From assembly GCA_963675595.2 (NCBI GenBank), contig CAXXLZ010000002.1, forward strand, positions 2,592,001-2,656,000: a DNA stretch of 64,000 nt, read 5' to 3'. Below, one piece after another: positions 1 to 64,000 of this stretch. The translations under genes and the position numbers were made by a program. Below the pieces are notes generated by a model, which worked only from the letters and a program-made list of their open reading frames with translations, was not told the origin of the DNA and did no database searches. Position 1 is the stretch's first letter. Each line of letters begins with the position of its first letter. Source of the DNA: Thermodesulfobacteriota bacterium. Its GTDB lineage: Bacteria; Desulfobacterota; Desulfarculia; JACQYL01.

Positions 1-192
1 GAAGAGTTCGATGTGGACCGTTTTCTGCCTCCCGGGAAGAAACTTCCCGAAGCCCTTGCGGAGATCGAGGAGAAGATGTTGCGCCGCGCGTTGCTCCAGT
101 GCGGAAATGTACAAACCCGTGCCGCGGAGTTGCTGGGTATCGAGAAGAATCTACTGCGCTACAAAATGAAAAAATACAACATCGTGATTTGA
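1..192 (+). CDS. 3' end of a sigma54-dependent (NtrC/Fis-HTH) transcriptional activator, truncated by the window edge
   Basis: Frame 1 reads ...LAEIEEKMLRRALLQCGNVQTRAAELLGIEKNLLRYKMKKYNIVI*, a typical Fis-type HTH of bEBPs; TGA at 190-192. Confidence 0.85.
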   Translation, partial: EEFDVDRFLPPGKKLPEALAEIEEKMLRRALLQCGNVQTRAAELLGIEKNLLRYKMKKYNIVI

Positions 193-412
193 ACCGGAGC
201 TGATCGCTCCGGGAAAGACGGCTGATACGAAAATTCTTTTACTCGTAATTGATCAAAGATTGCGGTTGGTTGCAGCAAGCCTGCACTGAAAAACGACTGT
301 TTTGTAAAATCTTTTTTACTTAATAGGGGACTTTGTAAGGCGGCGGCGGAAAGGACGATAAAAAGGCGGGAAAATCCGCAAGGTTATTCCGGCTGGAAAG
401 AGGCTCCATAGC

Positions 413-428
413 CGGCCCGAATATTGCA
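413..428 (+). promoter_or_regulatory. putative sigma54 (-24/-12) promoter
   Basis: CGGCCCGAATATTGCA fits TGGCACG-N4-TTGCW with exact GG-N10-GC spacing, 220 bp downstream of a bEBP gene. Confidence 0.65.
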
Positions 429-438
429 TCACGAATAG

Positions 439-541
439 GCGTAACCTCCCAAAACGGTAGGCGACTTTTTCATAACTCTTTTCTCCTTTCTTGTTGGATC
501 CAACCGGGCCGAAGCGGTTCGGTTGGGTCTTTCTTTTTCTT
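439..541 (+). ncRNA. candidate ~100-nt sigma54-dependent small RNA
   Basis: Lies between the sigma54 motif and a + strand intrinsic terminator; no ORF on +; contains a CU-rich tract complementary to SD+AUG (UUUUCAUAACUCUUUUCUCCUUUC). Confidence 0.5.
497..541 (+). terminator. intrinsic terminator (+ strand)
   Basis: 15-bp stem GATCCAACCGGGCCG-AAG-CGGTTCGGTTGGGTC (with G-U pairs) followed by TTTCTTTTTCTT. Confidence 0.75.
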
Positions 542-570
542 GCGGTCGAAACCGCTCTCCTCTTCCCCCC

Positions 571-620
571 AAAAATAAAGAACCCTCCCGGAGGCCGGTT
601 CTCGGCCGCCGGGAGGGGTT
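571..620 (-). terminator. intrinsic terminator of the flagellin gene
   Basis: Hairpin AACCCTCCCGGAGGCCG...CGGCCGCCGGGAGGGGTT followed on the - strand by CTTTATTTTT, 15 bp past the flagellin stop. Confidence 0.75.
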
Positions 621-634
621 GAAGGGACCGTACT

Positions 635-3505
635 TTATCCGAGGAGGGACAGAATAGTCTGAGGCATGGCGTTCGCCTGGGCCAGCATGGCGGTGCCCAC
701 TTGCTGGAGAATCTGATATCGCGTCATTTCGGAAATGGCCGACGCCATATCCAGGTCGCGGATCGTAGATTCCGCCGCGAGCTGATTCTCCTCCTGGATC
801 GACAGGCTGGTCAGCGTGTGATCCAAGCGGTTAATGTATGCTCCGAGTCTGGCTCGTTCCGAAGAGACCAGCTGGATGGCCGCATCAATTCGTTCCATGG
901 CCTGGTAGGCGGAAGCTTGATTCACCACCAGGACTCCGTTCACTCCCAGGGCCATGGTATCCATTTGGGCGATATAGGCGTCCATGGTCTGGCCCTGGTT
1001 GGCGCCGATCTGGAAATCCGTGGTGGTGCTCACCACATGCAGGTATTCCGTCACTTCGCCGGGCGCGCTGTAGAAGTCGATCTCCTTGGTCGCCGAATTC
1101 CAGGAGAAATCGATGTCCACATTGGAATCCACGATAAGGTCCACGCCCTGAATGACGCCGTGCAGGATGTTGTCGCTTACGGTGTCCACGCCGATGAGCT
1201 CTCCGGTGTGGGCATTGAAGACCTGAACCGTCAACGGATCCACCGAGTCGTTCGGGTCTTGTATGGTGGCGAGACTCAAGGCGGTCAGCACATCCTCTTC
1301 GGCGCTGAAGTACAGGTAGCCGCCGGCGCCCATCTTGGGGGAACGGATGACGATGGTTCCCGGGACCGCTTCCTGAGTATCTTCGGTGGGGTTGACCACC
1401 AAGTCGGTCACGTGATTGATCCCGTTGGAGTCTTTGGCCTCTCCGAGATTCAGGCCCGCCCAGCCCTGCGCGGTTTTCTCGAGGCTGATGATCTGCTCGA
1501 TCTTGTCCGCCAGTTCCTGAAGCGTATCTCCACCGTCGATATAGAAGGAAGCCTGATCTCCGTTCGCCGTGTAGATGTCGATCCATTTGCCGTTTTCACC
1601 CAACACGAAGTTCCCGTCGGAGTCATAGAACCGATCGATTTTGGAGAGCAGCGTGTCCGGACCCGCCGCGTCTCCCGAGCCCAGGACCGAGACGTTGGTG
1701 CTCTGGCTCTGGAAGACGGAACCGATAGTCACATCCATGGAGCCGAACTCGATTCGTCCTTCCGAGTCCATGGAGGCATAGGTCAGCGTGGTCGTCTCGC
1801 CTTCCGGAATTGCCCCCAAGTCTTCCCACAACCCGTGGTTGAAGGTCGGGTAATCCGCTCCTGCATATCCTTCCCGGCTATCCCAGTCGCCGTCGGAATT
1901 CTGCACGCGACTCCATTCACTGGCGGGACCGGTCAGACGCACCATATTGCCGGTGGCCGCTGGAATCTGATCCTGAAGTCCGAGCAGGAACTTGTCTCCC
2001 ACCTTGAACGTGCCGTTGAAATTCAGGCCGAATCGGTTCGCCGTGGAGCCCTGATCCATCAAGATGGTGCTTCCTTCGGCATAGTCCACGTAGGTGGTCC
2101 AGGTGGCGCCTTCGTCCCAGGAAACTCTGAAGTCCACAGAGCCGCTGGCACCCTCACCCGTGACTTCAATGATCACGTAGCGGTTTTCCGTCACGGCCAC
2201 GCTGCTGCCGGCTATGTCGATAGCGGTGATTTCGGCCGTTGATTCGTTGTTCCGGTAAGCGCCCAGCAGGAAGCCCATGTCCGATGTGGTCAAAGCCGCC
2301 AGACCGCTGCCGATGTCCGAATTGGCCACGGTGACGATGTCGTAGTCACCCGCCGCCAGACTGGAGGCATTGGATACGGACTCAAGCAACAGATTATCCG
2401 CCGGATTGGAATTGTCCGTTCCGAAGGTGCCTGCCACACCGGAGTTCACGCTGCCCGCGGCAACGGTAAGCAGATCGAAATCGCTGAATTTCACCGCATT
2501 GTTGAAAATGCTGGAAGAGGATGAGCTGAGTTCCCCGCCGGCCCAGTTGTGAATCTCATTCTGCCATTCGGCCGTTCCCGAACCCACTCCGCCCCCGACG
2601 GACGTAACCAGGTTCAAAGTGTAGTTGTCGCTGCCGTCCGTGGTATCCTTCGAGCGGATGATGATATCCCCCGACGAGAGGAGCTCCGCCTCCACATAAA
2701 GACTGATGGTGGCATGCTCGTTGATGCTCCGGACCAGTACTTCGGCATCGGTGAATCCATTGACGCTGCTTCCGGGAACACCCGAAAGGGAGGTGACTGC
2801 AATATCGTAATTATTGGACGGGTTTCCGTCGAAATTGAACCGGAAGGTCAACGTTCCCCTGGCGGTCACTTCGCCGTCGGTACCCAGGTTGAAGCGGAAC
2901 TGATTCGGGCTGCCGTCTTCCCTCTGTGAAATGGCCCCTTCCTTGATCTTGAAGATGTCCGTCTTGAGGACATGATTGGGAAGAGGTTCGGCGCTCTTGA
3001 CCAGTTTATAGTTGCCCTCGCTGACCTGTCCCCGAATGACGGCGGTAATGTCGTTGCCGTCCGTGCTCCAGAGGGCCGAGGCGGAACCGTCCAACAACTT
3101 CTTTGTATTGAATTCCGTCGAATAAGCGATACGGTCGATTTCCTCTTTGAGCTGATCGACCTCCGCTTGAAGTTCCTGTCGATCGTTGCTCGTGAGGACG
3201 CCGTTGGCCGCCTGCACGGCCAGTTCCCGCATCCTTTGTAGAATCGAGTGAGTTTCGCCGAGTGAGCCTTCCGCCACCTGAAGCATGGACTGAGCATCCA
3301 TGGCGTTCCGGCTGGCTGTGGCAAGACCGCGAATCTGCGTTCTTAATCTCTCGGAGATGGCGAGACCGGAAGGATCGTCGGCTGCTGAGTTGATTCTGAG
3401 CCCAGTGGAGAGGTGGGCCAAGGCGTTCTGCAGATGTTTGGTGCTACCGACCAAAGCCTGCTGGGCCGTGAAGGCGGCCAAATTGTTAACAACTGAAAGT
3501 CCCAT
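635..3505 (-). CDS. fliC: giant flagellin (956 aa) with very large central variable region
   Basis: N-terminal [30 protein letters not shown]...[14 protein letters not shown]; C-terminal FQIGANQGQ...[13 protein letters not shown]...STIRDLDMA...MLAQAN; ATG 3505 preceded by CAAGGAGGA. Confidence 0.95.
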
Positions 3506-3766
3506 GGTTAATCCTCCTTGATAAAGTACACGGGGGAGTCCCTTCCCCAGCGCCGACGAACGGCTGCCCGACCGACGGATAGGCGTCCCTTTGCCCACCC
3601 GTCTTTAGTCAGGCGGCGGCATCGGCAGCAACAGGCCGCATCTTCGCTCCGAAATCCGAAACCGTCCGCCTGGTTTTACTTCACTATTCATTCTGTTCCC
3701 TCGTTGGCACCGTCCGGCTGTTTTGATTCCATTTCATTTCAGTAAGAACGGTGCTGTTTGCTTTTT

Positions 3767-3793
3767 GTATCGTCAAAGTGATGTAAAACTTTA
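3767..3793 (-). promoter_or_regulatory. putative sigma28 (FliA) promoter of flagellin
   Basis: - strand TAAA-GTTTTACATCACTTT(15)-GACGATAC vs consensus TAAA-N15-GCCGATAA. Confidence 0.7.
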
Positions 3794-4408
3794 CTTACGT
3801 GTCTAAATTTTTTCCTTTCTCACAAAAATCGGCTGTGCAACCGCCATCTCATTTCCATCTTCGGCCCTCCCGGTTCCATCCGGAAGCACCGGAAGACGTT
3901 GCGCCAAGGCTCGCTCCAACAGGGAGAATTATCAATCACGCCATTTAAAAGCAGCCTCGGACGCTTTACTTGAAGCCACTAAAACAAACGTCCCGGTTAC
4001 CTTTCTTATCGTCTTACCGGCTGTATCACTTTAGCTTTCGTAATAAAAAGGAACCTTTTTTGCGCGAATACGCTTGTCGGAATCGACTGTCCCAAGTCTA
4101 TCTAATTGTTATTCCATTCTATTTTTGGTATCTCGGGAATTCTACGGGGCCATTCGGGAGAAGCAGAGGAAGAATAATCGGCCACAGAAGCGCCGATAAG
4201 AGGCTTAAGATAAGACTAAATCGCCTATTTCTTGTACCAATATGGCGAAACTACTTCTTCTTTGTTTCGACCAAACCGGTGCGATCATACCAATTTTACC
4301 TGCTGTTACAGTAAGTTAAACAACAGCAATGGGCTTGGATTACGGCGAACAAAATGGCGGGAAAACTTGAATTTTGATTCGGTACCGGCGAGTCGACTTT
4401 TCAACTTC

Positions 4409-4870
4409 TCAATTCAGCAAAACTCGCTCATCGCCGTCCGTGGAACGAAACACCCCCGACCCTTTGGACAGACGGGCCTGGAGCAGGGCGGAGTGGTCCG
4501 CGTTACGGACCGTCAGCAGGAACATGTCCCGGTATCTCAGCAAGGGCTTTTCAAAGTAGCCGAAAATATTCGGGTCGTTCAGTTCATTGAAGGTGCCGGA
4601 CTCCTCCATCTCATATAGCAGGATCACGCGAAAAAAGGGATTGGCCGCACGTAACTCTCGAAGAACGGATTCCGAATAGCGACGATAGGTGCCGTGCGAC
4701 AAAACGACCACACGAAATCCCGAGATGTTTACCCACTCTCCACGATTTTGCGGATCGGCCCGTTGCACCCGAAACCCTTTACGAAGCAGGTAGAAGGTCA
4801 GAAGCTCGCTGAACTCCTCCTCGCGCTCCAGAAGCAACACCCCTCCGGGGCTGGTTTCCGTCGCCGTCAT
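4409..4870 (-). CDS. stand-alone degenerate receiver-like (pseudo-REC) protein
   Basis: REC-like pattern VLLLEREEEFSELLTFYLLRKGFRV...VVVLSHG...RVILLY...GYFEKP; acidic pocket and phospho-Asp not conserved; SD GGGAGG before ATG 4870. Confidence 0.6.
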   Translation of the reverse strand: MTATETSPGGVLLLEREEEFSELLTFYLLRKGFRVQRADPQNRGEWVNISGFRVVVLSHGTYRRYSESVLRELRAANPFFRVILLYEMEESGTFNELNDPNIFGYFEKPLLRYRDMFLLTVRNADHSALLQARLSKGSGVFRSTDGDERVLLN

Positions 4871-5101
4871 TACATTCCTCCCGCAAGTCATGGGCAAAAT
4901 GGTGACCGTTCATTGAACCGAATAACCGCCGTGGCGAACAGGCCCGTAGACCGCTCCACCCGGAAGATGTAACTCTCGCTTCCGCCTCCATTCCGAAACG
5001 CGCCTACGGACCGGGACCGCCGTCGAGAGATCGCGATCACAAGAAGATTGCCGACCCCCTGACCATATTCCGCGCAATCGGTGCGTTTCAACCAACATAA
5101 T

Positions 5102-5118
5102 AGCAAATAGCGAGCCGG
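5102..5118 (-). promoter_or_regulatory. putative sigma54 promoter for the pseudo-receiver gene
   Basis: - strand CCGGCTCGCTATTTGCT (GG-N10-GC); imperfect palindrome TGCTCA-AAGAT-TGGGCA at 5233-5249 is a plausible upstream activator site. Confidence 0.55.
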
Positions 5119-5295
5119 CAAGCCATAAAATAGGCATTGATACTTCAAAATCCTGAACCATGCTACTTTTCAAGAGATTTTCTTCGGTCTACAGGGAGAG
5201 GGCCCCGCATATCCGCGGCACAAGCGAATAACTGCTCAAAGATTGGGCAACTAGTGGGGATTTGGCCAACATTTATTGATCGGAAACTGCGCAGA

Positions 5296-6669
5296 TCAAT
5301 CTTCTTCCGAGAGCCCGTAGAGCTTGATCTTCGCAATCAGGGTGTTCCGGCTCACTCCGAGAAGCTTTGCGGCCTTGCTCTGATTATACCCGGTCTTCAC
5401 AAGAGCCAGATGGATCACATGGCGTTCCATTTCTTTTAGATTCAAAGACCCGAGCCGGGGCTCCTTTTCCGTCTCCGTCGGCAGGTGACGCGATACATCC
5501 TCACTCCGAATCATTTCGTGTCTGCATGACACGCTCGCCCGAACCACCACGTTGCGCAGTTCCCGCACATTGCCCGGCCAGTCATGGGAACACAGCTGGT
5601 CCAGGGCGTGACTCGTCAGGCCTTTGATCTTGAGTCCCGATTCTTCGTTGAACACCTCCACAAAACGTCGAGCCAGCACGACAATATCTTCTTTTCGTTC
5701 TCTCAGGGGTTGAAGCTGAATTCGATACATATTGATTCGATAGTAGAGATCCTGCCGAAAGGAACCTTTTTCAATGGCCTTTTCGAGATCCTGATTTGTC
5801 GCGGTGATCAAACGAAAGTCGCTGTAGTGTCGTCGGCTGCTGCCCACAGGGTGAAAGGTCTTCTCTTCGAGGACCCGCAGAAGCTTGGTTTGAAGCGACG
5901 ACGAGGCGTCACCCATTTCATCCAGAAACAAGGTCCCGCCGTGAGCCATTTCGAAGAATCCCACCCCCTTCTCCACAGCACCGGTATACGCTCCCCGAGT
6001 ATGCCCGAAAAGCGTGCTTTCCAGAAGATTCTCCGGCAATTCGGTGCAGTTCACCGCCAGGAATCCCCGGCTCGATCGAGCGCTTAAATCATGAACCGCC
6101 CGAGCCACGAGGCCCTTCCCCGTGCCGGTTTCACCCGTAATCAACAGAGGGATGTCGAAGGGAGCCACTTCCATGACCACGTTACGCACGTTGCGGATGT
6201 TGTCGGAGACTCCCAGGATTCTTTGGTGGATTTTCGGGACGTGCGTGCTTTCCTGACGAAGACGGCTCAGCTCTCTCTCCTGTCTCGCCTTGAGAACCGC
6301 CTCTTTCAAAGTCCTCCAGAAAAGCTCCTGGTCCCGCTTGATGGGCTTTTCAAAAAAATGATAAGCACCCTCCTTCACCACCTCCACGGCCAGTTCGGAA
6401 CTCCCGTACTGGGTGATCAGTATTACCGGAATTTGAGGATCGCGGTCCCGAATTACGCGGAAAAAGTCGAGTCCGTCCAGGTCCGGCATGGAGACGTCGG
6501 TAACCACCACGTCCCATTCCCCGACGGAAAGCTGATTGATGGCCGCCAAAGGAGAGGAACAGGTGATGAAGTTCAGCCCGTTCCCCTTTCCCATTCGCTT
6601 CATCAGCTCCAAGAACTCGGGATTGTCATCCACCAGTAGTATGGCGGCGTCGGAGAAATCATAGTTCAT
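5296..6669 (-). CDS. sigma54-dependent response regulator (REC-AAA+-HTH, NtrC family)
   Basis: LLVDD...VVTDVSMPD receiver; GETGTGK Walker A; ESTLFGHTRGAYTGA; LFLDE; WPGNVREL; C-terminal Fis HTH. Confidence 0.95.
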   Translation of the reverse strand: MNYDFSDAAILLVDDNPEFLELMKRMGKGNGLNFITCSSPLAAINQLSVGEWDVVVTDVSMPDLDGLDFFRVIRDRDPQIPVILITQYGSSELAVEVVKEGAYHFFEKPIKRDQELFWRTLKEAVLKARQERELSRLRQESTHVPKIHQRILGVSDNIRNVRNVVMEVAPFDIPLLITGETGTGKGLVARAVHDLSARSSRGFLAVNCTELPENLLESTLFGHTRGAYTGAVEKGVGFFEMAHGGTLFLDEMGDASSSLQTKLLRVLEEKTFHPVGSSRRHYSDFRLITATNQDLEKAIEKGSFRQDLYYRINMYRIQLQPLRERKEDIVVLARRFVEVFNEESGLKIKGLTSHALDQLCSHDWPGNVRELRNVVVRASVSCRHEMIRSEDVSRHLPTETEKEPRLGSLNLKEMERHVIHLALVKTGYNQSKAAKLLGVSRNTLIAKIKLYGLSEED

Positions 6670-6673
6670 CTTC

Positions 6674-8488
6674 TCAACTCACATCCGGAATCTTAGGCAA
6701 ATCGCCGCCGGCTTGTGGTGCCGCATTTGCTCCGAGCCCGCTTCTGCTCGAAACCGGCAGTCTGATATGGAACGCTGCGCCCGACCCATAGTCGGCGTAC
6801 TCGATATCTCCATCATGGGCCTTAAGCACGGATCGCGCGATGGTAAGCCCCAAACCGGTTCCGCTATCGCCTTTTGTGGAAAAAAAAGGATCGAACACCT
6901 TCACCCGTAACTCCTCGGAAACTCCCGGCCCCGAGTCCCGAATCTCCACCGCAACCCAAGCCTGCTCGGCTCGAGCCGAAATCCGCACTATTCCTCCTTC
7001 CGGCATGGCATCCACGGCATTGGTCACCAAGTTGTCAAAAACGTGCTCCAGAAGCCCCGGGTCCCCCTCCACCAATGGGAGCCCCGGTTCCACGGTCAAA
7101 TCGGCCTTAACGCCGTTCTTCGCCAGGAGGGGGGCATTCTGGTCCAGAACCGAGTTCAGAAAAGGTCCCAAGGGCAGGGGCTCGGGGCGTATCCGCCGCG
7201 CCCTGGAAAACCGCGAAAGGTCTCGGCAAAGCCGATCGATCTTTTCAACATTCCTCTCCACCGCCTCGAAAAATTTGCGGTCCGACTCGGAAACCGTCTG
7301 CTCCCGGTGCAGGTCCAACCACATGGCTATATTGGTAAGGCGGTTTCCTATTTCATGGTTCACTTTGCTCGCAGCTTCCCCAAGAGCCGCAAGACCCTCC
7401 AGCCGCGCCTTGTCCTCGACGGCTTTTCGCTCCCGTTCCATATGTTCCACCAAGCTCCGTCTCATACGGTCGAATTCACGCGCCAATTGAGCAATTTCTC
7501 CTTTGCCGCGCGCAGGCACCTCCGCACTGAAATCGCCTGAAGAAATGGCCATGGTGGAGCGATGCAACTCTTTTAGGGGACGAAGGAATCTTCGCGAAAA
7601 TGCCACGCTGAGGAGAGCGGAAACCCAAATCATAAGACCCGCGATGAGTCCTCCTTCGATATACAGATCCATTTCATGAAAAAAGAGACTCGCTTCGGGG
7701 GTACTCAACAACAGAACCCAGTCCATGCCTGGAAGCAGTTTAGCGGTGAGATAGGTTTTCCGGTCTCCCGTACCATCGGTCCAATGAGCTTCCCGTTTGT
7801 CCCCCAAACGTTTCCTGAGGTATCCGTAGGATCTTTCGGAGCGCCGGAAGGTATCTTGAAGATGGTTGGAGCAAAGCACCTTCCCCGAAGAATCAATGAT
7901 CTCGGCCCGCAGCCCGGGAATACCCGAAGCATCGGAAAAGACCTGGAGAAAATGGACGGCGTCAACCTCCATGAAAAGCACTCCCTTTTCCGATGTGGGG
8001 GAGCCAACCGGAGCTGCAGCATAGATAACGGGCAAGCCAAGCTCGGACTTCACCATCCCCCATACACGCGTTGCTGCCGGAAAAGGCCCGTTTCCTTTTT
8101 GAGCCGCGTAGATTCTCTCGATTTCCCGGAATTTGGGCACACTGGCGTTTTCAACGACGCCGTCCGATCGAAGCAAAGCGATGAAGTTGACGCCGTCAAG
8201 ACGGTCCCGCACCGAATGCATCAAGATCATTTGTTCCCAGGAATCCAGGTTTCCCAGTTCCACCACGGTGCTTAACACCTCGGCCCGCGTGCGGACCTCA
8301 TCCACGAAACCCGAAACCTGGTTTCCTATGGCTCTGCACAGGTCCCGCTGATATTCCCGGCCCTGAACCAAGCTCGATTTTCGGCTGATGGCCGTGAACA
8401 AACCGGCAGTCAAGCCCACGCTGAAAACGATCAGGGGGACTATGATGCCTAACAGTTTAAAATGGAGACTGTGTCGTAGACCGTTCAT
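6674..8488 (-). CDS. membrane sensor histidine kinase (periplasmic Cache-like, HAMP, HisKA, HATPase)
   Basis: Two TM segments; HAMP (RPLKEL...GEIAQLAREFDRM); H-box VNHEIGNRL; NLVTNAVDAM, DSGPG, FDPFFSTK, GTGLGL; start may be 8488 or 8500. Confidence 0.93.
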   Translation of the reverse strand: MNGLRHSLHFKLLGIIVPLIVFSVGLTAGLFTAISRKSSLVQGREYQRDLCRAIGNQVSGFVDEVRTRAEVLSTVVELGNLDSWEQMILMHSVRDRLDGVNFIALLRSDGVVENASVPKFREIERIYAAQKGNGPFPAATRVWGMVKSELGLPVIYAAAPVGSPTSEKGVLFMEVDAVHFLQVFSDASGIPGLRAEIIDSSGKVLCSNHLQDTFRRSERSYGYLRKRLGDKREAHWTDGTGDRKTYLTAKLLPGMDWVLLLSTPEASLFFHEMDLYIEGGLIAGLMIWVSALLSVAFSRRFLRPLKELHRSTMAISSGDFSAEVPARGKGEIAQLAREFDRMRRSLVEHMERERKAVEDKARLEGLAALGEAASKVNHEIGNRLTNIAMWLDLHREQTVSESDRKFFEAVERNVEKIDRLCRDLSRFSRARRIRPEPLPLGPFLNSVLDQNAPLLAKNGVKADLTVEPGLPLVEGDPGLLEHVFDNLVTNAVDAMPEGGIVRISARAEQAWVAVEIRDSGPGVSEELRVKVFDPFFSTKGDSGTGLGLTIARSVLKAHDGDIEYADYGSGAAFHIRLPVSSRSGLGANAAPQAGGDLPKIPDVS

Positions 8489-8794
8489 GCGAGCAAACAA
8501 GCCGTTCGGGTATTGGTGAACCCGCTTGACAGTAGTATTTCAGGATAGGTAAGGTGAATTAATGGTTGAGTCTTTTGGAAATGCTCTCGGAAGTCAAGCC
8601 GTTTCATCCAACGCGCCTCCGGTTCCTGAACTCCCGGAACGAAGGCCCGGACGCGACCGTAACGCCTCGACGCATTAGAGAACGATTTGAGGCCACGCTT
8701 TTTCAGTTTCCATGCATCGTCTCCCTCTGCAATCGGAAGTCATGCCCGTTTAAGATTCCTTCCCGCTCTTATAGGATTGCCTGCATTCCCCTGG

Positions 8795-10624
8795 ATGCGG
8801 GGCTTGGTTTTCGCCGTTTCCATTTTGGCCCTTTTCTTTGCAGCACGTCGAACTTCGGCCCAGGCGGGTCCTTCCAGCGGCTTCACTCTGGGCCCTTTGG
8901 TGGTCACCGCTACACGCAGCCTTACCGAAAAGGAATATTTAGCCGCAAATCTAATCACCGTGGACAGGGAAGAAGCGAGCCGTTTTCCCGTTGAAAACGT
9001 GGCCGAGGCACTTCGCTATCAACCCGGCCTCCATATGCACTTTAACGGTGGTCTGGGGAGCTTGGCCACGCTCGCAATCAACGGTTCGGAAACCCGGCAG
9101 GTAGCCGTGTACATGGACGGAGTCAGGCTGAACCAGTTGGCCAACCCCATCGCGGACCTGTCCCAGATCCCATGGAACCAAGTGGAACGCATCGAGGTGC
9201 TCAAAGGAGCCGGCTCCTCCGCGTGGGGTTCCGCCTTGGGAGGCGTGGTCAACATTATAACCCGTGAGCCCGACCCCGAAGAGGGCCCTGTTCCCGAACT
9301 GCACATCGCTTTGGGTGAGCACGATACCCGCATTGGTCAGGCCACCGTCAGCGGGTCTCCCTCTCCCTGGGGCTACCTGTTTTCCGCGGACCGTTTGCGG
9401 ACGGACGGCTTCGTGGATCACGGGGCTTCGGAACACGGCGACATCTACTTCAAGCTCCGAAGGCAACTGCTCGAAACCATGGAAGTCACTCTCACGGCGA
9501 ACTACTTGGACGGCTCGTTTGAGAACCCCTTGGCAACGTTGCCGTTATATTGGGAGAAGAACGTGTCCCGCCGGTTCTATCAAACCTTGCAGGCGGCGGG
9601 AACCCCCATGGAAGGATTGGGATTATACGTGTCTGCCTGGAACCAACGTTTTACCAATTATTCGGATACGCACTATACCGATGGGTCCCCCACGATTAAG
9701 CGATACCACTACGTCGAAAAGAGCCGAGGTACAAATTTCCGAACCACCTACGAACTGGGGCGACTCAGCACGACCACTCTGGGTCTGGATGCCGAATGGA
9801 ACTGCTACAGCTACAGCAACAATCCCGGAGATCAAGACGGGAGTAACCTGGCGGTCTACCTCAATGAAGTGTACAACCTGGGACCTCTCAGCCTCAACGC
9901 GGGAGTTCGTTACGACAACAATTCGGACTTCGGCAATTATTGGAGCCCTTCGGGCGGGGCGGTCCTCCGGGTGGGCCCCTGGAATACCAGAATTCGTTTC
10001 CAGGCGGCGGCAGGTTTCAACGCCCCACCCGTGCTTTGGCTGCACGATCCCAAATATGGGAATCCGGATCTCCAAGCAGAGCGTGGAATCGACCTCGAAC
10101 TCGCTTTAGAGACTTCCCCCTGGTCACGTTTCTCTTTCTCCATCAGTGGGTTCTGGGCGGATCTCGACGATCTCATCCTGTTCAATCGCATGCACGAGCG
10201 ATACGAAAATATCCGGGAAGTCCGAAGGCGAGGCGTAGCCGGTCTTGTTCGCGGAAAGCTTGCGCTGGGCTTCGAGGCGTCCTTCGGCTTCACACTCGTG
10301 GACGCGGAAAACGCGGAAACGGGAGAGACGCTGAAAGATATTCCAAGAACCATCTGGGACCTGCAGCTGAGTCACGTCTGGAAAGGTTTGTTCCAGTCAC
10401 TCACGGGCCGCTGGGCCGACACCAACTCCTCGAGCCCGGAGAGTCGTGACAAGAGGTTCGTGTTCGACTACCACATCCGATACCAAATTCCTCCAAGCGA
10501 TACACTGGGCGAATTTCAGCTGTTCGCATCGGTGATCAACCTCTTCAACACGACTTATTATTATTCCCCTGCTTTTCCACAGCCCGACCGCACCGTTCGA
10601 GGCGGATTGTCGTGGAAGTTCTGA
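8795..10624 (+). CDS. TonB-dependent outer-membrane receptor
   Basis: Signal peptide; TonB-box-like PLVVTATR; plug motifs VAVYMDGV and VERIEVLKGAGSSAWGSALGGVVNIIT; GNPDLQAE; terminal Phe; start uncertain (8687 or 8795). Confidence 0.9.
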   Translation: MRGLVFAVSILALFFAARRTSAQAGPSSGFTLGPLVVTATRSLTEKEYLAANLITVDREEASRFPVENVAEALRYQPGLHMHFNGGLGSLATLAINGSETRQVAVYMDGVRLNQLANPIADLSQIPWNQVERIEVLKGAGSSAWGSALGGVVNIITREPDPEEGPVPELHIALGEHDTRIGQATVSGSPSPWGYLFSADRLRTDGFVDHGASEHGDIYFKLRRQLLETMEVTLTANYLDGSFENPLATLPLYWEKNVSRRFYQTLQAAGTPMEGLGLYVSAWNQRFTNYSDTHYTDGSPTIKRYHYVEKSRGTNFRTTYELGRLSTTTLGLDAEWNCYSYSNNPGDQDGSNLAVYLNEVYNLGPLSLNAGVRYDNNSDFGNYWSPSGGAVLRVGPWNTRIRFQAAAGFNAPPVLWLHDPKYGNPDLQAERGIDLELALETSPWSRFSFSISGFWADLDDLILFNRMHERYENIREVRRRGVAGLVRGKLALGFEASFGFTLVDAENAETGETLKDIPRTIWDLQLSHVWKGLFQSLTGRWADTNSSSPESRDKRFVFDYHIRYQIPPSDTLGEFQLFASVINLFNTTYYYSPAFPQPDRTVRGGLSWKF

Positions 10625-10625
10625 C

Positions 10626-13391
10626 TTGCCGCAACGGGGATCGACCTTGATCGTTTTCGGGCGGCACTTGCGTATTCCCACCGGTTTCCCACTCAAGAAC
10701 GCGATCCTGCTTCTGGTTCTTTCAATCGTGCTGTCGCCGGCAGGCAGGCTTTCTTGGTCGAAACCACCGGTGGGTGTCGCTCTCTTCGAGCAAGACGACG
10801 CATCCGATTTACGATTGCGATTTCAAGCCGTTCGTGCGGTGGACGAGATCCGGAAATTGGGACTTTCCGCACAACTCCGCATGTTAAGCCGAGTCTCTCA
10901 GGGAGACGATCTCTCCGTCGTCCCTACTCTCCTGGCTTTGATCGTTGAAGAGAAGGCCGCGGAGGCTTGTCCCGAAATCTTGTCTTTGCTCGGTTCCGAC
11001 TCCCTGGAAGTTTTCACACCCTCCGCCTACGCCTCGGCTATGCTGGGTTGCGATTCCGCAGTCTCCAAGTTGATAGAAAAGGCGCGAAATCGAGACACTT
11101 CCGAGGAATTCGCCGTTGTAGCGGCACACGCCCTCGCTCGTTTGGGCGGGAAGCTCATAGAAGCTCAAGGCGAAGAGGAGAACCCGGATGACGCGAAGGC
11201 GCGTGTTGAGGCCGTAAAGAGCGCACTCACGGAAATGCTTCTACGACCTTCCACCCGACTCCGCGCGGAAGCGGCGGGCGCTCTGAGTTATTTGGGCGTA
11301 ACCACGGGGGACGGCGGCATTCCATCCGATCTTTGGCAGGACCCCGAATTCGGCGTCCTCGCGGGAAGGCTGTTGCTTCCGCCCGCGACGGCCGACCTCG
11401 CCAACGCCCAGGACTCGTGGATCGCCCCGCGCCGTGATCCCACACGTTTCTCCGCGGTCCTCGATTCCGAGCTCCTTTCTCGTGAGGCGGCGGAAGCCGA
11501 CAACCGGCCGGGGAGCCTAAAAAATTCGGAGAAGGCATGGCAACGAGACACAGAAGCCTTGTCCGCCGTCAGGCGCTCAATTCCGGGGGGCACCGCACCG
11601 TTGCGACTTCCCGGCTACATTCTGGTCGCCCCGGACCGTGATCGGCTACCATGGGTCGAAGACCTGATGAACGGCCCCATGAACGCACCCATCGCCCTCA
11701 TGGAATGGGCGGAGGATGCTTTGAACCGGAGTTCCGAAACCGAAATGTCGGCGGTGGATTCGCTGAATCGGATTGTGAAGCACGCTTGGTCGTTGATCTA
11801 CCCCATCGGAAACCGGAACGAAAGGAGTGTGTCGGCGATTGAAGCGCCTCCCCCTGTTCATTCATCGGGAATCAACCATGAGGAGCCCTTTGACGGCGAA
11901 CCGGGGTCTTTGGACCGGCAACGGTGGAAACGGCTGCACGATATAACGGCCCGATTGATCGATGCGGTGTCGGACTTGGAAATACAATGGCGCAACGCGG
12001 TCTCCTCCGTGTCGGAAGAGGGTCGCCGACGGATGGAAGAACTCGGAAACCTGGACCCTTCCCTCGTGGTGCTCAATTCCGAGACGATCGAAACCGCCTC
12101 GAAACTCTTCAACGAATTGGACCCGACACCCGTCCTGACGGCGCAAGTCCGGCTTTTTCGGGTATTGGACGAAGAAATCCCCAATCTCAGAGCCTTTGTC
12201 GGGTGGAGTCCGGGCGGGAACGGCGACTGGGTTGAAGAGATCGAAACCGCTTTGGGCACGGTACGCCTGTATGGTCCCGCCGCCCATGAAATTCGCACCC
12301 CCGCTCTATTGATCATCGACTTCGGTGGTTCGGACTCCTGGACGCGTGACAATGGATCCGGGGATTCCACGTTCGTTCATTTGTACCTTGATTTGGAGGG
12401 GAACGACACCTTCTACAGTGCGGACTATCCGGGACTTTCCGGAGCCGTCTTGGGGACTTCCATCCTGATGGATTTCCAGGGCGACGACATCTATTCCGGG
12501 AGTGTGGGGGCACAAGGAGCGGCCGTTTTGGGATCGGGAATCCACCTGGATATGGAAGGGAACGACCGATATTACTGTGAAAGATTCTGCCAGGGAGCCG
12601 CGCTTTTCGGCGTGGGAATACTCCATGATCGTTCGGGAAACGATCTGTATGAGGCGGGAGGCTCGGCTCAGGGATTCGGAAGCACGAGGGGAACGGGCAT
12701 TCTCCTCGAAGGCGAAGGCAACGATTCGTTCCATGCGGGCGGCCTCGACCCCGACGAAATTCGTGATCCTTCCCATTTCATCTCCCTGGCCCAGGGATTC
12801 GGTATCGGTCTCCGGCCGGAAGAGGAACACGGTGCCTTCTCCGGGGGTATCGGCCTGCTCATCGAACTAAACGGAAATGACCGGTACGAGGGTGACGTTC
12901 TCGCTCAAGGGTTGGGCGTCTGGTTCGGGATGGGCGCCATCCTCGACTTTGGCGGAGAGGATTCATACTCTTTGTTCAACTACGGCCAAGGAATGGGCAT
13001 GCACGCAGGGGTCGGCCTGCTGCTGGATCTCGACGGCGGGGACCGATACAAGGGCCGCCACCACGCCATGGGATCCGGACTGGACCGGGGCATGGGGATT
13101 CTTTTCGACGCGGCGGGTGACGATCATTACACGAGCATTTCCGATTCTCTGGGGTCCGGAGTGAAACCCCTCGGGCTGGGAATCCTGGTAGACCACATGG
13201 GAAACGACGATTACACCGCAGAGGTGGGGTTGGGCTACAGCCGCCGGCCCGCCTACTCGCCGAGCCTTTGGCCCACGGGACTCTTCTTCGATCGTGAGGG
13301 TGACGATCGCTACATGGGAAGAGCCGGAAAAGGCCGTGACGGTTTCTATTGGATTCAGAATCGTGGCGGCTTGGGAGTGGATGGAGGATAA
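10626..13391 (+). CDS. exported protein with N-terminal HEAT-like repeats and C-terminal Gly-rich DxxGxDxY repeat solenoid
   Basis: Hydrophobic N-terminal signal; AAHALARLG and RAEAAGALSYLG HEAT-like helices; about 12 repeats such as DLEGNDTFY, DFQGDDIY, DMEGNDRY, DRSGNDLY, DAAGDDHY, DREGDDRY. Confidence 0.75.
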   Translation: MPQRGSTLIVFGRHLRIPTGFPLKNAILLLVLSIVLSPAGRLSWSKPPVGVALFEQDDASDLRLRFQAVRAVDEIRKLGLSAQLRMLSRVSQGDDLSVVPTLLALIVEEKAAEACPEILSLLGSDSLEVFTPSAYASAMLGCDSAVSKLIEKARNRDTSEEFAVVAAHALARLGGKLIEAQGEEENPDDAKARVEAVKSALTEMLLRPSTRLRAEAAGALSYLGVTTGDGGIPSDLWQDPEFGVLAGRLLLPPATADLANAQDSWIAPRRDPTRFSAVLDSELLSREAAEADNRPGSLKNSEKAWQRDTEALSAVRRSIPGGTAPLRLPGYILVAPDRDRLPWVEDLMNGPMNAPIALMEWAEDALNRSSETEMSAVDSLNRIVKHAWSLIYPIGNRNERSVSAIEAPPPVHSSGINHEEPFDGEPGSLDRQRWKRLHDITARLIDAVSDLEIQWRNAVSSVSEEGRRRMEELGNLDPSLVVLNSETIETASKLFNELDPTPVLTAQVRLFRVLDEEIPNLRAFVGWSPGGNGDWVEEIETALGTVRLYGPAAHEIRTPALLIIDFGGSDSWTRDNGSGDSTFVHLYLDLEGNDTFYSADYPGLSGAVLGTSILMDFQGDDIYSGSVGAQGAAVLGSGIHLDMEGNDRYYCERFCQGAALFGVGILHDRSGNDLYEAGGSAQGFGSTRGTGILLEGEGNDSFHAGGLDPDEIRDPSHFISLAQGFGIGLRPEEEHGAFSGGIGLLIELNGNDRYEGDVLAQGLGVWFGMGAILDFGGEDSYSLFNYGQGMGMHAGVGLLLDLDGGDRYKGRHHAMGSGLDRGMGILFDAAGDDHYTSISDSLGSGVKPLGLGILVDHMGNDDYTAEVGLGYSRRPAYSPSLWPTGLFFDREGDDRYMGRAGKGRDGFYWIQNRGGLGVDGG

Positions 13392-13443
13392 CAAGCCGGG
13401 AATGGCGAGGCGGACGCACGGCATCCGCCTCCCGTCGGGTATA

Positions 13444-14385
13444 TTACTTGAATTTCCTTTTCAAAGCCTGATAACGATCCAACAATTGGCTTTGCTGTTT
13501 CCAGTCGGGATATTTGGCCAGTTCGGCCATGGTCTTTTCGATCCGCTTATCGAGAGGCGGGTGCGTGGAAAACCATGAGCCGCTTTTCTCCGATTTGTCT
13601 TCCCTGGCCTTCAGACTCCGCAACACCTCGATCATGCCGTTGGGGCCGTACCCGGTCCTGTAGGCGGTTTCCATAGCCGACGCGTCCGCTTCGAATTCCA
13701 TCCTCTGGTCCAGCCCTTTGTCGAACAAAACCGTCTGAAGATCTCCGATCATATTCTCGAACTGCTGTCCCTTTTCCCCTTCCATGGCGGCTGCGGTGAC
13801 CTTGCCTACTCCTTGAAGGAACCGCGCACGCCTGATGGACTGGAGAGCGTGCTTATGGCTCACATGGGCCACTTCGTGGGCCAGCACATTGGCGACCTGT
13901 GCTTCGGTCTGCATCATTTTCATCAGCCCATAGCTGATGAAGATGATGCCGCCGGGGCAACTGAACGCATTCAACAAATCGCTGTCCACCACCACGAACC
14001 GATAGGGAATGCCGGGTCGGATGGAATTATCGGCCAACGCCGTGCCCAACACGTTGACATACTCCTGAAGGTCGGGGTTGTCCACGGGCATGCCGTATCT
14101 CGCGAATCCCTCCAAAGCCAGGCTCTCCCCGATGGTACGCTCCGTGTCGTAGTCGATTTCCATGCTCCCCTCCACCAAGGAGCCGATTCCCTCGAAAAGC
14201 TTCCGCTCTTTGGAGCCTTCTTTGGTCAACGCATCCAGCAACCCGGCCACACGCAGTTCCGAGGAAGCCGCCGATTTCTCGACCGACGCCTCTTGTGTTC
14301 CGGTCCGATCCACCGGCGCCGCGGGACAACGCCCCCCAGCCGAAAGGGCAATGAAAGCCACGATGAGCAGGCATCCATATTTCAT
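13444..14385 (-). CDS. exported M48-family zinc metallopeptidase (BepA/YggG-like)
   Basis: Signal peptide; LNAFSCPGG; VLAHEVAHV (HExxH); EFEAD; FSTHP; SD GGAAAGGA before ATG 14385. Confidence 0.92.
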   Translation of the reverse strand: MKYGCLLIVAFIALSAGGRCPAAPVDRTGTQEASVEKSAASSELRVAGLLDALTKEGSKERKLFEGIGSLVEGSMEIDYDTERTIGESLALEGFARYGMPVDNPDLQEYVNVLGTALADNSIRPGIPYRFVVVDSDLLNAFSCPGGIIFISYGLMKMMQTEAQVANVLAHEVAHVSHKHALQSIRRARFLQGVGKVTAAAMEGEKGQQFENMIGDLQTVLFDKGLDQRMEFEADASAMETAYRTGYGPNGMIEVLRSLKAREDKSEKSGSWFSTHPPLDKRIEKTMAELAKYPDWKQQSQLLDRYQALKRKFK

Positions 14386-14404
14386 GGTTGTTCCTTTCCA
14401 AATC

Positions 14405-14917
14405 TCATTCAGCGTATTCACCCACTTTGCCGTCACGCAAGAAGCTCGTCACCTCTTGCTGAGTCACTTTCACGGCCAGGACTTGATCCAGAGCTTTTCT
14501 GTACTTCTCGGGTGTTTCCTTCATGGACGCGTATTTCTCGGTTTCCTTGGAGAGACCGCGCATACTTCGAGCCGTATCCGCCTCATCCGCCTTGATGCCG
14601 CTCCCTCCCAAAGCTGCGAATAGATCCGCCCCTTCCCTTTTTACTTCCGCGGAAGGCGGCGTATCGGAGACCCGGCCTCTGTACACCCAACCCTTTTGGC
14701 CTTCCGAGGTCTTGACACGGTACCACTTATCGTCCTTTTCCATCACCGAAAGTTCGGCTCCCAAGGGCAGCCCCACCACCGTTTTCGAAGAGGCTTTCTT
14801 ATCTTCCTTGAGTTTGGTTCCCTCGGAGGTCACGTACATCGTTTCCTGAGCCACAGCGGATGACAACCAGCAGACCAGAAATAAAGGGATCATCCATGCG
14901 AGATTCCTTGGTTTCAT
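14405..14917 (-). CDS. exported bacterial SH3-domain protein
   Basis: Signal peptide ending AVA-Q; SH3b pattern LPLGAELSVMEKDDKWYRVKTSEGQKGWVY; SD GAGGAGGAG. Confidence 0.85.
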   Translation of the reverse strand: MKPRNLAWMIPLFLVCWLSSAVAQETMYVTSEGTKLKEDKKASSKTVVGLPLGAELSVMEKDDKWYRVKTSEGQKGWVYRGRVSDTPPSAEVKREGADLFAALGGSGIKADEADTARSMRGLSKETEKYASMKETPEKYRKALDQVLAVKVTQQEVTSFLRDGKVGEYAE

Positions 14918-14990
14918 GTAACTTCTCCTCCTCTTTGTCCTTCGGCGATAACCGAGCCGCGGTCCATCGCCCACTGCATGATTTGCTCAC

Positions 14991-17900
14991 CTATTGATAA
15001 TCGCCGACCAAAACGAAGGCCCCCCAGTAGCCTGGATGGGGAAAACGATTCTTCACGTGAAGCATCGCCTTGCGAAGACTTTCCGACTTCTCTTCTCGAG
15101 TGTACTGCCGGTAGAACTGTTTGATCAACATGCCCGTGGAGATGTCGCTGACCCTCCAGAGAGTGGAAATCAGGGCGTGGGTTCCCGCATATAAAAAGGA
15201 ACGGTTCATACCGATGACATCATCGCCTTTGGTCACTCGACCGAGGCCGGTCCGACAGGCACTCAGAACCACAAGATCCGCATTGATGTCGAGCCCGAAC
15301 ACCTCACCGGCTTCAAGATTCCCGTCCTCTTTCAGGTCCTTGACGAGCTTTACCGAAGAGAACAGCGGATTCACCGGATCGAATTCACCGTGAGAAGCGA
15401 AGTGAATGATGCCGAATTTCCCGATATTCGCGACGATCCAGCTTTCCGTGGCCTTTTCACCGGTGAGTACCGTCACGTCCGGAAAATTCCAGTGAATGGT
15501 CTCCACCTCACGCTCCGCAAAGGGCAGTTCGAGCGCCGGGTTGTCAAGAGCCGGGTTGCCCACGGCGAGTACCCGCGTATTCTTCGCAGCTCCCCTTCTC
15601 TCCAATGTATATTTGAGCACGCCGGCGCTGGGGAGGTAAAAAAGCGGATACCGATCCACGAGATAGGACTTCCCGTTGAATAGGACGGCAAAGGAAAGGT
15701 AGTGCAGAGGTCCGTGGGGTACGATGCCCAAGACCCGCACTCCTTCCAGAGAAGGAAGTTTGCCCAACAACAAGTCGTAAATCTCTCGAGACCTGTCTTC
15801 CAGAGGCTCAAGATTCTGAATCATGCGCCGGTAACCGAGTATGGTTTCGCCGAGGCTCTCCCGCCCCAAGGGGGTTTGCACCAACTCGAAAGAACCGGAA
15901 CGAACCACCCAGCACAACACACGATCCGCTGTAACATAATAAGATAACAGCGCCGTGTCCGCGGCGATGAGTCCCCGAACCTCATCCAGGGTCATGGGGG
16001 CCACGCTCACCAGGGAGGCCAGTTCGGGATTCCGGGCTTGAATCTCCAGGAGGAGGTCCCGATAATCATCGTTCAGCCCTTGAAGCGCCTTGTCGAACAC
16101 TTCCTTTTCCGCTGGAGAATTTGCCTGCGCCGACAATGTTTCCTGCTCCCGTATGCGGGAACGCAGAGCATTCAAACGGTCGTAGTGTTCGCGGTCGGCT
16201 CCCCTCAGGGAAAGCTTTTGGTTCCCCAGCAAATCGATGAGGTTTCGAGCCCGGGACCGTTCCGCCGCGTTGAAGGCGTCCTGAGGCAATCCCATATCCA
16301 CGAGCACTTCCACCAAGGCCTCATAGACCGCCGTCTTGTTCGAAATGAAGCCGTCCTTGAGACGGTCCAGTTTGATTTCCGCCCGCATCCCCTCGATGAC
16401 GTCCACCGCCTGAGCCAGCAGGTCTCTAGCCTCCGCCCGTCGTCCCGCTCCAAGTTCGATCCGGGCCAAGCCGTATAGCGCGCGCCATATGCTCTCTCGG
16501 AGCGCCATGGAACGGGCGGCGTCCAATGCCCGGCCGTAAACCTCGCGGGCTTCGGACTCCCTGCCCAAGTCAACCAAAGCCTCCGCCAGAACCAGCAAGG
16601 TTTTCGATTCGTTGATCCGGTTTCCTATAGCCGAGGCTTCACCAAGGGCTTCCTCGAGCAACGGAACCGCCTCGTCGGTCCGACCGATACGCATGAGGGT
16701 CTGGGCTTTGTTCCTCAAATCGTAGGCCACGGCCCAGCGGGACTTGAGTTTTCGATCGATGGCGAGGGCCCGCTCCAAAGAGTCCAAAGCCTCGTCGTAG
16801 CGCCCCATCTCCCTGTATACCAGTCCCATATTGTTCAGCGTGGTGGCGACTTCATCCTTCCTCACCCTTAGCTTTTCGGCTCGTTCCAGACCATCTTCGA
16901 GGTCCCGCAACGCGCGTTCGTTGTCCCCCAGCGTCCACCAAGTCAGGCCGGAAGTATTGAGCGCGATGACCTGCTCCAAGGCCCAGTTGTGCTCACGCGC
17001 CAGGTTATGGGCGGTACGCTGCAGTTCGAAGGCCTCCTGGTAGCGGCCTTGAAACCAAGCGTTGTCGGCCTGTTCGATGATGATCCGCGCCCTCAGCCTT
17101 TCTTCCTCCGGATCATCCCGTATCAAATTCAGAGCTCGGGCGTATCTTTCGTCCGCACCGGGAAAGTCCCCCAGCAGACGACAACAACGTCCCATATCCA
17201 GGAGCATGCCGGCCATGTCCGCCGTGGCGCCCATCCCGCTGTAGATTTCATAAGCCTTCTCGTAGTTCAGCTTGGCCCGTGCGTAGTTGCTCAGCCGCAG
17301 GTCCAAAATCCGGCCGATCCCGACATATTGTCGGGCCAGGAGTTCCGATTTTCCCAGCTCCGCACTCAGACTCGCGGCGTCCTGAAAACGTTTCAGCGCT
17401 CGGTCGTATTCCGCGGCGTTTTCCAGCACCACTCCCAAGTCGGCCAATGCCTCGGCGTACAGTTCTCCAAGGTCCAGGTTCTCCATCATTTCGGCCGCTT
17501 GCTCCAAGGTGGAAATCGCCTCCTCGTACCGCTCGGCGCGCGCAAGCACCAGCCCCAGCCTCAGAAGCGCTTCCGCGTGTTGTTCCGAGTCCGGACGCAC
17601 CCCTTCCCAAAATGTGGCCAGGGTCCGGGCGTATTTTTCGGCCTTGTCGAGACGGTCGATGCGAAAAGCGCTTTCCCTGGAATATTTGTATAAGTCGGGC
17701 AGATAGTTCTTCAGCGCATCCACTTCCAGCGCCACATCGAGAGCGCTCTCGAAATCCGCCAAGGCGTCGCCGAATTGATTTTTCCGGTAGGCCCCCACTC
17801 CTCCTCGCACATAATCGTTGAATCGATTCTTCCCGAATTCGACGGCGGCTTCCGGCTCCATGCCCCAATAGCCCGAGTAGAACCAATTTGAGACGGTTTC

Positions 17901-20900
17901 GCCTTCCGCAAGAGCGGCTCGATAGCCTTCCAACGCGGATCGATCTTCATAGCTTTTCAGGAACGTCGCCACAAATGATTTGATCTCTCCTTGAGACGGC
18001 GACCACAGAACCGTGGGACAGCCCATCAGCGAAAGGAGGTGCGCCGGGGCATAGGCCGACCCTTTAGGCGGTAGAGACAGCATCATCAGAGAAACATTGG
18101 ACAACCGCCCGGCCAACCTTTCGAGAGGAAACCGCACGCCTCCGGACAACTCGAAGGCGGGAAAGGTTTCTCCTCGAACGCCCGGACGCGTCGGCACCGT
18201 GACGGCCAAATAGGTTTTCGGGTTGAGGATCACGGTATGGGATTCTCGCAAGCGGTCCAACATTTCGGGGAAGTCGGAACCCGCGCCCATGGTTGTGACC
18301 TCGTATCCGGCTTCCCGAAGCGACCGGCTGAGTTCGTCCGTGGCGGACGATTCCGGTAGTCCGATCATGAGCAGATTACGTTTGAAGGGCTTGCGGGAAC
18401 GAAATGAACGCACCAAGTGAGTCGCGTTCAAAGCCGTCGGCGTTCCCGACGACAAACCGAGAGCCCTCGGCTGTTCATAGGCCCAAATCTCCAAGGTCCC
18501 TTCCCGCGAAACGGGCCTCCCACCCGTCTTCCATTGAGTGACCTGGAAATCGTCCGGACTGAGGGAGAACGCCAACCAAGGCTCCGGATCGCCTGGAAGA
18601 GCGTACCAGCGGACGCAGACCCCGTTGTCGGGGAGGCTCTCCATGACTTCCACCGCCTCCACCGGCATGGGAACAAAAGCGGCAAGGAGGCCTTTGGAAC
18701 CCGGCTCGTTCAAGAACCGAGCGGCTCCCTCAATCTCCCGTTGATATGTTTCCACCAAAGCCTTGAGATCAGGATCCTCGCTCGACTCCCTTCCTTCGCT
18801 CACCGCCCGTTCCGCAACCTGGTCCAAATGGGCCGACAATCCCATTACAATCAGAATGCGGTTCCGTTCCTCCTCGGTGGCGCCCAAGGCTGCGGGGCGG
18901 GGCAGGCGTTCCCGGTCCTTCCCGAGCTTGAGGTCCAGAAGTTCCCGCTCCTGATCCGCCCGAGTAGAAAGGTATTCCCGATCTTCTTCCGGTGCCTGTT
19001 GGAGAGCGCTTTCCAAGTCTCGAAGCGTGAGAAGTCCTTTGTAGGATTTCGCCGCGAGCTTTCGGTCCTCCTCCCCGACACCCGCGAGGAGTAAGGGAGT
19101 CAGTCGTTGGACTCTTTCGATCTCCGAGAGCCGTTCAATCAGATTAAAGGCATCCTCCGACAGTTCTTGATCCAACATTTCTTTGATCAGCGGCGCGAAT
19201 CCCGAAGTGACTTCAAGGGGTCCGCAGTCCGCCTCGAAAAGAGGAACCTTGCCCAGCACTTCGAGCGCTTCACGATATCGTCCCAGGACGAGCAGGGCCC
19301 GCCATTCCAGAGCGGGAAGCAATCCTTTGCGTGCGGATTCCAGGGCCTTCTCTGCGAAGCTTCGAGCTTTTTCCCGGTCCCCGAATTCCTCAACGCCCCG
19401 GCAAAGATTCAGCAGCACGACGCTTCGCAGAGCCAAGGCCTTCCGATTCCGGGCAACGGAAGGGGAATCGAGCAGTGTCTCCGCTCTGAAGAAGTGCCCC
19501 ACGGCCGATTCCAGGAGAGCGGCCTCTTCCGCCCGGCCTTCAACATCCGTATCCTTCGCCCCGAGCGCGGCGTTCAACAGGAAAACCCCCATGGCGTTAT
19601 GGTAGGAGGCCGGAATCAGATTCTCGAGGACGGTGGGGAATCGAGCCATCAACATTGTAACGCGCCGGTCCAGGGCCATGAGCCGCGAACGTCGGCCTTC
19701 TCCTTTTGAGGATTCGGAGAAATCCCGTGAGAGGCACAAAGCCATGTTGGACACGTTGACGGCCGAACTGACGGGGTTGCCCAGACGGAGCGCGATTTCC
19801 GCCGACCGCTCGAAATCATCAAAGGCGTCCAGAGGTCGCCTGCGAGCGAAAGCGAGAAGCCCCGCCCGGTGGGCCAGCAAAGAGACACCGTAAAGGTCCT
19901 CTTCTCGAATCGGTTTGCCTTGGGGATACCGGGCCCATTCCCGTCTTACCGCATCTTCCGCGAGTTCCAGCGCCCCGAGTTCCGTCTGAATGCGTGCCTC
20001 GAAGGTCTCCGCCAGTCTCTTTTCCTGTTCCTCGCTGAAGCCGTACAAAGCCTGTGTGGCTCCGGTCTTGTCCAAAGCCACATCCAAGGTAAGGCTTACA
20101 AGGGCGCTCTGTTCTCTGGTGTCCTTTTTTGGGGGAGCGGTCCCATGAGCGGAAAGCAGGTCCAACACCTCACGGAAACCTTCAAGAGACTGTTTCAGCA
20201 GTTCCTCCCGAGCGGCTCCGGACATGCCCCCGGCTTCCATGTAAGCGCAATAGGCGGCGGAACGACGATTCTTGGCAAGGTTTTCCTCTCGCCCCATCTT
20301 CCGATTCAAATGGAACGCCTTCAGGAAGGAGTCACGGGCCGCCGCCCACTCTCCGGCTTCCTGGTACGCCAAGCCCAACCGATCCAACATCTCCGCCTTT
20401 AACTCGAGAAGACGTTTCGGAAGTTCCAGCGCCTCCCGAACCCGCTTCGCCATATGGGAAAGGGTTTGAATCGTTTCCTCAGGCTTGTCGAGGATCAAGG
20501 GCGGCAGTTGTTCGATAATCCGTTCCTGCTCTTCAAGCAGACCTTCCACCGCCCGACGATACTCTTCCCAGGACGGGTCGGGAGGCGGAGGCACCGTCCG
20601 CCGACTCACCTGAAAAAGCCGGTCGTTCAGCGCCGACTGTTTAACCGCCATGCCGTCGGCCCGGTCTTTCAGTCCCGGCTCTTCTCGGGCCGGTATGAGC
20701 ACCCGGTCGGAAATATACCGCTCGATGCGCCCGAAAAGCTCCGAGGCTCGACGAGGCTCGATGCGTTCATCGATGAGGTCCAGCGCTTTTCCATAGGCCT
20801 CCACGGGCTTCAGCCGGTCCCCCGACTGAAAGGCCGAAGCGCCGAATCTCCGATAAAACAGGACCTCGGTGTCGGCATTGTCGAAGGGAACTTCTGTTTG

Positions 20901-23552
20901 CGATCGACGGGAATAAAGGTCGAAAGCTCGTGCGTACCGACCCAGCAGGAAATGGATGTTTCCCATGTTCAAGAGCAGATGGGCCCGGTTCTCCGGATTA
21001 AACCGAGGGTTGTTCAGAAAGTAGGCTTTTTGGTAGGATTCCAGAGCCTTTTCCAAAAAGTCGGGTCGATGATAGACGGTTTCGAGCACCTCGTATACAT
21101 ATCCAAGGGTCTGGTGGAAAAATTCGATTTGACCCTGTTGCCGGATGCAGGATTCAAGCAGGCTTTGTGCTTCCTCCAACGCGGGCTCGGTATCGAGATA
21201 GGTGAGGCACAACCCTGCGGCGTATCTCGCCGTCACGTCGTTGGGTCGTTCCTTCACGCGTTTCCGGTATTCTTCGAGTACCGAAGTGATTTCTCCCTGA
21301 GCGGCCGCGCACTTGACATACCCTCGGTGCGCCTCCACCAAGTCCCATTCCTCCCGAATGAGATTCCGAAACATGGATCGGGCGGAGGGAACCTCTCCCA
21401 GGCGATACAGAAATTCCGCCGCGGCAACGGACTTCCGGATGTAGCCCTCGCGAGCCAATCGATAGACATAATCTTCATAGGGCCTGATCGATATTTCTTT
21501 TTCATAAAGGTCCAATGCCCGGCGAAAGCGCTCTTCGCGGTATAAAATCTCGGCCAGGGCCAGTCTCGCGGCCGCAGTCTGATTGCCGTACGGGAGAAAA
21601 TAATCCAGTACGTTGCGATAGGCTTCCTTGGCTTTCGACCATTCGTCGGCGGCGTAATACAGGTCGCCGATCCGATTCCAGGCCCCCATGGCCAGACCAG
21701 GAAGGGAACCCCTGTATTGGTCGGCAATCCCGGAGAGTTGGGATACACGATCTTCCAGTGAAGCCTCGGGCCGTTCCGATATCGCCATGTCCAGAATCCT
21801 CTCGATGGCGGCATCGGACCACTTCCACACGGCCGAATATTTCTCCACGACCTCCACATAGGCCGGGAGCACCAAATCCATGTTCCCCAAAGTGCGATAC
21901 GCGTCCGCTCGCAACACCCGAGCTTCGGCCGAGAGGTCACGTTCTCCGTTTCCTTGCCGGATCACCCAATCCAGCAACCCGACGGCCTCCGATAGACTCT
22001 CGGAGCCCGTCCCGTGTTCCATGAGCAGTACGGCCCGGTCCAAACGACTCCTGAGTGTGACCCGAAGCTCACCGGGAGTCTCCTCGGCTATGCGCGACAG
22101 GCGATCAAGCGCCGAGTTCAAACGGTTGCGCCGCTTCCCATCGGAAGAAGCGCCGGCCAAGGCTTTCCGCCCCTCGATGAGAGCGCGACCGAGGCGGCTG
22201 AGGGCCGCTTCGGGGAGGATTTCCGGGTAGGACGAAACTCCTCGGGAGAAAGCCGCGGCGGCGGCCTCCGGTTTGCCGAGGTTGAGGTAAAGATCGCCGA
22301 TGAGGTAAAGAGCCCGGGCACAAAGTGCGCGAGCCTCCGGGAACGCTTCCACCACCCGGTAATACGCCAAAACCGCGAGCAGATCGTCGGGAGGATACTT
22401 GTCCGCGATGCGGGCGGCGAGTTCCATCTGCCCGTCCGCTTCCCGCTCGGTGGGGATTTCCCCAAGTGCGGGGAGAGTCCACACGTTGCCGACGCCGCTG
22501 CGGGAAGACAGGAAATACAGTCGCCCACCCCCCACCATGGGTTGAAGCGCTTCATAAGAAGCCGAAGTAACGGGGAACACGCCGGATTCCGGCGAATGCG
22601 CCTGCGTCCTAAAAACTACCGGCGGGACTTCCCGCCCGCGTTGCGACTCGTCTAAGTCGTGCGATTCAATACGAGTGAAGTAAACGCTTTCCCCGTCCGG
22701 CGACCATTGGGGATACAAGTCTCGAGCCGGACCTTGGGTCAAAGCCTTCGAAACCCCGGTGGCAATATCCAGCAGATAGATGTCTCCGCCCGGATCTTCC
22801 CGGAAGGAGACATAAGCCACTTGATCCCCTCGGGGTGAAAAGGCGGGAAAGGAGCCGTCGCCTCCGGTTTCAAGGACTTCCGTCACCGGCCCGGGGCCTG
22901 TGAGATTCATCAGGGCCAGCTTCCGGAAACGCTCTCCGGGTCTGAGCTGATGAAACACGAGCCGTTTCCCGTCCGGAGAAAAGCTCGGCCATCCGTCTTC
23001 CGTCTCTCTTCCCGTCAGGCGACGAGGCTCGGGCGTTTGCTCGCGGGTGTCCACCAGATAGAGATCGCCCTTGACGTCATGGGCGGTGCCTGCATAAGCC
23101 ACGAGAGCGCCGTCACGAGAGACGGCCGGAGCGTACCGATCCCCGATTCCTTCATCCAGCTTGCGGGGAACCACCACCACGTCGGGATCCCCGGACCTCA
23201 ACCATAGAGAGGAAAAGTCCCGGTCGCGCTCCGTGTAAGCCATCCAACGACCGTCGGGCGTGACACAGGCGTAAGTCACCGGGTCGGGCTCGAAAGAAAG
23301 CTGCACCGGCTCGTTCACCGGGAGCCGCGGCGGCCGCACTTTCGCTTCTTTCTCGAACGGACTTCCCTCGAAATCGCTTGAAACTTCCGCAGTTGGCCGA
23401 GACCACACTTTGGATTTCAAGGACTCCCATGTGGCGCATCCCGAAAAGCACAGAAGAAGGGCGCAACAACACAGCATGGGCCAATAACCGAAGTACCGTT
23501 TGTTCTTCGGTCCCCACCCGACTGGGTCGGCGGACGGACGAAAAAGCCTCAT
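14991..23552 (-). CDS. giant (2853 aa) lipoprotein: TolB-like/PD40 beta-propeller + TPR arrays + degenerate CHAT + TPRs + C-terminal CHAT (caspase-like) protease
   Basis: Lipobox LLLCFSG-C; PD40 repeats (WPSFSPDGKRLVF, FPAFSPRGDQVAY, YPQWSPDGESVYF); many TPRs; CHAT motifs IVPHGPLHYLSF, IIHFASHG, LVVLSACRTG, STLWRV, HPGYWGAF; ATG overlaps upstream stop (ATGA). Confidence 0.92.
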   Translation of the reverse strand: MRLFRPSADPVGWGPKNKRYFGYWPMLCCCALLLCFSGCATWESLKSKVWSRPTAEVSSDFEGSPFEKEAKVRPPRLPVNEPVQLSFEPDPVTYACVTPDGRWMAYTERDRDFSSLWLRSGDPDVVVVPRKLDEGIGDRYAPAVSRDGALVAYAGTAHDVKGDLYLVDTREQTPEPRRLTGRETEDGWPSFSPDGKRLVFHQLRPGERFRKLALMNLTGPGPVTEVLETGGDGSFPAFSPRGDQVAYVSFREDPGGDIYLLDIATGVSKALTQGPARDLYPQWSPDGESVYFTRIESHDLDESQRGREVPPVVFRTQAHSPESGVFPVTSASYEALQPMVGGGRLYFLSSRSGVGNVWTLPALGEIPTEREADGQMELAARIADKYPPDDLLAVLAYYRVVEAFPEARALCARALYLIGDLYLNLGKPEAAAAAFSRGVSSYPEILPEAALSRLGRALIEGRKALAGASSDGKRRNRLNSALDRLSRIAEETPGELRVTLRSRLDRAVLLMEHGTGSESLSEAVGLLDWVIRQGNGERDLSAEARVLRADAYRTLGNMDLVLPAYVEVVEKYSAVWKWSDAAIERILDMAISERPEASLEDRVSQLSGIADQYRGSLPGLAMGAWNRIGDLYYAADEWSKAKEAYRNVLDYFLPYGNQTAAARLALAEILYREERFRRALDLYEKEISIRPYEDYVYRLAREGYIRKSVAAAEFLYRLGEVPSARSMFRNLIREEWDLVEAHRGYVKCAAAQGEITSVLEEYRKRVKERPNDVTARYAAGLCLTYLDTEPALEEAQSLLESCIRQQGQIEFFHQTLGYVYEVLETVYHRPDFLEKALESYQKAYFLNNPRFNPENRAHLLLNMGNIHFLLGRYARAFDLYSRRSQTEVPFDNADTEVLFYRRFGASAFQSGDRLKPVEAYGKALDLIDERIEPRRASELFGRIERYISDRVLIPAREEPGLKDRADGMAVKQSALNDRLFQVSRRTVPPPPDPSWEEYRRAVEGLLEEQERIIEQLPPLILDKPEETIQTLSHMAKRVREALELPKRLLELKAEMLDRLGLAYQEAGEWAAARDSFLKAFHLNRKMGREENLAKNRRSAAYCAYMEAGGMSGAAREELLKQSLEGFREVLDLLSAHGTAPPKKDTREQSALVSLTLDVALDKTGATQALYGFSEEQEKRLAETFEARIQTELGALELAEDAVRREWARYPQGKPIREEDLYGVSLLAHRAGLLAFARRRPLDAFDDFERSAEIALRLGNPVSSAVNVSNMALCLSRDFSESSKGEGRRSRLMALDRRVTMLMARFPTVLENLIPASYHNAMGVFLLNAALGAKDTDVEGRAEEAALLESAVGHFFRAETLLDSPSVARNRKALALRSVVLLNLCRGVEEFGDREKARSFAEKALESARKGLLPALEWRALLVLGRYREALEVLGKVPLFEADCGPLEVTSGFAPLIKEMLDQELSEDAFNLIERLSEIERVQRLTPLLLAGVGEEDRKLAAKSYKGLLTLRDLESALQQAPEEDREYLSTRADQERELLDLKLGKDRERLPRPAALGATEEERNRILIVMGLSAHLDQVAERAVSEGRESSEDPDLKALVETYQREIEGAARFLNEPGSKGLLAAFVPMPVEAVEVMESLPDNGVCVRWYALPGDPEPWLAFSLSPDDFQVTQWKTGGRPVSREGTLEIWAYEQPRALGLSSGTPTALNATHLVRSFRSRKPFKRNLLMIGLPESSATDELSRSLREAGYEVTTMGAGSDFPEMLDRLRESHTVILNPKTYLAVTVPTRPGVRGETFPAFELSGGVRFPLERLAGRLSNVSLMMLSLPPKGSAYAPAHLLSLMGCPTVLWSPSQGEIKSFVATFLKSYEDRSALEGYRAALAEGETVSNWFYSGYWGMEPEAAVEFGKNRFNDYVRGGVGAYRKNQFGDALADFESALDVALEVDALKNYLPDLYKYSRESAFRIDRLDKAEKYARTLATFWEGVRPDSEQHAEALLRLGLVLARAERYEEAISTLEQAAEMMENLDLGELYAEALADLGVVLENAAEYDRALKRFQDAASLSAELGKSELLARQYVGIGRILDLRLSNYARAKLNYEKAYEIYSGMGATADMAGMLLDMGRCCRLLGDFPGADERYARALNLIRDDPEEERLRARIIIEQADNAWFQGRYQEAFELQRTAHNLAREHNWALEQVIALNTSGLTWWTLGDNERALRDLEDGLERAEKLRVRKDEVATTLNNMGLVYREMGRYDEALDSLERALAIDRKLKSRWAVAYDLRNKAQTLMRIGRTDEAVPLLEEALGEASAIGNRINESKTLLVLAEALVDLGRESEAREVYGRALDAARSMALRESIWRALYGLARIELGAGRRAEARDLLAQAVDVIEGMRAEIKLDRLKDGFISNKTAVYEALVEVLVDMGLPQDAFNAAERSRARNLIDLLGNQKLSLRGADREHYDRLNALRSRIREQETLSAQANSPAEKEVFDKALQGLNDDYRDLLLEIQARNPELASLVSVAPMTLDEVRGLIAADTALLSYYVTADRVLCWVVRSGSFELVQTPLGRESLGETILGYRRMIQNLEPLEDRSREIYDLLLGKLPSLEGVRVLGIVPHGPLHYLSFAVLFNGKSYLVDRYPLFYLPSAGVLKYTLERRGAAKNTRVLAVGNPALDNPALELPFAEREVETIHWNFPDVTVLTGEKATESWIVANIGKFGIIHFASHGEFDPVNPLFSSVKLVKDLKEDGNLEAGEVFGLDINADLVVLSACRTGLGRVTKGDDVIGMNRSFLYAGTHALISTLWRVSDISTGMLIKQFYRQYTREEKSESLRKAMLHVKNRFPHPGYWGAFVLVGDYQ

Positions 23553-24136
23553 GGTTTGGCCGACCACGTTCCGTCCTCCAGTTGGATCCGCTCTCCGGGG
23601 AGAGCCGTATCTCTGTGGATTTTGGCGAAGACCTTTCTGATTTTGGGATAGTCCTCGGCCGTAAAATTCTCATTCACCTCGATGACTCGTCCCATCACCG
23701 TCTCGCGGGCCGCGTTCACTTGAGTCAGGACGGTCTCGAACTCTCCCGATTGGTAACGTGCGGCGAAGTCCTTCAAGTCTTCAGGAACATTTTCTTTTTG
23801 CAGCGGAAAAGCCGTCAGCAGGCCGTCGAGATTCTCGCCCACCCAACCCAGACGCTTGAAACGATCCACGTCGTCCGCGTGAAACGCCAGGGTCTGCATG
23901 GCTTCCTCGGCGTGTTTGTATTCCCCACTGTGCCTGGGCGGCGTCTCCACACGTCCCATGGGATCCACGCCTCGAACCGAAGAAACCAGCAAGAGATCTT
24001 TGTTCAGGGAATTGTAGGAACCCAGTACCTGGTTCTCCAGTGCGGTGCGTTCACTCACCACGTTCACATCCACCTTGGCCAACGTACAGCCGGCGGCAAA
24101 GAGCAAAAGGAGGCAAACGAATCGAAATTTCGCCAT
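23549..24136 (-). CDS. DUF1318 (YdbL-like) lipoprotein
   Basis: Lipobox FAAG-C; ERTALENQVLG; KRLGWVGENLDGLL...VNAAR...GERIQLEDGTW resembles YdbL/DUF1318. Confidence 0.75.
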   Translation of the reverse strand: MAKFRFVCLLLLFAAGCTLAKVDVNVVSERTALENQVLGSYNSLNKDLLLVSSVRGVDPMGRVETPPRHSGEYKHAEEAMQTLAFHADDVDRFKRLGWVGENLDGLLTAFPLQKENVPEDLKDFAARYQSGEFETVLTQVNAARETVMGRVIEVNENFTAEDYPKIRKVFAKIHRDTALPGERIQLEDGTWSAKP

Positions 24137-24206
24137 GTGGGCCTCTTCTTTCGGTTATCTGAAATGGAACGTTATTCGGCCGGCATTTCGGGTTCGCCGA
24201 AAGCTC

Positions 24207-27200
24207 TCAGGACCTCGATTGCACAAACCGAAGTCCTTCTTTCGGATCAACCCGAATCCCATCGGCTGAAAGAATGCGAAGAGCCTCATTCAAGGTTCCA
24301 AAGGCCGCCGCCTGTGTCGCGAATTTGTCCATTCCGGGCAGAGCGGCCAAGTTCAAGCGGTCGATCTTGGGAAGTTCCACCAAAGCGCCCTTCACTTCCA
24401 CCTCACCCCTGAGGGACAGGGCGCCGTGTGCGACTTCCATCCGAATCCATCGAGGAGAACCCAGCCGGAGCAGGGCGCGCTGTTTGACCATGGTTTCATT
24501 GCTCTCATAAGGGTCCAGGCCGTAGAGAAACCGCTCAAGGGTGCGGGAACCGATATGAGAAAGGTGTATCGTGATCTGAAGATTTTCGATCAACCGTTCC
24601 GTTTCCTGGAGCAAAGGGGCCTCCAGAAACAACTCACCGGACATTTCGGCTTCTTCGTCCGGAATATCCAAAGCCTCTCCGGCCACAAGTTTCTTGGCGT
24701 TAATGCCGGAAAAAGCCGCCCGAGCATCGAACACGAAGACTTCGTTTCGTTTGGATACCCCCAAAGACCCCGCCAGAGTCCCTCCAAGGAGTTCCAGCTG
24801 AAAAAACTCCACCTCGGGCAGACCGTTATTCAAAGAGAGGTCCATCTCGTGATGGGCGAGGGAAAGGTCCAATCCTCCGGCGGACAGGTTCAGCATCTCG
24901 AAAGCCAGAGACCGGTCGGATCGGAATCGGCCCCGGAGGTCCGCAGCGGGACGTGTCGACAGAACGTCCTCCCGCGCGTCCCCCTTCGAGTCCGCCGGTG
25001 GTTGGAGTACTTCACTCGAAAGCGACGCCTGAAAATTGTTCTCGGAGGTTCCCTCAGGAGGCTTCCGAACTCCCAACAGCTTGTATCTTTTTTCGAGCGA
25101 TACGTGACTCTCCAAACCGACGACCCGCAAAGAAGGGTCGACCTCGAGGTTCAGGTCGGGACCGGTTAGATGGATACGAGCCACGGCTTCTTCCCGCTCG
25201 GGATGTGAGGAAAGGTCCAGCCCCCCCTCCACCGTGCCGCTCATGCGGATATTCTTCAACGGCGCCATAGGACCCGGCCCTCCCGCCAATCGAAGAGAAG
25301 CGCCCAAATCCAAAGCCGGGAAACGCAAGGCGGAAGCGACAAGCCCCTCCTCGCGGTGATGGATCCAATCCAGGATATTGTCTAAAAAGACCTTGAATTC
25401 CTGGGTCAGGTTAAACTGATCCAGTCTCAAGGACTCTTCAAAGCGAAGAGTATTCAGTCCGTCCAAAGCGGCGTCGAGAGAAAGAAGGGCTTCAAGAGGC
25501 GGTTCGAGCTTCCCGATGGAAGGAACCTCCAGCAGACGTCCCATGCGTACTTTTCCTCGTAGTCGCACCTGTTCGGGCTTTCCCGCCACGAACAGAACAA
25601 TGGGCGCCGCCGTTTCCATCCCTTCCAGTCGAAACCGACCTTGCGAGGAAGACAGGTCGAAACCGACGTCCGACACATTGACGGAAGCGTCCAATCTCTC
25701 CAAAAACTCCCCCGCGTGCACCGACTTTCCCTGCGCCGTGAGTCGCGTTTTCAATGCCTGCACTTCGTTCGTTCCGGGCACTCGACCTTTAAAATCCCAG
25801 TCTATCCCCACCTTGCCGGCGGCCGTGATTCGCCGTTCGGAAGCCGGTTGCACGAGAGAAAGGACGCGCCCCACGTCGAGATTCAGGCCGCCGCGAAGGT
25901 TGAGACCTCCCAGGCCCAGGTCGGACGCCGCTGCGTCGAGGGAAAGGTCTGCGCCGGGGTCCACTTTGAGCCGTACCTTCAATCGCGGCACGTCGATGCG
26001 AAAGGGAGGCGGTCCCGTCACTTTAAACTCCGCCTCAGGCAGTTCCAGGTTCAAGCCCGCTTGCACGGAACTTTCCACTTCACTTGTCACGGACCGGGCG
26101 TCCGTCTTGAACCGGTCCAACACGACGGACAGCACAGGCCCTTCTTCCAGGACACACCGCCCTTTCAGGGAATGGGCCAAGCCGGCGACTTGAACCTGTG
26201 AAGGAGTGAACAGATTCTTCACGGATAGGGATTCCTCAAAATCAACGGTACCGGAAATCCCGAAAAGCGATGCGGGGGTTCGGTTCAGTTCTGCGACTGT
26301 AACCCGCAAGGGGTCCAGATGAGAGTCATTCAAGCGCACCGGGCGATCGCCCGCCATCCCCAGGCTTTCTGCGTCGAACCCCGCTTCGACGAAGACTTTT
26401 TGGGGAAACTGGGAATTGAGAACCGTTTCGGCACGAATCACCCGAAGGACCGCCTCTCGAACCTGAATGGACCCCGCCGGCATGCGGAAATCCAGAAAAG
26501 GCAGGGTCATCACAACGCCTTCAACTCCGAGGCGTCCCGCCCCATCGGGGACTTCTCCGACAAAGTCCATTTTTTCGATCCAAAGGGTGGTAGAGGCGGA
26601 ATCGGTCACTCCTTTGGGGGAGAGCGACAAGGCATCCGGGGCAAAGTCTTTTGCCAAGACTAGAAGTTCTCCCAAATCCAGTTCAGCGGGTCCCACGTGG
26701 AGGTTGAGGACATTTTTCCCCTGTTCGGTCTTTCGGAAATCGCCCTGCCATTTGATCCGATTTCCTTGCATGAGATGCGCCTCCCCCACTTTCATTTCAA
26801 CGAGGGAGTCATCCAGCCCGACCGAACCCGCTTGCGTCACCGTAAGATCGAGCGGTCCCAAACGCCCGTCTCCCAGCGGCCCCCCTTCAGCGGAAAGTCT
26901 CCGCACGTCCAGGTTCGCCGAAAAATCAACGCCTCGCTCCTTCTCCCTGAAAACTCCTTGGACTCGTAAGGCAATCGTGCCGGAGGTTTCAGGAAAGACA
27001 GCGGGAAAGAATGGTCGGACGGTTTCCGTCAGGGGAGTCAAATCCAGGTGCATGTCGGCTTCCATTCTGGAAGCCTCCAACGCGCCGTCCACCTTGACCG
27101 TGATCCCGGGCAACGTTGCGTCCAGGCGTACACTCGCCCGGGACGGAACAATGCGTCCCCGGCCATCGATCAGGTCCCCCAACACCGCTTCCATTCGGAC

Positions 27201-27890
27201 AGGGGGCAAATCACGGCCGTCCATGGAATGATCGGCCTCGAAGCGGAATGTAACGGGCTTCGTCCGGAGTGAAGGGATGTCCAGTAACATGGACGCCGGG
27301 GACATGGAGTAGGCATGTCCCGAGGCACGGTCCTCGGCCTTCAGTGAGAGGTCCTCCATGTTGACATGCGCCTCCAGGTCCTCCACGGGGAGAGAGAAGG
27401 CCGCCCCGTCCCGCCCTTTCGTGGGGGCCGAGGATTCCGATTCCTCCTCGGACGCGAACCGAGCCAACAGGGCATCCAGGTTGGACCTGCCGGTCTTGTC
27501 TCGTACCCAATTCGCGTTCAGCCCGCTCGCGCTCATGTTCAGGAACACAACCGGATGCAGAAAGGAGTCGACGGAAGGATCCAGGCGAAGGCTCCGAAGT
27601 TGCAGCAGCGGTTCGTCTCCGAAACTCGGATCTTCCGCGATGGAAATCCCCTGAAGAAGAATCCCTTGGGACCAGCTCCAATGAAGCCCTTCCACGCCAA
27701 CCCCGCGCCCCATCGTATCCGTCAAATACTCCGTGAGTCGCGTCCGGAACCAATCCGTTGAAACGGCGGAAGGAAGAAAGGCGACGCAGATCGCGGCCAA
27801 GACCAACAGGACGAACAAGGCCACGACCGCCCTGAGCGGCCATTTCCAAGGAAAGCGGAATTTGGTTGATGCCGAACCCGTTTCGCTCAT
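24207..27890 (-). CDS. AsmA-like / YdbH-like bridge protein (1227 aa)
   Basis: Single N-terminal TM anchor; AsmA_N-like start (LTDTMGRGVGVEGLHWSWSQGILLQGISI...GRSNLDALL); long beta-rich body; C-terminal LELLGG motif; directly upstream of a DUF1318 gene as in ydbH-ynbE-ydbL; SD GAGGGGG before ATG 27890. Confidence 0.75.
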   Translation of the reverse strand: MSETGSASTKFRFPWKWPLRAVVALFVLLVLAAICVAFLPSAVSTDWFRTRLTEYLTDTMGRGVGVEGLHWSWSQGILLQGISIAEDPSFGDEPLLQLRSLRLDPSVDSFLHPVVFLNMSASGLNANWVRDKTGRSNLDALLARFASEEESESSAPTKGRDGAAFSLPVEDLEAHVNMEDLSLKAEDRASGHAYSMSPASMLLDIPSLRTKPVTFRFEADHSMDGRDLPPVRMEAVLGDLIDGRGRIVPSRASVRLDATLPGITVKVDGALEASRMEADMHLDLTPLTETVRPFFPAVFPETSGTIALRVQGVFREKERGVDFSANLDVRRLSAEGGPLGDGRLGPLDLTVTQAGSVGLDDSLVEMKVGEAHLMQGNRIKWQGDFRKTEQGKNVLNLHVGPAELDLGELLVLAKDFAPDALSLSPKGVTDSASTTLWIEKMDFVGEVPDGAGRLGVEGVVMTLPFLDFRMPAGSIQVREAVLRVIRAETVLNSQFPQKVFVEAGFDAESLGMAGDRPVRLNDSHLDPLRVTVAELNRTPASLFGISGTVDFEESLSVKNLFTPSQVQVAGLAHSLKGRCVLEEGPVLSVVLDRFKTDARSVTSEVESSVQAGLNLELPEAEFKVTGPPPFRIDVPRLKVRLKVDPGADLSLDAAASDLGLGGLNLRGGLNLDVGRVLSLVQPASERRITAAGKVGIDWDFKGRVPGTNEVQALKTRLTAQGKSVHAGEFLERLDASVNVSDVGFDLSSSQGRFRLEGMETAAPIVLFVAGKPEQVRLRGKVRMGRLLEVPSIGKLEPPLEALLSLDAALDGLNTLRFEESLRLDQFNLTQEFKVFLDNILDWIHHREEGLVASALRFPALDLGASLRLAGGPGPMAPLKNIRMSGTVEGGLDLSSHPEREEAVARIHLTGPDLNLEVDPSLRVVGLESHVSLEKRYKLLGVRKPPEGTSENNFQASLSSEVLQPPADSKGDAREDVLSTRPAADLRGRFRSDRSLAFEMLNLSAGGLDLSLAHHEMDLSLNNGLPEVEFFQLELLGGTLAGSLGVSKRNEVFVFDARAAFSGINAKKLVAGEALDIPDEEAEMSGELFLEAPLLQETERLIENLQITIHLSHIGSRTLERFLYGLDPYESNETMVKQRALLRLGSPRWIRMEVAHGALSLRGEVEVKGALVELPKIDRLNLAALPGMDKFATQAAAFGTLNEALRILSADGIRVDPKEGLRFVQSRS

Positions 27891-28235
27891 ACGCCCCCTC
27901 GATTGTTGAATTTTTATTTTCTCATAACGCCCCGAATTCCGCAACAGAGGGGCCGGAAGCGACAAACCGGAATCAGCTATTCCGCTTTTCGCCAGAGGAG
28001 AACCGAGGGATCCGATTCGTTCCACTCCGCCCACGAGTACGCCGAACTCATGCTTTTTACGCCGGCCGGCGCATTGCTCATCGGGAACATCCGGGCCGGG
28101 ATCGGAACCATGAATTCCGAAAACCACTCCCCACATCTCGAAAACCAATGAATTTTCAACAAATTATCTCTAAGGCGCATTTTTTGAAAGGAGCCAATCC
28201 TCGAACGACACCTTCCTCACCACGGGAGACCCATC

Positions 28236-28601
28236 ATGAACTGGAAGTTTTGGCAAAAACGGATGACGGACGCGACGCCGCATGAAAAACCACGCAAGCT
28301 GCCCAAGCCCAAGGAGCTCCATTCATCCGTGGGGCGGTATTTGGTGGTGGAACTGGGTAAGGATCCGGACTGGGTTTGGTCGTTGAAATCAGTGACCCGG
28401 CCAAAGGAAGGGGAGAAGGGCGCCCTTGAGCTGAGAATCTTCGACGAAGCCCATGCCCGGCTTCGGGGAGTGAGCGTTCAGAATTACGAATCTCTGAATG
28501 CCCATTCCGATCTGATTCTGTTCACGGGATGGTACAACAAGATTTCCTTTGAAGTCTCGATTGAGGAGAAGAAGCCGGAACCGACCCCCAGGGCCGCCTG
28601 A
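28236..28601 (+). CDS. hypothetical protein (121 aa)
   Basis: SD GGGAGA then MNWKFWQK...KLPKPKEL..VGRYLVV...DPDWVW; coding-like composition; function unknown. Confidence 0.8.
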   Translation: MNWKFWQKRMTDATPHEKPRKLPKPKELHSSVGRYLVVELGKDPDWVWSLKSVTRPKEGEKGALELRIFDEAHARLRGVSVQNYESLNAHSDLILFTGWYNKISFEVSIEEKKPEPTPRAA

Positions 28602-28891
28602 ATCTCAAGCGCGCGCGTCTCGTTTTGGCTCTTTTGAGACCCGCCCCAATAATGAAATTCCGCCCCCCAACAGAGAACGATTCCATTCGGCTCTCATCGC
28701 GATTTCATGCTCTCCGCCCGTTGCGAAACTCCGCAAATTTCAGTACCCTTCAGAATTTAATTCGTATATAAGTCCAGCCCAAAAAAACTTAGGGAAAGCT
28801 CTTTGCCGAAGGAGTCTTCCGACGCCCCCGACTCCTGTGTCTATAATGGAGCCTTTGTCTAAAACCGGGACACAAAACCGCCGAGCCTGCC

Positions 28892-30298
28892 ATGAAGCAT
28901 GTTCTAGTCATCACGCAAGACGCAAAGACCTCCCAGCAGTTCAAGGCTTTTCTGGGGAATGAGTACAAAGTGGAATCTGCGGCGGACCCGATCTCTTCTC
29001 TGCGCGTGTTCGCGTCCAAACGTTGCGAGTTCGTTTTCATCGATATTTCCTTTCTCTCGGACAAGGGAGAGAACGGCCAACCCAACTACAAGACGCAACT
29101 GCAACCCTTCTGGAACCTCAATCCCGCCTCTCATCTCGTGGTACTGGCTCGCCCCGACCAGATTCGTCAAGCGGTCAATGCCGTAAAGGCGGGAGCGAGC
29201 AACTACTTGACGTATCCCATGGACCCGGAAGAAGTGCGGTTTCTCATCGAGAGTCTCACCGAATCCACCCGCTTCCAAGAGGAATTGGACTATCTGCGGG
29301 ACAGTTTCTGGGCTTCCGACGTCCGTGAGCTGGTGCGGACGGACAGTGCGGCCATGAAACAAGTGTACGCCAAAGTGAGAGCCGTTGCCCCCACCAAGGC
29401 CACCGTCTTCCTGAGTGGTGAAACCGGTACCGGAAAGTCGCTCCTGGCCAAACTGATCCACCAGCACAGTCATCGTCGCTCCAAACCGTTCCTCGCGGTG
29501 CACTGCGGAGCCATTCCCGAATCACTGGTGGAAAGCGAGCTTTTCGGTCACGAACGGGGAGCGTTTACCGGTGCCATCCGGAGAAAACTGGGAAAATTCG
29601 AAATCGCCCATGAAGGGACGATCTTTCTTGATGAAATCGGAACCATCTCCCCGTCCACTCAGGTGAAGATGCTCCAGGTCCTGCAGGACGGCACTTTCCA
29701 GCGGGTGGGGGGTGAAATCACAGTGACCGTGGATGTACGCGTCATCGCCGCGACCAATGCCGATCTGAAACGACTGTGTGACGAGGGCGGATACCGAACG
29801 GACCTTTTCTACCGACTGAACGTGTTCCCCATAGAAGTCCCTCCGCTTCGCGCGAGGACCGAGGATATCGCCCTGCTGGTCGAAGCGTTCATCAGAAATC
29901 TCAATCGATATCACCAGAAGGATATCGTCGGGGTCCACTCGGAAGTGCTGGAAGCTCTGCAAACCTACTCGTGGCCGGGAAACATTCGGGAGCTGGAAAA
30001 CATCGTTGAACGCGCATATATACTGGAGCGAAGCTCCATTTTGATGCCTGAAAGCTTCCCCGAAGATATCACGGGAGGCATGCGTCCTCTTCCGGGACAT
30101 CCGGCCGTCGACGTATCCCTTTCCCTTGCGCAGAACCGCAAACGAAACCTCGAAAGTACCGAAAGATTCTATTTGATCAAACTTCTGGAAAAACACAAAG
30201 GTCGGATCAATTCGGCGGCGGAGGCTGCGGGCATCACCACCCGCCAGCTCCATAAACTCATGACCAAATACAATCTCAGGAAGGAAGCGTTCAAGTAA
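28892..30298 (+). CDS. sigma54-dependent response regulator with atypical receiver
   Basis: GETGTGKS, ESELFGHERGAFTGA, IFLDEI, WPGNIRELEN, C-terminal HTH; receiver begins VLVITQD rather than LVVDD. Confidence 0.93.
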   Translation: MKHVLVITQDAKTSQQFKAFLGNEYKVESAADPISSLRVFASKRCEFVFIDISFLSDKGENGQPNYKTQLQPFWNLNPASHLVVLARPDQIRQAVNAVKAGASNYLTYPMDPEEVRFLIESLTESTRFQEELDYLRDSFWASDVRELVRTDSAAMKQVYAKVRAVAPTKATVFLSGETGTGKSLLAKLIHQHSHRRSKPFLAVHCGAIPESLVESELFGHERGAFTGAIRRKLGKFEIAHEGTIFLDEIGTISPSTQVKMLQVLQDGTFQRVGGEITVTVDVRVIAATNADLKRLCDEGGYRTDLFYRLNVFPIEVPPLRARTEDIALLVEAFIRNLNRYHQKDIVGVHSEVLEALQTYSWPGNIRELENIVERAYILERSSILMPESFPEDITGGMRPLPGHPAVDVSLSLAQNRKRNLESTERFYLIKLLEKHKGRINSAAEAAGITTRQLHKLMTKYNLRKEAFK

Positions 30299-30382
30299 GA
30301 GGGGCTTACCGGCCCGTTCAAAGGGCCCGATGAGTGCAACCTGTTACGGGAAAAGTCCCCTCGGGCCCCAAGATGTACGGAG

Positions 30383-32680
30383 TCACCCGGTCGCGGGAAC
30401 CGAGAGGGATTTGCGGAATCGAAGGATGAATCTGGCTCCCTTGTCGGAAATCACTTCCATCGTCCCCCCGAGTTGACTTTCCACCAGCCCTTTGACGATG
30501 TTCAGCCCTCTACCGGGACCGACTTCGAATCGGTAATCCGGTGGGAGTCCGTGCCCGTCGTCCCGAACCTCAATCTCCACAATGTTTTCAGGGTACTCTC
30601 GAGCATAGACGCCCAACGCCCCTTCCGTCCGCCCTTCAAAAGCATGTTTCAGGGCGTTGGTCAGAAGTTCGTTCAAAGCCAGCGCGATGGGCACCGCATG
30701 ATCCACATGAATCGTAACGTCATCCGCTTCGACGTTGAACAGGACCCTCCCGATCGCGCTGCGGAACGACTGCAACAGGTTCCTGCCCAGAGTCTCAGCG
30801 TACTTTTGCAGAGAAATCTCCGCCAAGTTTGAAGATCGATAGATCATCTCATGAATTTGGGCCATGGCAAGGACTTGATCCCTGCACTCCTGAAAGACCG
30901 CCAACGATTCTTCGTCTCGAATCCGGTGCCCTCTGATGCTGAGCAAGCTCGATATGACCTGCATGTTGTTTTTTACGCGGTGATGAATCTCCTGAAGCAG
31001 TACATCCTTTTCTCTGAGAGAGGCGTTCATCTTCTCTTGAGCCGAGCGTCGCTCCTCTTCCAAGGACAGTGCCTTGGCCAGGGTTGATATGATCTGAAGA
31101 TCGGCGGTGGTGAATTTTCTTCTCTTCACGTCCAGAATGCACAGCACGCCGGCCTTTTTTTCTCCCACGATCACGGATTGTCCGAGGTAGGAACGGATAT
31201 TTCCAAATGATTCTCCGAACGAATCCCGGATAGAGGGGCGTGCCGCGATGTCTTCCACGGCCAACGGCCGACCGGCTTCTTTGACGATCACGTCATGACA
31301 AAGGGACCCCTCCGTTTTTCGCTCGGAGGGAAAGTCGGAAGGCATGTTGTGGGAGGCCTCGGTCTTCCATACGGTGCCTTCGTTTTCCAGGCGACCGTAC
31401 AAACAACAGGCTCCGTCCAGAATTTCACAACTTCGTCTCACGATGCTCCGTATATTTTCCGTCGGATCCACCCCCAGATGGTCGAATATCTCGTTGAGCC
31501 GGGACAGTCTGGTTTCCGCTACTTTCCTTTCATTGATGTCGCGGATGAGTTTGACAGAGCGGGAGATAGTACCGTTTTTTTCGGAAATGGGGCAAATCTT
31601 GATCGAGCAATAACGTTCGAAGACCGGCTCGAATCGTTCCTCGTAGTGAGGGATGCCCGTGCGGCGAATCTCCGCCGCCGGGCATCCCGGGCATACGGTG
31701 CTCGATCCTTTGAATACCTCATGGCACGTCCGGCCCACCACCAAGTGGGATTGGGTGTTCATCCAGCCCAGAGCCGCTTTGTTGATCTTTTCAACGCGAA
31801 AGTCACTACCCAGCACAATGACCGCATCGTCGATGGCGTTGAAGAGATCCAGCCAGTCTTTTTGGCTCCTTATCAACGAGTGTTCAGTCCGCTTCCGGTC
31901 GCTGATATCGTGATGGGCGATGACGCTTCGGCCTCGATGATCGGCCATGGGGGTCACGCGCATGAGGAACCATCGCTCCTTATCCGGAGAATGGCAGGGG
32001 TATTCGAGAAGAAATGTCTCTTTCTTCCCCTGGACAACGGCTTGAATTCCTTCCAGGGCCTCCTGTGCGCCTTCAGCCCCCATATCGGAAGCGCGACGAC
32101 AGACGTCATAGTAATTGACGCCCTCTGAAACCCCGGACGGGTGCCCTCCGTTTTCGGAAGCAAATCGAGTCCAGGCCGAATTGACCGCCAGAACGGTCCC
32201 TCCTTCATCCACCACAGCTACGTGCGCCGGCAGAGAATCCAAAATGGCGGCGTTGAACCGTTCGCTCTCCCGGAGTGCGGATTCGGCTTCGCTTCTCCGT
32301 GCATCCGCCGTTGCCGCGTACAAGGCCATTTCGATGGCGATTCGAATGTCGCGATTCTGGTAGGGTTTGATGAGGTATCCGAAGGGAAAGGTGGGCTTGG
32401 CTTTTTCGAGCCGGTCTTCATCCGCGTAAGCGGTCGTAAAGATGACGGGAATCCGGTAGCGGTTTCGAAGGATGTCCGCAGTGTCGATACCGTCCGCGCC
32501 GCCTTTGAGCATGATGTCCATCAACACGACGTCGGGACGGTCCCTTTGGACCACCTCCAAAGCCTCTTCGCTTGAAGAGACGGAGGCGATCACCCGGTAC
32601 CCCATGCTCAGCAGTCGCGCTTCGAGGTCCATGGCGATGATGTACTCGTCTTCGACGATGAGCACTTTGTCTCCGGCCAT
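30383..32680 (-). CDS. cytoplasmic hybrid kinase REC-PAS-PAS-GAF-HisKA_2
   Basis: VLIVEDE...VVLMDIML receiver; two PAS/PAC regions; GAF; EIHHRVKNNMQVISSLL; NELLTNALKHAF; DDGHG. Confidence 0.92.
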   Translation of the reverse strand: MAGDKVLIVEDEYIIAMDLEARLLSMGYRVIASVSSSEEALEVVQRDRPDVVLMDIMLKGGADGIDTADILRNRYRIPVIFTTAYADEDRLEKAKPTFPFGYLIKPYQNRDIRIAIEMALYAATADARRSEAESALRESERFNAAILDSLPAHVAVVDEGGTVLAVNSAWTRFASENGGHPSGVSEGVNYYDVCRRASDMGAEGAQEALEGIQAVVQGKKETFLLEYPCHSPDKERWFLMRVTPMADHRGRSVIAHHDISDRKRTEHSLIRSQKDWLDLFNAIDDAVIVLGSDFRVEKINKAALGWMNTQSHLVVGRTCHEVFKGSSTVCPGCPAAEIRRTGIPHYEERFEPVFERYCSIKICPISEKNGTISRSVKLIRDINERKVAETRLSRLNEIFDHLGVDPTENIRSIVRRSCEILDGACCLYGRLENEGTVWKTEASHNMPSDFPSERKTEGSLCHDVIVKEAGRPLAVEDIAARPSIRDSFGESFGNIRSYLGQSVIVGEKKAGVLCILDVKRRKFTTADLQIISTLAKALSLEEERRSAQEKMNASLREKDVLLQEIHHRVKNNMQVISSLLSIRGHRIRDEESLAVFQECRDQVLAMAQIHEMIYRSSNLAEISLQKYAETLGRNLLQSFRSAIGRVLFNVEADDVTIHVDHAVPIALALNELLTNALKHAFEGRTEGALGVYAREYPENIVEIEVRDDGHGLPPDYRFEVGPGRGLNIVKGLVESQLGGTMEVISDKGARFILRFRKSLSVPATG

Positions 32681-32950
32681 GACCGTCTCCCACGAGCCCG
32701 GATAAAACGAATTCGATATAGGACGTCTTGTTGTCTACAAGAAAAGAATTAAACCTCATCGGAAGGAACAAGACAAGGAAGAATCGGCTCCAGGCGTCAT
32801 TCCCTCATCAACAAAGAGGAAGCCGATCACCATATTCGAACGCGGCCCAACAACCGCGACCTTTGGGAGTGCCGCGTGCCGTGAGGAATTGCCCAAAGAC
32901 GACGGGCGGGGACGACCCGTGGTCACGCATACGGTTTAACGGAAGCCCCT

Positions 32951-32996
32951 AAAAACCATGGGCGTCCGGGACTTTGCCGGCAGATTCCCGGACGCC
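32951..32996 (-). terminator. probable intrinsic terminator downstream of cooC
   Basis: Stem GGCGTCCGGGA...TCCCGGACGCC followed on the - strand by CATGGTTTTT. Confidence 0.55.
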
Positions 32997-33031
32997 GACT
33001 TTCTACTCCCACCGAGTCCTCGGCGTATAAG

Positions 33032-33793
33032 TCAGTTCTGGATGGCTTGGATCATCTTCCCCACGATTTCCTTGGCTACGGTCTGCTGATCATATGGAGA
33101 AATCCCGTTCAGGTCCGCCTCAATGATCGCCGTGTCGTAGGGAATGAATCCCATGAACTCAAAACCCGGCATGTTCTCTTCGAGAAATCGCCGGTCCTCG
33201 GGGCCTCGTATCTTGTTCCCCACCAGTGCAATCCTGCTCAGTCCGATTTCTCCCGCGAGTTTCTGAATATGATGTGCGGTTTCCACACTTCGCCTGCCGG
33301 GCTCCACCACCACAAGGAGCTTGTTCACGGCGCTCGCGGTCCCTCGACCGAGGTGTTCAATTCCCGCCTCCATGTCCATGACCACAACGTCGTCCCGTGC
33401 CAACACGACATGGTTGACCAGAGCCTTCAGCAGCGTGCTTTCCGGGCAAATGCACCCTCCGCCGCCTTTCTTGACGCCTCCCAACCGCATGAGCATGATG
33501 CCGTCCTTTTTCGCGGACAGCTTCTCGGGCAGATCATCCACTTTGGGATTCAGTTTGAACATGCCTCCCACGGAACCCGGTTTCGCCTCCGTGCGCTCTT
33601 CCACCAGTTCCTTCATCTCGGAGATAGGTACGATCTTGTCCGCATCCGGAATGCCCAGTGCGCTTGCCAAATTCGCATCGGGGTCCGCATCTATGGCCAG
33701 AACTCGTTTCCCCGCATCGGCGAGGGCACGGATAATCAAAGACGCAACGGTCGTCTTGCCCACCCCACCTTTACCACTAATCGCTATTTTCAT
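33032..33793 (-). CDS. cooC: CO dehydrogenase/acetyl-CoA synthase nickel-insertion ATPase (CooC/AcsF)
   Basis: MKIAISGKGGVGKTT; IDADPDANL; GGGCICPE (CxC); MDMEAGIEHLGRGTA. Confidence 0.93.
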   Translation of the reverse strand: MKIAISGKGGVGKTTVASLIIRALADAGKRVLAIDADPDANLASALGIPDADKIVPISEMKELVEERTEAKPGSVGGMFKLNPKVDDLPEKLSAKKDGIMLMRLGGVKKGGGGCICPESTLLKALVNHVVLARDDVVVMDMEAGIEHLGRGTASAVNKLLVVVEPGRRSVETAHHIQKLAGEIGLSRIALVGNKIRGPEDRRFLEENMPGFEFMGFIPYDTAIIEADLNGISPYDQQTVAKEIVGKMIQAIQN

Positions 33794-33855
33794 GAAATTA
33801 CCTCCCTCTAGTCCTCGGAATCACAAGAATGTGAGTCAGCCGTCCGCACGGCTTA

Positions 33856-34494
33856 TCATTTCGACCGACTTCGGTAGATGCCCACCAAAGGATACACCAC
33901 CGTGCCCGCGAGCCATGCGATATCTTCGAGGGACAAACAACGAGCCACCGTCTCGTCGAAAAGCACATTCCCGTCCGCCGGAAATTCGTCGTCGCCTTCG
34001 TGAAGTTGAAGAACCATCGGCACCAGAGGAAAAGGATGGAATTGAAACGCGGTGCCGGCCACGCCGGGCTCCTCCACCCCGCCCATCTTTCGAGCGATTT
34101 CTTTCAAAGACTCCGCGTCGTTACCGAAAGTATTCACCAAAGGATCGATGGCTCGCTTTCTAAAGGCCGGATAATAGAATTCGCCGGATGGAATCTCCCG
34201 GTAGGTGATCCACTTGCCCGTGGGCTTGAATCCCCTGGCCCCAAGAAGATAATGAAGAACAAGCACCTTTTCCTGCACCGTGATTTCCCGACCGGTATCC
34301 CCTTCCAGAGGCTCGACATCCATGTAATCGAACCTGATCTTCACCGTCCGTCCGTTGAACGGCAATAGTACCGCCGGAGCGGGATCCGCAACATATTCGG
34401 ATCCACTGCGATTCGCCACCCAACCAGGATCCTGATTCGACAACTCCTCCCGAGCCAAATTGAACGCATTCACATAATCATCCACACGAGCCAT
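33856..34494 (-). CDS. DUF3786-family protein
   Basis: LVLHYL...GKWITYREIPSGEFYYPAF...FPLVPM..L.EGDDEFPA...VLFD...EDI pattern; family often neighbours CODH/ACS genes. Confidence 0.8.
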   Translation of the reverse strand: MARVDDYVNAFNLAREELSNQDPGWVANRSGSEYVADPAPAVLLPFNGRTVKIRFDYMDVEPLEGDTGREITVQEKVLVLHYLLGARGFKPTGKWITYREIPSGEFYYPAFRKRAIDPLVNTFGNDAESLKEIARKMGGVEEPGVAGTAFQFHPFPLVPMVLQLHEGDDEFPADGNVLFDETVARCLSLEDIAWLAGTVVYPLVGIYRSRSK

Positions 34495-34658
34495 CGGAAC
34501 CTCCCTTGATTTCGATCTTCTTTAAACTATATATCCTGCATTGGACCGCTTCAAGGGCGAGAAGCGGTTTCCCGCACCGCCTACAAACCAGTTGACTATG
34601 TTACCCCTTTTCCTTATGCTTCCGGCGAAACCTTCTGATGATAGAGAGGAGTGCCGGT

Positions 34659-35240
34659 GTGAAAAGACTGCTTGTCGGAATCATTTCCATTACCGTCCTT
34701 TTAGGCCTATTCGCCTGCTCGGCGCCCGATACCATTACCAGAAGCGCAGTGGATCGTTTCAAGCTCGGAGAAACGACCCAAGATGAAATCAGAAGCGAAT
34801 ACGGCAATCAGGATTTGATCGCGGAACAGAGCACGCCCGGAGGCGGTCTGGTGAAGCTGAGCTATGCGTACCGCGACCCCAACGATGAAGCTTCGTGCGA
34901 CCCCTCGGTCTACGCCATCAAACAGGTGGACTTCTTTTTCAAAGAAGACAAACTCTATGGGGTTCAGTACATAAGCTCCATGGCGGGCGATTGCACGAAG
35001 TTCGACGACGCCAAAGTTACCGAAATCAAAGTGGGTGAGACCGGAATGGACCAGGTAAAGGAATGGCTCGGCCCCCCCAACGGAAAGTTCCTCGCCGACG
35101 GTCCGGGCATCATATGGCGTTACGTGTACGTCCAGAAGAATATGCACTCCAGAGAATACGACCGACAGAGTTTGGATATTCTGTTCGACGAAGAAGGAAT
35201 CGTACAGGATTTCAAACTGGATTCCTTTATGGGCTCCTGA
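34659..35240 (+). CDS. lipoprotein with two SmpA/OmlA (BamE-like) domains
   Basis: Lipobox LFA-C; repeats FKLGETTQDEIRSEYG and IKVGETGMDQVKEWLGPP...WRY...LDILFDEEGIV; GTG start after GAGAGGAG. Confidence 0.7.
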   Translation: MKRLLVGIISITVLLGLFACSAPDTITRSAVDRFKLGETTQDEIRSEYGNQDLIAEQSTPGGGLVKLSYAYRDPNDEASCDPSVYAIKQVDFFFKEDKLYGVQYISSMAGDCTKFDDAKVTEIKVGETGMDQVKEWLGPPNGKFLADGPGIIWRYVYVQKNMHSREYDRQSLDILFDEEGIVQDFKLDSFMGS

Positions 35241-35267
35241 TCGAAGAGCCGACATTTTCACGGAGTT

Positions 35268-35307
35268 GAAAAAAAGGGACGCCGGACAAAACGGCGTCCC
35301 TTTTTTC
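35268..35307. terminator. bidirectional intrinsic terminator
   Basis: GAAAAAAAGGGACGCCG-GACAAAA-CGGCGTCCCTTTTTTC between convergent genes. Confidence 0.9.
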
Positions 35308-35323
35308 ATGATGATCGATCACT

Positions 35324-37912
35324 TCATTCGGATCGAAAAACAACTTCTCCCGAATCCTCCACGTCCATCATAACTCGATCCCCTTCTTTGAACTTGCCCT
35401 CCAGAAGTCTCAGCGCCAGCTCATTGAGGATGTATTGCTGCAAAGCCCGCTTGAGAGGACGGGCGCCGTATACGGGATCGTACCCCTTATCCGCCAGGAA
35501 TTCCTTTGCCCGTTCCGTGAGTTCCAGGCTCAACGCCTGCTCCTGCAGGCGCTTCCGGAGCAAACCGAGCTGTATCTCGATGATCTGTTTCATCGTTTCT
35601 TTTCCGAGTTTCTGAAATATGACGATATCATCCACCCGGTTGAGAAACTCAGGTTTGAAGTGTCCCTTCAGAGCATCCATGACCCTGCGTCTGATTTCTT
35701 CCACATCCTGTTCGCCCGATTCCGAAATCCATTGGCTCCCGATGTTGGAGGTCATAATGATGACCGTGTTCTTGAAGTCCACGGTCCGACCTTTGCCGTC
35801 GGTCATTCTGCCGTCGTCGAGAATCTGGAGCAGGGCGTTGAACACATCCGGATGAGCCTTTTCGATTTCGTCGAAAAGCACCACGCTGTAGGGTCGCCTT
35901 CGAACCGCCTCCGTCAGGTACCCCCCTTCCTCGTACCCCACGTATCCCGGAGGGGCGCCGATCAGTCGCGCCACCGAATGTTTTTCCATGAATTCGCTCA
36001 TGTCCAGCCGGATCATTGCCTGTTCGTCGTCGAACATGAACTCCGCGAGAGCGCGGGCCAATTCGGTCTTTCCCACACCCGTGGGACCCATGAAGATGAA
36101 TGAGCCAATGGGCCGGTTGGGATCCTGAATGCCCGCTCTCGCTCTTCGTACCGCGTTGGCTACCGCAACGATGGCCTCATCTTGGGCGACCACCCGCTTC
36201 CGCAGATTTTCTTCCATTCGAATCAACTTTTCCCGTTCACCCTCCAGCATCCGCGATACGGGGATCCCCGTCCATTTGGAGACGAGTTCGGCAATGTCCT
36301 CATCGTCCACTTCCTCTTTGAGGAACGAGCCCTCTTTCTGGATATCTATCAGGTGGTCGCTTTCCTCGGAAACCCGCCTTTCCAGATCCAGAAGAGTTCC
36401 GTACCGAATCTCGGCGGCTTTGGCCAAATCTCCGGATCGTTCCGCTTCGGCGGCTTCGGTTCGGAGTCGATCCATTTCCTCTTTGAGCGACTGAATCTTC
36501 TGCAGGGCCTCTTTTTCGTTCTGCCATTTGAGTTTCAGGCTCCGGCTTTTCTCCCCCAGGTCGGCAAGTTCCCGTTCGAGCTGTTCAAGACGCTCCACCG
36601 AACGTTCGTCCTTTTCCTTTTTCAGGGCTTCCCGCTCGATTTCCATCTGAACGGTTCTTCGCTCGATCTGGTCCAGTTCTTCCGGCATGGAGTCGATTTC
36701 TATCCTCAATCGGCTGGCGGCCTCGTCGATGAGGTCCACGGCTTTGTCGGGGAGAAACCGATCCGTGATGTAACGGTTGGACAGCGTCGCCGCAGCCACG
36801 ATGGCCGAGTTGGTGATACGCACGCCGTGGTGAAGTTCGTACCGTTCCTTCAGCCCTCTCAGAATGGCGATCGTGTCCTCGACGGAAGGCTCGAGAACCA
36901 CTATGGGTTGGAACCGCCTTTCCAAAGCGGGATCCTTCTCGATCCGTTTCCGATACTCGTCAATGGTGGTGGCCCCCACACAACGCAGCTCTCCACGTGC
37001 CAAGGCCGGCTTGAGCATGTTGGAAGCGTCCATGGCGCCTTCCGCAGCACCCGCACCCACCATGGTATGAATCTCGTCGATGAACAGGATGACGCCGCCT
37101 TCGGATTCGGCAATCTCCTTGAGCACGGCTTTGAGTCGGTCCTCGAACTCACCGCGATACTTGGCGCCGGCCACGAGTGCTCCCATGTCCAAGGCCAGGA
37201 CGCTCTTGTCGTTCAGACTTTCCGGAACGTCTCCACTGATGATGCGCTGCGCCAAGCCTTCGACAATGGCGGTTTTTCCCACGCCGGGTTCGCCGATCAG
37301 GACCGGGTTGTTCTTCGTTCTTCGAGTAAGGACCTGCATGATCCGCCGGATTTCGTCGTCACGACCGATGACCGGATCGAGTTTTCCTCTTCGAGCAAGA
37401 TCGGTTAGATCTCGGCAATAGCGTTCCAGGGCCTGATACTTGTCTTCCGGGTTCTGGTCCGTTACTCGGTGGCTGCCTCGTACTTCCTGGAAGGCGGCCA
37501 GTAGGTTCTCGCGGGTGACACCCAGTTTTCTCAGCAACTTGGCAATGGAATCGCCCGCTGAAAGTGAGGCCAGAAGTATATGTTCCGCGCTGATATATTC
37601 ATCGTGAAGCTGAACGGCCTCATTCCACGCCTCATCCAGCACCCGCTTCAATTGCGGAGAAATATAGCTTTGCGAGACTCCGGCCCCGGTGATCTTGGGC
37701 AACCGAGCGATGTTGTCCTCCAAAGCCTCCGCCACCTGTTGGGGTCGTACGCCCAACTTCTGAAAGATGGGGTTCAACACGGCGCCGGACTGCGTCATAA
37801 GGCTCTTCATCACGTGCTCGGGCTCGATCTGCTGATGTCCCGACTCCTCGGCGAGGTGTTGAGCCTCACGAATGCTCTCCTGCACCTTCAAAGTCATCTT
37901 TTCAAATCGCAT
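35324..37912 (-). CDS. clpB: ATP-dependent chaperone ClpB
   Basis: Two AAA+ modules ([16 protein letters not shown]), [14 protein letters not shown], coiled-coil M domain, [12 protein letters not shown]. Confidence 0.98.
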
Positions 37913-37958
37913 AGGGTTTCTCCTTCCCCCTTTTCTATTCGATTGTGCTCCCTAAAAA

Positions 37959-37982
37959 TAATCACGGAGCTTAAGGTGTCAA
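37959..37982 (-). promoter_or_regulatory. putative promoter motif upstream of clpB (TTGACA-N11-GTGATTA)
   Basis: The same motif with N12 recurs upstream of the DnaJ-class gene at 49881-49905. Confidence 0.5.
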
Positions 37983-38400
37983 CAATCGTAGTTGTGACGC
38001 GTAGTTAAGAGGGATAAACACAAATTCGGGCAGATGAGGACGGCTTAATGAGAAGCGAAGCACGGCTCGAGGATCGCCTCCCCTGCTCGGAATCAGCGAC
38101 GGCCGACTCGCTCCAAGCGGTGAAGAGCCCACAGCCTCCGTATTGTGAGGATGGATAAGGCGAAACCGGTGGCGGAACTCCCGGCTCAATGAGTCGATAG
38201 ATTCTCTGCGTGGGGAAAAGGTGAACGAGCCCTATTCGGAAGCAACTGTGTTCTTTGTCAACTGAGTTGTTTGTCACTGATTCCTATGAAGCTGTAACAC
38301 GGCGCTTGCTAGGCGCGGCACGCGTGGGGCTGCCGCGCGCAAGCACCGCGCCACAGCAGACCACGGCAGCATCGGTTAACCGATGTGATACATAAACCGG

Positions 38401-39565
<1,165 letters not shown>

Positions 39566-39592
39566 TAAATATACAAGGGGGTCCGGATTGGA

Positions 39593-40534
39593 TCAGTCCG
39601 GCAGCTCTCCACCCAGGGCGAGATCCACGAGGGTGTCCAACAAACGTGAAAATTCCAGTCCCGAAGCCTTGGCGGCTTGTGGGAAAAGGCTGGTTTGGGT
39701 CATGCCGGGAATGGTGTTCACCTCGAGAACCTTGATGCGGTCCCCCACCACGAACATGTCCACCCGGCTGTAGCCGCGACAGTCCAGAGCCCGATGAGCC
39801 GCCAGTGCGATTTCCCGAGCGCGTGCCGAGAGCTCTTCATTCAAACGCGCCGGGCAGATTTCCTCCGTGGCTCCCGGAGTGTATTTGGCGTGCAGATCGA
39901 AAAATTCGTGATCCGTTCCGGGAATGATTTCGACCAAGGGCAGCGCCTTCAATCGATTGTTCCCCAGGACCGCGCCGGTGATCTCGACCCCCTGCAAGTA
40001 TTCTTCTACGAGTACTTCGTCGTCGTATTCAAACGCCGTCTCTAAAGCCCCCGGCAGTGCCGATGGAAACCTGACCAGGCTCATCCCGATGCTGGAACCT
40101 TCGCGCACCGGTTTGACCATCAGCGGAAATCCGATACGACTCTCCACTAGAGCAATGTCCACAGGGAGTCGTCGGTTGATCACCATGTCCTCGGGCACGT
40201 CCAATCCGGCTTGTCGGAAAAGAGCTTTGGATATCTTCTTGTTCATGGCCAGGGCCCCGGCCAGCACCCCGGATCCCTGGTAGGGAAGACCGAGTTGTTC
40301 CAGAAATCCCTGAAGCGTGCCGTCCTCTCCTCCTCTGCCGTGCACGCAAATGAAGGCTGCGTCCAGTTCGGAAGCTTTGGACGCCAGGGAAGTCAAGTCC
40401 GTTTTGAGGTCGAAATCAAAGAGAAGGTACCGGTCGGGATCGAAGTGTGCTCTCACCACCTTCCAGCCGGAAATCGAAACTTCCCTTTCGCTGGAAGAGC
40501 CTCCATAAAGAAGGGCGAGCTTAAGGCGTTTCAA
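39593..40534 (-). CDS. ddl: D-alanine--D-alanine ligase
   Basis: LYGGSSSEREVS, HGRGGEDGTLQG, KPVREGSSIG, AKY, LEVNTIPGMT; TTG start after GGAGG. Confidence 0.95.
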   Translation of the reverse strand: MKRLKLALLYGGSSSEREVSISGWKVVRAHFDPDRYLLFDFDLKTDLTSLASKASELDAAFICVHGRGGEDGTLQGFLEQLGLPYQGSGVLAGALAMNKKISKALFRQAGLDVPEDMVINRRLPVDIALVESRIGFPLMVKPVREGSSIGMSLVRFPSALPGALETAFEYDDEVLVEEYLQGVEITGAVLGNNRLKALPLVEIIPGTDHEFFDLHAKYTPGATEEICPARLNEELSARAREIALAAHRALDCRGYSRVDMFVVGDRIKVLEVNTIPGMTQTSLFPQAAKASGLEFSRLLDTLVDLALGGELPD

Positions 40535-41120
40535 GGATACAGGCCTCCAAGTCCTCCGGATTGAAATCAAGGGCCGAAAAAAGCTTCTGCTCCATCAGTC
40601 TGATCGACTCGAAGTTGGCGCGAATCAGCCGTTTATGCTCCTCCGTTCGCCCGTACCGTTCCTCCAGATCGCGAAAACGCTCCTCCAAATCGACCAACTG
40701 GTCATGTTTCACCCGCTTATCCGCATAACAAACGATCTCCCCCTCGGTGATCCATCGCGAATCCGCAGGGTCGGGTCGGTAATGAACGTGTTGGCCGACG
40801 ATTTTCCCCACTTCGGGATAGCCCAACTCCACTAGAAACTCTTCTCCGCTTTCGTCGTGGCGTTCTCGGGTGACAATGGATCGGGTCTTGGTGATGTCGT
40901 GCAGCAAGGCTCCCGCTTCGACCAAGGAAAGATTCAGCGGTAAGCCCACGGACAGATGCCCTCGGGCGAGAACCATGGCGGCTGCGGCCACCAGCAGGCT
41001 GTGATCCAGGATATTCGGCAGCATGTTCGATTCCGCGATGATCGCAAGACACCCGGCTCGATCGGGAATGACGGCCGGCGCGTGACCGATGTTCGAAATC
41101 TGGAAAGAAAATTGATCCAT
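40521..41120 (-). CDS. HD-domain metal-dependent phosphohydrolase
   Basis: NILDHS...GALLHDITK...H...IVGQHV...YADKRV. Confidence 0.88.
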   Translation of the reverse strand: MDQFSFQISNIGHAPAVIPDRAGCLAIIAESNMLPNILDHSLLVAAAAMVLARGHLSVGLPLNLSLVEAGALLHDITKTRSIVTRERHDESGEEFLVELGYPEVGKIVGQHVHYRPDPADSRWITEGEIVCYADKRVKHDQLVDLEERFRDLEERYGRTEEHKRLIRANFESIRLMEQKLFSALDFNPEDLEACILETP

Positions 41121-41254
41121 CTTGTTCCAAGCGGAATGGACGCGTCTTTCGACTGAGCACGTACCAGGTGATGATGATACGCCGGTTAGCGGAGGATAAG
41201 GCGCGCCTTACCGGCAAAAAAACAGAACCCGTTGACCGGAGGTAAGATTCTGTC

Positions 41255-41361
41255 ACTATAGGACATACAATGAGAGAGTGTCAAGATGATACCATATATA
41301 ACAGATGGAAATTGATTGACTATTACCTATAATTGTAATATAAACCATATAATTTTATATG
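41255..41361. promoter_or_regulatory. divergent sigma70-type promoters with palindromic operator candidates
   Basis: - strand TTGACA-N18-TATAGT (41284-41255); + strand TTGACT-N17-TATAAA (41316-41344); palindrome CATATAA-TT-TTATATG 41346-41361; AT-rich island. Confidence 0.6.
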
Positions 41362-41429
41362 TCTTGGCTCGATCCGACCCCAATTACTAAGAAACGTCAA
41401 GAGTCCAAGCATATCCCAAGGAGATCGGC

Positions 41430-42482
41430 ATGCCTCTGTTCACCGGCCTCATTCCGTCGGCCATCGGAAGCTTCCCCCACCAGGACCCTGAGCAGGCCGT
41501 GGACCTGATCTTCGAATATTTTCCCGAGATTCCCCTATGGCCTCAATTGCCCAATACCCGTTTCCTTGAAAACATGTACGCCCAGTATGCCGCTCCGATT
41601 CCGGGAGCTCGATTCGACGAGGACAAGGAACGCGTCTTCATCGATTCCTCCCTTATCGATCCGGAAACTCTCGAAAGCTTCTACAGCCGAGTATTGGAAG
41701 AGGATACGGAATACTTCCGCCTTCCGGAAAGCCACGCCGCCGGGTTCTATTGCTTTCTTCAACGGCTGGAGCGTAAGGCTTCGACACCGTTCCCTCTCCT
41801 CAAAGGCCATGTCACCGGACCTTTCAGCTTCGGTCTGAGTGTTCCGGACGCGAATTTGCGTGCGATCATTTATGATGAGGAACTTTTTGAAGCCGCGGTT
41901 TCAGCTCTGGCTCTGAACGCCAAATGGCAGGTGCACACTCTCGCACGGTACGCGGACAAGGTGATCGTCTTCATCGACGAGCCGTACTTGGTATCTTACG
42001 GTTCCGCCTACGTAAGCCTGGACAGAGAAAGAGTAACCGGCGCCCTGGCTCGTGTCGTGGACGCAATCAAGAATGCCGGGGGCCTCGCGGGTATTCACTG
42101 TTGCGGAAACACCGACTGGTCTCTGGTGTTGGATACGGGTCTCGACATTCTTAGTTTCGACGCATACCAGTTCTTCCCCAACCTTCTTCTTTATCGGGAC
42201 GCCCTGCAGGCATTCTTGGACCGAGGAGGCATCCCGGCTTGGGGAATCGTCCCATCCAGCGGTGAAGCCCTCGACTGTCAAACCGAGGAGCTCGTTACGC
42301 TGCTCCTCTCCCACCTGAACGACCTGAAGGACCGGTTGGGGGAGGCGTACACCACGATTCCTTCGGGGCTCATCACTCCGGCGTGCGGCCTGGGCTCCCT
42401 GTCAAGCAAGATCGCGGAGAACGCCGTACGCAAAACCCGAGCGGTATCGTTGGAAATCCAATCCAGATTACGCAACCCATGA
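41430..42482 (+). CDS. core (MetE C-terminal domain only) folate-independent methionine synthase, MesB-like
   Basis: IGSFPH, WPQLP, KGHVTGPFS, IDEPYL, Zn ligands IHCCG and TPACG, LSFDAY, AWGIVP; 350 aa, no N-terminal folate-binding half. Confidence 0.75.
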   Translation: MPLFTGLIPSAIGSFPHQDPEQAVDLIFEYFPEIPLWPQLPNTRFLENMYAQYAAPIPGARFDEDKERVFIDSSLIDPETLESFYSRVLEEDTEYFRLPESHAAGFYCFLQRLERKASTPFPLLKGHVTGPFSFGLSVPDANLRAIIYDEELFEAAVSALALNAKWQVHTLARYADKVIVFIDEPYLVSYGSAYVSLDRERVTGALARVVDAIKNAGGLAGIHCCGNTDWSLVLDTGLDILSFDAYQFFPNLLLYRDALQAFLDRGGIPAWGIVPSSGEALDCQTEELVTLLLSHLNDLKDRLGEAYTTIPSGLITPACGLGSLSSKIAENAVRKTRAVSLEIQSRLRNP

Positions 42483-42489
42483 GCCGAGA

Positions 42490-43812
42490 ATGGAGAAATT
42501 CGACGTGCCAGGTGAAAAATCCCCACGCTGGATGCCTCTGATAGTCGTAGCGTTCTTTTGCTTCTCATTACTGCTCCTTCCCGGACAGACCGAGCGTTCT
42601 GAAGCGGCGTCGCGGTCTACCGGACATTCAAGGAGATACAAGCCCAAGATCGTTGATTACCAAGAACACCTCAGTCGCAATTTTAAACAACAATTACGCA
42701 AGAGCACGAAGTACATCATCGTGCACACATCCGAGGCGGGCCTGGAAAGCACCCTGCGAACGCTGACCTGCGGGAAGGTGTATAAGGGTTGTTACGTTTC
42801 CACGGGCGGACACGCAAATTACGCGGTCGCCCGAAACGGCGTTATTTACCGGACATTGGACCACAGATATCGAGCCAATCATGCGGGTCTAAGCATGTGG
42901 AACGGGAGAACGGACATCAGCTCCGTGTCCGTGGGCATCGAACTTGTCGCCTATCACTACGGAACCATCACCGACGCCCAGTATCGTTCGATGGCTTGGC
43001 TCTTGGATGTGCTTCAAGGAATCTACAAGGTCCCCGACCGAAACGTGTTGACTCATTCCCAGGTCGCCTATGGTCATCCGAACCGGTGGCACGCCCGTGA
43101 GCATCGGGGCCGCAAACGCTGCGCCAAGAACTTCGACCGTGCCAAAGCGGGTCTCGGGAACGGCTGGGAATACGATCCGGACGTCAAGAGCGGCCGGCTT
43201 GTGAAAGATCTGCATCTGGCGAAAATATTTTACTCTCCCGGCTCCGGCGGGGCCGCCTCAGAGGAGGCGATCGCTTCCAACGTAATCTCGGGGTCCAACA
43301 CCGCCTGGAATATCGCCGGAGAAGATTATAGCTCGGAAGACACCTCCTACGTGCTCCCCAACGGCAAGACGATTCGGGGAGACGAAATCGAAAAACGGTT
43401 GGGGTGGAACAGGATCCCCGTGGGAACTCGAGTGCTCCTCAACGTACCCGCCTACGAACAGGTGGAAACCGGACCGGTCAAGATATTGGAGGAAGGGAAG
43501 ACGGCCTGGAGCCTCGTGGGTCCGGACTACAGAAAACCCAGCACGTTCTATTTCCTGCCCAACGGCAAAGTGCTTCCCGGAAACCGGGTATCGGACTGGG
43601 ACAGCCTTCCCTCCCAAACCCGGATGATCAGCGGATATAGAGGGCCCTATCGGCTGGCCAGGGGTAAACATCCGGTCAAAGTGGTGGGGGACAGCTACAA
43701 AAACCAGGAAACGGTGTACCTATTTCCCAACAACAGACTTTACGCGGCCAACGAAATTCCCAATTGGACGAAAGTGCCCGTGGGGACTCGCGTTTTCGTC
43801 AGATCTAATTGA
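42490..43812 (+). CDS. exported N-acetylmuramoyl-L-alanine amidase (Amidase_2) with three C-terminal repeats
   Basis: IIVHTSE, HANYAV, ANHAG.S.W, SVGIEL, VLTHSQVA; three repeats of roughly 60 aa of the form TAW..AG.DY....T.Y.LPNG...W..P. Confidence 0.85.
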   Translation: MEKFDVPGEKSPRWMPLIVVAFFCFSLLLLPGQTERSEAASRSTGHSRRYKPKIVDYQEHLSRNFKQQLRKSTKYIIVHTSEAGLESTLRTLTCGKVYKGCYVSTGGHANYAVARNGVIYRTLDHRYRANHAGLSMWNGRTDISSVSVGIELVAYHYGTITDAQYRSMAWLLDVLQGIYKVPDRNVLTHSQVAYGHPNRWHAREHRGRKRCAKNFDRAKAGLGNGWEYDPDVKSGRLVKDLHLAKIFYSPGSGGAASEEAIASNVISGSNTAWNIAGEDYSSEDTSYVLPNGKTIRGDEIEKRLGWNRIPVGTRVLLNVPAYEQVETGPVKILEEGKTAWSLVGPDYRKPSTFYFLPNGKVLPGNRVSDWDSLPSQTRMISGYRGPYRLARGKHPVKVVGDSYKNQETVYLFPNNRLYAANEIPNWTKVPVGTRVFVRSN

Positions 43813-43889
43813 GTTCATCGACACGGTCCGGCACTGCCCCCCGGATCGGTTTCCCTGTGCCGGAAAATCACCCGCCCGTCTCTCTCGAA

Positions 43890-45439
43890 CTAGAGTTTAG
43901 AGCCATGCGGGGCAGCCAAGTTTGTATAGAAGAGCATAGTTCTCCAAGACGGGTTGAATACCGTTGACGTAAGGCTTTGAGATGATTGACTGAACACGGA
44001 TATCAGGCAGCGCGCCCCAAGTCTTCCGGAGAATCGGTGAATTCCGGTTGGAATTTTTTGGATTTCCGGTTCCACATGGCTCGCACGTTTAAGTTGCCGA
44101 AAAGACGACCGATGGCTGCGGCCATCCAGCCGGCGGTGGCGGGCCTGTTCTTTCTCCAAGGGATTGGAAACATCGTATAGGCCGCGTTGGGACCCAGGCA
44201 GAGCGCCAAGAGCCGTGGCAAGCCGTAGGCCAGGCACAAGATCATGCTCCATCGAGCCAATGTCTGCCGTGTCTGCTGCCAAGCATTTTTCAGTCCGAAC
44301 AGGTGCTTGATCTCGTTGAACATGGGCTCGGTCCACCATCGTCGTGCATAGCGTGTAATCACTTCCGCGCCGTCCATGTCGGGATCGGTACTGATCAGAA
44401 GATGCCAATCGGACCAAGAGGGGTTGTCGGACATAAACCGGCACCACACGATCTTGCACAACCGGCCGTCCAGGAAGCGGACTTTGGCTTTGGTTTGGTA
44501 GAACTGGAAAACTCGTTCCGAGCCGTAGGCAAAGAGGGTTTTCTCCACCGGACGACAGAATCGTCCGATGTTTTCCAACGTGAGTTTTTCCCCATACTTT
44601 CTGGGTCTGCCCCGTTTCTTCCGAGGCGGATTGTCCGGAGGCAAAAACAGGGCGGTATCTTTGCGGACTTGGCCGATGACCGTCACACCATCGCGAATCA
44701 GGGGAACCACCAGGGAGCTTTTCATATACCAGGCATCGAGCAGCAGAATAATGAGAAAGCGATCCGGCAGCCAAGTCATGAGAACGGACATCAAGAGCCG
44801 CGCCGCGTCCAGTTTGGTGGTGTTCCCTTTTTTGCGGATGAGCCGAAACAAGAGGGGAAACGCGGCTACCCGGCCCTTGTGGCGGCAGATGACAGCCAGA
44901 GAAACCCGAAGCTGTCCCCACAGGAATTTGGGGCGGTTGGGCCGGTGCGCGTGATCGTAATGCCAACCGGCGCAGGGAGCTTTCTTGGACGATCTGGGCA
45001 AAGGGAAGTCGTCTATGGCGAACTCGATGGATCGGTTTGGAATCCGTTTCAGGATCAGGCGCATCCATTGCCGGGCTAGCGCAAGCCATTGGAATCGGCC
45101 CTTTTCGATGGCCTTGTAATAGGCGGTCCAGGACAACTGGGGCCGAACGGCCAGAAGCGCGGAAGAAATATGGCCGCCGCGGCAGACCATACATCCCATC
45201 AGGAGTTCCAGAAGAGTCGGAGCTATTCTGCACGGAACGGCCTGAAATAGAAAGGAAATCCACTGCGATAGGAGCATAAGTGCTTGAGCCGTCGAATCCA
45301 TTGGTTGACCCCCAAGGAAAGGTTTCTTTCCTTAAAGGGCCGCCAAAGGCGGCCGCGCATCCGCGCGGCAATGTCAAGTACTTTGTTGTCTTTATTCGCA
45401 TTTTTCCTATACCAAGGGTCGCCAGACTCTAAACTCTAG
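43890..45439 (-). mobile_element. IS701-like insertion sequence, 1550 bp
   Basis: Perfect 13-bp TIR CTAGAGTTTAGAG / CTCTAAACTCTAG; 9-bp direct repeat TCTCTCGAA at 43881-43889 and 45440-45448. Confidence 0.92.
44003..45301 (-). CDS. DDE transposase (IS701/IS4-superfamily-like)
   Basis: FAIDD...SKKAP, LLDAWY, YARRWWTEPMFNEIKHLFG. Confidence 0.92.
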   Translation of the reverse strand: MDSTAQALMLLSQWISFLFQAVPCRIAPTLLELLMGCMVCRGGHISSALLAVRPQLSWTAYYKAIEKGRFQWLALARQWMRLILKRIPNRSIEFAIDDFPLPRSSKKAPCAGWHYDHAHRPNRPKFLWGQLRVSLAVICRHKGRVAAFPLLFRLIRKKGNTTKLDAARLLMSVLMTWLPDRFLIILLLDAWYMKSSLVVPLIRDGVTVIGQVRKDTALFLPPDNPPRKKRGRPRKYGEKLTLENIGRFCRPVEKTLFAYGSERVFQFYQTKAKVRFLDGRLCKIVWCRFMSDNPSWSDWHLLISTDPDMDGAEVITRYARRWWTEPMFNEIKHLFGLKNAWQQTRQTLARWSMILCLAYGLPRLLALCLGPNAAYTMFPIPWRKNRPATAGWMAAAIGRLFGNLNVRAMWNRKSKKFQPEFTDSPEDLGRAA

Positions 45440-45557
45440 TCTCTCGAATACGAGAAGAAATTCCAAGTGCACCCCGGCCGTCTTTTTTTGTATCCCCCGC
45501 GGATTCCCCGGCTCAATACTCCTTAAACCCTTTACATAATTCAGGAGGCGTATACGC

Positions 45558-45932
45558 ATGAGCGAGGAAAAGAAAGACAAACTTATGTTCATCGTCACGG
45601 CGGCGGAAGAGAAACCGGACCATTGCACCATTCCCTTCGTGCTGGCCAACGCCGCTTTCGCCATGGACGCCGAGGCGCACATTGTCCTCCAGGCTACCGC
45701 GGTCTATCTGGCCATGAAGGGGTACGCCCGACACGTTCACGCCGGCGGACTGCCGCCGTTGTCGGAACTCCTCGACGCCTACATTGAGGCCGGGGGAAAA
45801 CTCCTCGTGTGCAGTCCCTGCATTCAGGCGCGTATGATTGCTCCGGAGGACCTCATCGAAGGAGCGGAAGTTGTGGCGGCCGCCACGTTGATCGATTTGA
45901 TGCTGGAAGTGAAGAACGTCATTACCTATTAA
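45558..45932 (+). CDS. DsrE/DsrF-like sulfur-relay protein
   Basis: PFVLANAA, LVCSPC motif, GAEVVAAATL; SD CAGGAGG. Confidence 0.85.
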   Translation: MSEEKKDKLMFIVTAAEEKPDHCTIPFVLANAAFAMDAEAHIVLQATAVYLAMKGYARHVHAGGLPPLSELLDAYIEAGGKLLVCSPCIQARMIAPEDLIEGAEVVAAATLIDLMLEVKNVITY

Positions 45933-46086
45933 GGTCGTCGGCTGCTTTCCGGTCGTTCATCGAAGCCCCTGCGGCCGTCAGGGCCGAAGGGGTCGATTCC
46001 TTTCGCGTTGGGCGTAATATTCGCACTCAGGCGAAGTTTCGCCCGGCGCCGACAGGGGGGAGAGCGGATTCTCCTTCCGCCCGGGC

Positions 46087-46881
46087 TTACTGCATTTCCT
46101 GCTTGCGTCTTTCCAGCACGTCCGACTGAACAGCCAAAGTCCGTTCCCCGAACAAGGCGAACCGCAGCCAGCGAAACGCGAATTCCAGCAACGCCTCTTC
46201 GTTGTTTCTTAAGTTCTCCACGTCGCCGGGATCCAACACGAAAGTCCGCAGAAAGGAGCTCTCGAAGACAAATTTACGGAAAGCGTCCAGGTTGTATGAA
46301 GCCATATAGAACATCTGTCTTTTTCGCGTATCCGTTTCGCCGGAGCTCCGCTTCAACTCCCGAGTGACGATGTCCATCCACTGGTCGTTAAGTCGATGGT
46401 AAGGCTCCAGTCCCTGATCCGAAGTCCAGGACTCCACGGACCATTCTTTGGATTCATCGAACCCCCGACAGTGTTTTTCCCTGACCACGAAAAACCGCTC
46501 AATCACATGTCCCGGACCCGCGCCTCGAGCCGTAGCCCGACCCAAGGGATAGATTCGACATGCGGAAGGTCGATCCTCATAGAGTCTACAGCCTTCCTCG
46601 GTGACGAACGGGCAGGGCCTTCCCTCGCCTTCGGTCATACGAAGGCGCAATCGGGGGTATCCGTGGGCACTTTCCCGATCCTCGACCGGCTCCGTAAACC
46701 GGTCCAGGAATTCCTCGCACGTCAGATCCAAGCGGTTTTTCAGTCGTAAGATATCATATGGCGTCAGCACCAGATTGAGGTCGGCGCAACATTCCGTGAA
46801 GCATGGTACCCCGGGGTGGCATTGGAAACGAAAACGCCGGTTCTCCAAAGGTTCGAAACGGGCCTCCTGCGTTTCCTTCAT
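46087..46881 (-). CDS. YkgJ-family CxxCxxCC cysteine-cluster protein
   Basis: FQCHPGVPCFTECC...LTPYDILRLK...CPF...GC..YEDRPSACRIYPLG. Confidence 0.88.
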   Translation of the reverse strand: MKETQEARFEPLENRRFRFQCHPGVPCFTECCADLNLVLTPYDILRLKNRLDLTCEEFLDRFTEPVEDRESAHGYPRLRLRMTEGEGRPCPFVTEEGCRLYEDRPSACRIYPLGRATARGAGPGHVIERFFVVREKHCRGFDESKEWSVESWTSDQGLEPYHRLNDQWMDIVTRELKRSSGETDTRKRQMFYMASYNLDAFRKFVFESSFLRTFVLDPGDVENLRNNEEALLEFAFRWLRFALFGERTLAVQSDVLERRKQEMQ

Positions 46882-47660
46882 GATATCTCCTCGCCCTCAA
46901 CCAACGCCCCCTCAGGGGGAGCCACGCCCGGGCGAAGCTTGAAGTACGGATCTCCGAACAATCCGAACCGAATCCAGCGTACTCCGAACTTCAACAACTC
47001 GATATCATTGTCCCGAATAAGCTCCTGCGTCGCCTCATCCACATCAAACCGCTCAAAAAACGAAGTTGCGAAGAGAAAGTCCCGAAATGTGTCCAAATCG
47101 TACAACGCCATATAAATCATACGGCTGATTTTCTCGTTGTCTACGTCCAGTTCCTTCAGTCCGGGATGTCCCGTGATCTCCTCGAAAAACCGTTCCATCT
47201 CCTTGTATACCAGCACCCCCTGGTCTACCAAGTAGTCCGAAACCTGGTATTTGTGCTGCTGCTCAAACCCCTTGCACAGGCTATGCTCGGCAATGACCCG
47301 GTAGGACACGGGACCGCATTGATCCAAAGGAAACATCCTGCAAGACCAAGGCCGGTCTTCGTAGACCAAGCATCCCGTTTCTTCCGAAACGAGAGGGCAG
47401 AGCTTCTTCTCATCCTCTCCCATACGCAGCACGACAAGCGGCACGACACCCATGCCCGCCTTCAGGGTTCTCACATGCTTCTCCAAGAAATCCCCGGAAC
47501 GAAGATTCAGTCGATTCTTCATGCGGATAACGTCATAAGGGGTGAGGAAAATTGTCACGTCGCGACAGCATTTGGTGAAGCACGACACCTCTGGTCCGCA
47601 TTTGAACTGAAATTGATCGTTTACGTGAAGCACGTTTTCGGTTTTTTTTCCATCCGTCAT
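46878..47660 (-). CDS. YkgJ-family CxxCxxCC cysteine-cluster protein (paralog)
   Basis: FKCGPEVSCFTKCC...LTPYDVIRMK...CPL...GC.VYEDRPWSCRMFPL; stop overlaps next ATG (ATGA). Confidence 0.88.
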   Translation of the reverse strand: MTDGKKTENVLHVNDQFQFKCGPEVSCFTKCCRDVTIFLTPYDVIRMKNRLNLRSGDFLEKHVRTLKAGMGVVPLVVLRMGEDEKKLCPLVSEETGCLVYEDRPWSCRMFPLDQCGPVSYRVIAEHSLCKGFEQQHKYQVSDYLVDQGVLVYKEMERFFEEITGHPGLKELDVDNEKISRMIYMALYDLDTFRDFLFATSFFERFDVDEATQELIRDNDIELLKFGVRWIRFGLFGDPYFKLRPGVAPPEGALVEGEEIS

Positions 47661-47972
47661 GTTCTTGTCCTTGGTCGGAAATCCGGCCGTTGCCGAAGGT
47701 TCCGAAGTTCGGTCCGTGTTATCGAAAGAAAGGAACTGTTGCAGAGCGCCGGTTCCGGCGGCGGGACCCATTTGGGTTCCGAATCCCTATTGGGCAAAAT
47801 GTGTGATAATAAGCAAGCGGGGAGCCTTCAGTCAACCTCTGCTCATCCGGTCGTGCCCTTTGCCAATTGACCGCATCAAGCTTCCGTGCTATGAATCCGC
47901 AATCCTTAACAGCCGTTAAGACAGGCTTGTGTAGAGCCTGTATAGGATTACGTCTCTTCCGGAGGAATCCAG

Positions 47973-49868
47973 ATGCTCAGCTTGATGCGAAAACACGCAA
48001 CGTCGTGGCTTATCAAAACCTTTATGGCCATCATCGCAGTCGTCTTTGTCTTTTGGGGAGTCGGCAGCTTCCGAGATCAGAAGGCCAACAAGTACGCCGA
48101 AGTCAACGGTGAGGTGATCACGGCCACCGAAGTTTCCCAAGTGTACCAGAACCTTCTTCAGAACATTCGGCGACAATATGGGGAAAAGCTTACGCCCGAG
48201 CTGATCGCACAGCTGAAGCTTGAAGATCAGGCCCTCGATCGGATCATTGAAGGCCGCCTGATCATTGAAGAAGCCGATCGGCTTCACTTGAAAGTCACGG
48301 ATGCCGAGGTCCAAGAAAAAATCCAGGAGTATCCCCTTTTCCAGGAAAACGGCCATTTCGACCAGGATCGATACTTCCGGCTTCTCTCCGCCAACAGAAT
48401 CACTCCGGCCGAATTCGAGATGGATCAACGGCGGTCCATCCTGACCGAAAGGCTTAGGCAAGTAGTTTCCTCGACCGTGGTCGTCGGCGAAAGCGAGGCG
48501 CTGGAGCGGTTCCGATTCGAAAAGGAAGAAGCCGTGGTCGACGTTGTAAATTTCGATTCCGAACGATACCTCACCAACGTCAACCCCACCACAGAGGAAG
48601 TATCCGCTTATTTCGAAAAGAACAAACAACGGTACGCTCTTCCTGAGAAGTCCCGCATCGGGTACGTGCTCTATCGGCCTGAAGCATTCACGGACCTCAT
48701 CCGATTAAGCCCCCAAGAAATCGAAGACTACTATAACGGCCATTTGGACGACTTCCAGCGAGAGAAGGAAGTGCGGGCCCGCCATATTCTTTTCAAGGTA
48801 CCCAAGGGAGCCTCCCCCGCAGAGGACGAGGCGGTCCGCAACAAGGCATTGGAAGTGCTCAAGAAGATACGGGACGGAGGCGCCGATTTCGCTGAAACGG
48901 CCCGAGCCGTTTCCGAAGGCCCTTCGGCGCCCAAAGGCGGCGATCTCGGATTCTTTCGCAAGGGAGACATGGTAAAGCCCTTCGAAGATGCCGCCTTCAG
49001 CATGAAACCCGGAGAAATCAGGGGACCGGTGAAAACCGAGTTCGGCTACCATTTGATCAAGGTCGAAGAGGTAAAGGATGCGAGGGCCGAGCCTTTGGAC
49101 GAGGTCAAAGGGCGCATCGAAGAAATCGTCAAGACGGAACAAGCCAGGGATCTCGCTTTTGAGGCGGCGGAAGACGATGTGGATCAGGCGATTCAGGGCA
49201 CAAGTCTCAAGAAACTGGCCGAGGCGAGAGGGCTTGAATACAAGGAATCCGAACCTTTCACTGCGGACGGCACCCTCCCCGGACTCCAGGATTTCAAAGA
49301 CATCACTTCCACGGCCTTCTCGCTTAGCCCCGGCGAGATCGGCCCCCTCATGACCACGAGCAACGCCGCTCTGGTTTTCACTCTCATCGAAAAGCAGCCT
49401 TCGGAAGTACCGCCTTTGGATGAGATACGAAAACAAGTTTCGGAGGATCTCGCCAAGAGCTTGGCTCGGGAACAAGCGGAAGCGGCCGCCGTCAAATTCC
49501 TCAAGGAAGTGGAAGAAGGAAAAGATTACACGGTTGCGGCGTATGCCGGAGGGCTCGAAATCAAACAATACGGCCCATTTCAAAGACGGGGCGCCATCGA
49601 AGACCTCGGATACGTTCCCGATCTCAATCGGGCGGTTTTCGCCTTAGGTCGGGAGAGGGGCGTTGTACCCGAACCCGTCAAATACCAGGGAAGATTCCTC
49701 GCAGTCCGTCTTGTCTCCATCAAATATCCGGAGAAGAGCGCGTTTGAAACCGAGAAGAAGGAGTACATGGACCGCTTATTGGCGATGAAACAGGCCCAGC
49801 GATTCCAGGGATGGATTGAAGCCCTCAAAAAACGTGCGCAGATAGAAGTTTTCAAAGGCAGGAGTTGA
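47973..49868 (+). CDS. ppiD: periplasmic peptidyl-prolyl isomerase/chaperone PpiD
   Basis: N-terminal TM, SurA-N region, parvulin motifs VRARHILF, GGDLGFF, FEDAAF, TEFGYHLIKV. Confidence 0.9.
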   Translation: MLSLMRKHATSWLIKTFMAIIAVVFVFWGVGSFRDQKANKYAEVNGEVITATEVSQVYQNLLQNIRRQYGEKLTPELIAQLKLEDQALDRIIEGRLIIEEADRLHLKVTDAEVQEKIQEYPLFQENGHFDQDRYFRLLSANRITPAEFEMDQRRSILTERLRQVVSSTVVVGESEALERFRFEKEEAVVDVVNFDSERYLTNVNPTTEEVSAYFEKNKQRYALPEKSRIGYVLYRPEAFTDLIRLSPQEIEDYYNGHLDDFQREKEVRARHILFKVPKGASPAEDEAVRNKALEVLKKIRDGGADFAETARAVSEGPSAPKGGDLGFFRKGDMVKPFEDAAFSMKPGEIRGPVKTEFGYHLIKVEEVKDARAEPLDEVKGRIEEIVKTEQARDLAFEAAEDDVDQAIQGTSLKKLAEARGLEYKESEPFTADGTLPGLQDFKDITSTAFSLSPGEIGPLMTTSNAALVFTLIEKQPSEVPPLDEIRKQVSEDLAKSLAREQAEAAAVKFLKEVEEGKDYTVAAYAGGLEIKQYGPFQRRGAIEDLGYVPDLNRAVFALGRERGVVPEPVKYQGRFLAVRLVSIKYPEKSAFETEKKEYMDRLLAMKQAQRFQGWIEALKKRAQIEVFKGRS

Positions 49869-49968
49869 GGGGACCGTTTCTTGACAGGTTCGAGCCTAGT
49901 GATTACGGTGAGTCAGCGCTCAAATGTACTCACGGACCACCACGCGACCTTGCTCAGAGAAACCGATC

Positions 49969-50943
49969 ATGCCGAAGGACTACTACCAGACACTGGGGGT
50001 GTCTCGTAACGCATCCCCGGAAGAAATAAAAAAGGCCTACCGCAAGCTTGCCCTGAAGTATCACCCGGACAGGAACCGCGAGGACCCCAAAGCCGAAGAA
50101 ATGTTCAAAGAGGCGAACGAAGCCTACGCGGTTTTGGGTGACGCTGAGAAGAGGAAACAATACGATACGTTCGGAGCGGCCGGCTTCCAGCAGCGCTACT
50201 CGCAAGAAGACATTTTTCGCGGATTCGACGTCGGCGATCTTTTTAAAGAGTTCGGCTTTGGAACGGGGGACATTTTCGGCCGCATTTTCAGCGGAGCCAG
50301 GTCTCCCGGAGGTTTCCGAACTTACCGCACCGGTCCTGGACCCGAAAGGCAGGGATTCGACTTCGAGGGTGTTTTCGGACATGGAGCGGGAGGGCAGGGA
50401 TTTCAACAACGATCCCTCAGAGGACAGGACCTTACCTATGAACTGCCTCTGACCCTGGAAGAGATCGCGGAAGGCGGCTCCAAAGTCATTGGGTTTCATC
50501 TCAAGGACGGTTCTTCCGAAAGGGTATCGGTCAAGATCCCCGTAGGAATCGAGGACGGGAAAAGACTCCGCGTGACGGGCAAAGGAGAGCCCGGACCCCA
50601 CGGGGGCGTCCGAGGCGACCTGTATATCAAAATCAAATCTTCTCCCCATTCGGTCTTCGAGCGGTCCGGCAAGGATATTCTGGTACGACAGGAAATTCCC
50701 TTCAGCCTCGCAGCCTTGGGAGGCTCCACCAGCGTGCCCACGCTGTCGGGCAAGACCGTGAATCTCAAGATTCCGGCCGGAACGATTTCACACACCAAAC
50801 TGCGGTTGAAAGGGCACGGATTGCCTTCTATGAACGGCGGCGGGCGGGGAGACCAGTACGTGCAGGTAATTATCTCCGTTCCAAAAAAGCTTTCGAGGAG
50901 CCAGAAACGACTGCTCCAGGAACTCGCCGAAGAGCATTTGTGA
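49969..50943 (+). CDS. DnaJ class II / CbpA-like co-chaperone
   Basis: J domain DYYQTLGV...YHPDRN; G/F-rich region; DnaJ_C; no zinc finger. Confidence 0.92.
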
Positions 50944-51000
50944 GGCTTTGAGGGCCGACATCTGGAATCGCTTCCCGACCATGGACACACGTCCGACCCG

Positions 51001-51666
51001 CTGACCGGCCCGAAGCCGGACGCGGTTCTTCGAATTGCGGCCGAAGAGTACAGATTCCTGCTGAGCCGAGGTTATCCCCGGGATGCTTCCCTTACTCTGG
51101 TAGGCAATCGGCATGCGCTCTCTCTTGAGCGACGGCAACTGCTCAGACGTGCGGTGGTTTCCAGTGAAGCCGCTGCAAGCCGCAAAAGCAAACTCCGCTT
51201 TCTGAATGAGCTTGCAGGCGGGACCCTTGCGATCGACGGCTTCAACGTGCTGATTACTCTGGAGGAAATTCTGAGGGGAAGCCCCCTTGTTCTCGCTGAT
51301 GACGGTGTGGTTCGGGATATCTCAGGCCTTTCCTCCGCTTATCGTCCCGATCCGGAAGGTCGCACGGGCGAAGCCTTTGATCTGATCTTTTCCGCACTTG
51401 ATGAAGCGGGTCCTCAAAAGGTGTTCTTCGGATTTGAAAAAAACATGAGCGGGAGTGGAATACTCACCACCCATGTCCGTGAGCGTTTGAATGCCAGCGC
51501 CATCCGGGGGGACGCATCCACTCTTCAATCCGTCATCAAGACTCTTCCGTTTTTCGGCGACGTTATCGTCTCCGGAAACTCCGCACTGCTGGATCGCGCC
51601 GATCATGTATTCGATCTCGCGGGATTCTTGGCTCGCCGCAAGGGAGTCCTTCCCCAACCATTTTGA
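51001..51666 (+). CDS. DUF434-family (PIN-like) protein; start codon uncertain
   Basis: In-frame N-terminus AAEEYRFLLSRGYP...LVGNRHAL upstream of the called GTG 51154; IDGFNVLITLE, DDGVVRD. Confidence 0.7.
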   Translation: MTGPKPDAVLRIAAEEYRFLLSRGYPRDASLTLVGNRHALSLERRQLLRRAVVSSEAAASRKSKLRFLNELAGGTLAIDGFNVLITLEEILRGSPLVLADDGVVRDISGLSSAYRPDPEGRTGEAFDLIFSALDEAGPQKVFFGFEKNMSGSGILTTHVRERLNASAIRGDASTLQSVIKTLPFFGDVIVSGNSALLDRADHVFDLAGFLARRKGVLPQPF

Positions 51667-51704
51667 ATGAATTCAGCAGCCCCGATTTTTCCCGGAGGTA
51701 CTGA

Positions 51705-52028
51705 ATGAAATATTTCAACCTATTCGATCCACCGTCTTCCACGCTCGATGAAGAGCGGTTTGAGACCCTCGTGCGCGGCGAGGGCATCTTGATTGAGAGA
51801 ATCCTGTCCAAGGGCCGGGCAACCCCCGAAAATCAATGGTACGACCAGGAACGCGACGAATGGGTCGCCGTGTTGCAGGGAGAAGCGATCCTCACCTATG
51901 ACGACGGGCGTTCGCTGCACCTCGGCCCGGGCGATCACGTGTTGATCCCCGCCCATACCCGACATCGCGTGGAGTGGACAAGCACGGAGCCCGTCTGCAT
52001 CTGGATCGCCGTTCATACTCATCTATGA
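51705..52028 (+). CDS. cupin-domain protein
   Basis: IERILSKG...WYDQERDEWV.VLQGEA...GD...IPAH.RHRVEWT. Confidence 0.88.
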   Translation: MKYFNLFDPPSSTLDEERFETLVRGEGILIERILSKGRATPENQWYDQERDEWVAVLQGEAILTYDDGRSLHLGPGDHVLIPAHTRHRVEWTSTEPVCIWIAVHTHL

Positions 52029-52100
52029 TGTGAGCCAAGCGCCCACGTTCATGCCTCTCTCTCCCCCACCGAACGCAGGCTCGTGCCGGAAAGGATCTCC

Positions 52101-52646
52101 ATGAAACTGCTCATAGGCTGCCTCATCGTCTTCTTCCTTCTGTGGGATTTGTTCTGGATGTTTTTGGGGATCAATCCAATGCCCCCCTGGCAGCTTGCCG
52201 GCCGCTTGAAGAGCTCGGCCGATCCCCCCGTGCTGTTGGACGTCAGGACCGCAACGGAATACAAGTGGTTCCATATTAAAGGCGCCCGAAATACTCCCGA
52301 ACTGTTTTTCAACATTGACGCTCTTCGAGGCGTGCCCAAGGACTCCCCCATCGTGGTGATCTGCATGTCCGGACACCGATCCGAGATTGTGGCGTACCTC
52401 CTCAAACGTGAGGGTTACGGCAATGTGAGCAACCTCACCTGGGGGATGCTCGGTTGGAAGCTTCTAGGTAAAAAGACCGTTTCAGGGGAAACCCCCGAAC
52501 CGGACACCATGCTCCGGGAGGCGTTTCGCGGCGTCCGTTCCCCTGCCCGAATTGTTCGGGCTGGAACCGCAACGAGGGAACAATCTTGCAGAGCCGAATC
52601 GGAAGCCTGCGGGACTCCGAAACTTTGGAGGGCGACATGGATTTAA
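52101..52646 (+). CDS. membrane-anchored rhodanese-domain protein
   Basis: LLDVRT..EY...HIKGA; VVICMSGHRS; GMLGW. Confidence 0.85.
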   Translation: MKLLIGCLIVFFLLWDLFWMFLGINPMPPWQLAGRLKSSADPPVLLDVRTATEYKWFHIKGARNTPELFFNIDALRGVPKDSPIVVICMSGHRSEIVAYLLKREGYGNVSNLTWGMLGWKLLGKKTVSGETPEPDTMLREAFRGVRSPARIVRAGTATREQSCRAESEACGTPKLWRATWI

Positions 52647-53149
52647 GGGTTTTCGAAAACATGGACGAAGCCGCTCTTCGGCGGTACCTGGAGTTTCTTC
52701 TCTGGCATTACCGTGTGGTCGATGCCTTTTGGTTTCTCTTGGTGGAGGAGGCCTATGGCCGCCCCACCGCTGAGAAGCTCAACGAACAGGTGTGGGACAA
52801 GGCGGCCGAATTGGGCGGAAGACGGATGGCCCGGGAATTCGAGCTGCCCGGGGAGGGATTGGCCCGCTTCGCTCACGCGCTTGAACTCTGGCCCTGGGCT
52901 GTTTTGGCGGGGTATGAAATCGAACAGACTCCACAAGGGCTCTTCGTATCCGTCCCGCATTGTCCGCCGCAGGAAGCCCGCACCAAAAGAGGAATGGGAG
53001 AATACGATTGCAGAGAAATGCATCGTCTGGAATTCGAGCGATTTGCCCGTGAAATCGACCCGGCGATTCAAGTGGAATGTCTTTTCGCCCCGCCGGACCC
53101 GCATCCGGAGGGACTTTTCTGCCGGTGGCGCTTCACCCTTGAGGTCTGA
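52637..53149 (+). CDS. DUF6125-like protein
   Basis: D..WFL.VE..YG...A...NEQVW; CPPQEAR; YDC; VECLFAPPD.HP...FCRWRF. Confidence 0.7.
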   Translation: MDLRVFENMDEAALRRYLEFLLWHYRVVDAFWFLLVEEAYGRPTAEKLNEQVWDKAAELGGRRMAREFELPGEGLARFAHALELWPWAVLAGYEIEQTPQGLFVSVPHCPPQEARTKRGMGEYDCREMHRLEFERFAREIDPAIQVECLFAPPDPHPEGLFCRWRFTLEV

Positions 53150-53211
53150 CAAATCAGCTCTTCTTGTTTCGCCTTGAAAAAGCCGAAGGCCATCTGTTAT
53201 CTATCGCCCAA

Positions 53212-54144
53212 ATGGAACAACTGGGCGCCGTCGATATTGGAACCAATTCGATCCGTCTCCTCATCGCCCCTCGCGGCGTGCCGGGACGGCCGTCTTTGAC
53301 CTTGAGGCGCATCACGCGGCTCGGCGCGTCCTTGGAATCTCAGGGGATCATCGGCCCCACGGAATGGCGGACCGGCCTCGCGGTGCTTCGAGAATATCGG
53401 GACGAGCTTGATCGATACGGTGTAGTATCCTATCGTGCCGGTGGTACTGCGGTGTTTCGTAGAGCGGGGAACGCCGAAGAGATTGTTCGGGATGCTCTAG
53501 AGCGCGCAGGTTTGGCCCTCGAGATATTAAGCGAGGAGGAAGAAGCCCGGTTATCAATGGCCGGCGTGCTGGATGCCTTGTCTCCAACCGTGGATTCCAC
53601 GGTCGTTTTCGACGTCGGCGGCGGCAGCACCGAGTTTATCTGCCTGAAAGAAGGCACTCCACCTGCGATCAAAAGCGTTGGGATAGGGGCTGTAACCCTG
53701 ACCCATCGTTTTCTCGACAGTGAGGACCCGCCGTCTCGGAAATCAATTCAGGACCTGGAATCGTTTCTCGACGGATGCTTATTCTCGGTGGCGTCCTGGA
53801 TTCGAGAAATCTTCCCCGTTATGGATTTCAGCCGAAACGGCTTGGTGGGTACGGCGGGCACAATTGCATCTTTGGCCGCCATGCTCCAAGAACTTGAGAA
53901 CTATGATCCCGCACGGATCAACGGCTACCGTATGGAGAGGCGCCGAATTGAAGGCCTGACCCGAACGATGTGCAGTCTGACCTCCGACCGTAGGGCCCTC
54001 CTCCCGGGAATGGAGCCGGGAAGGGTTGACATCATGGTGGCCGGGGCCCTCATCGTCATCGCCGTTATGAAGGCTCTTCAGGCGGAGGAAGTCGTTGCGG
54101 CGGACGCGGGACTGCTTGAAGGGCTTCTCCTGAGCATCTCCTGA
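53212..54144 (+). CDS. ppx: Ppx/GppA family exopolyphosphatase
   Basis: [35 protein letters not shown]. Confidence 0.9.
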
Positions 54145-54383
54145 ACCACGTTGCGGTTGCTTCCTCGAAAGCCTTTTCAACAAAGCCGTTTCCAGCAGGA
54201 TCCGACCCTCCGTATCGTTGCCGCCGCACGCCGTCCCCGGCATCGATGAGAGTGAGGTTTTTCCGTTTTCCGGCGGCTGAACCGAAAACAGACTATTTTT
54301 CCCTTGATCCCCGGGAATCGGACTGCCGTTCCCGGAACCGGTTCTCTTTATGTAAGGTCCGGTCATCAACATTTGGAGGCCCC

Positions 54384-55853
54384 ATGCAGCACGAACCCAT
54401 TCCGGAAGCTCTCACCTTCGACGACGTCCTGCTGCTCCCTTCGTATTCGGAAGTCCTTCCTAAGGACGTGGACGTCCGAACGCGTTTGAGCCGCAGAATT
54501 CAACTGAACATCCCTCTGACCAGCGCTGCGATGGACACGGTTACGGAATCGCGTACCGCCATCAGCCTTGCGCGCCAGGGCGGCATCGGATTTATCCACA
54601 AGAACATGCCCATCGAAACGCAGACCATGGAAGTGATCAAGGTGAAGAAGTCAGAGAGCGGCATGATTGTGGACCCTGTAACGGTAGGTCCGGAAAGAAA
54701 ACTGTCCGACGTATTGGACATCATGTCCAGATACCGCATTTCAGGAGTGCCGGTGGTCAATCAGGATCGGATCGCCGTTGGAATCATCACCAATCGGGAC
54801 CTTCGTTTCGAAACCAATCTCGACCAACCCGTCAGCGCGGTCATGACCAAAGAGAATCTGGTCACAGCCAGGCCGGGGATCACTCTTGAAGAGTCCAAGG
54901 CCCTTCTACACAAGAACCGCATCGAGAAGCTCTTGGTGGTGGACGAAAAAGGCAGGCTTCAGGGTCTGATCACCATCAAGGACATCATGAAAGTCCGGAA
55001 ATACCCCGAAAGCTGCAAGGACCAAATGGGGAGACTTCGCGTGGGCGCCGCGGTCGGGGTGGGGCCCGACCGGGAGGCACGGCTGGATGCCTTGCTCAAG
55101 GCCGAGGTGGACGTCATTCTCTTCGACTCGGCTCACGGTCATTCCAAAGGGGTGATCGAGGCCGTCCGGGACAGCAAACGGAACTTCCCCGACTTTGAAT
55201 GCGTCGCCGGCAACGTGGCCACGCCCGAAGGATTCAAGAAGCTGGTCGAGGCGGGTGTCGACGCGGTCAAAGTGGGTGTGGGACCGGGTTCCATCTGCAC
55301 CACTCGCGTGGTGGCCGGAGTGGGGGTTCCTCAGATTTCCGCCGTCATGAATTGCGCCCCCGTGGCCAAGTCCACCGATACGCCCCTCATCGCCGACGGG
55401 GGCATCAAATTTTCGGGCGACATCACCAAAGCCATCGCCGCCGGTGCCGATTCGGTCATGGTGGGCAGCCTCTTTGCCGGAACGGAAGAAAGCCCCGGTG
55501 AAACCATTCTTTTTCAGGGTCGATCCTACAAGGTATACCGAGGCATGGGCTCCATCGAGGCCATGAGAGCGGGAAGCGGCGACCGCTATTCTCAGAATGA
55601 GATTCTGCAGGAGTCCAAATTGGTTCCCGAAGGCATCGTGGGCAGAGTTCCTTATCGTGGGCGTCTCGACGCCACCATTTATCAGTTGGTGGGGGGGCTT
55701 CGCTCCGGTATGGGATATGTGGGATGCCGCAACATCCAAGAACTTCAGACGCTCAGCCGATTCATTAAGATCACCGCCGCCGGACTCAGAGAAAGCCACG
55801 TCCACGATGTCATCATCACCAAGGAAGCGCCCAACTATCGGGTGGAACAATGA
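54384..55853 (+). CDS. guaB: IMP dehydrogenase
   Basis: [20 protein letters not shown] pair, [17 protein letters not shown]. Confidence 0.98.
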
Positions 55854-55902
55854 TCCTGAGCCACCGTTAGGCTGGTTCGGGGTTTGAGAGGCGATTGCTC
55901 GT

Positions 55903-57456
55903 ATGTCCGCCGTACACGACCAGAACATATTGATCCTGGATTTCGGGTCACAAACCACGCAGCTCATCGCCCGCAGGGTGCGAGAGCTGAAGGTTTATTG
56001 TGAAATTCATCCTTTCAGCATGACTCCCGAGGAAATCAGGGACTTCAATCCCCTCGGAATCATTCTTTCCGGTGGTCCGGCTTCCGTTTACCAGGAAGGC
56101 GCACCACGGGTCGGCGCCGAGCTCTTCGAGCTGGGCCTGCCGATTCTAGGCATCTGTTACGGAATGCAGATCATGACCTTTGCCCTCGGCGGCGTGGTGG
56201 CCGGCGCCCCCCACCGGGAGTACGGCTATGCTTCCATGACCGTGGACGACTTATCGGATCTATTTCGCGGTCTGGATTCTTCAGCGTCCCACGTTGTCTG
56301 GATGAGTCATGGAGACCGCATATCCGCTATGCCCGAAGGGTTTACGAGCCTGGCCCACACGGGAAATTCTCCCGTGGCGGCCATGGGACACAAGGGGAAG
56401 AAGCTCTATGGCGTCCAGTTTCATCCGGAGGTGATTCACACTCGCATTGGAACCGAGGTGCTCGAGAATTTCCTTTTTGGAATCTGCGGTGCCCAGCCCT
56501 TGTGGAACATGCGATCCTTTATCGAAGAGTCCGTGGAAGCCCTCGGTGAGCGCATCGGTGATGATCGGATCATTTGCGCCTTGAGCGGAGGGGTGGATTC
56601 CTCGGTTACGGCCGCTCTCCTCCATCAGGCTGTGGGAGATCAGCTCACGTGTGTCTTTGTGGACAACGGTCTCTTGAGGGCCGGTGAAGCTGAACGAGTG
56701 GTCAAGGTATTTCGCAACCACCTGGGCTTGGACCTTAGATTCATTCCGGCTGCCGAGGACTTTCTGAAACTGCTTAAAGGGGTGGAGGATCCGGAAAAGA
56801 AGCGAAAGATCATCGGTCACGAGTTTATCCGAATCTTTGAAGAAACGGCAAACGGCATCGGCGGGGTGAAATACCTGGCGCAAGGCACGCTGTATCCGGA
56901 CGTCATCGAATCCGTTTCGTTCAAGGGCCCTTCGGCCACCATCAAGACTCACCACAACGTTGGCGGTCTGCCCGAGCGCATGAACCTCGAACTGGTCGAA
57001 CCTCTTCGCGAACTTTTCAAAGACGAAGTGCGATTGGTGGGTGAAGAACTGGGTCTTCCGCACGAAATGGTCCACCGACATCCTTTTCCCGGGCCGGGAC
57101 TGGCCATCAGAATCTTGGGGGAAGTGACCCGGGAGCGGCTGGAAATTCTGCGAAACGCCGACCTCATCGTGCTCGAGGAAATGCGACGCTCAGGCTATTA
57201 CTCCAAGGTGTGGCAGTCGTTTGCGGTATTGCTTCCCGTTCGCACCGTTGGGGTGATGGGAGACGAGCGCACTTATGAGCATGTGGCCGCGCTGCGCGTC
57301 GTGGACAGCCAAGATGCCATGACCGCCGATTGGAGCCGGCTCCCTTATGACGTCCTGGGAAACATCTCCAACCGAATCATCAACGAGGTCAAAGGCATCA
57401 ATCGCGTGGTCTACGACATCTCCTCCAAACCCCCCAGCACCATCGAGTGGGAGTGA
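55903..57456 (+). CDS. guaA: GMP synthase (glutamine-hydrolysing)
   Basis: [35 protein letters not shown]. Confidence 0.98.
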
Positions 57457-57457
57457 T

Positions 57458-60400
57458 ATGAGCTCAGCCCCGTTCGTCCACCTGCACGTTCACACCCAAT
57501 ACAGCCTCCTCGACGGGGCCATCCGTTTCGACGACCTGTTTCAGCGCGCCCTCGACTTCAACATGCCTGCCGTGAGCATCACCGATCACGGCAATATGTT
57601 CGGTGCCGTGAACTTCTACAAGAAGGCCAAAGCCAAAGGTCTCAAGCCGATTATCGGATGCGAGGTCTATGTGGCTCCGGGCAGTCACCTGGACAAGGAT
57701 TCCGAAAAAGGCAAGGGCGGAAACTTTCATCTGGTCCTGCTGATTAAGAATTTGGAGGGTTATCGGAACCTCTGCAGGCTTCTGACGGCCGCGCATTTTG
57801 AAGGATTCTACTATAAGCCTCGCGTGGATAAGGAGCTCCTCCGGAACCACCACGAGGGCCTGATCGCCCTCAGCGCCTGCCTTCACGGGGAAGTGGCCAC
57901 CTTTGTCAACGCAGGCGATATGAAAAGAGCGGAACAGGCCGCGGCCGAATACGCCCAAATCTTCGACGAGGGCCGTTTCTACCTTGAACTCCAGGACAGC
58001 GGCATCCCTGAGCAGAAGACGGTGAACCGCGGACTGATCGAGCTTTCCCGTAATTTAGGCCTACCCATGGTGGCCACCAACGACTGCCATTATCTTGATC
58101 GGGAAGACGCAAGGGCTCATGAGATTCTCCTCTGCATACAAACGGGAAAAACCATTGAAGACGAGAATCGCATGCGTTTCGCCACGGACGAACTGTACTT
58201 CAAGTCTCCGAAAGAAATGGCCGCTACTTTCGGGCAAGTACCCGACGCTCTTGAAAACTCGCTTCGCATTGCCGACCAGTGCAACCTGGAGCTTGAACTG
58301 GGCGAACACCATTTTCCCCTCTTCGAAGTGGCCCCCGGACAAAACGTGGAGGACCTTTTTGAAAAGGAGTGCCGCACCGGCCTTGAAAAGCGTCTGGCTG
58401 AGCTGAAAAACATCCGTCCCGATTTCGGGGAGCAAGACGTCCAAAAATACTGGAACCGGCTCGAAATCGAACTGGACGTCATCAAGAAGATGGGCTTTCC
58501 CGGGTATTTTCTCATCGTTTCGGACTTCATCAGTCATGGGAGGGGAAACGGATGCCCCGTGGGTCCCGGCCGCGGTTCCGCCGCCGGAAGTCTGGCGGCC
58601 TATGCCATGGGTATTACAAACATCGACCCTCTGCCCTACAACCTGTTGTTCGAGCGTTTCCTGAATCTGGAACGCAAAGCCATGCCCGACATCGACGTGG
58701 ATTTCTGCATGACCAACCGGGACAGGGTTATCCATTACGTGTCCGACAAGTACGGCGGTCAGGAGCGGGTCGCCCAAATCATTACCTTCGGTTCCATTAA
58801 AGCGCGGGCCGTGATCAGGGACGTGGCCAGGGCCCTGAACATGCCATACGGCGACGCGGATCGGATCGCGAAGCTCATCCCCAACAAACTGAACATCACG
58901 TTGGCCGAAGCCATCAAGCAGGAGCCTCGGCTCAAAGAACTGGTGGACAAGGACCCCAAGGTTAAGGAACTCATTGAGATCGCCATGCGTCTTGAGGGTT
59001 TGCCCAGACACGCATCCACCCACGCCGCCGGCGTTGTTATTTCCGATAGACCGCTCACCGAGTACATGCCTCTGTACCGCGGGGCCAACGGCGAAGTCGT
59101 GACCCAATACGACATGAGCTGCGTTGAAGAAGTGGGGCTGATCAAGTTCGACTTCTTGGGGCTCAAAACGCTGACCGTGCTTGAATTGGCTTTGGACCTG
59201 ATTCGCAACAGAACCGGGGAACGGCTCGATCTGAGCCGAATTCCTTTGGATGACGAACCCACCTATCGTCTTCTTTGTTCGGGAGACACCACCGGCGTGT
59301 TCCAGCTTGAAAGCTCGGGCATGAAGGAGCTCCTGGTACGGCTGAAACCCATCTGTTTTGAAGACGTTGTCGCTCTTGTGGCTTTGTATCGGCCGGGTCC
59401 CATGGAAAGCGGAATGATCGACGACTACATCCGCAGAAAGCATGGACAGACCGAGGTCAAGTATCTGCTTCCTCAGCTCGAAGCCATCCTGAAAGACACC
59501 TATGGCGTAATCGTCTATCAGGAGCAGGTCATGCAGATCGCCAGCGCGTTGGCCAGTTACAGCCTTGGAGAGGCCGACATCCTGCGGCGCGCCATGGGGA
59601 AGAAGAAGCCGGAGTACATGGCGAGAGAACGTGAGCGCTTCATGGACGGAGCCTCCAAAAACAACATCGATCCGAACAAGGCCGCCACCGTGTTCGACCT
59701 CATGGCCAAATTCGCCGGGTACGGGTTCAACAAATCTCACAGCGCCGCCTATGGCCTCATCGCCTACCAGACGGCCTACCTGAAGACGCATTACCCCGTC
59801 GAATTCATGACCGCTCTCTTAACCTGCGACATGAACAATACGGACAATGTGGTCAAATTCATCTCGGAATGCAAAGACCACGGCATCCCCGTGCTCCCTC
59901 CCGACATCAATGAAAGCCGACGAGAGTTCACTGTGGTGGACCAGAGAATCCGTTTCGGTCTGGCCGCGGTCAAAAACGTAGGCGGGGGTGCCATAGATGC
60001 CGTACTGGAATGTCGGGAAGAAGGAGGCCCCTTTTCCTCCATCTACGATTTCTGTGAACGGGTGGATCTGAGACGTGTCAACCGACGGGTCATAGAGAGC
60101 CTGATCAAGGCCGGCGCTTTGGACTCCTTGAACGCCAAGCGTTCTCAACTTACCGCGGCCCTGGATGAAGCCATGGACCGAGCTCAGCTCCTTCGGAAGG
60201 ACAAGGACAACGGACAGCTGAACCTGTTCGACATGGTGAAGGATCAGTCCGACGCGAGTCCTGTTATGCCCGATCTTCCCGATATCGAGGAGTGGAGCGA
60301 GAAGAGAAAGTTAGCGTTTGAAAAAGAGGCGTTGGGATTTTATATTACGGGGCACCCTTTGGACAGGTTTGGGCAGGAGATTCAACTGTTCACCACCACG

Positions 60401-60946
60401 GATTCTCAAAGAGTCCAAGAACGAGCCGAGAATGAGCAGGTCCGCATAGCGGGAGTGCGCACGACGACCAAATTCACCACTACCAAGAAAGGCGATCGGA
60501 TGGCCTTCCTCACTCTCGAGGACAAGCTGGGAGGAGTGGAGGTAATCGTTTTCTCCGACACTTTCGATAGATGCGTGGAGCTGCTTGAGAGAGACGAGCC
60601 TCTTCTGGCAACCGGTACCGTGCGGCGCGACGAAAAGGGAGCCAAGTTGATCGCTTCCGACTTAATCTCTTTATCAGAGGCGCTTTCTCGGTTCGCGACC
60701 CGTGTGGAAATTCGACTCGTTGCGGAAAGTATTACGTCCGAACAATTATGGGCGCTTAAAGATATCATGACCTCTCATCGGGGAGAGTGCGAAACCGTGC
60801 TCAAACTCGGGAGCCCGGAAACCGGAGACCTCCTGTTCTCTATTCCTCGACACTATTGGGTCAGTCCCGACCGGGAGCTTGTTCGTGAAGTCAACGGGTT
60901 TCTCGGATATGAAGCGGTTTGGGCACACGCCGAATCGAATGCATAG
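57458..60946 (+). CDS. dnaE: DNA polymerase III alpha subunit
   Basis: FVHLHVHTQYSLLDG, GPGRGSAAGS, MPDIDVDF, KFDFLGL, GFNKSH. Confidence 0.98.
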   Translation: MSSAPFVHLHVHTQYSLLDGAIRFDDLFQRALDFNMPAVSITDHGNMFGAVNFYKKAKAKGLKPIIGCEVYVAPGSHLDKDSEKGKGGNFHLVLLIKNLEGYRNLCRLLTAAHFEGFYYKPRVDKELLRNHHEGLIALSACLHGEVATFVNAGDMKRAEQAAAEYAQIFDEGRFYLELQDSGIPEQKTVNRGLIELSRNLGLPMVATNDCHYLDREDARAHEILLCIQTGKTIEDENRMRFATDELYFKSPKEMAATFGQVPDALENSLRIADQCNLELELGEHHFPLFEVAPGQNVEDLFEKECRTGLEKRLAELKNIRPDFGEQDVQKYWNRLEIELDVIKKMGFPGYFLIVSDFISHGRGNGCPVGPGRGSAAGSLAAYAMGITNIDPLPYNLLFERFLNLERKAMPDIDVDFCMTNRDRVIHYVSDKYGGQERVAQIITFGSIKARAVIRDVARALNMPYGDADRIAKLIPNKLNITLAEAIKQEPRLKELVDKDPKVKELIEIAMRLEGLPRHASTHAAGVVISDRPLTEYMPLYRGANGEVVTQYDMSCVEEVGLIKFDFLGLKTLTVLELALDLIRNRTGERLDLSRIPLDDEPTYRLLCSGDTTGVFQLESSGMKELLVRLKPICFEDVVALVALYRPGPMESGMIDDYIRRKHGQTEVKYLLPQLEAILKDTYGVIVYQEQVMQIASALASYSLGEADILRRAMGKKKPEYMARERERFMDGASKNNIDPNKAATVFDLMAKFAGYGFNKSHSAAYGLIAYQTAYLKTHYPVEFMTALLTCDMNNTDNVVKFISECKDHGIPVLPPDINESRREFTVVDQRIRFGLAAVKNVGGGAIDAVLECREEGGPFSSIYDFCERVDLRRVNRRVIESLIKAGALDSLNAKRSQLTAALDEAMDRAQLLRKDKDNGQLNLFDMVKDQSDASPVMPDLPDIEEWSEKRKLAFEKEALGFYITGHPLDRFGQEIQLFTTTDSQRVQERAENEQVRIAGVRTTTKFTTTKKGDRMAFLTLEDKLGGVEVIVFSDTFDRCVELLERDEPLLATGTVRRDEKGAKLIASDLISLSEALSRFATRVEIRLVAESITSEQLWALKDIMTSHRGECETVLKLGSPETGDLLFSIPRHYWVSPDRELVREVNGFLGYEAVWAHAESNA

Positions 60947-61307
60947 CCGTTCTTTGGAATACCCCGTACCGCATACCGGGTTTCTCAACAACCCGACGAA
61001 AGCGTGGGTTGCAGACTGAACCTATAGAGGGTCCCTACTTTAGCCTATCTCGAGACCACCTGATTTGGGTGCTCCCGAGACGAGCAACGTTGGGACTTTT
61101 CCTTCGGGATGAAGGAAACCCTTGTGCCTGTGATCTCGAAGGGCCCGAGAAATGATCGTCCATATGATGGATTCGTTTAGCGCCCCTTGACCTATCGCCG
61201 AGGTTGCCGACATCGGAAAGGCAAATAGATCGTCAACTCCGGATCGCTCAAAAGCGGCCGAAAAATATATCGCGCGGAAGTACCGGGTTTTATCCCGAAA
61301 ACGATCC

Positions 61308-62021
61308 TTGATATCTTACGAGGTTCGAGTCAGGGAGACGGACCTGCTGATTCGTTCCCGTAAACCCTTGAGAGACTTGGCTGAACGAACCGTATACGAC
61401 CTGCGGTTGCAGCTGGAGGAGTACATCAGACAACGGCCCGAATTTCTCGAGAGTCTTTATCCCATCGAAGAAGACCTCTTCGCTCCTCCCGTGGCTCTCG
61501 ATATGATGCGGGCGTCGGCTTTGGCCGGTGTGGGACCCATGGCGGCCGTCGCCGGTGCCATCGCGCAACAAGTGGGACGGGCCTTGCTTTCCGAGGATCC
61601 CGATGTGATCGTGGAAAACGGGGGCGACATTTTTATCACAGGAACGGAACCCGTGACCATCGGTGTTTTTGCGGGGGAATCACCACTGAATCTGAGGTTG
61701 GGCTTGAAGATCATGCCGGAAAAGATGCCCCTCGGCGTGTGTACTTCCTCCGGAACCGTCGGGCATTCACTAAGTTTGGGAGCTGCGGACGCCGCGGTTG
61801 TGGTTTCCGCCCAGACGGCTCTTGCCGACGCTGCGGCTACCGCTTTGGGAAACCGCATTGCCGGAATCGGCGACTTGGCAGAAGGTGTACGATGGGCCTG
61901 CGGTATTACCGGGGTTTCCGGCGCCTTGGTGGTTTTGGCAAGCAAACTCGCCGCCGCTGGTGACTTGGAATTGGTTTATTTGGAGCCGTCCTCTAATCCA
62001 TCGGGCTTTGTCGGAGTTTAG
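61308..62021 (+). CDS. UPF0280 / ApbE-like protein
   Basis: ETDL, VGPMAAVAGAIA, ENGGDI, CTSSGTVGHSLSLG.ADA; start uncertain (frame open upstream to 61191). Confidence 0.85.
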   Translation: MISYEVRVRETDLLIRSRKPLRDLAERTVYDLRLQLEEYIRQRPEFLESLYPIEEDLFAPPVALDMMRASALAGVGPMAAVAGAIAQQVGRALLSEDPDVIVENGGDIFITGTEPVTIGVFAGESPLNLRLGLKIMPEKMPLGVCTSSGTVGHSLSLGAADAAVVVSAQTALADAAATALGNRIAGIGDLAEGVRWACGITGVSGALVVLASKLAAAGDLELVYLEPSSNPSGFVGV

Positions 62022-62023
62022 CA

Positions 62024-62533
62024 ATGGAAGTCATTTGGGCTCCCTGGCGTATGGACTATATTCTTCAAACCAACAAGCCCCAAGGCTGTATTTTCTGTGT
62101 TGAACGTGATGAAGCTCCCGAAGTGCTGCGGGACCGTCTCATCCTTTACGTCGGTGATCATTCATTGATTATCATGAACAGATACCCTTACAGCAATGGG
62201 CATCTCCTGGTGGCGCCCCTTAGGCATGCAGGGGCTCTGGAAGACCTTACCGAAGCCGAGTCTGCCGACCTGATGCGTCTGACTCGGTCCTGCGTATGCG
62301 TGTTGAAGGAAGTCATGAATCCCGGGGGATTCAATGTGGGAATTAATCTTGGCGGCACCGCCGGAGCCGGAGTGGAGGAACACCTTCATGTCCACATCGT
62401 GCCGCGTTGGGAAGGAGACAATAACTTTATGGCCGTGGTGGCCGATACCCGGGTCATTCCCGAACATCTCAAGATTACTTACGATAAACTTCTACCTCGT
62501 TTCCATGCCCTGAATGCGGGAGGAAAGAAATGA
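62024..62533 (+). CDS. HIT-family hydrolase
   Basis: WAPWRM.YI, CIFC, N.YPY..GH, HLHVHIVPRW. Confidence 0.93.
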   Translation: MEVIWAPWRMDYILQTNKPQGCIFCVERDEAPEVLRDRLILYVGDHSLIIMNRYPYSNGHLLVAPLRHAGALEDLTEAESADLMRLTRSCVCVLKEVMNPGGFNVGINLGGTAGAGVEEHLHVHIVPRWEGDNNFMAVVADTRVIPEHLKITYDKLLPRFHALNAGGKK

Positions 62534-62946
62534 AATACGTGCGGATCACCATTTACGCGCTGGTATTCGTCCTTGCGGTCGTTTTTATTCAACAGAACCT
62601 GGAATATTTTGCGCAGGATATAACGATTCGTCTCAACCTGCACTACTTCCGGTTCTCGAGTATGCCGATTCCGATCTACGTGCTGCTCCTTCTGTCCTTT
62701 CTCGCCGGAGTCATCATCGCATCTCTTTACGGCGTCATGGACCGAATTCGAACGAAAAGTCGTCTCCGCTCCGAGTGTCGTGAGCGCGCGCGACTCCAGA
62801 AAGAGCTTGAATCTCTCAAGCCTTCGGAGACCGCCGTCATCAAATCCGTAGACACTCCCTCCGTCCCTTCCGAATCCGGTTCTTCGCCGCAGGCTCTTGA
62901 GCTTCGAACCGAAACGGAAACCGACAAAAAGGATCAGGTCGACTGA
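62530..62946 (+). CDS. LapA (DUF1049)-family membrane protein
   Basis: Two TM helices with FIQQN motif, then a coiled-coil. Confidence 0.7.
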   Translation: MKYVRITIYALVFVLAVVFIQQNLEYFAQDITIRLNLHYFRFSSMPIPIYVLLLLSFLAGVIIASLYGVMDRIRTKSRLRSECRERARLQKELESLKPSETAVIKSVDTPSVPSESGSSPQALELRTETETDKKDQVD

Positions 62947-63139
62947 GCAACCCTTTAGGGCCCGTTGGAATGTGCGACTTCTTCCGGGCCCCTTCGACTT
63001 CATTCCGGAGTCCTTCTCACGCAAGTCTATTCTCTTTTCGGCCCACCACCTTTTTCGGTAACTTGGGCATCGGCCTTTCCTTTGATAAGCGTTTTGCTCG
63101 ACGGTCCCTTGAATTCCTCTCGCTGAACGGTTTGCCCAT

Positions 63140-64000
63140 ATGGTCCGCATGACCCCCATGCTTCAGCAGTATCTCGTGATCAAAGCTCAAAATCCTGATG
63201 CGGTGCTCTTCTATCGCATGGGCGACTTTTACGAAATGTTCCTCGAGGACGCGGAACTAGCGGCACCCATTCTCCAGATTGCTCTGACATCACGCAACAA
63301 GAATGATGAGGCGCCTATTCCCATGTGCGGCGTCCCTCATCATTCCGCTGCTGTTTACATCCGCAAGTTGGTCGAAAAAGGATACAAGGTCGCCGTTTGC
63401 GAACAGGTTGAGGACCCTTCGACGGCCAAAGGCGTGGTCAAACGAGAGGTCGTGCGTGTGGTGACTCCGGGAGTACAGACCGAGCCGGAAGCCCTGCGTG
63501 ACGATCAAAGCAACTTCGTTTCCTGCATCTCATTGGTTGGCGATCGCTATGGCCTTGCCTATTTAGATGTTTCCACGGGTGATTTCCGGTCGACTTCCGT
63601 GGGTTCACTGCTCTCCACCTTGGACGAATTCGGCCGGGTCTCCCCTGCCGAGCTGCTGTTGGACGTGGAGTTTGACCCCGGATCCGAAGATCAAGCTTTT
63701 GCCGTCGCTACGTCGAGCGTGGTAGTTACCCGCGTGGGCTTGTCTTCCTTCGACCTCGCCCAAAACGCCGCCCTGCTCCGTAAGAAACTTGCCGTCGAGA
63801 ATCTTGAAGGACTCGGCATAGCGGACAGTCCTGAACAGATTTCAGCAGCCGCCTCCGTTCTCCGCTACGTGATGGAGACTCAAAAGAACGATATCGGTCA
63901 CGTCACCGAACTTCGCACCTATCGGCTGTCCGATGCCATGATTCTGGATGAATCAGCGAAAAGAAATCTCGAACTACTCGAATCCCTCTCTCGCAAGAGC
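63140..64000 (+). CDS. mutS: DNA mismatch repair protein MutS, 5' part (runs off window)
   Basis: MTPMLQQYL.IK...LFYRMGDFYEMF.EDA...IPMCGVPHH...KVAVCEQVED...VVTPG; not listed in the ORF track because no stop falls inside the window. Confidence 0.96.
   Translation, partial: MVRMTPMLQQYLVIKAQNPDAVLFYRMGDFYEMFLEDAELAAPILQIALTSRNKNDEAPIPMCGVPHHSAAVYIRKLVEKGYKVAVCEQVEDPSTAKGVVKREVVRVVTPGVQTEPEALRDDQSNFVSCISLVGDRYGLAYLDVSTGDFRSTSVGSLLSTLDEFGRVSPAELLLDVEFDPGSEDQAFAVATSSVVVTRVGLSSFDLAQNAALLRKKLAVENLEGLGIADSPEQISAAASVLRYVMETQKNDIGHVTELRTYRLSDAMILDESAKRNLELLESLSRKS

Follow-up and report, generated by a model that had tools for sequence, protein, structure and literature searches.

A recurrent five-gene envelope locus joins an AsmA-like protein and a YdbL-fold lipoprotein to two predicted exported proteases

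The locus described here bears on the transport of phospholipids to the outer membrane of diderm bacteria and on the assembly and regulation of AsmA-like bridges, and it raises the question in a particular form: do an AsmA-like protein, a small lipoprotein, and two predicted proteases encoded side by side make up one functional envelope module? To our knowledge, one of the enzyme classes involved, the caspase-like (CHAT) class, is known almost only from the cytoplasm. [quoted passage not shown] At this locus a protein of the bridge type and a lipoprotein with a YdbL fold appear to be genetically tied to two dedicated exported predicted proteases, and because of this tie the locus may offer a natural system for studying proteolytic control of a bridge. 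The genes lie in a window of 64,000 nucleotides, the whole stretch of DNA that was analyzed (contig CAXXLZ010000002.1, positions 2,592,001 to 2,656,000), from a bacterium of the sulfate-reducer type. A sequence-only reading had taken them for a system of undescribed composition; our literature search likewise found no publication describing the five-gene module, and the set, whose genes stay side by side in many species related to this one, seems to be unstudied.

Five open reading frames in the order A, D, G, S, M occupy one strand from 27890 down to 13444 (Table 1). The gene set, its co-orientation, and its spacing (70 nt between A and D, an ATGA stop/start overlap at the D/G junction, 73 nt between G and S, and 19 nt between S and M) were confirmed from coordinates and Pfam, and the five-gene observation is real. 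The reading frame of A stays open upstream as far as a TTG at 28148, that of G opens with a GTG at 23567, and purine-rich stretches resembling ribosome-binding sites precede the starts of A, D, S, and M. The block is bordered on one side by convergent plus-strand genes (8687-13391) and on the other by a divergent sigma-54 activator gene (28892-30298). No sigma-54 promoter was found near the operon or upstream of A (16 matches in the window, with 20 expected), and scans of the window for sigma-70 promoters and terminators were nowhere telling above shuffles. Each of the five products bears an export or anchor signal at its N-terminus as read from the sequence, as had been proposed, and most orthologues do so as well: a hydrophobic anchor in 51 of 51 for A (hydrophobicity test), a lipobox in at least 55 of 63 for D, a hydrophobic signal in 77 of 78 for G, and a signal-like N-terminus in 38 of 40 for S, while M itself has a signal-peptide-like N-terminus.

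Table 1. Positions of the five genes in the window and domain layout of G
Feature	Position	Strand	Length and start	Domains
A	24207-27890	-	1227 aa from ATG at 27890	
D	23549-24136	-	195 aa	
G	14991-23552	-	2853 aa from ATG at 23552	lipobox signal; PD40 propeller ~90-380; TPR/helical scaffold; CHAT 2587-2851
S	14405-14917	-	170 aa	
M	13444-14385	-	313 aa	

Judged from the genomes compared, the arrangement is more than chance, since loci in other genera and families repeat this gene order. The earlier reading had staked its case on such recurrence, and it is borne out in a species-level set of 80 loci, the best 80 of 201 relatives, with the qualification that the compared genomes are mutually related and the following counts thus overstate independence. 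In this set D lies upstream of G in 57 of 67 assessable loci and G is unlinked from A-D in the other 10; both A and D lie upstream in 46 of 52 loci, neither in 6, and a single gene in none; and of 51 loci, 32 have both S and M downstream and 19 have neither, again with no case of a single gene, S and M being fused as one ORF in 8 loci. The full ordered five-gene set was found in 6 of 12 loci from the relatives and the phylum sample together (three genes in 2 further loci), and the order is kept in at least seven families of the phylum sample. No sixth conserved gene was found in the flanks of related loci, where the largest cluster is of the histidine-kinase type (14 loci, mixed positions).

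Co-occurrence extends beyond physical linkage. G is present in 11 of 401 genomes of the phylum sample and in 3 of 41 relatives, and all 9 of the 401 genomes that have the D subfamily fall within those 11 (G and D 9, G only 2, D only 0, neither 390), the two G-only genomes being 79% and 86% complete. When G is unlinked, D is found elsewhere in the genome in 7 of 9 cases in all: in 5 of 5 genomes with unlinked G and in 2 of 4 genomes of one family (f29), whose two misses are the genomes 79% and 86% complete. Similarly, of five genomes without S-M at the locus, four have an M orthologue (398-437 bits) elsewhere. A FastTree phylogeny of G requires at least five changes for the unlinking of G and at least six for the loss of S-M. 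One could argue from these repeated losses of linkage that the adjacency is historical and that the A-D pair and the proteases are not functionally coupled; however, the order kept in at least seven families, the co-occurrence of the genes in one genome even when unlinked, and the D/G start-stop overlap all speak against this explanation, which was already disfavored and which we regard as scarcely credible. The comparisons instead indicate that the genes recur as a set across families and stay in one genome when unlinked, and tight co-expression is evidently not obligatory, given the 10 of 67 loci with unlinked G and the 19 of 51 that lack S-M among the best 80 of 201 relatives.

The first gene had been described as AsmA-like and, more specifically, as YdbH-like, and these two descriptions fared differently. 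A matches the Pfam families DUF748 (39.3 bits, cut-off 50), AsmA (19.1, cut-off 29.8), and YhdP (18.1, cut-off 46), all in its N-terminal part and all under the gathering cut-offs, and has no match in NCBIfam. An AlphaFold2 model of residues 28-1227 (pLDDT 82.2) is a rod of about 55 serial beta strands of 10-20 residues each, and its best PDB match in Foldseek is the LPD-3 complex (9cap_A, E 2e-6, probability 1.00), with a TM-score of only 0.19. LPD-3 is a lipid-bridge protein. A is a predicted inner-membrane-anchored protein of the AsmA or repeating-beta-groove kind. YdbH orthology, on the other hand, finds no sequence support: neither BLASTP (E 0.51) nor hhalign (probability 10%) detected similarity between A and E. 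coli YdbH, and the two differ in length (1227 aa versus 879 aa). A protein homologue search with A returned three proteins only, and the other partner ORF of the genome, of 923 aa, is without similarity to A.

The assignment of the second gene to DUF1318 held up (27.4 bits, cut-off 27), and its similarity to E. coli YdbL can be seen both in sequence (BLASTP, 25% identity, E 6e-5) and in structure. In the structure model of D (pLDDT 84.6), the C-terminal domain has as its top Foldseek match the YdbL crystal structure 28oj (E 3.6e-4, rmsd 2.7, TM 0.86 by target), and a PDB profile match was obtained at E 0.013. Together with its lipobox, FAAGC, these results indicate that D is a lipoprotein whose C-terminal half is predicted to take the YdbL fold. 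Where mature E. coli YdbL is a soluble protein of the periplasm with about 90 residues, D has the lipobox and, ahead of the YdbL-like domain, a conserved N-terminal extension of about 70 residues, many of them invariant, that is absent from the second DUF1318 lipoprotein of the genome. D is the best conserved of the five proteins, with a mean column identity of 62% over 56 sequences.

The A-D pair resembles the YdbH-YnbE-YdbL system in that a gene for an inner-membrane-anchored protein of beta-groove type is followed by one for a small lipoprotein with a YdbL-fold domain. It departs from that system in having a first protein with no detectable sequence similarity to YdbH, in the lipid anchoring of the YdbL-like domain, and in the lack of a separate YnbE, for which a search of the genome (PF13617) returned nothing at E up to 1; the operon also adds the 2853-aa CHAT protease, the SH3b protein, and the M48 protease. 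The N-terminus of D was tried as a YnbE homologue and rejected (hhalign probability 8%, with a match at the lipobox only). By analogy, A and D may together span from the inner to the outer membrane as a bridge like that of YdbH-YnbE-YdbL, in which the lipid anchor of D, the conserved strand-prone segment after its lipidated cysteine, and its first helix would replace a separate YnbE, and its YdbL-like domain would serve as a built-in chaperone or inhibitor.

G, the largest of the five proteins, matches the Pfam families CHAT (189.4 bits), PD40 (56.1 bits), and many TPR families, and its N-terminus has a KNKR segment followed by the lipobox CFSGC. It falls far below the TolB equivalog (66.1 bits, cut-off 343), with which it has the PD40 repeats alone in common. 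The CHAT dyad, His2721/Cys2766, is invariant in 67 of 67 sequences, and a profile of the CHAT region reaches Csx29 chains in the PDB at E 0.0024 with the dyad aligned to the HGE and AC motifs of Csx29; phmmer with the same region found no match in the PDB, so that the profile was required. The cysteine-protease site of G thus appears intact, as had been supposed, and G is a predicted protease. A second, degenerate CHAT domain suspected by eye in the middle of G (~1540-1860) was discarded (hhalign probability 0.3%), and a PDB profile search with the middle region gave nothing below E 0.09. Csx29 (craspase) and separase, with which G has TPR-CHAT architecture in common, are cytoplasmic or nuclear and are controlled by RNA or securin. 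G differs from Csx29 in its score against the NCBIfam model (38 bits, cut-off 300) and in having no cas genes in the flanks scanned. The sequence-only reading had placed the characterized bacterial TPR-CHAT proteases on the cytoplasmic side, a view that no longer holds. DdvA of Myxococcus xanthus crosses the membrane once, has an anti-sigma domain in the cytoplasm and an ECF sigma factor as partner, and bears a periplasmic TPR-CHAT domain of solved structure with a His-Cys dyad; it regulates a CBASS-CRISPR island (PMC11506125).

The DdvA precedent, in which the periplasmic domain is proposed to start signaling (PMC11506125), suggests a different division of labor, with G as the main actor: a periplasmic sensor-protease like DdvA and the craspases that would respond to an envelope, phage, or contact signal by cleaving a signaling or effector target, while A-D merely position or feed it. 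The invariant dyad, the 10 of 67 loci in which G is unlinked from A-D, and the patchy distribution of G across the phylum sample and the relatives, which suits an accessory or defense-type function, are consistent with this proposal. However, G resembles DdvA only in being a predicted periplasmic TPR-CHAT protein with a His-Cys dyad; it has a signal or lipobox only, a PD40 propeller, and about 2,000 more residues, and neither a transmembrane segment, nor an anti-sigma domain, nor an ECF sigma gene next to it was found. Moreover, PADLOC assigned to G a generic TPR model and no other defense family, the flanks held no conserved regulator or effector gene, and the strict genome-level co-occurrence with the D subfamily ties G to a bridge-type pair. 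We consider a sensor role of this kind rather unlikely.

The anchoring of G bears on another possibility, that A-D are a dedicated device inserting lipid-anchored G into or across the outer membrane, after which S-M would mature it. The lipobox on the G of this window and the report that the AsmA-like protein GspN helps lipoproteins to the cell surface (PMC12439988) would fit such a role. The lipobox is found, however, in only 16 of 78 G orthologues, the others having ordinary signal-peptide-like N-termini, so that a lipid anchor cannot be the cargo of A in most species, and some genomes keep G although it is not linked to A-D; we find the proposal very improbable. For the same reason, the earlier description of a giant lipoprotein applies to the G of this window and not to the family, and the accompanying suggestion that the system exports or matures a giant surface lipoprotein is weakened.

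The last two genes encode an SH3b protein and a zinc protease. S matches Pfam SH3_3 (31.3 bits) and, under the cut-off, TIGR04211 (39 bits). M matches Peptidase_M48 (105.1 bits) with the motif HEVAH, and 34 of 37 orthologous M ORFs keep HExxH, its absence being confined to three fused S-M proteins; the zinc site of M thus also appears intact, and M is a second predicted protease. By its model scores M is a member of M48, yet neither a BepA equivalog (88 bits, cut-off 570) nor a LoiP (54 bits, cut-off 365), and its 313 residues include no TPR domain of the BepA type. A parallel is offered by JspA of Sinorhizobium meliloti, an M48 protease with a LysM domain that, with the lipoprotein LppA, degrades the periplasmic repeat protein ExoR (PMC10659215); S-M likewise joins an exported M48 protease to a module of peptidoglycan-binding type, which here is SH3b and not LysM.

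That parallel, the position of BepA and LoiP as the nearest models of M, and the S-M fusion in 8 of the loci from the best 80 of 201 relatives would agree with a role of S-M and G in envelope quality control, or as proteases associated with peptidoglycan, in the manner of BepA/LoiP or JspA-LppA, acting on outer-membrane or periplasmic proteins generally, with A-D a co-regulated lipid-transport pair that is mechanistically separate. Such a role would lead one to expect neither the exact phyletic match between G and one DUF1318 subfamily (no D-only genome among 401 and 390 with neither) nor the ATGA overlap at the D/G junction, and M, besides missing the BepA TPR domain, lies far under the BepA cut-off. 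It seems to us quite unlikely.

We favor, tentatively and at somewhat less than an even chance for the chain as a whole, a single functional envelope module in which an intermembrane bridge is placed under dedicated periplasmic proteolysis. Its parts differ in standing. In the N-terminal signals, the folds of A and D, the intact sites of G and M, and the joint travel of the genes we have high confidence, and the earlier interpretation, taken as a whole, is partly supported. Less firm is the A-D bridge outlined above, and least certain are the steps in which the propeller and TPR scaffold of G would recognize the bridge or an envelope cue, and in which G and a peptidoglycan-tethered S-M protease would control bridge assembly, licensing, or removal through cleavage of D and/or A. 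The scheme could be seen as a specialized counterpart of the control that DegP is proposed to exert on YdbL in E. coli. Weighing against it are the missing sequence similarity of A to YdbH, the sub-cut-off Pfam matches and low TM-score of A, the failure to find a YnbE family match in the genome, the second DUF1318 lipoprotein that does not share the extension of D, the loci with unlinked G or without S-M, the three fused S-M proteins lacking HExxH, and a class of proteins that share the N-terminal part of G but have no CHAT domain.

A more specific form of this module, a proteolytically licensed bridge, can be imagined, which in its full detail we think decidedly improbable. D would be a YnbE-like anchor fused to a YdbL-like inhibitor, the anchor consisting of the lipidated cysteine, the strand-prone TLAKVxVNVV segment, and helix 32-53, about 38 residues compared with 44 in mature YnbE. 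On a cue read by its propeller and TPR scaffold, G would cut the invariant, flexible SVRGVDP loop of D (residues 53-59) and free the inhibitor, starting or stopping the flow of lipid to the outer membrane, and S-M would clear the cleavage products at the cell wall. If true, bacterial lipid bridges would have their first example of a regulated, caspase-type switch.

A bridge-associated module of either form would also give a function to a large, unstudied family of exported PD40-TPR-CHAT giants. A representative search with G has 150 cluster representatives among the matches listed, all above 367 bits and mostly 2,500-2,950 aa long. A class of proteins of about 1,200 aa lacks CHAT yet shares the N-terminal part of G, which implies that this part can work without the protease. 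In one genome, a G fragment (residues 68-206) adjoins D and the remaining G (from residue 158) is encoded elsewhere.

We class the finding as an AsmA-like/YdbL module with dedicated, putative exported proteases. Its five head-to-tail ORFs encode, in order, an AsmA-like bridge-type protein (A), a DUF1318/YdbL-fold lipoprotein (D), a giant PD40-TPR-CHAT protein (G), an SH3b protein (S), and an M48 peptidase (M), with gaps of 70 nt (A/D), 73 nt (G/S), and 19 nt (S/M), an ATGA stop/start overlap between D and G, and purine-rich stretches ahead of four of the five start codons. The operon is bordered downstream by convergent plus-strand genes, for a TonB-plug protein and a 921-aa ORF, and upstream by a divergent sigma-54 activator. 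The ORFs, their spacings, and the Pfam and NCBIfam matches show the gene description of the sequence-only reading to be correct.

Coordinates of the five operon genes in the window
Gene	Position	Strand	Description
A	24207-27890	minus	ORF, 1227 aa
D	23549-24136	minus	ORF, 195 aa
G	14991-23552	minus	ORF, 2853 aa
S	14405-14917	minus	ORF, 170 aa
M	13444-14385	minus	ORF, 313 aa

The order of the five-gene envelope operon, for which that reading proposed a periplasmic proteolytic cascade, is kept in other genomes. Full-length G occurs in three of 41 relatives, the window's own genome and two of the same family, one of which has A-D-G-S-M in order and the other A-D-G followed by the contig end. Across an even sample of the phylum (401 genomes), residues 300-1950 of G, its family-specific part, matched in 11 genomes from seven families; among 12 loci from this sample and the two relatives, six have all five genes, two have A-D-G only (one with 3.8 kb of other DNA downstream, one at a contig edge), two have G alone, and two are on contigs too short for judgement. 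From a one-genome-per-species scan we analysed the best 80 of 201 relatives, all titled (taxon names as deposited) sulfate-reducer-type or generic "delta/proteobacterium", scoring the ORFs of their loci with profiles built from orthologues. Among these best 80 of 201, D lies upstream of G in 57/67 assessable loci; A and D are both upstream in 46 of the 52 loci whose upstream sequence is 4.8 kb or longer (neither in six, never just one); downstream of G, S and M both occur in 32/51 (neither in 19, never just one); and the 36 loci assessable on both sides comprise 26 with A-D-G-S-M, seven with A-D-G, and three with G alone. S and M form a single ORF in eight loci of the same 80, all Desulfovibrionaceae-type, and such fusion is a classical sign of the two working together. 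No further gene family recurs at a fixed position in the flanks of the best 80 of 201. Five Desulfovibrio-type loci without S-M (L083:18326-20830 and four others) carry an ORF of ~835 aa after G on the same strand, which has no Pfam match.

Mere adjacency of the genes is a weakened explanation of this linkage, because D and M orthologues co-occur with G in the genome when unlinked, and this co-occurrence is the strongest argument for function. The D subfamily, detected with profile A2 at E <= 1e-15, is present in nine genomes of the 401-genome sample, all nine also with G; G only is found in two (79% and 86% complete), D only in none, and neither in 390, counts that in mutually related genomes are not independent events. 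Lone-G genomes have a D orthologue of ~300 bits elsewhere in five of five cases, with A beside D in three. In one of them the operon has visibly been broken: residues 68-206 of G remain as a fragment behind D (L115:10746-11549, beside A-D), and the part of G from residue 158 onwards (L091) is ~0.8 Mb away on the same chromosome. In one family of the phylum sample (f29), D is elsewhere in both near-complete genomes, and the one of them whose locus matched carries an A-like gene 3 kb upstream. Genomes whose locus is without S-M have an M orthologue elsewhere in 4/5 cases (398-437 bits vs ~100 for paralogues). On a FastTree phylogeny of the N-terminal part of G, unlinked G (at least five changes) and S-M loss (at least six) are scattered; they represent repeated break-ups, not old paralogues.

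Both the bridge composition of the module and its protease competence rest on tests. In G, Pfam finds a CHAT domain (189 bits, residues 2587-2851) together with many TPR families and PD40 repeats. Its His2721 and Cys2766 are conserved without exception (67/67 sequences), and a profile alignment places them on the conserved Csx29 motifs HGE and AC, which we take to hold the catalytic residues of that protein. What the most distant relatives keep of G is the N-terminal 880 residues, while profile searches assigned no domain to the middle region. The family is large: when 1.84 billion cluster representatives were searched with the N-terminal profile, the best 150 matches were all above 367 bits, most of them 2,500-2,950 aa long. 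There is also a class of ~1,190-1,270 aa (P0079, P0081, P0085, P0096, and P0122) that has the whole propeller-TPR N-terminal part of G in common, with the CHAT domain missing in 5/5 checked. Two more TPR-CHAT proteins are encoded in the window's genome (G000:C1:878113-881175 and G000:C2:878391-878729; open frames of 1077 and 1272 aa), with 32-48% identity to the C-terminal part of G. M matches Peptidase_M48 (105 bits), and HExxH is present in 34/37 M ORFs; the three without it are among the eight fused SH3-M48 proteins (L057, L059, and L096), and part of this Desulfovibrionaceae-type clade may have lost the zinc site. S matches SH3_3 in Pfam, and behind the SH3 domain it has a conserved tail (residues ~110-170), in which at least 80% of 41 sequences show the motifs D..RS.R and FL..G..GEY.

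Export was assessed on orthologues of all five proteins by heuristic signal-peptide calls (a 12-residue window near the N-terminus with mean Kyte-Doolittle hydropathy >= 1.9, plus a lipobox pattern). A hydrophobic N-terminal segment is found in 51/51 orthologues of A, 63/63 of D (lipobox by pattern in 55), 77/78 of G, and 38/40 of S; the strict threshold is passed by 17/37 of M, the remainder being fused behind S or having weaker h-regions (scores 1.5-1.9). The window's G has a lipobox (LCFSGC), but the lipobox pattern is matched by only 16/78 G orthologues, and the N-terminus of most relatives is ordinary signal-peptide-like; predicted export of G is therefore conserved but its lipid anchor is not. 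The same count weakens the alternative that the module transports G as cargo.

The N-terminal matches of A to DUF748, AsmA, and YhdP are weak, all below the Pfam cut-off, and similarity to E. coli YdbH was not detectable by sequence or profile comparison. An AlphaFold2 model of residues 28-1227 (50 orthologues; pLDDT 82.2, pTM 0.60) has ~55 long beta strands in a nearly unbroken series with two low-confidence loops. Among solved structures, Foldseek ranks the LPD-3 (BLTP1) lipid-bridge complex first (E 2e-6, prob 1.00) and ApoB100 next; the low TM-scores (0.19) are to be expected of rods that are long and twisted. The most conserved part of A is a C-terminal block at ~1080-1180. D reaches 27.4 bits for DUF1318 (cut-off 27), and the C-terminal half of its model (pLDDT 84.6) has a match in 28oj, the crystal structure of E. 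coli YdbL (TM 0.86 by target, rmsd 2.7). Its first 70 mature residues are subfamily-specific and very conserved. In them the lipidated Cys is followed at once by a strand-prone segment, low-confidence in the monomer model, and then by a helix (32-53) and an invariant flexible loop. A second DUF1318 lipoprotein of the genome (L107, G000:C2:4591932-4595280; 197 aa, 64.5 bits) has its own N-terminal extension, unrelated to that of D, and is preceded by a 923-aa ORF that has no Pfam match and no similarity to A.

The E. coli YdbH-YnbE-YdbL system gives a frame for the mechanism. There the lipoprotein YnbE prolongs YdbH as far as the outer membrane via strand augmentation (PMC11126948), and YdbL binds the C-terminal helix of YnbE, blocks the system when in excess, and is removed by DegP (PMC13464000). 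In the present module a bridge-type A and a YdbL-fold protein that, in contrast to E. coli, is lipid-anchored are linked to two dedicated proteases, and we therefore read it as an intermembrane bridge under proteolytic control of its assembly or turnover. In this reading the recognising protease would be G, and S-M would be a wall-tethered helper, by analogy with JspA-LppA (PMC10659215); an A-D contact, a role of the D N-terminus as a built-in YnbE, and any cleavage are inferred. Rival readings are general envelope quality control and a DdvA-like sensor protease; the DdvA paper (PMC11506125) was the sole match for TPR-CHAT with periplasm in a full-text literature search. The same kind of search found no paper joining "AsmA-like" with "CHAT domain" and no description of the five-gene combination in the full texts covered.

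Around the operon, the TonB-dependent-receptor Plug protein (645 aa) is matched over the plug only and is directly followed by the 921-aa ORF, which has no Pfam match; the pair (window 8687-13391, plus strand) converges on the operon end. The divergent sigma-54 activator is accompanied by a hybrid PAS-GAF histidine kinase (window 28892-32680); neither was found beside the orthologous loci, and a window scan found no sigma-54 promoter match upstream of A. Elsewhere in the window (635-3598, minus strand) is a flagellin of 987 aa, far longer than usual, with Flagellin_N and Flagellin_C at opposite ends and ~730 residues between them.
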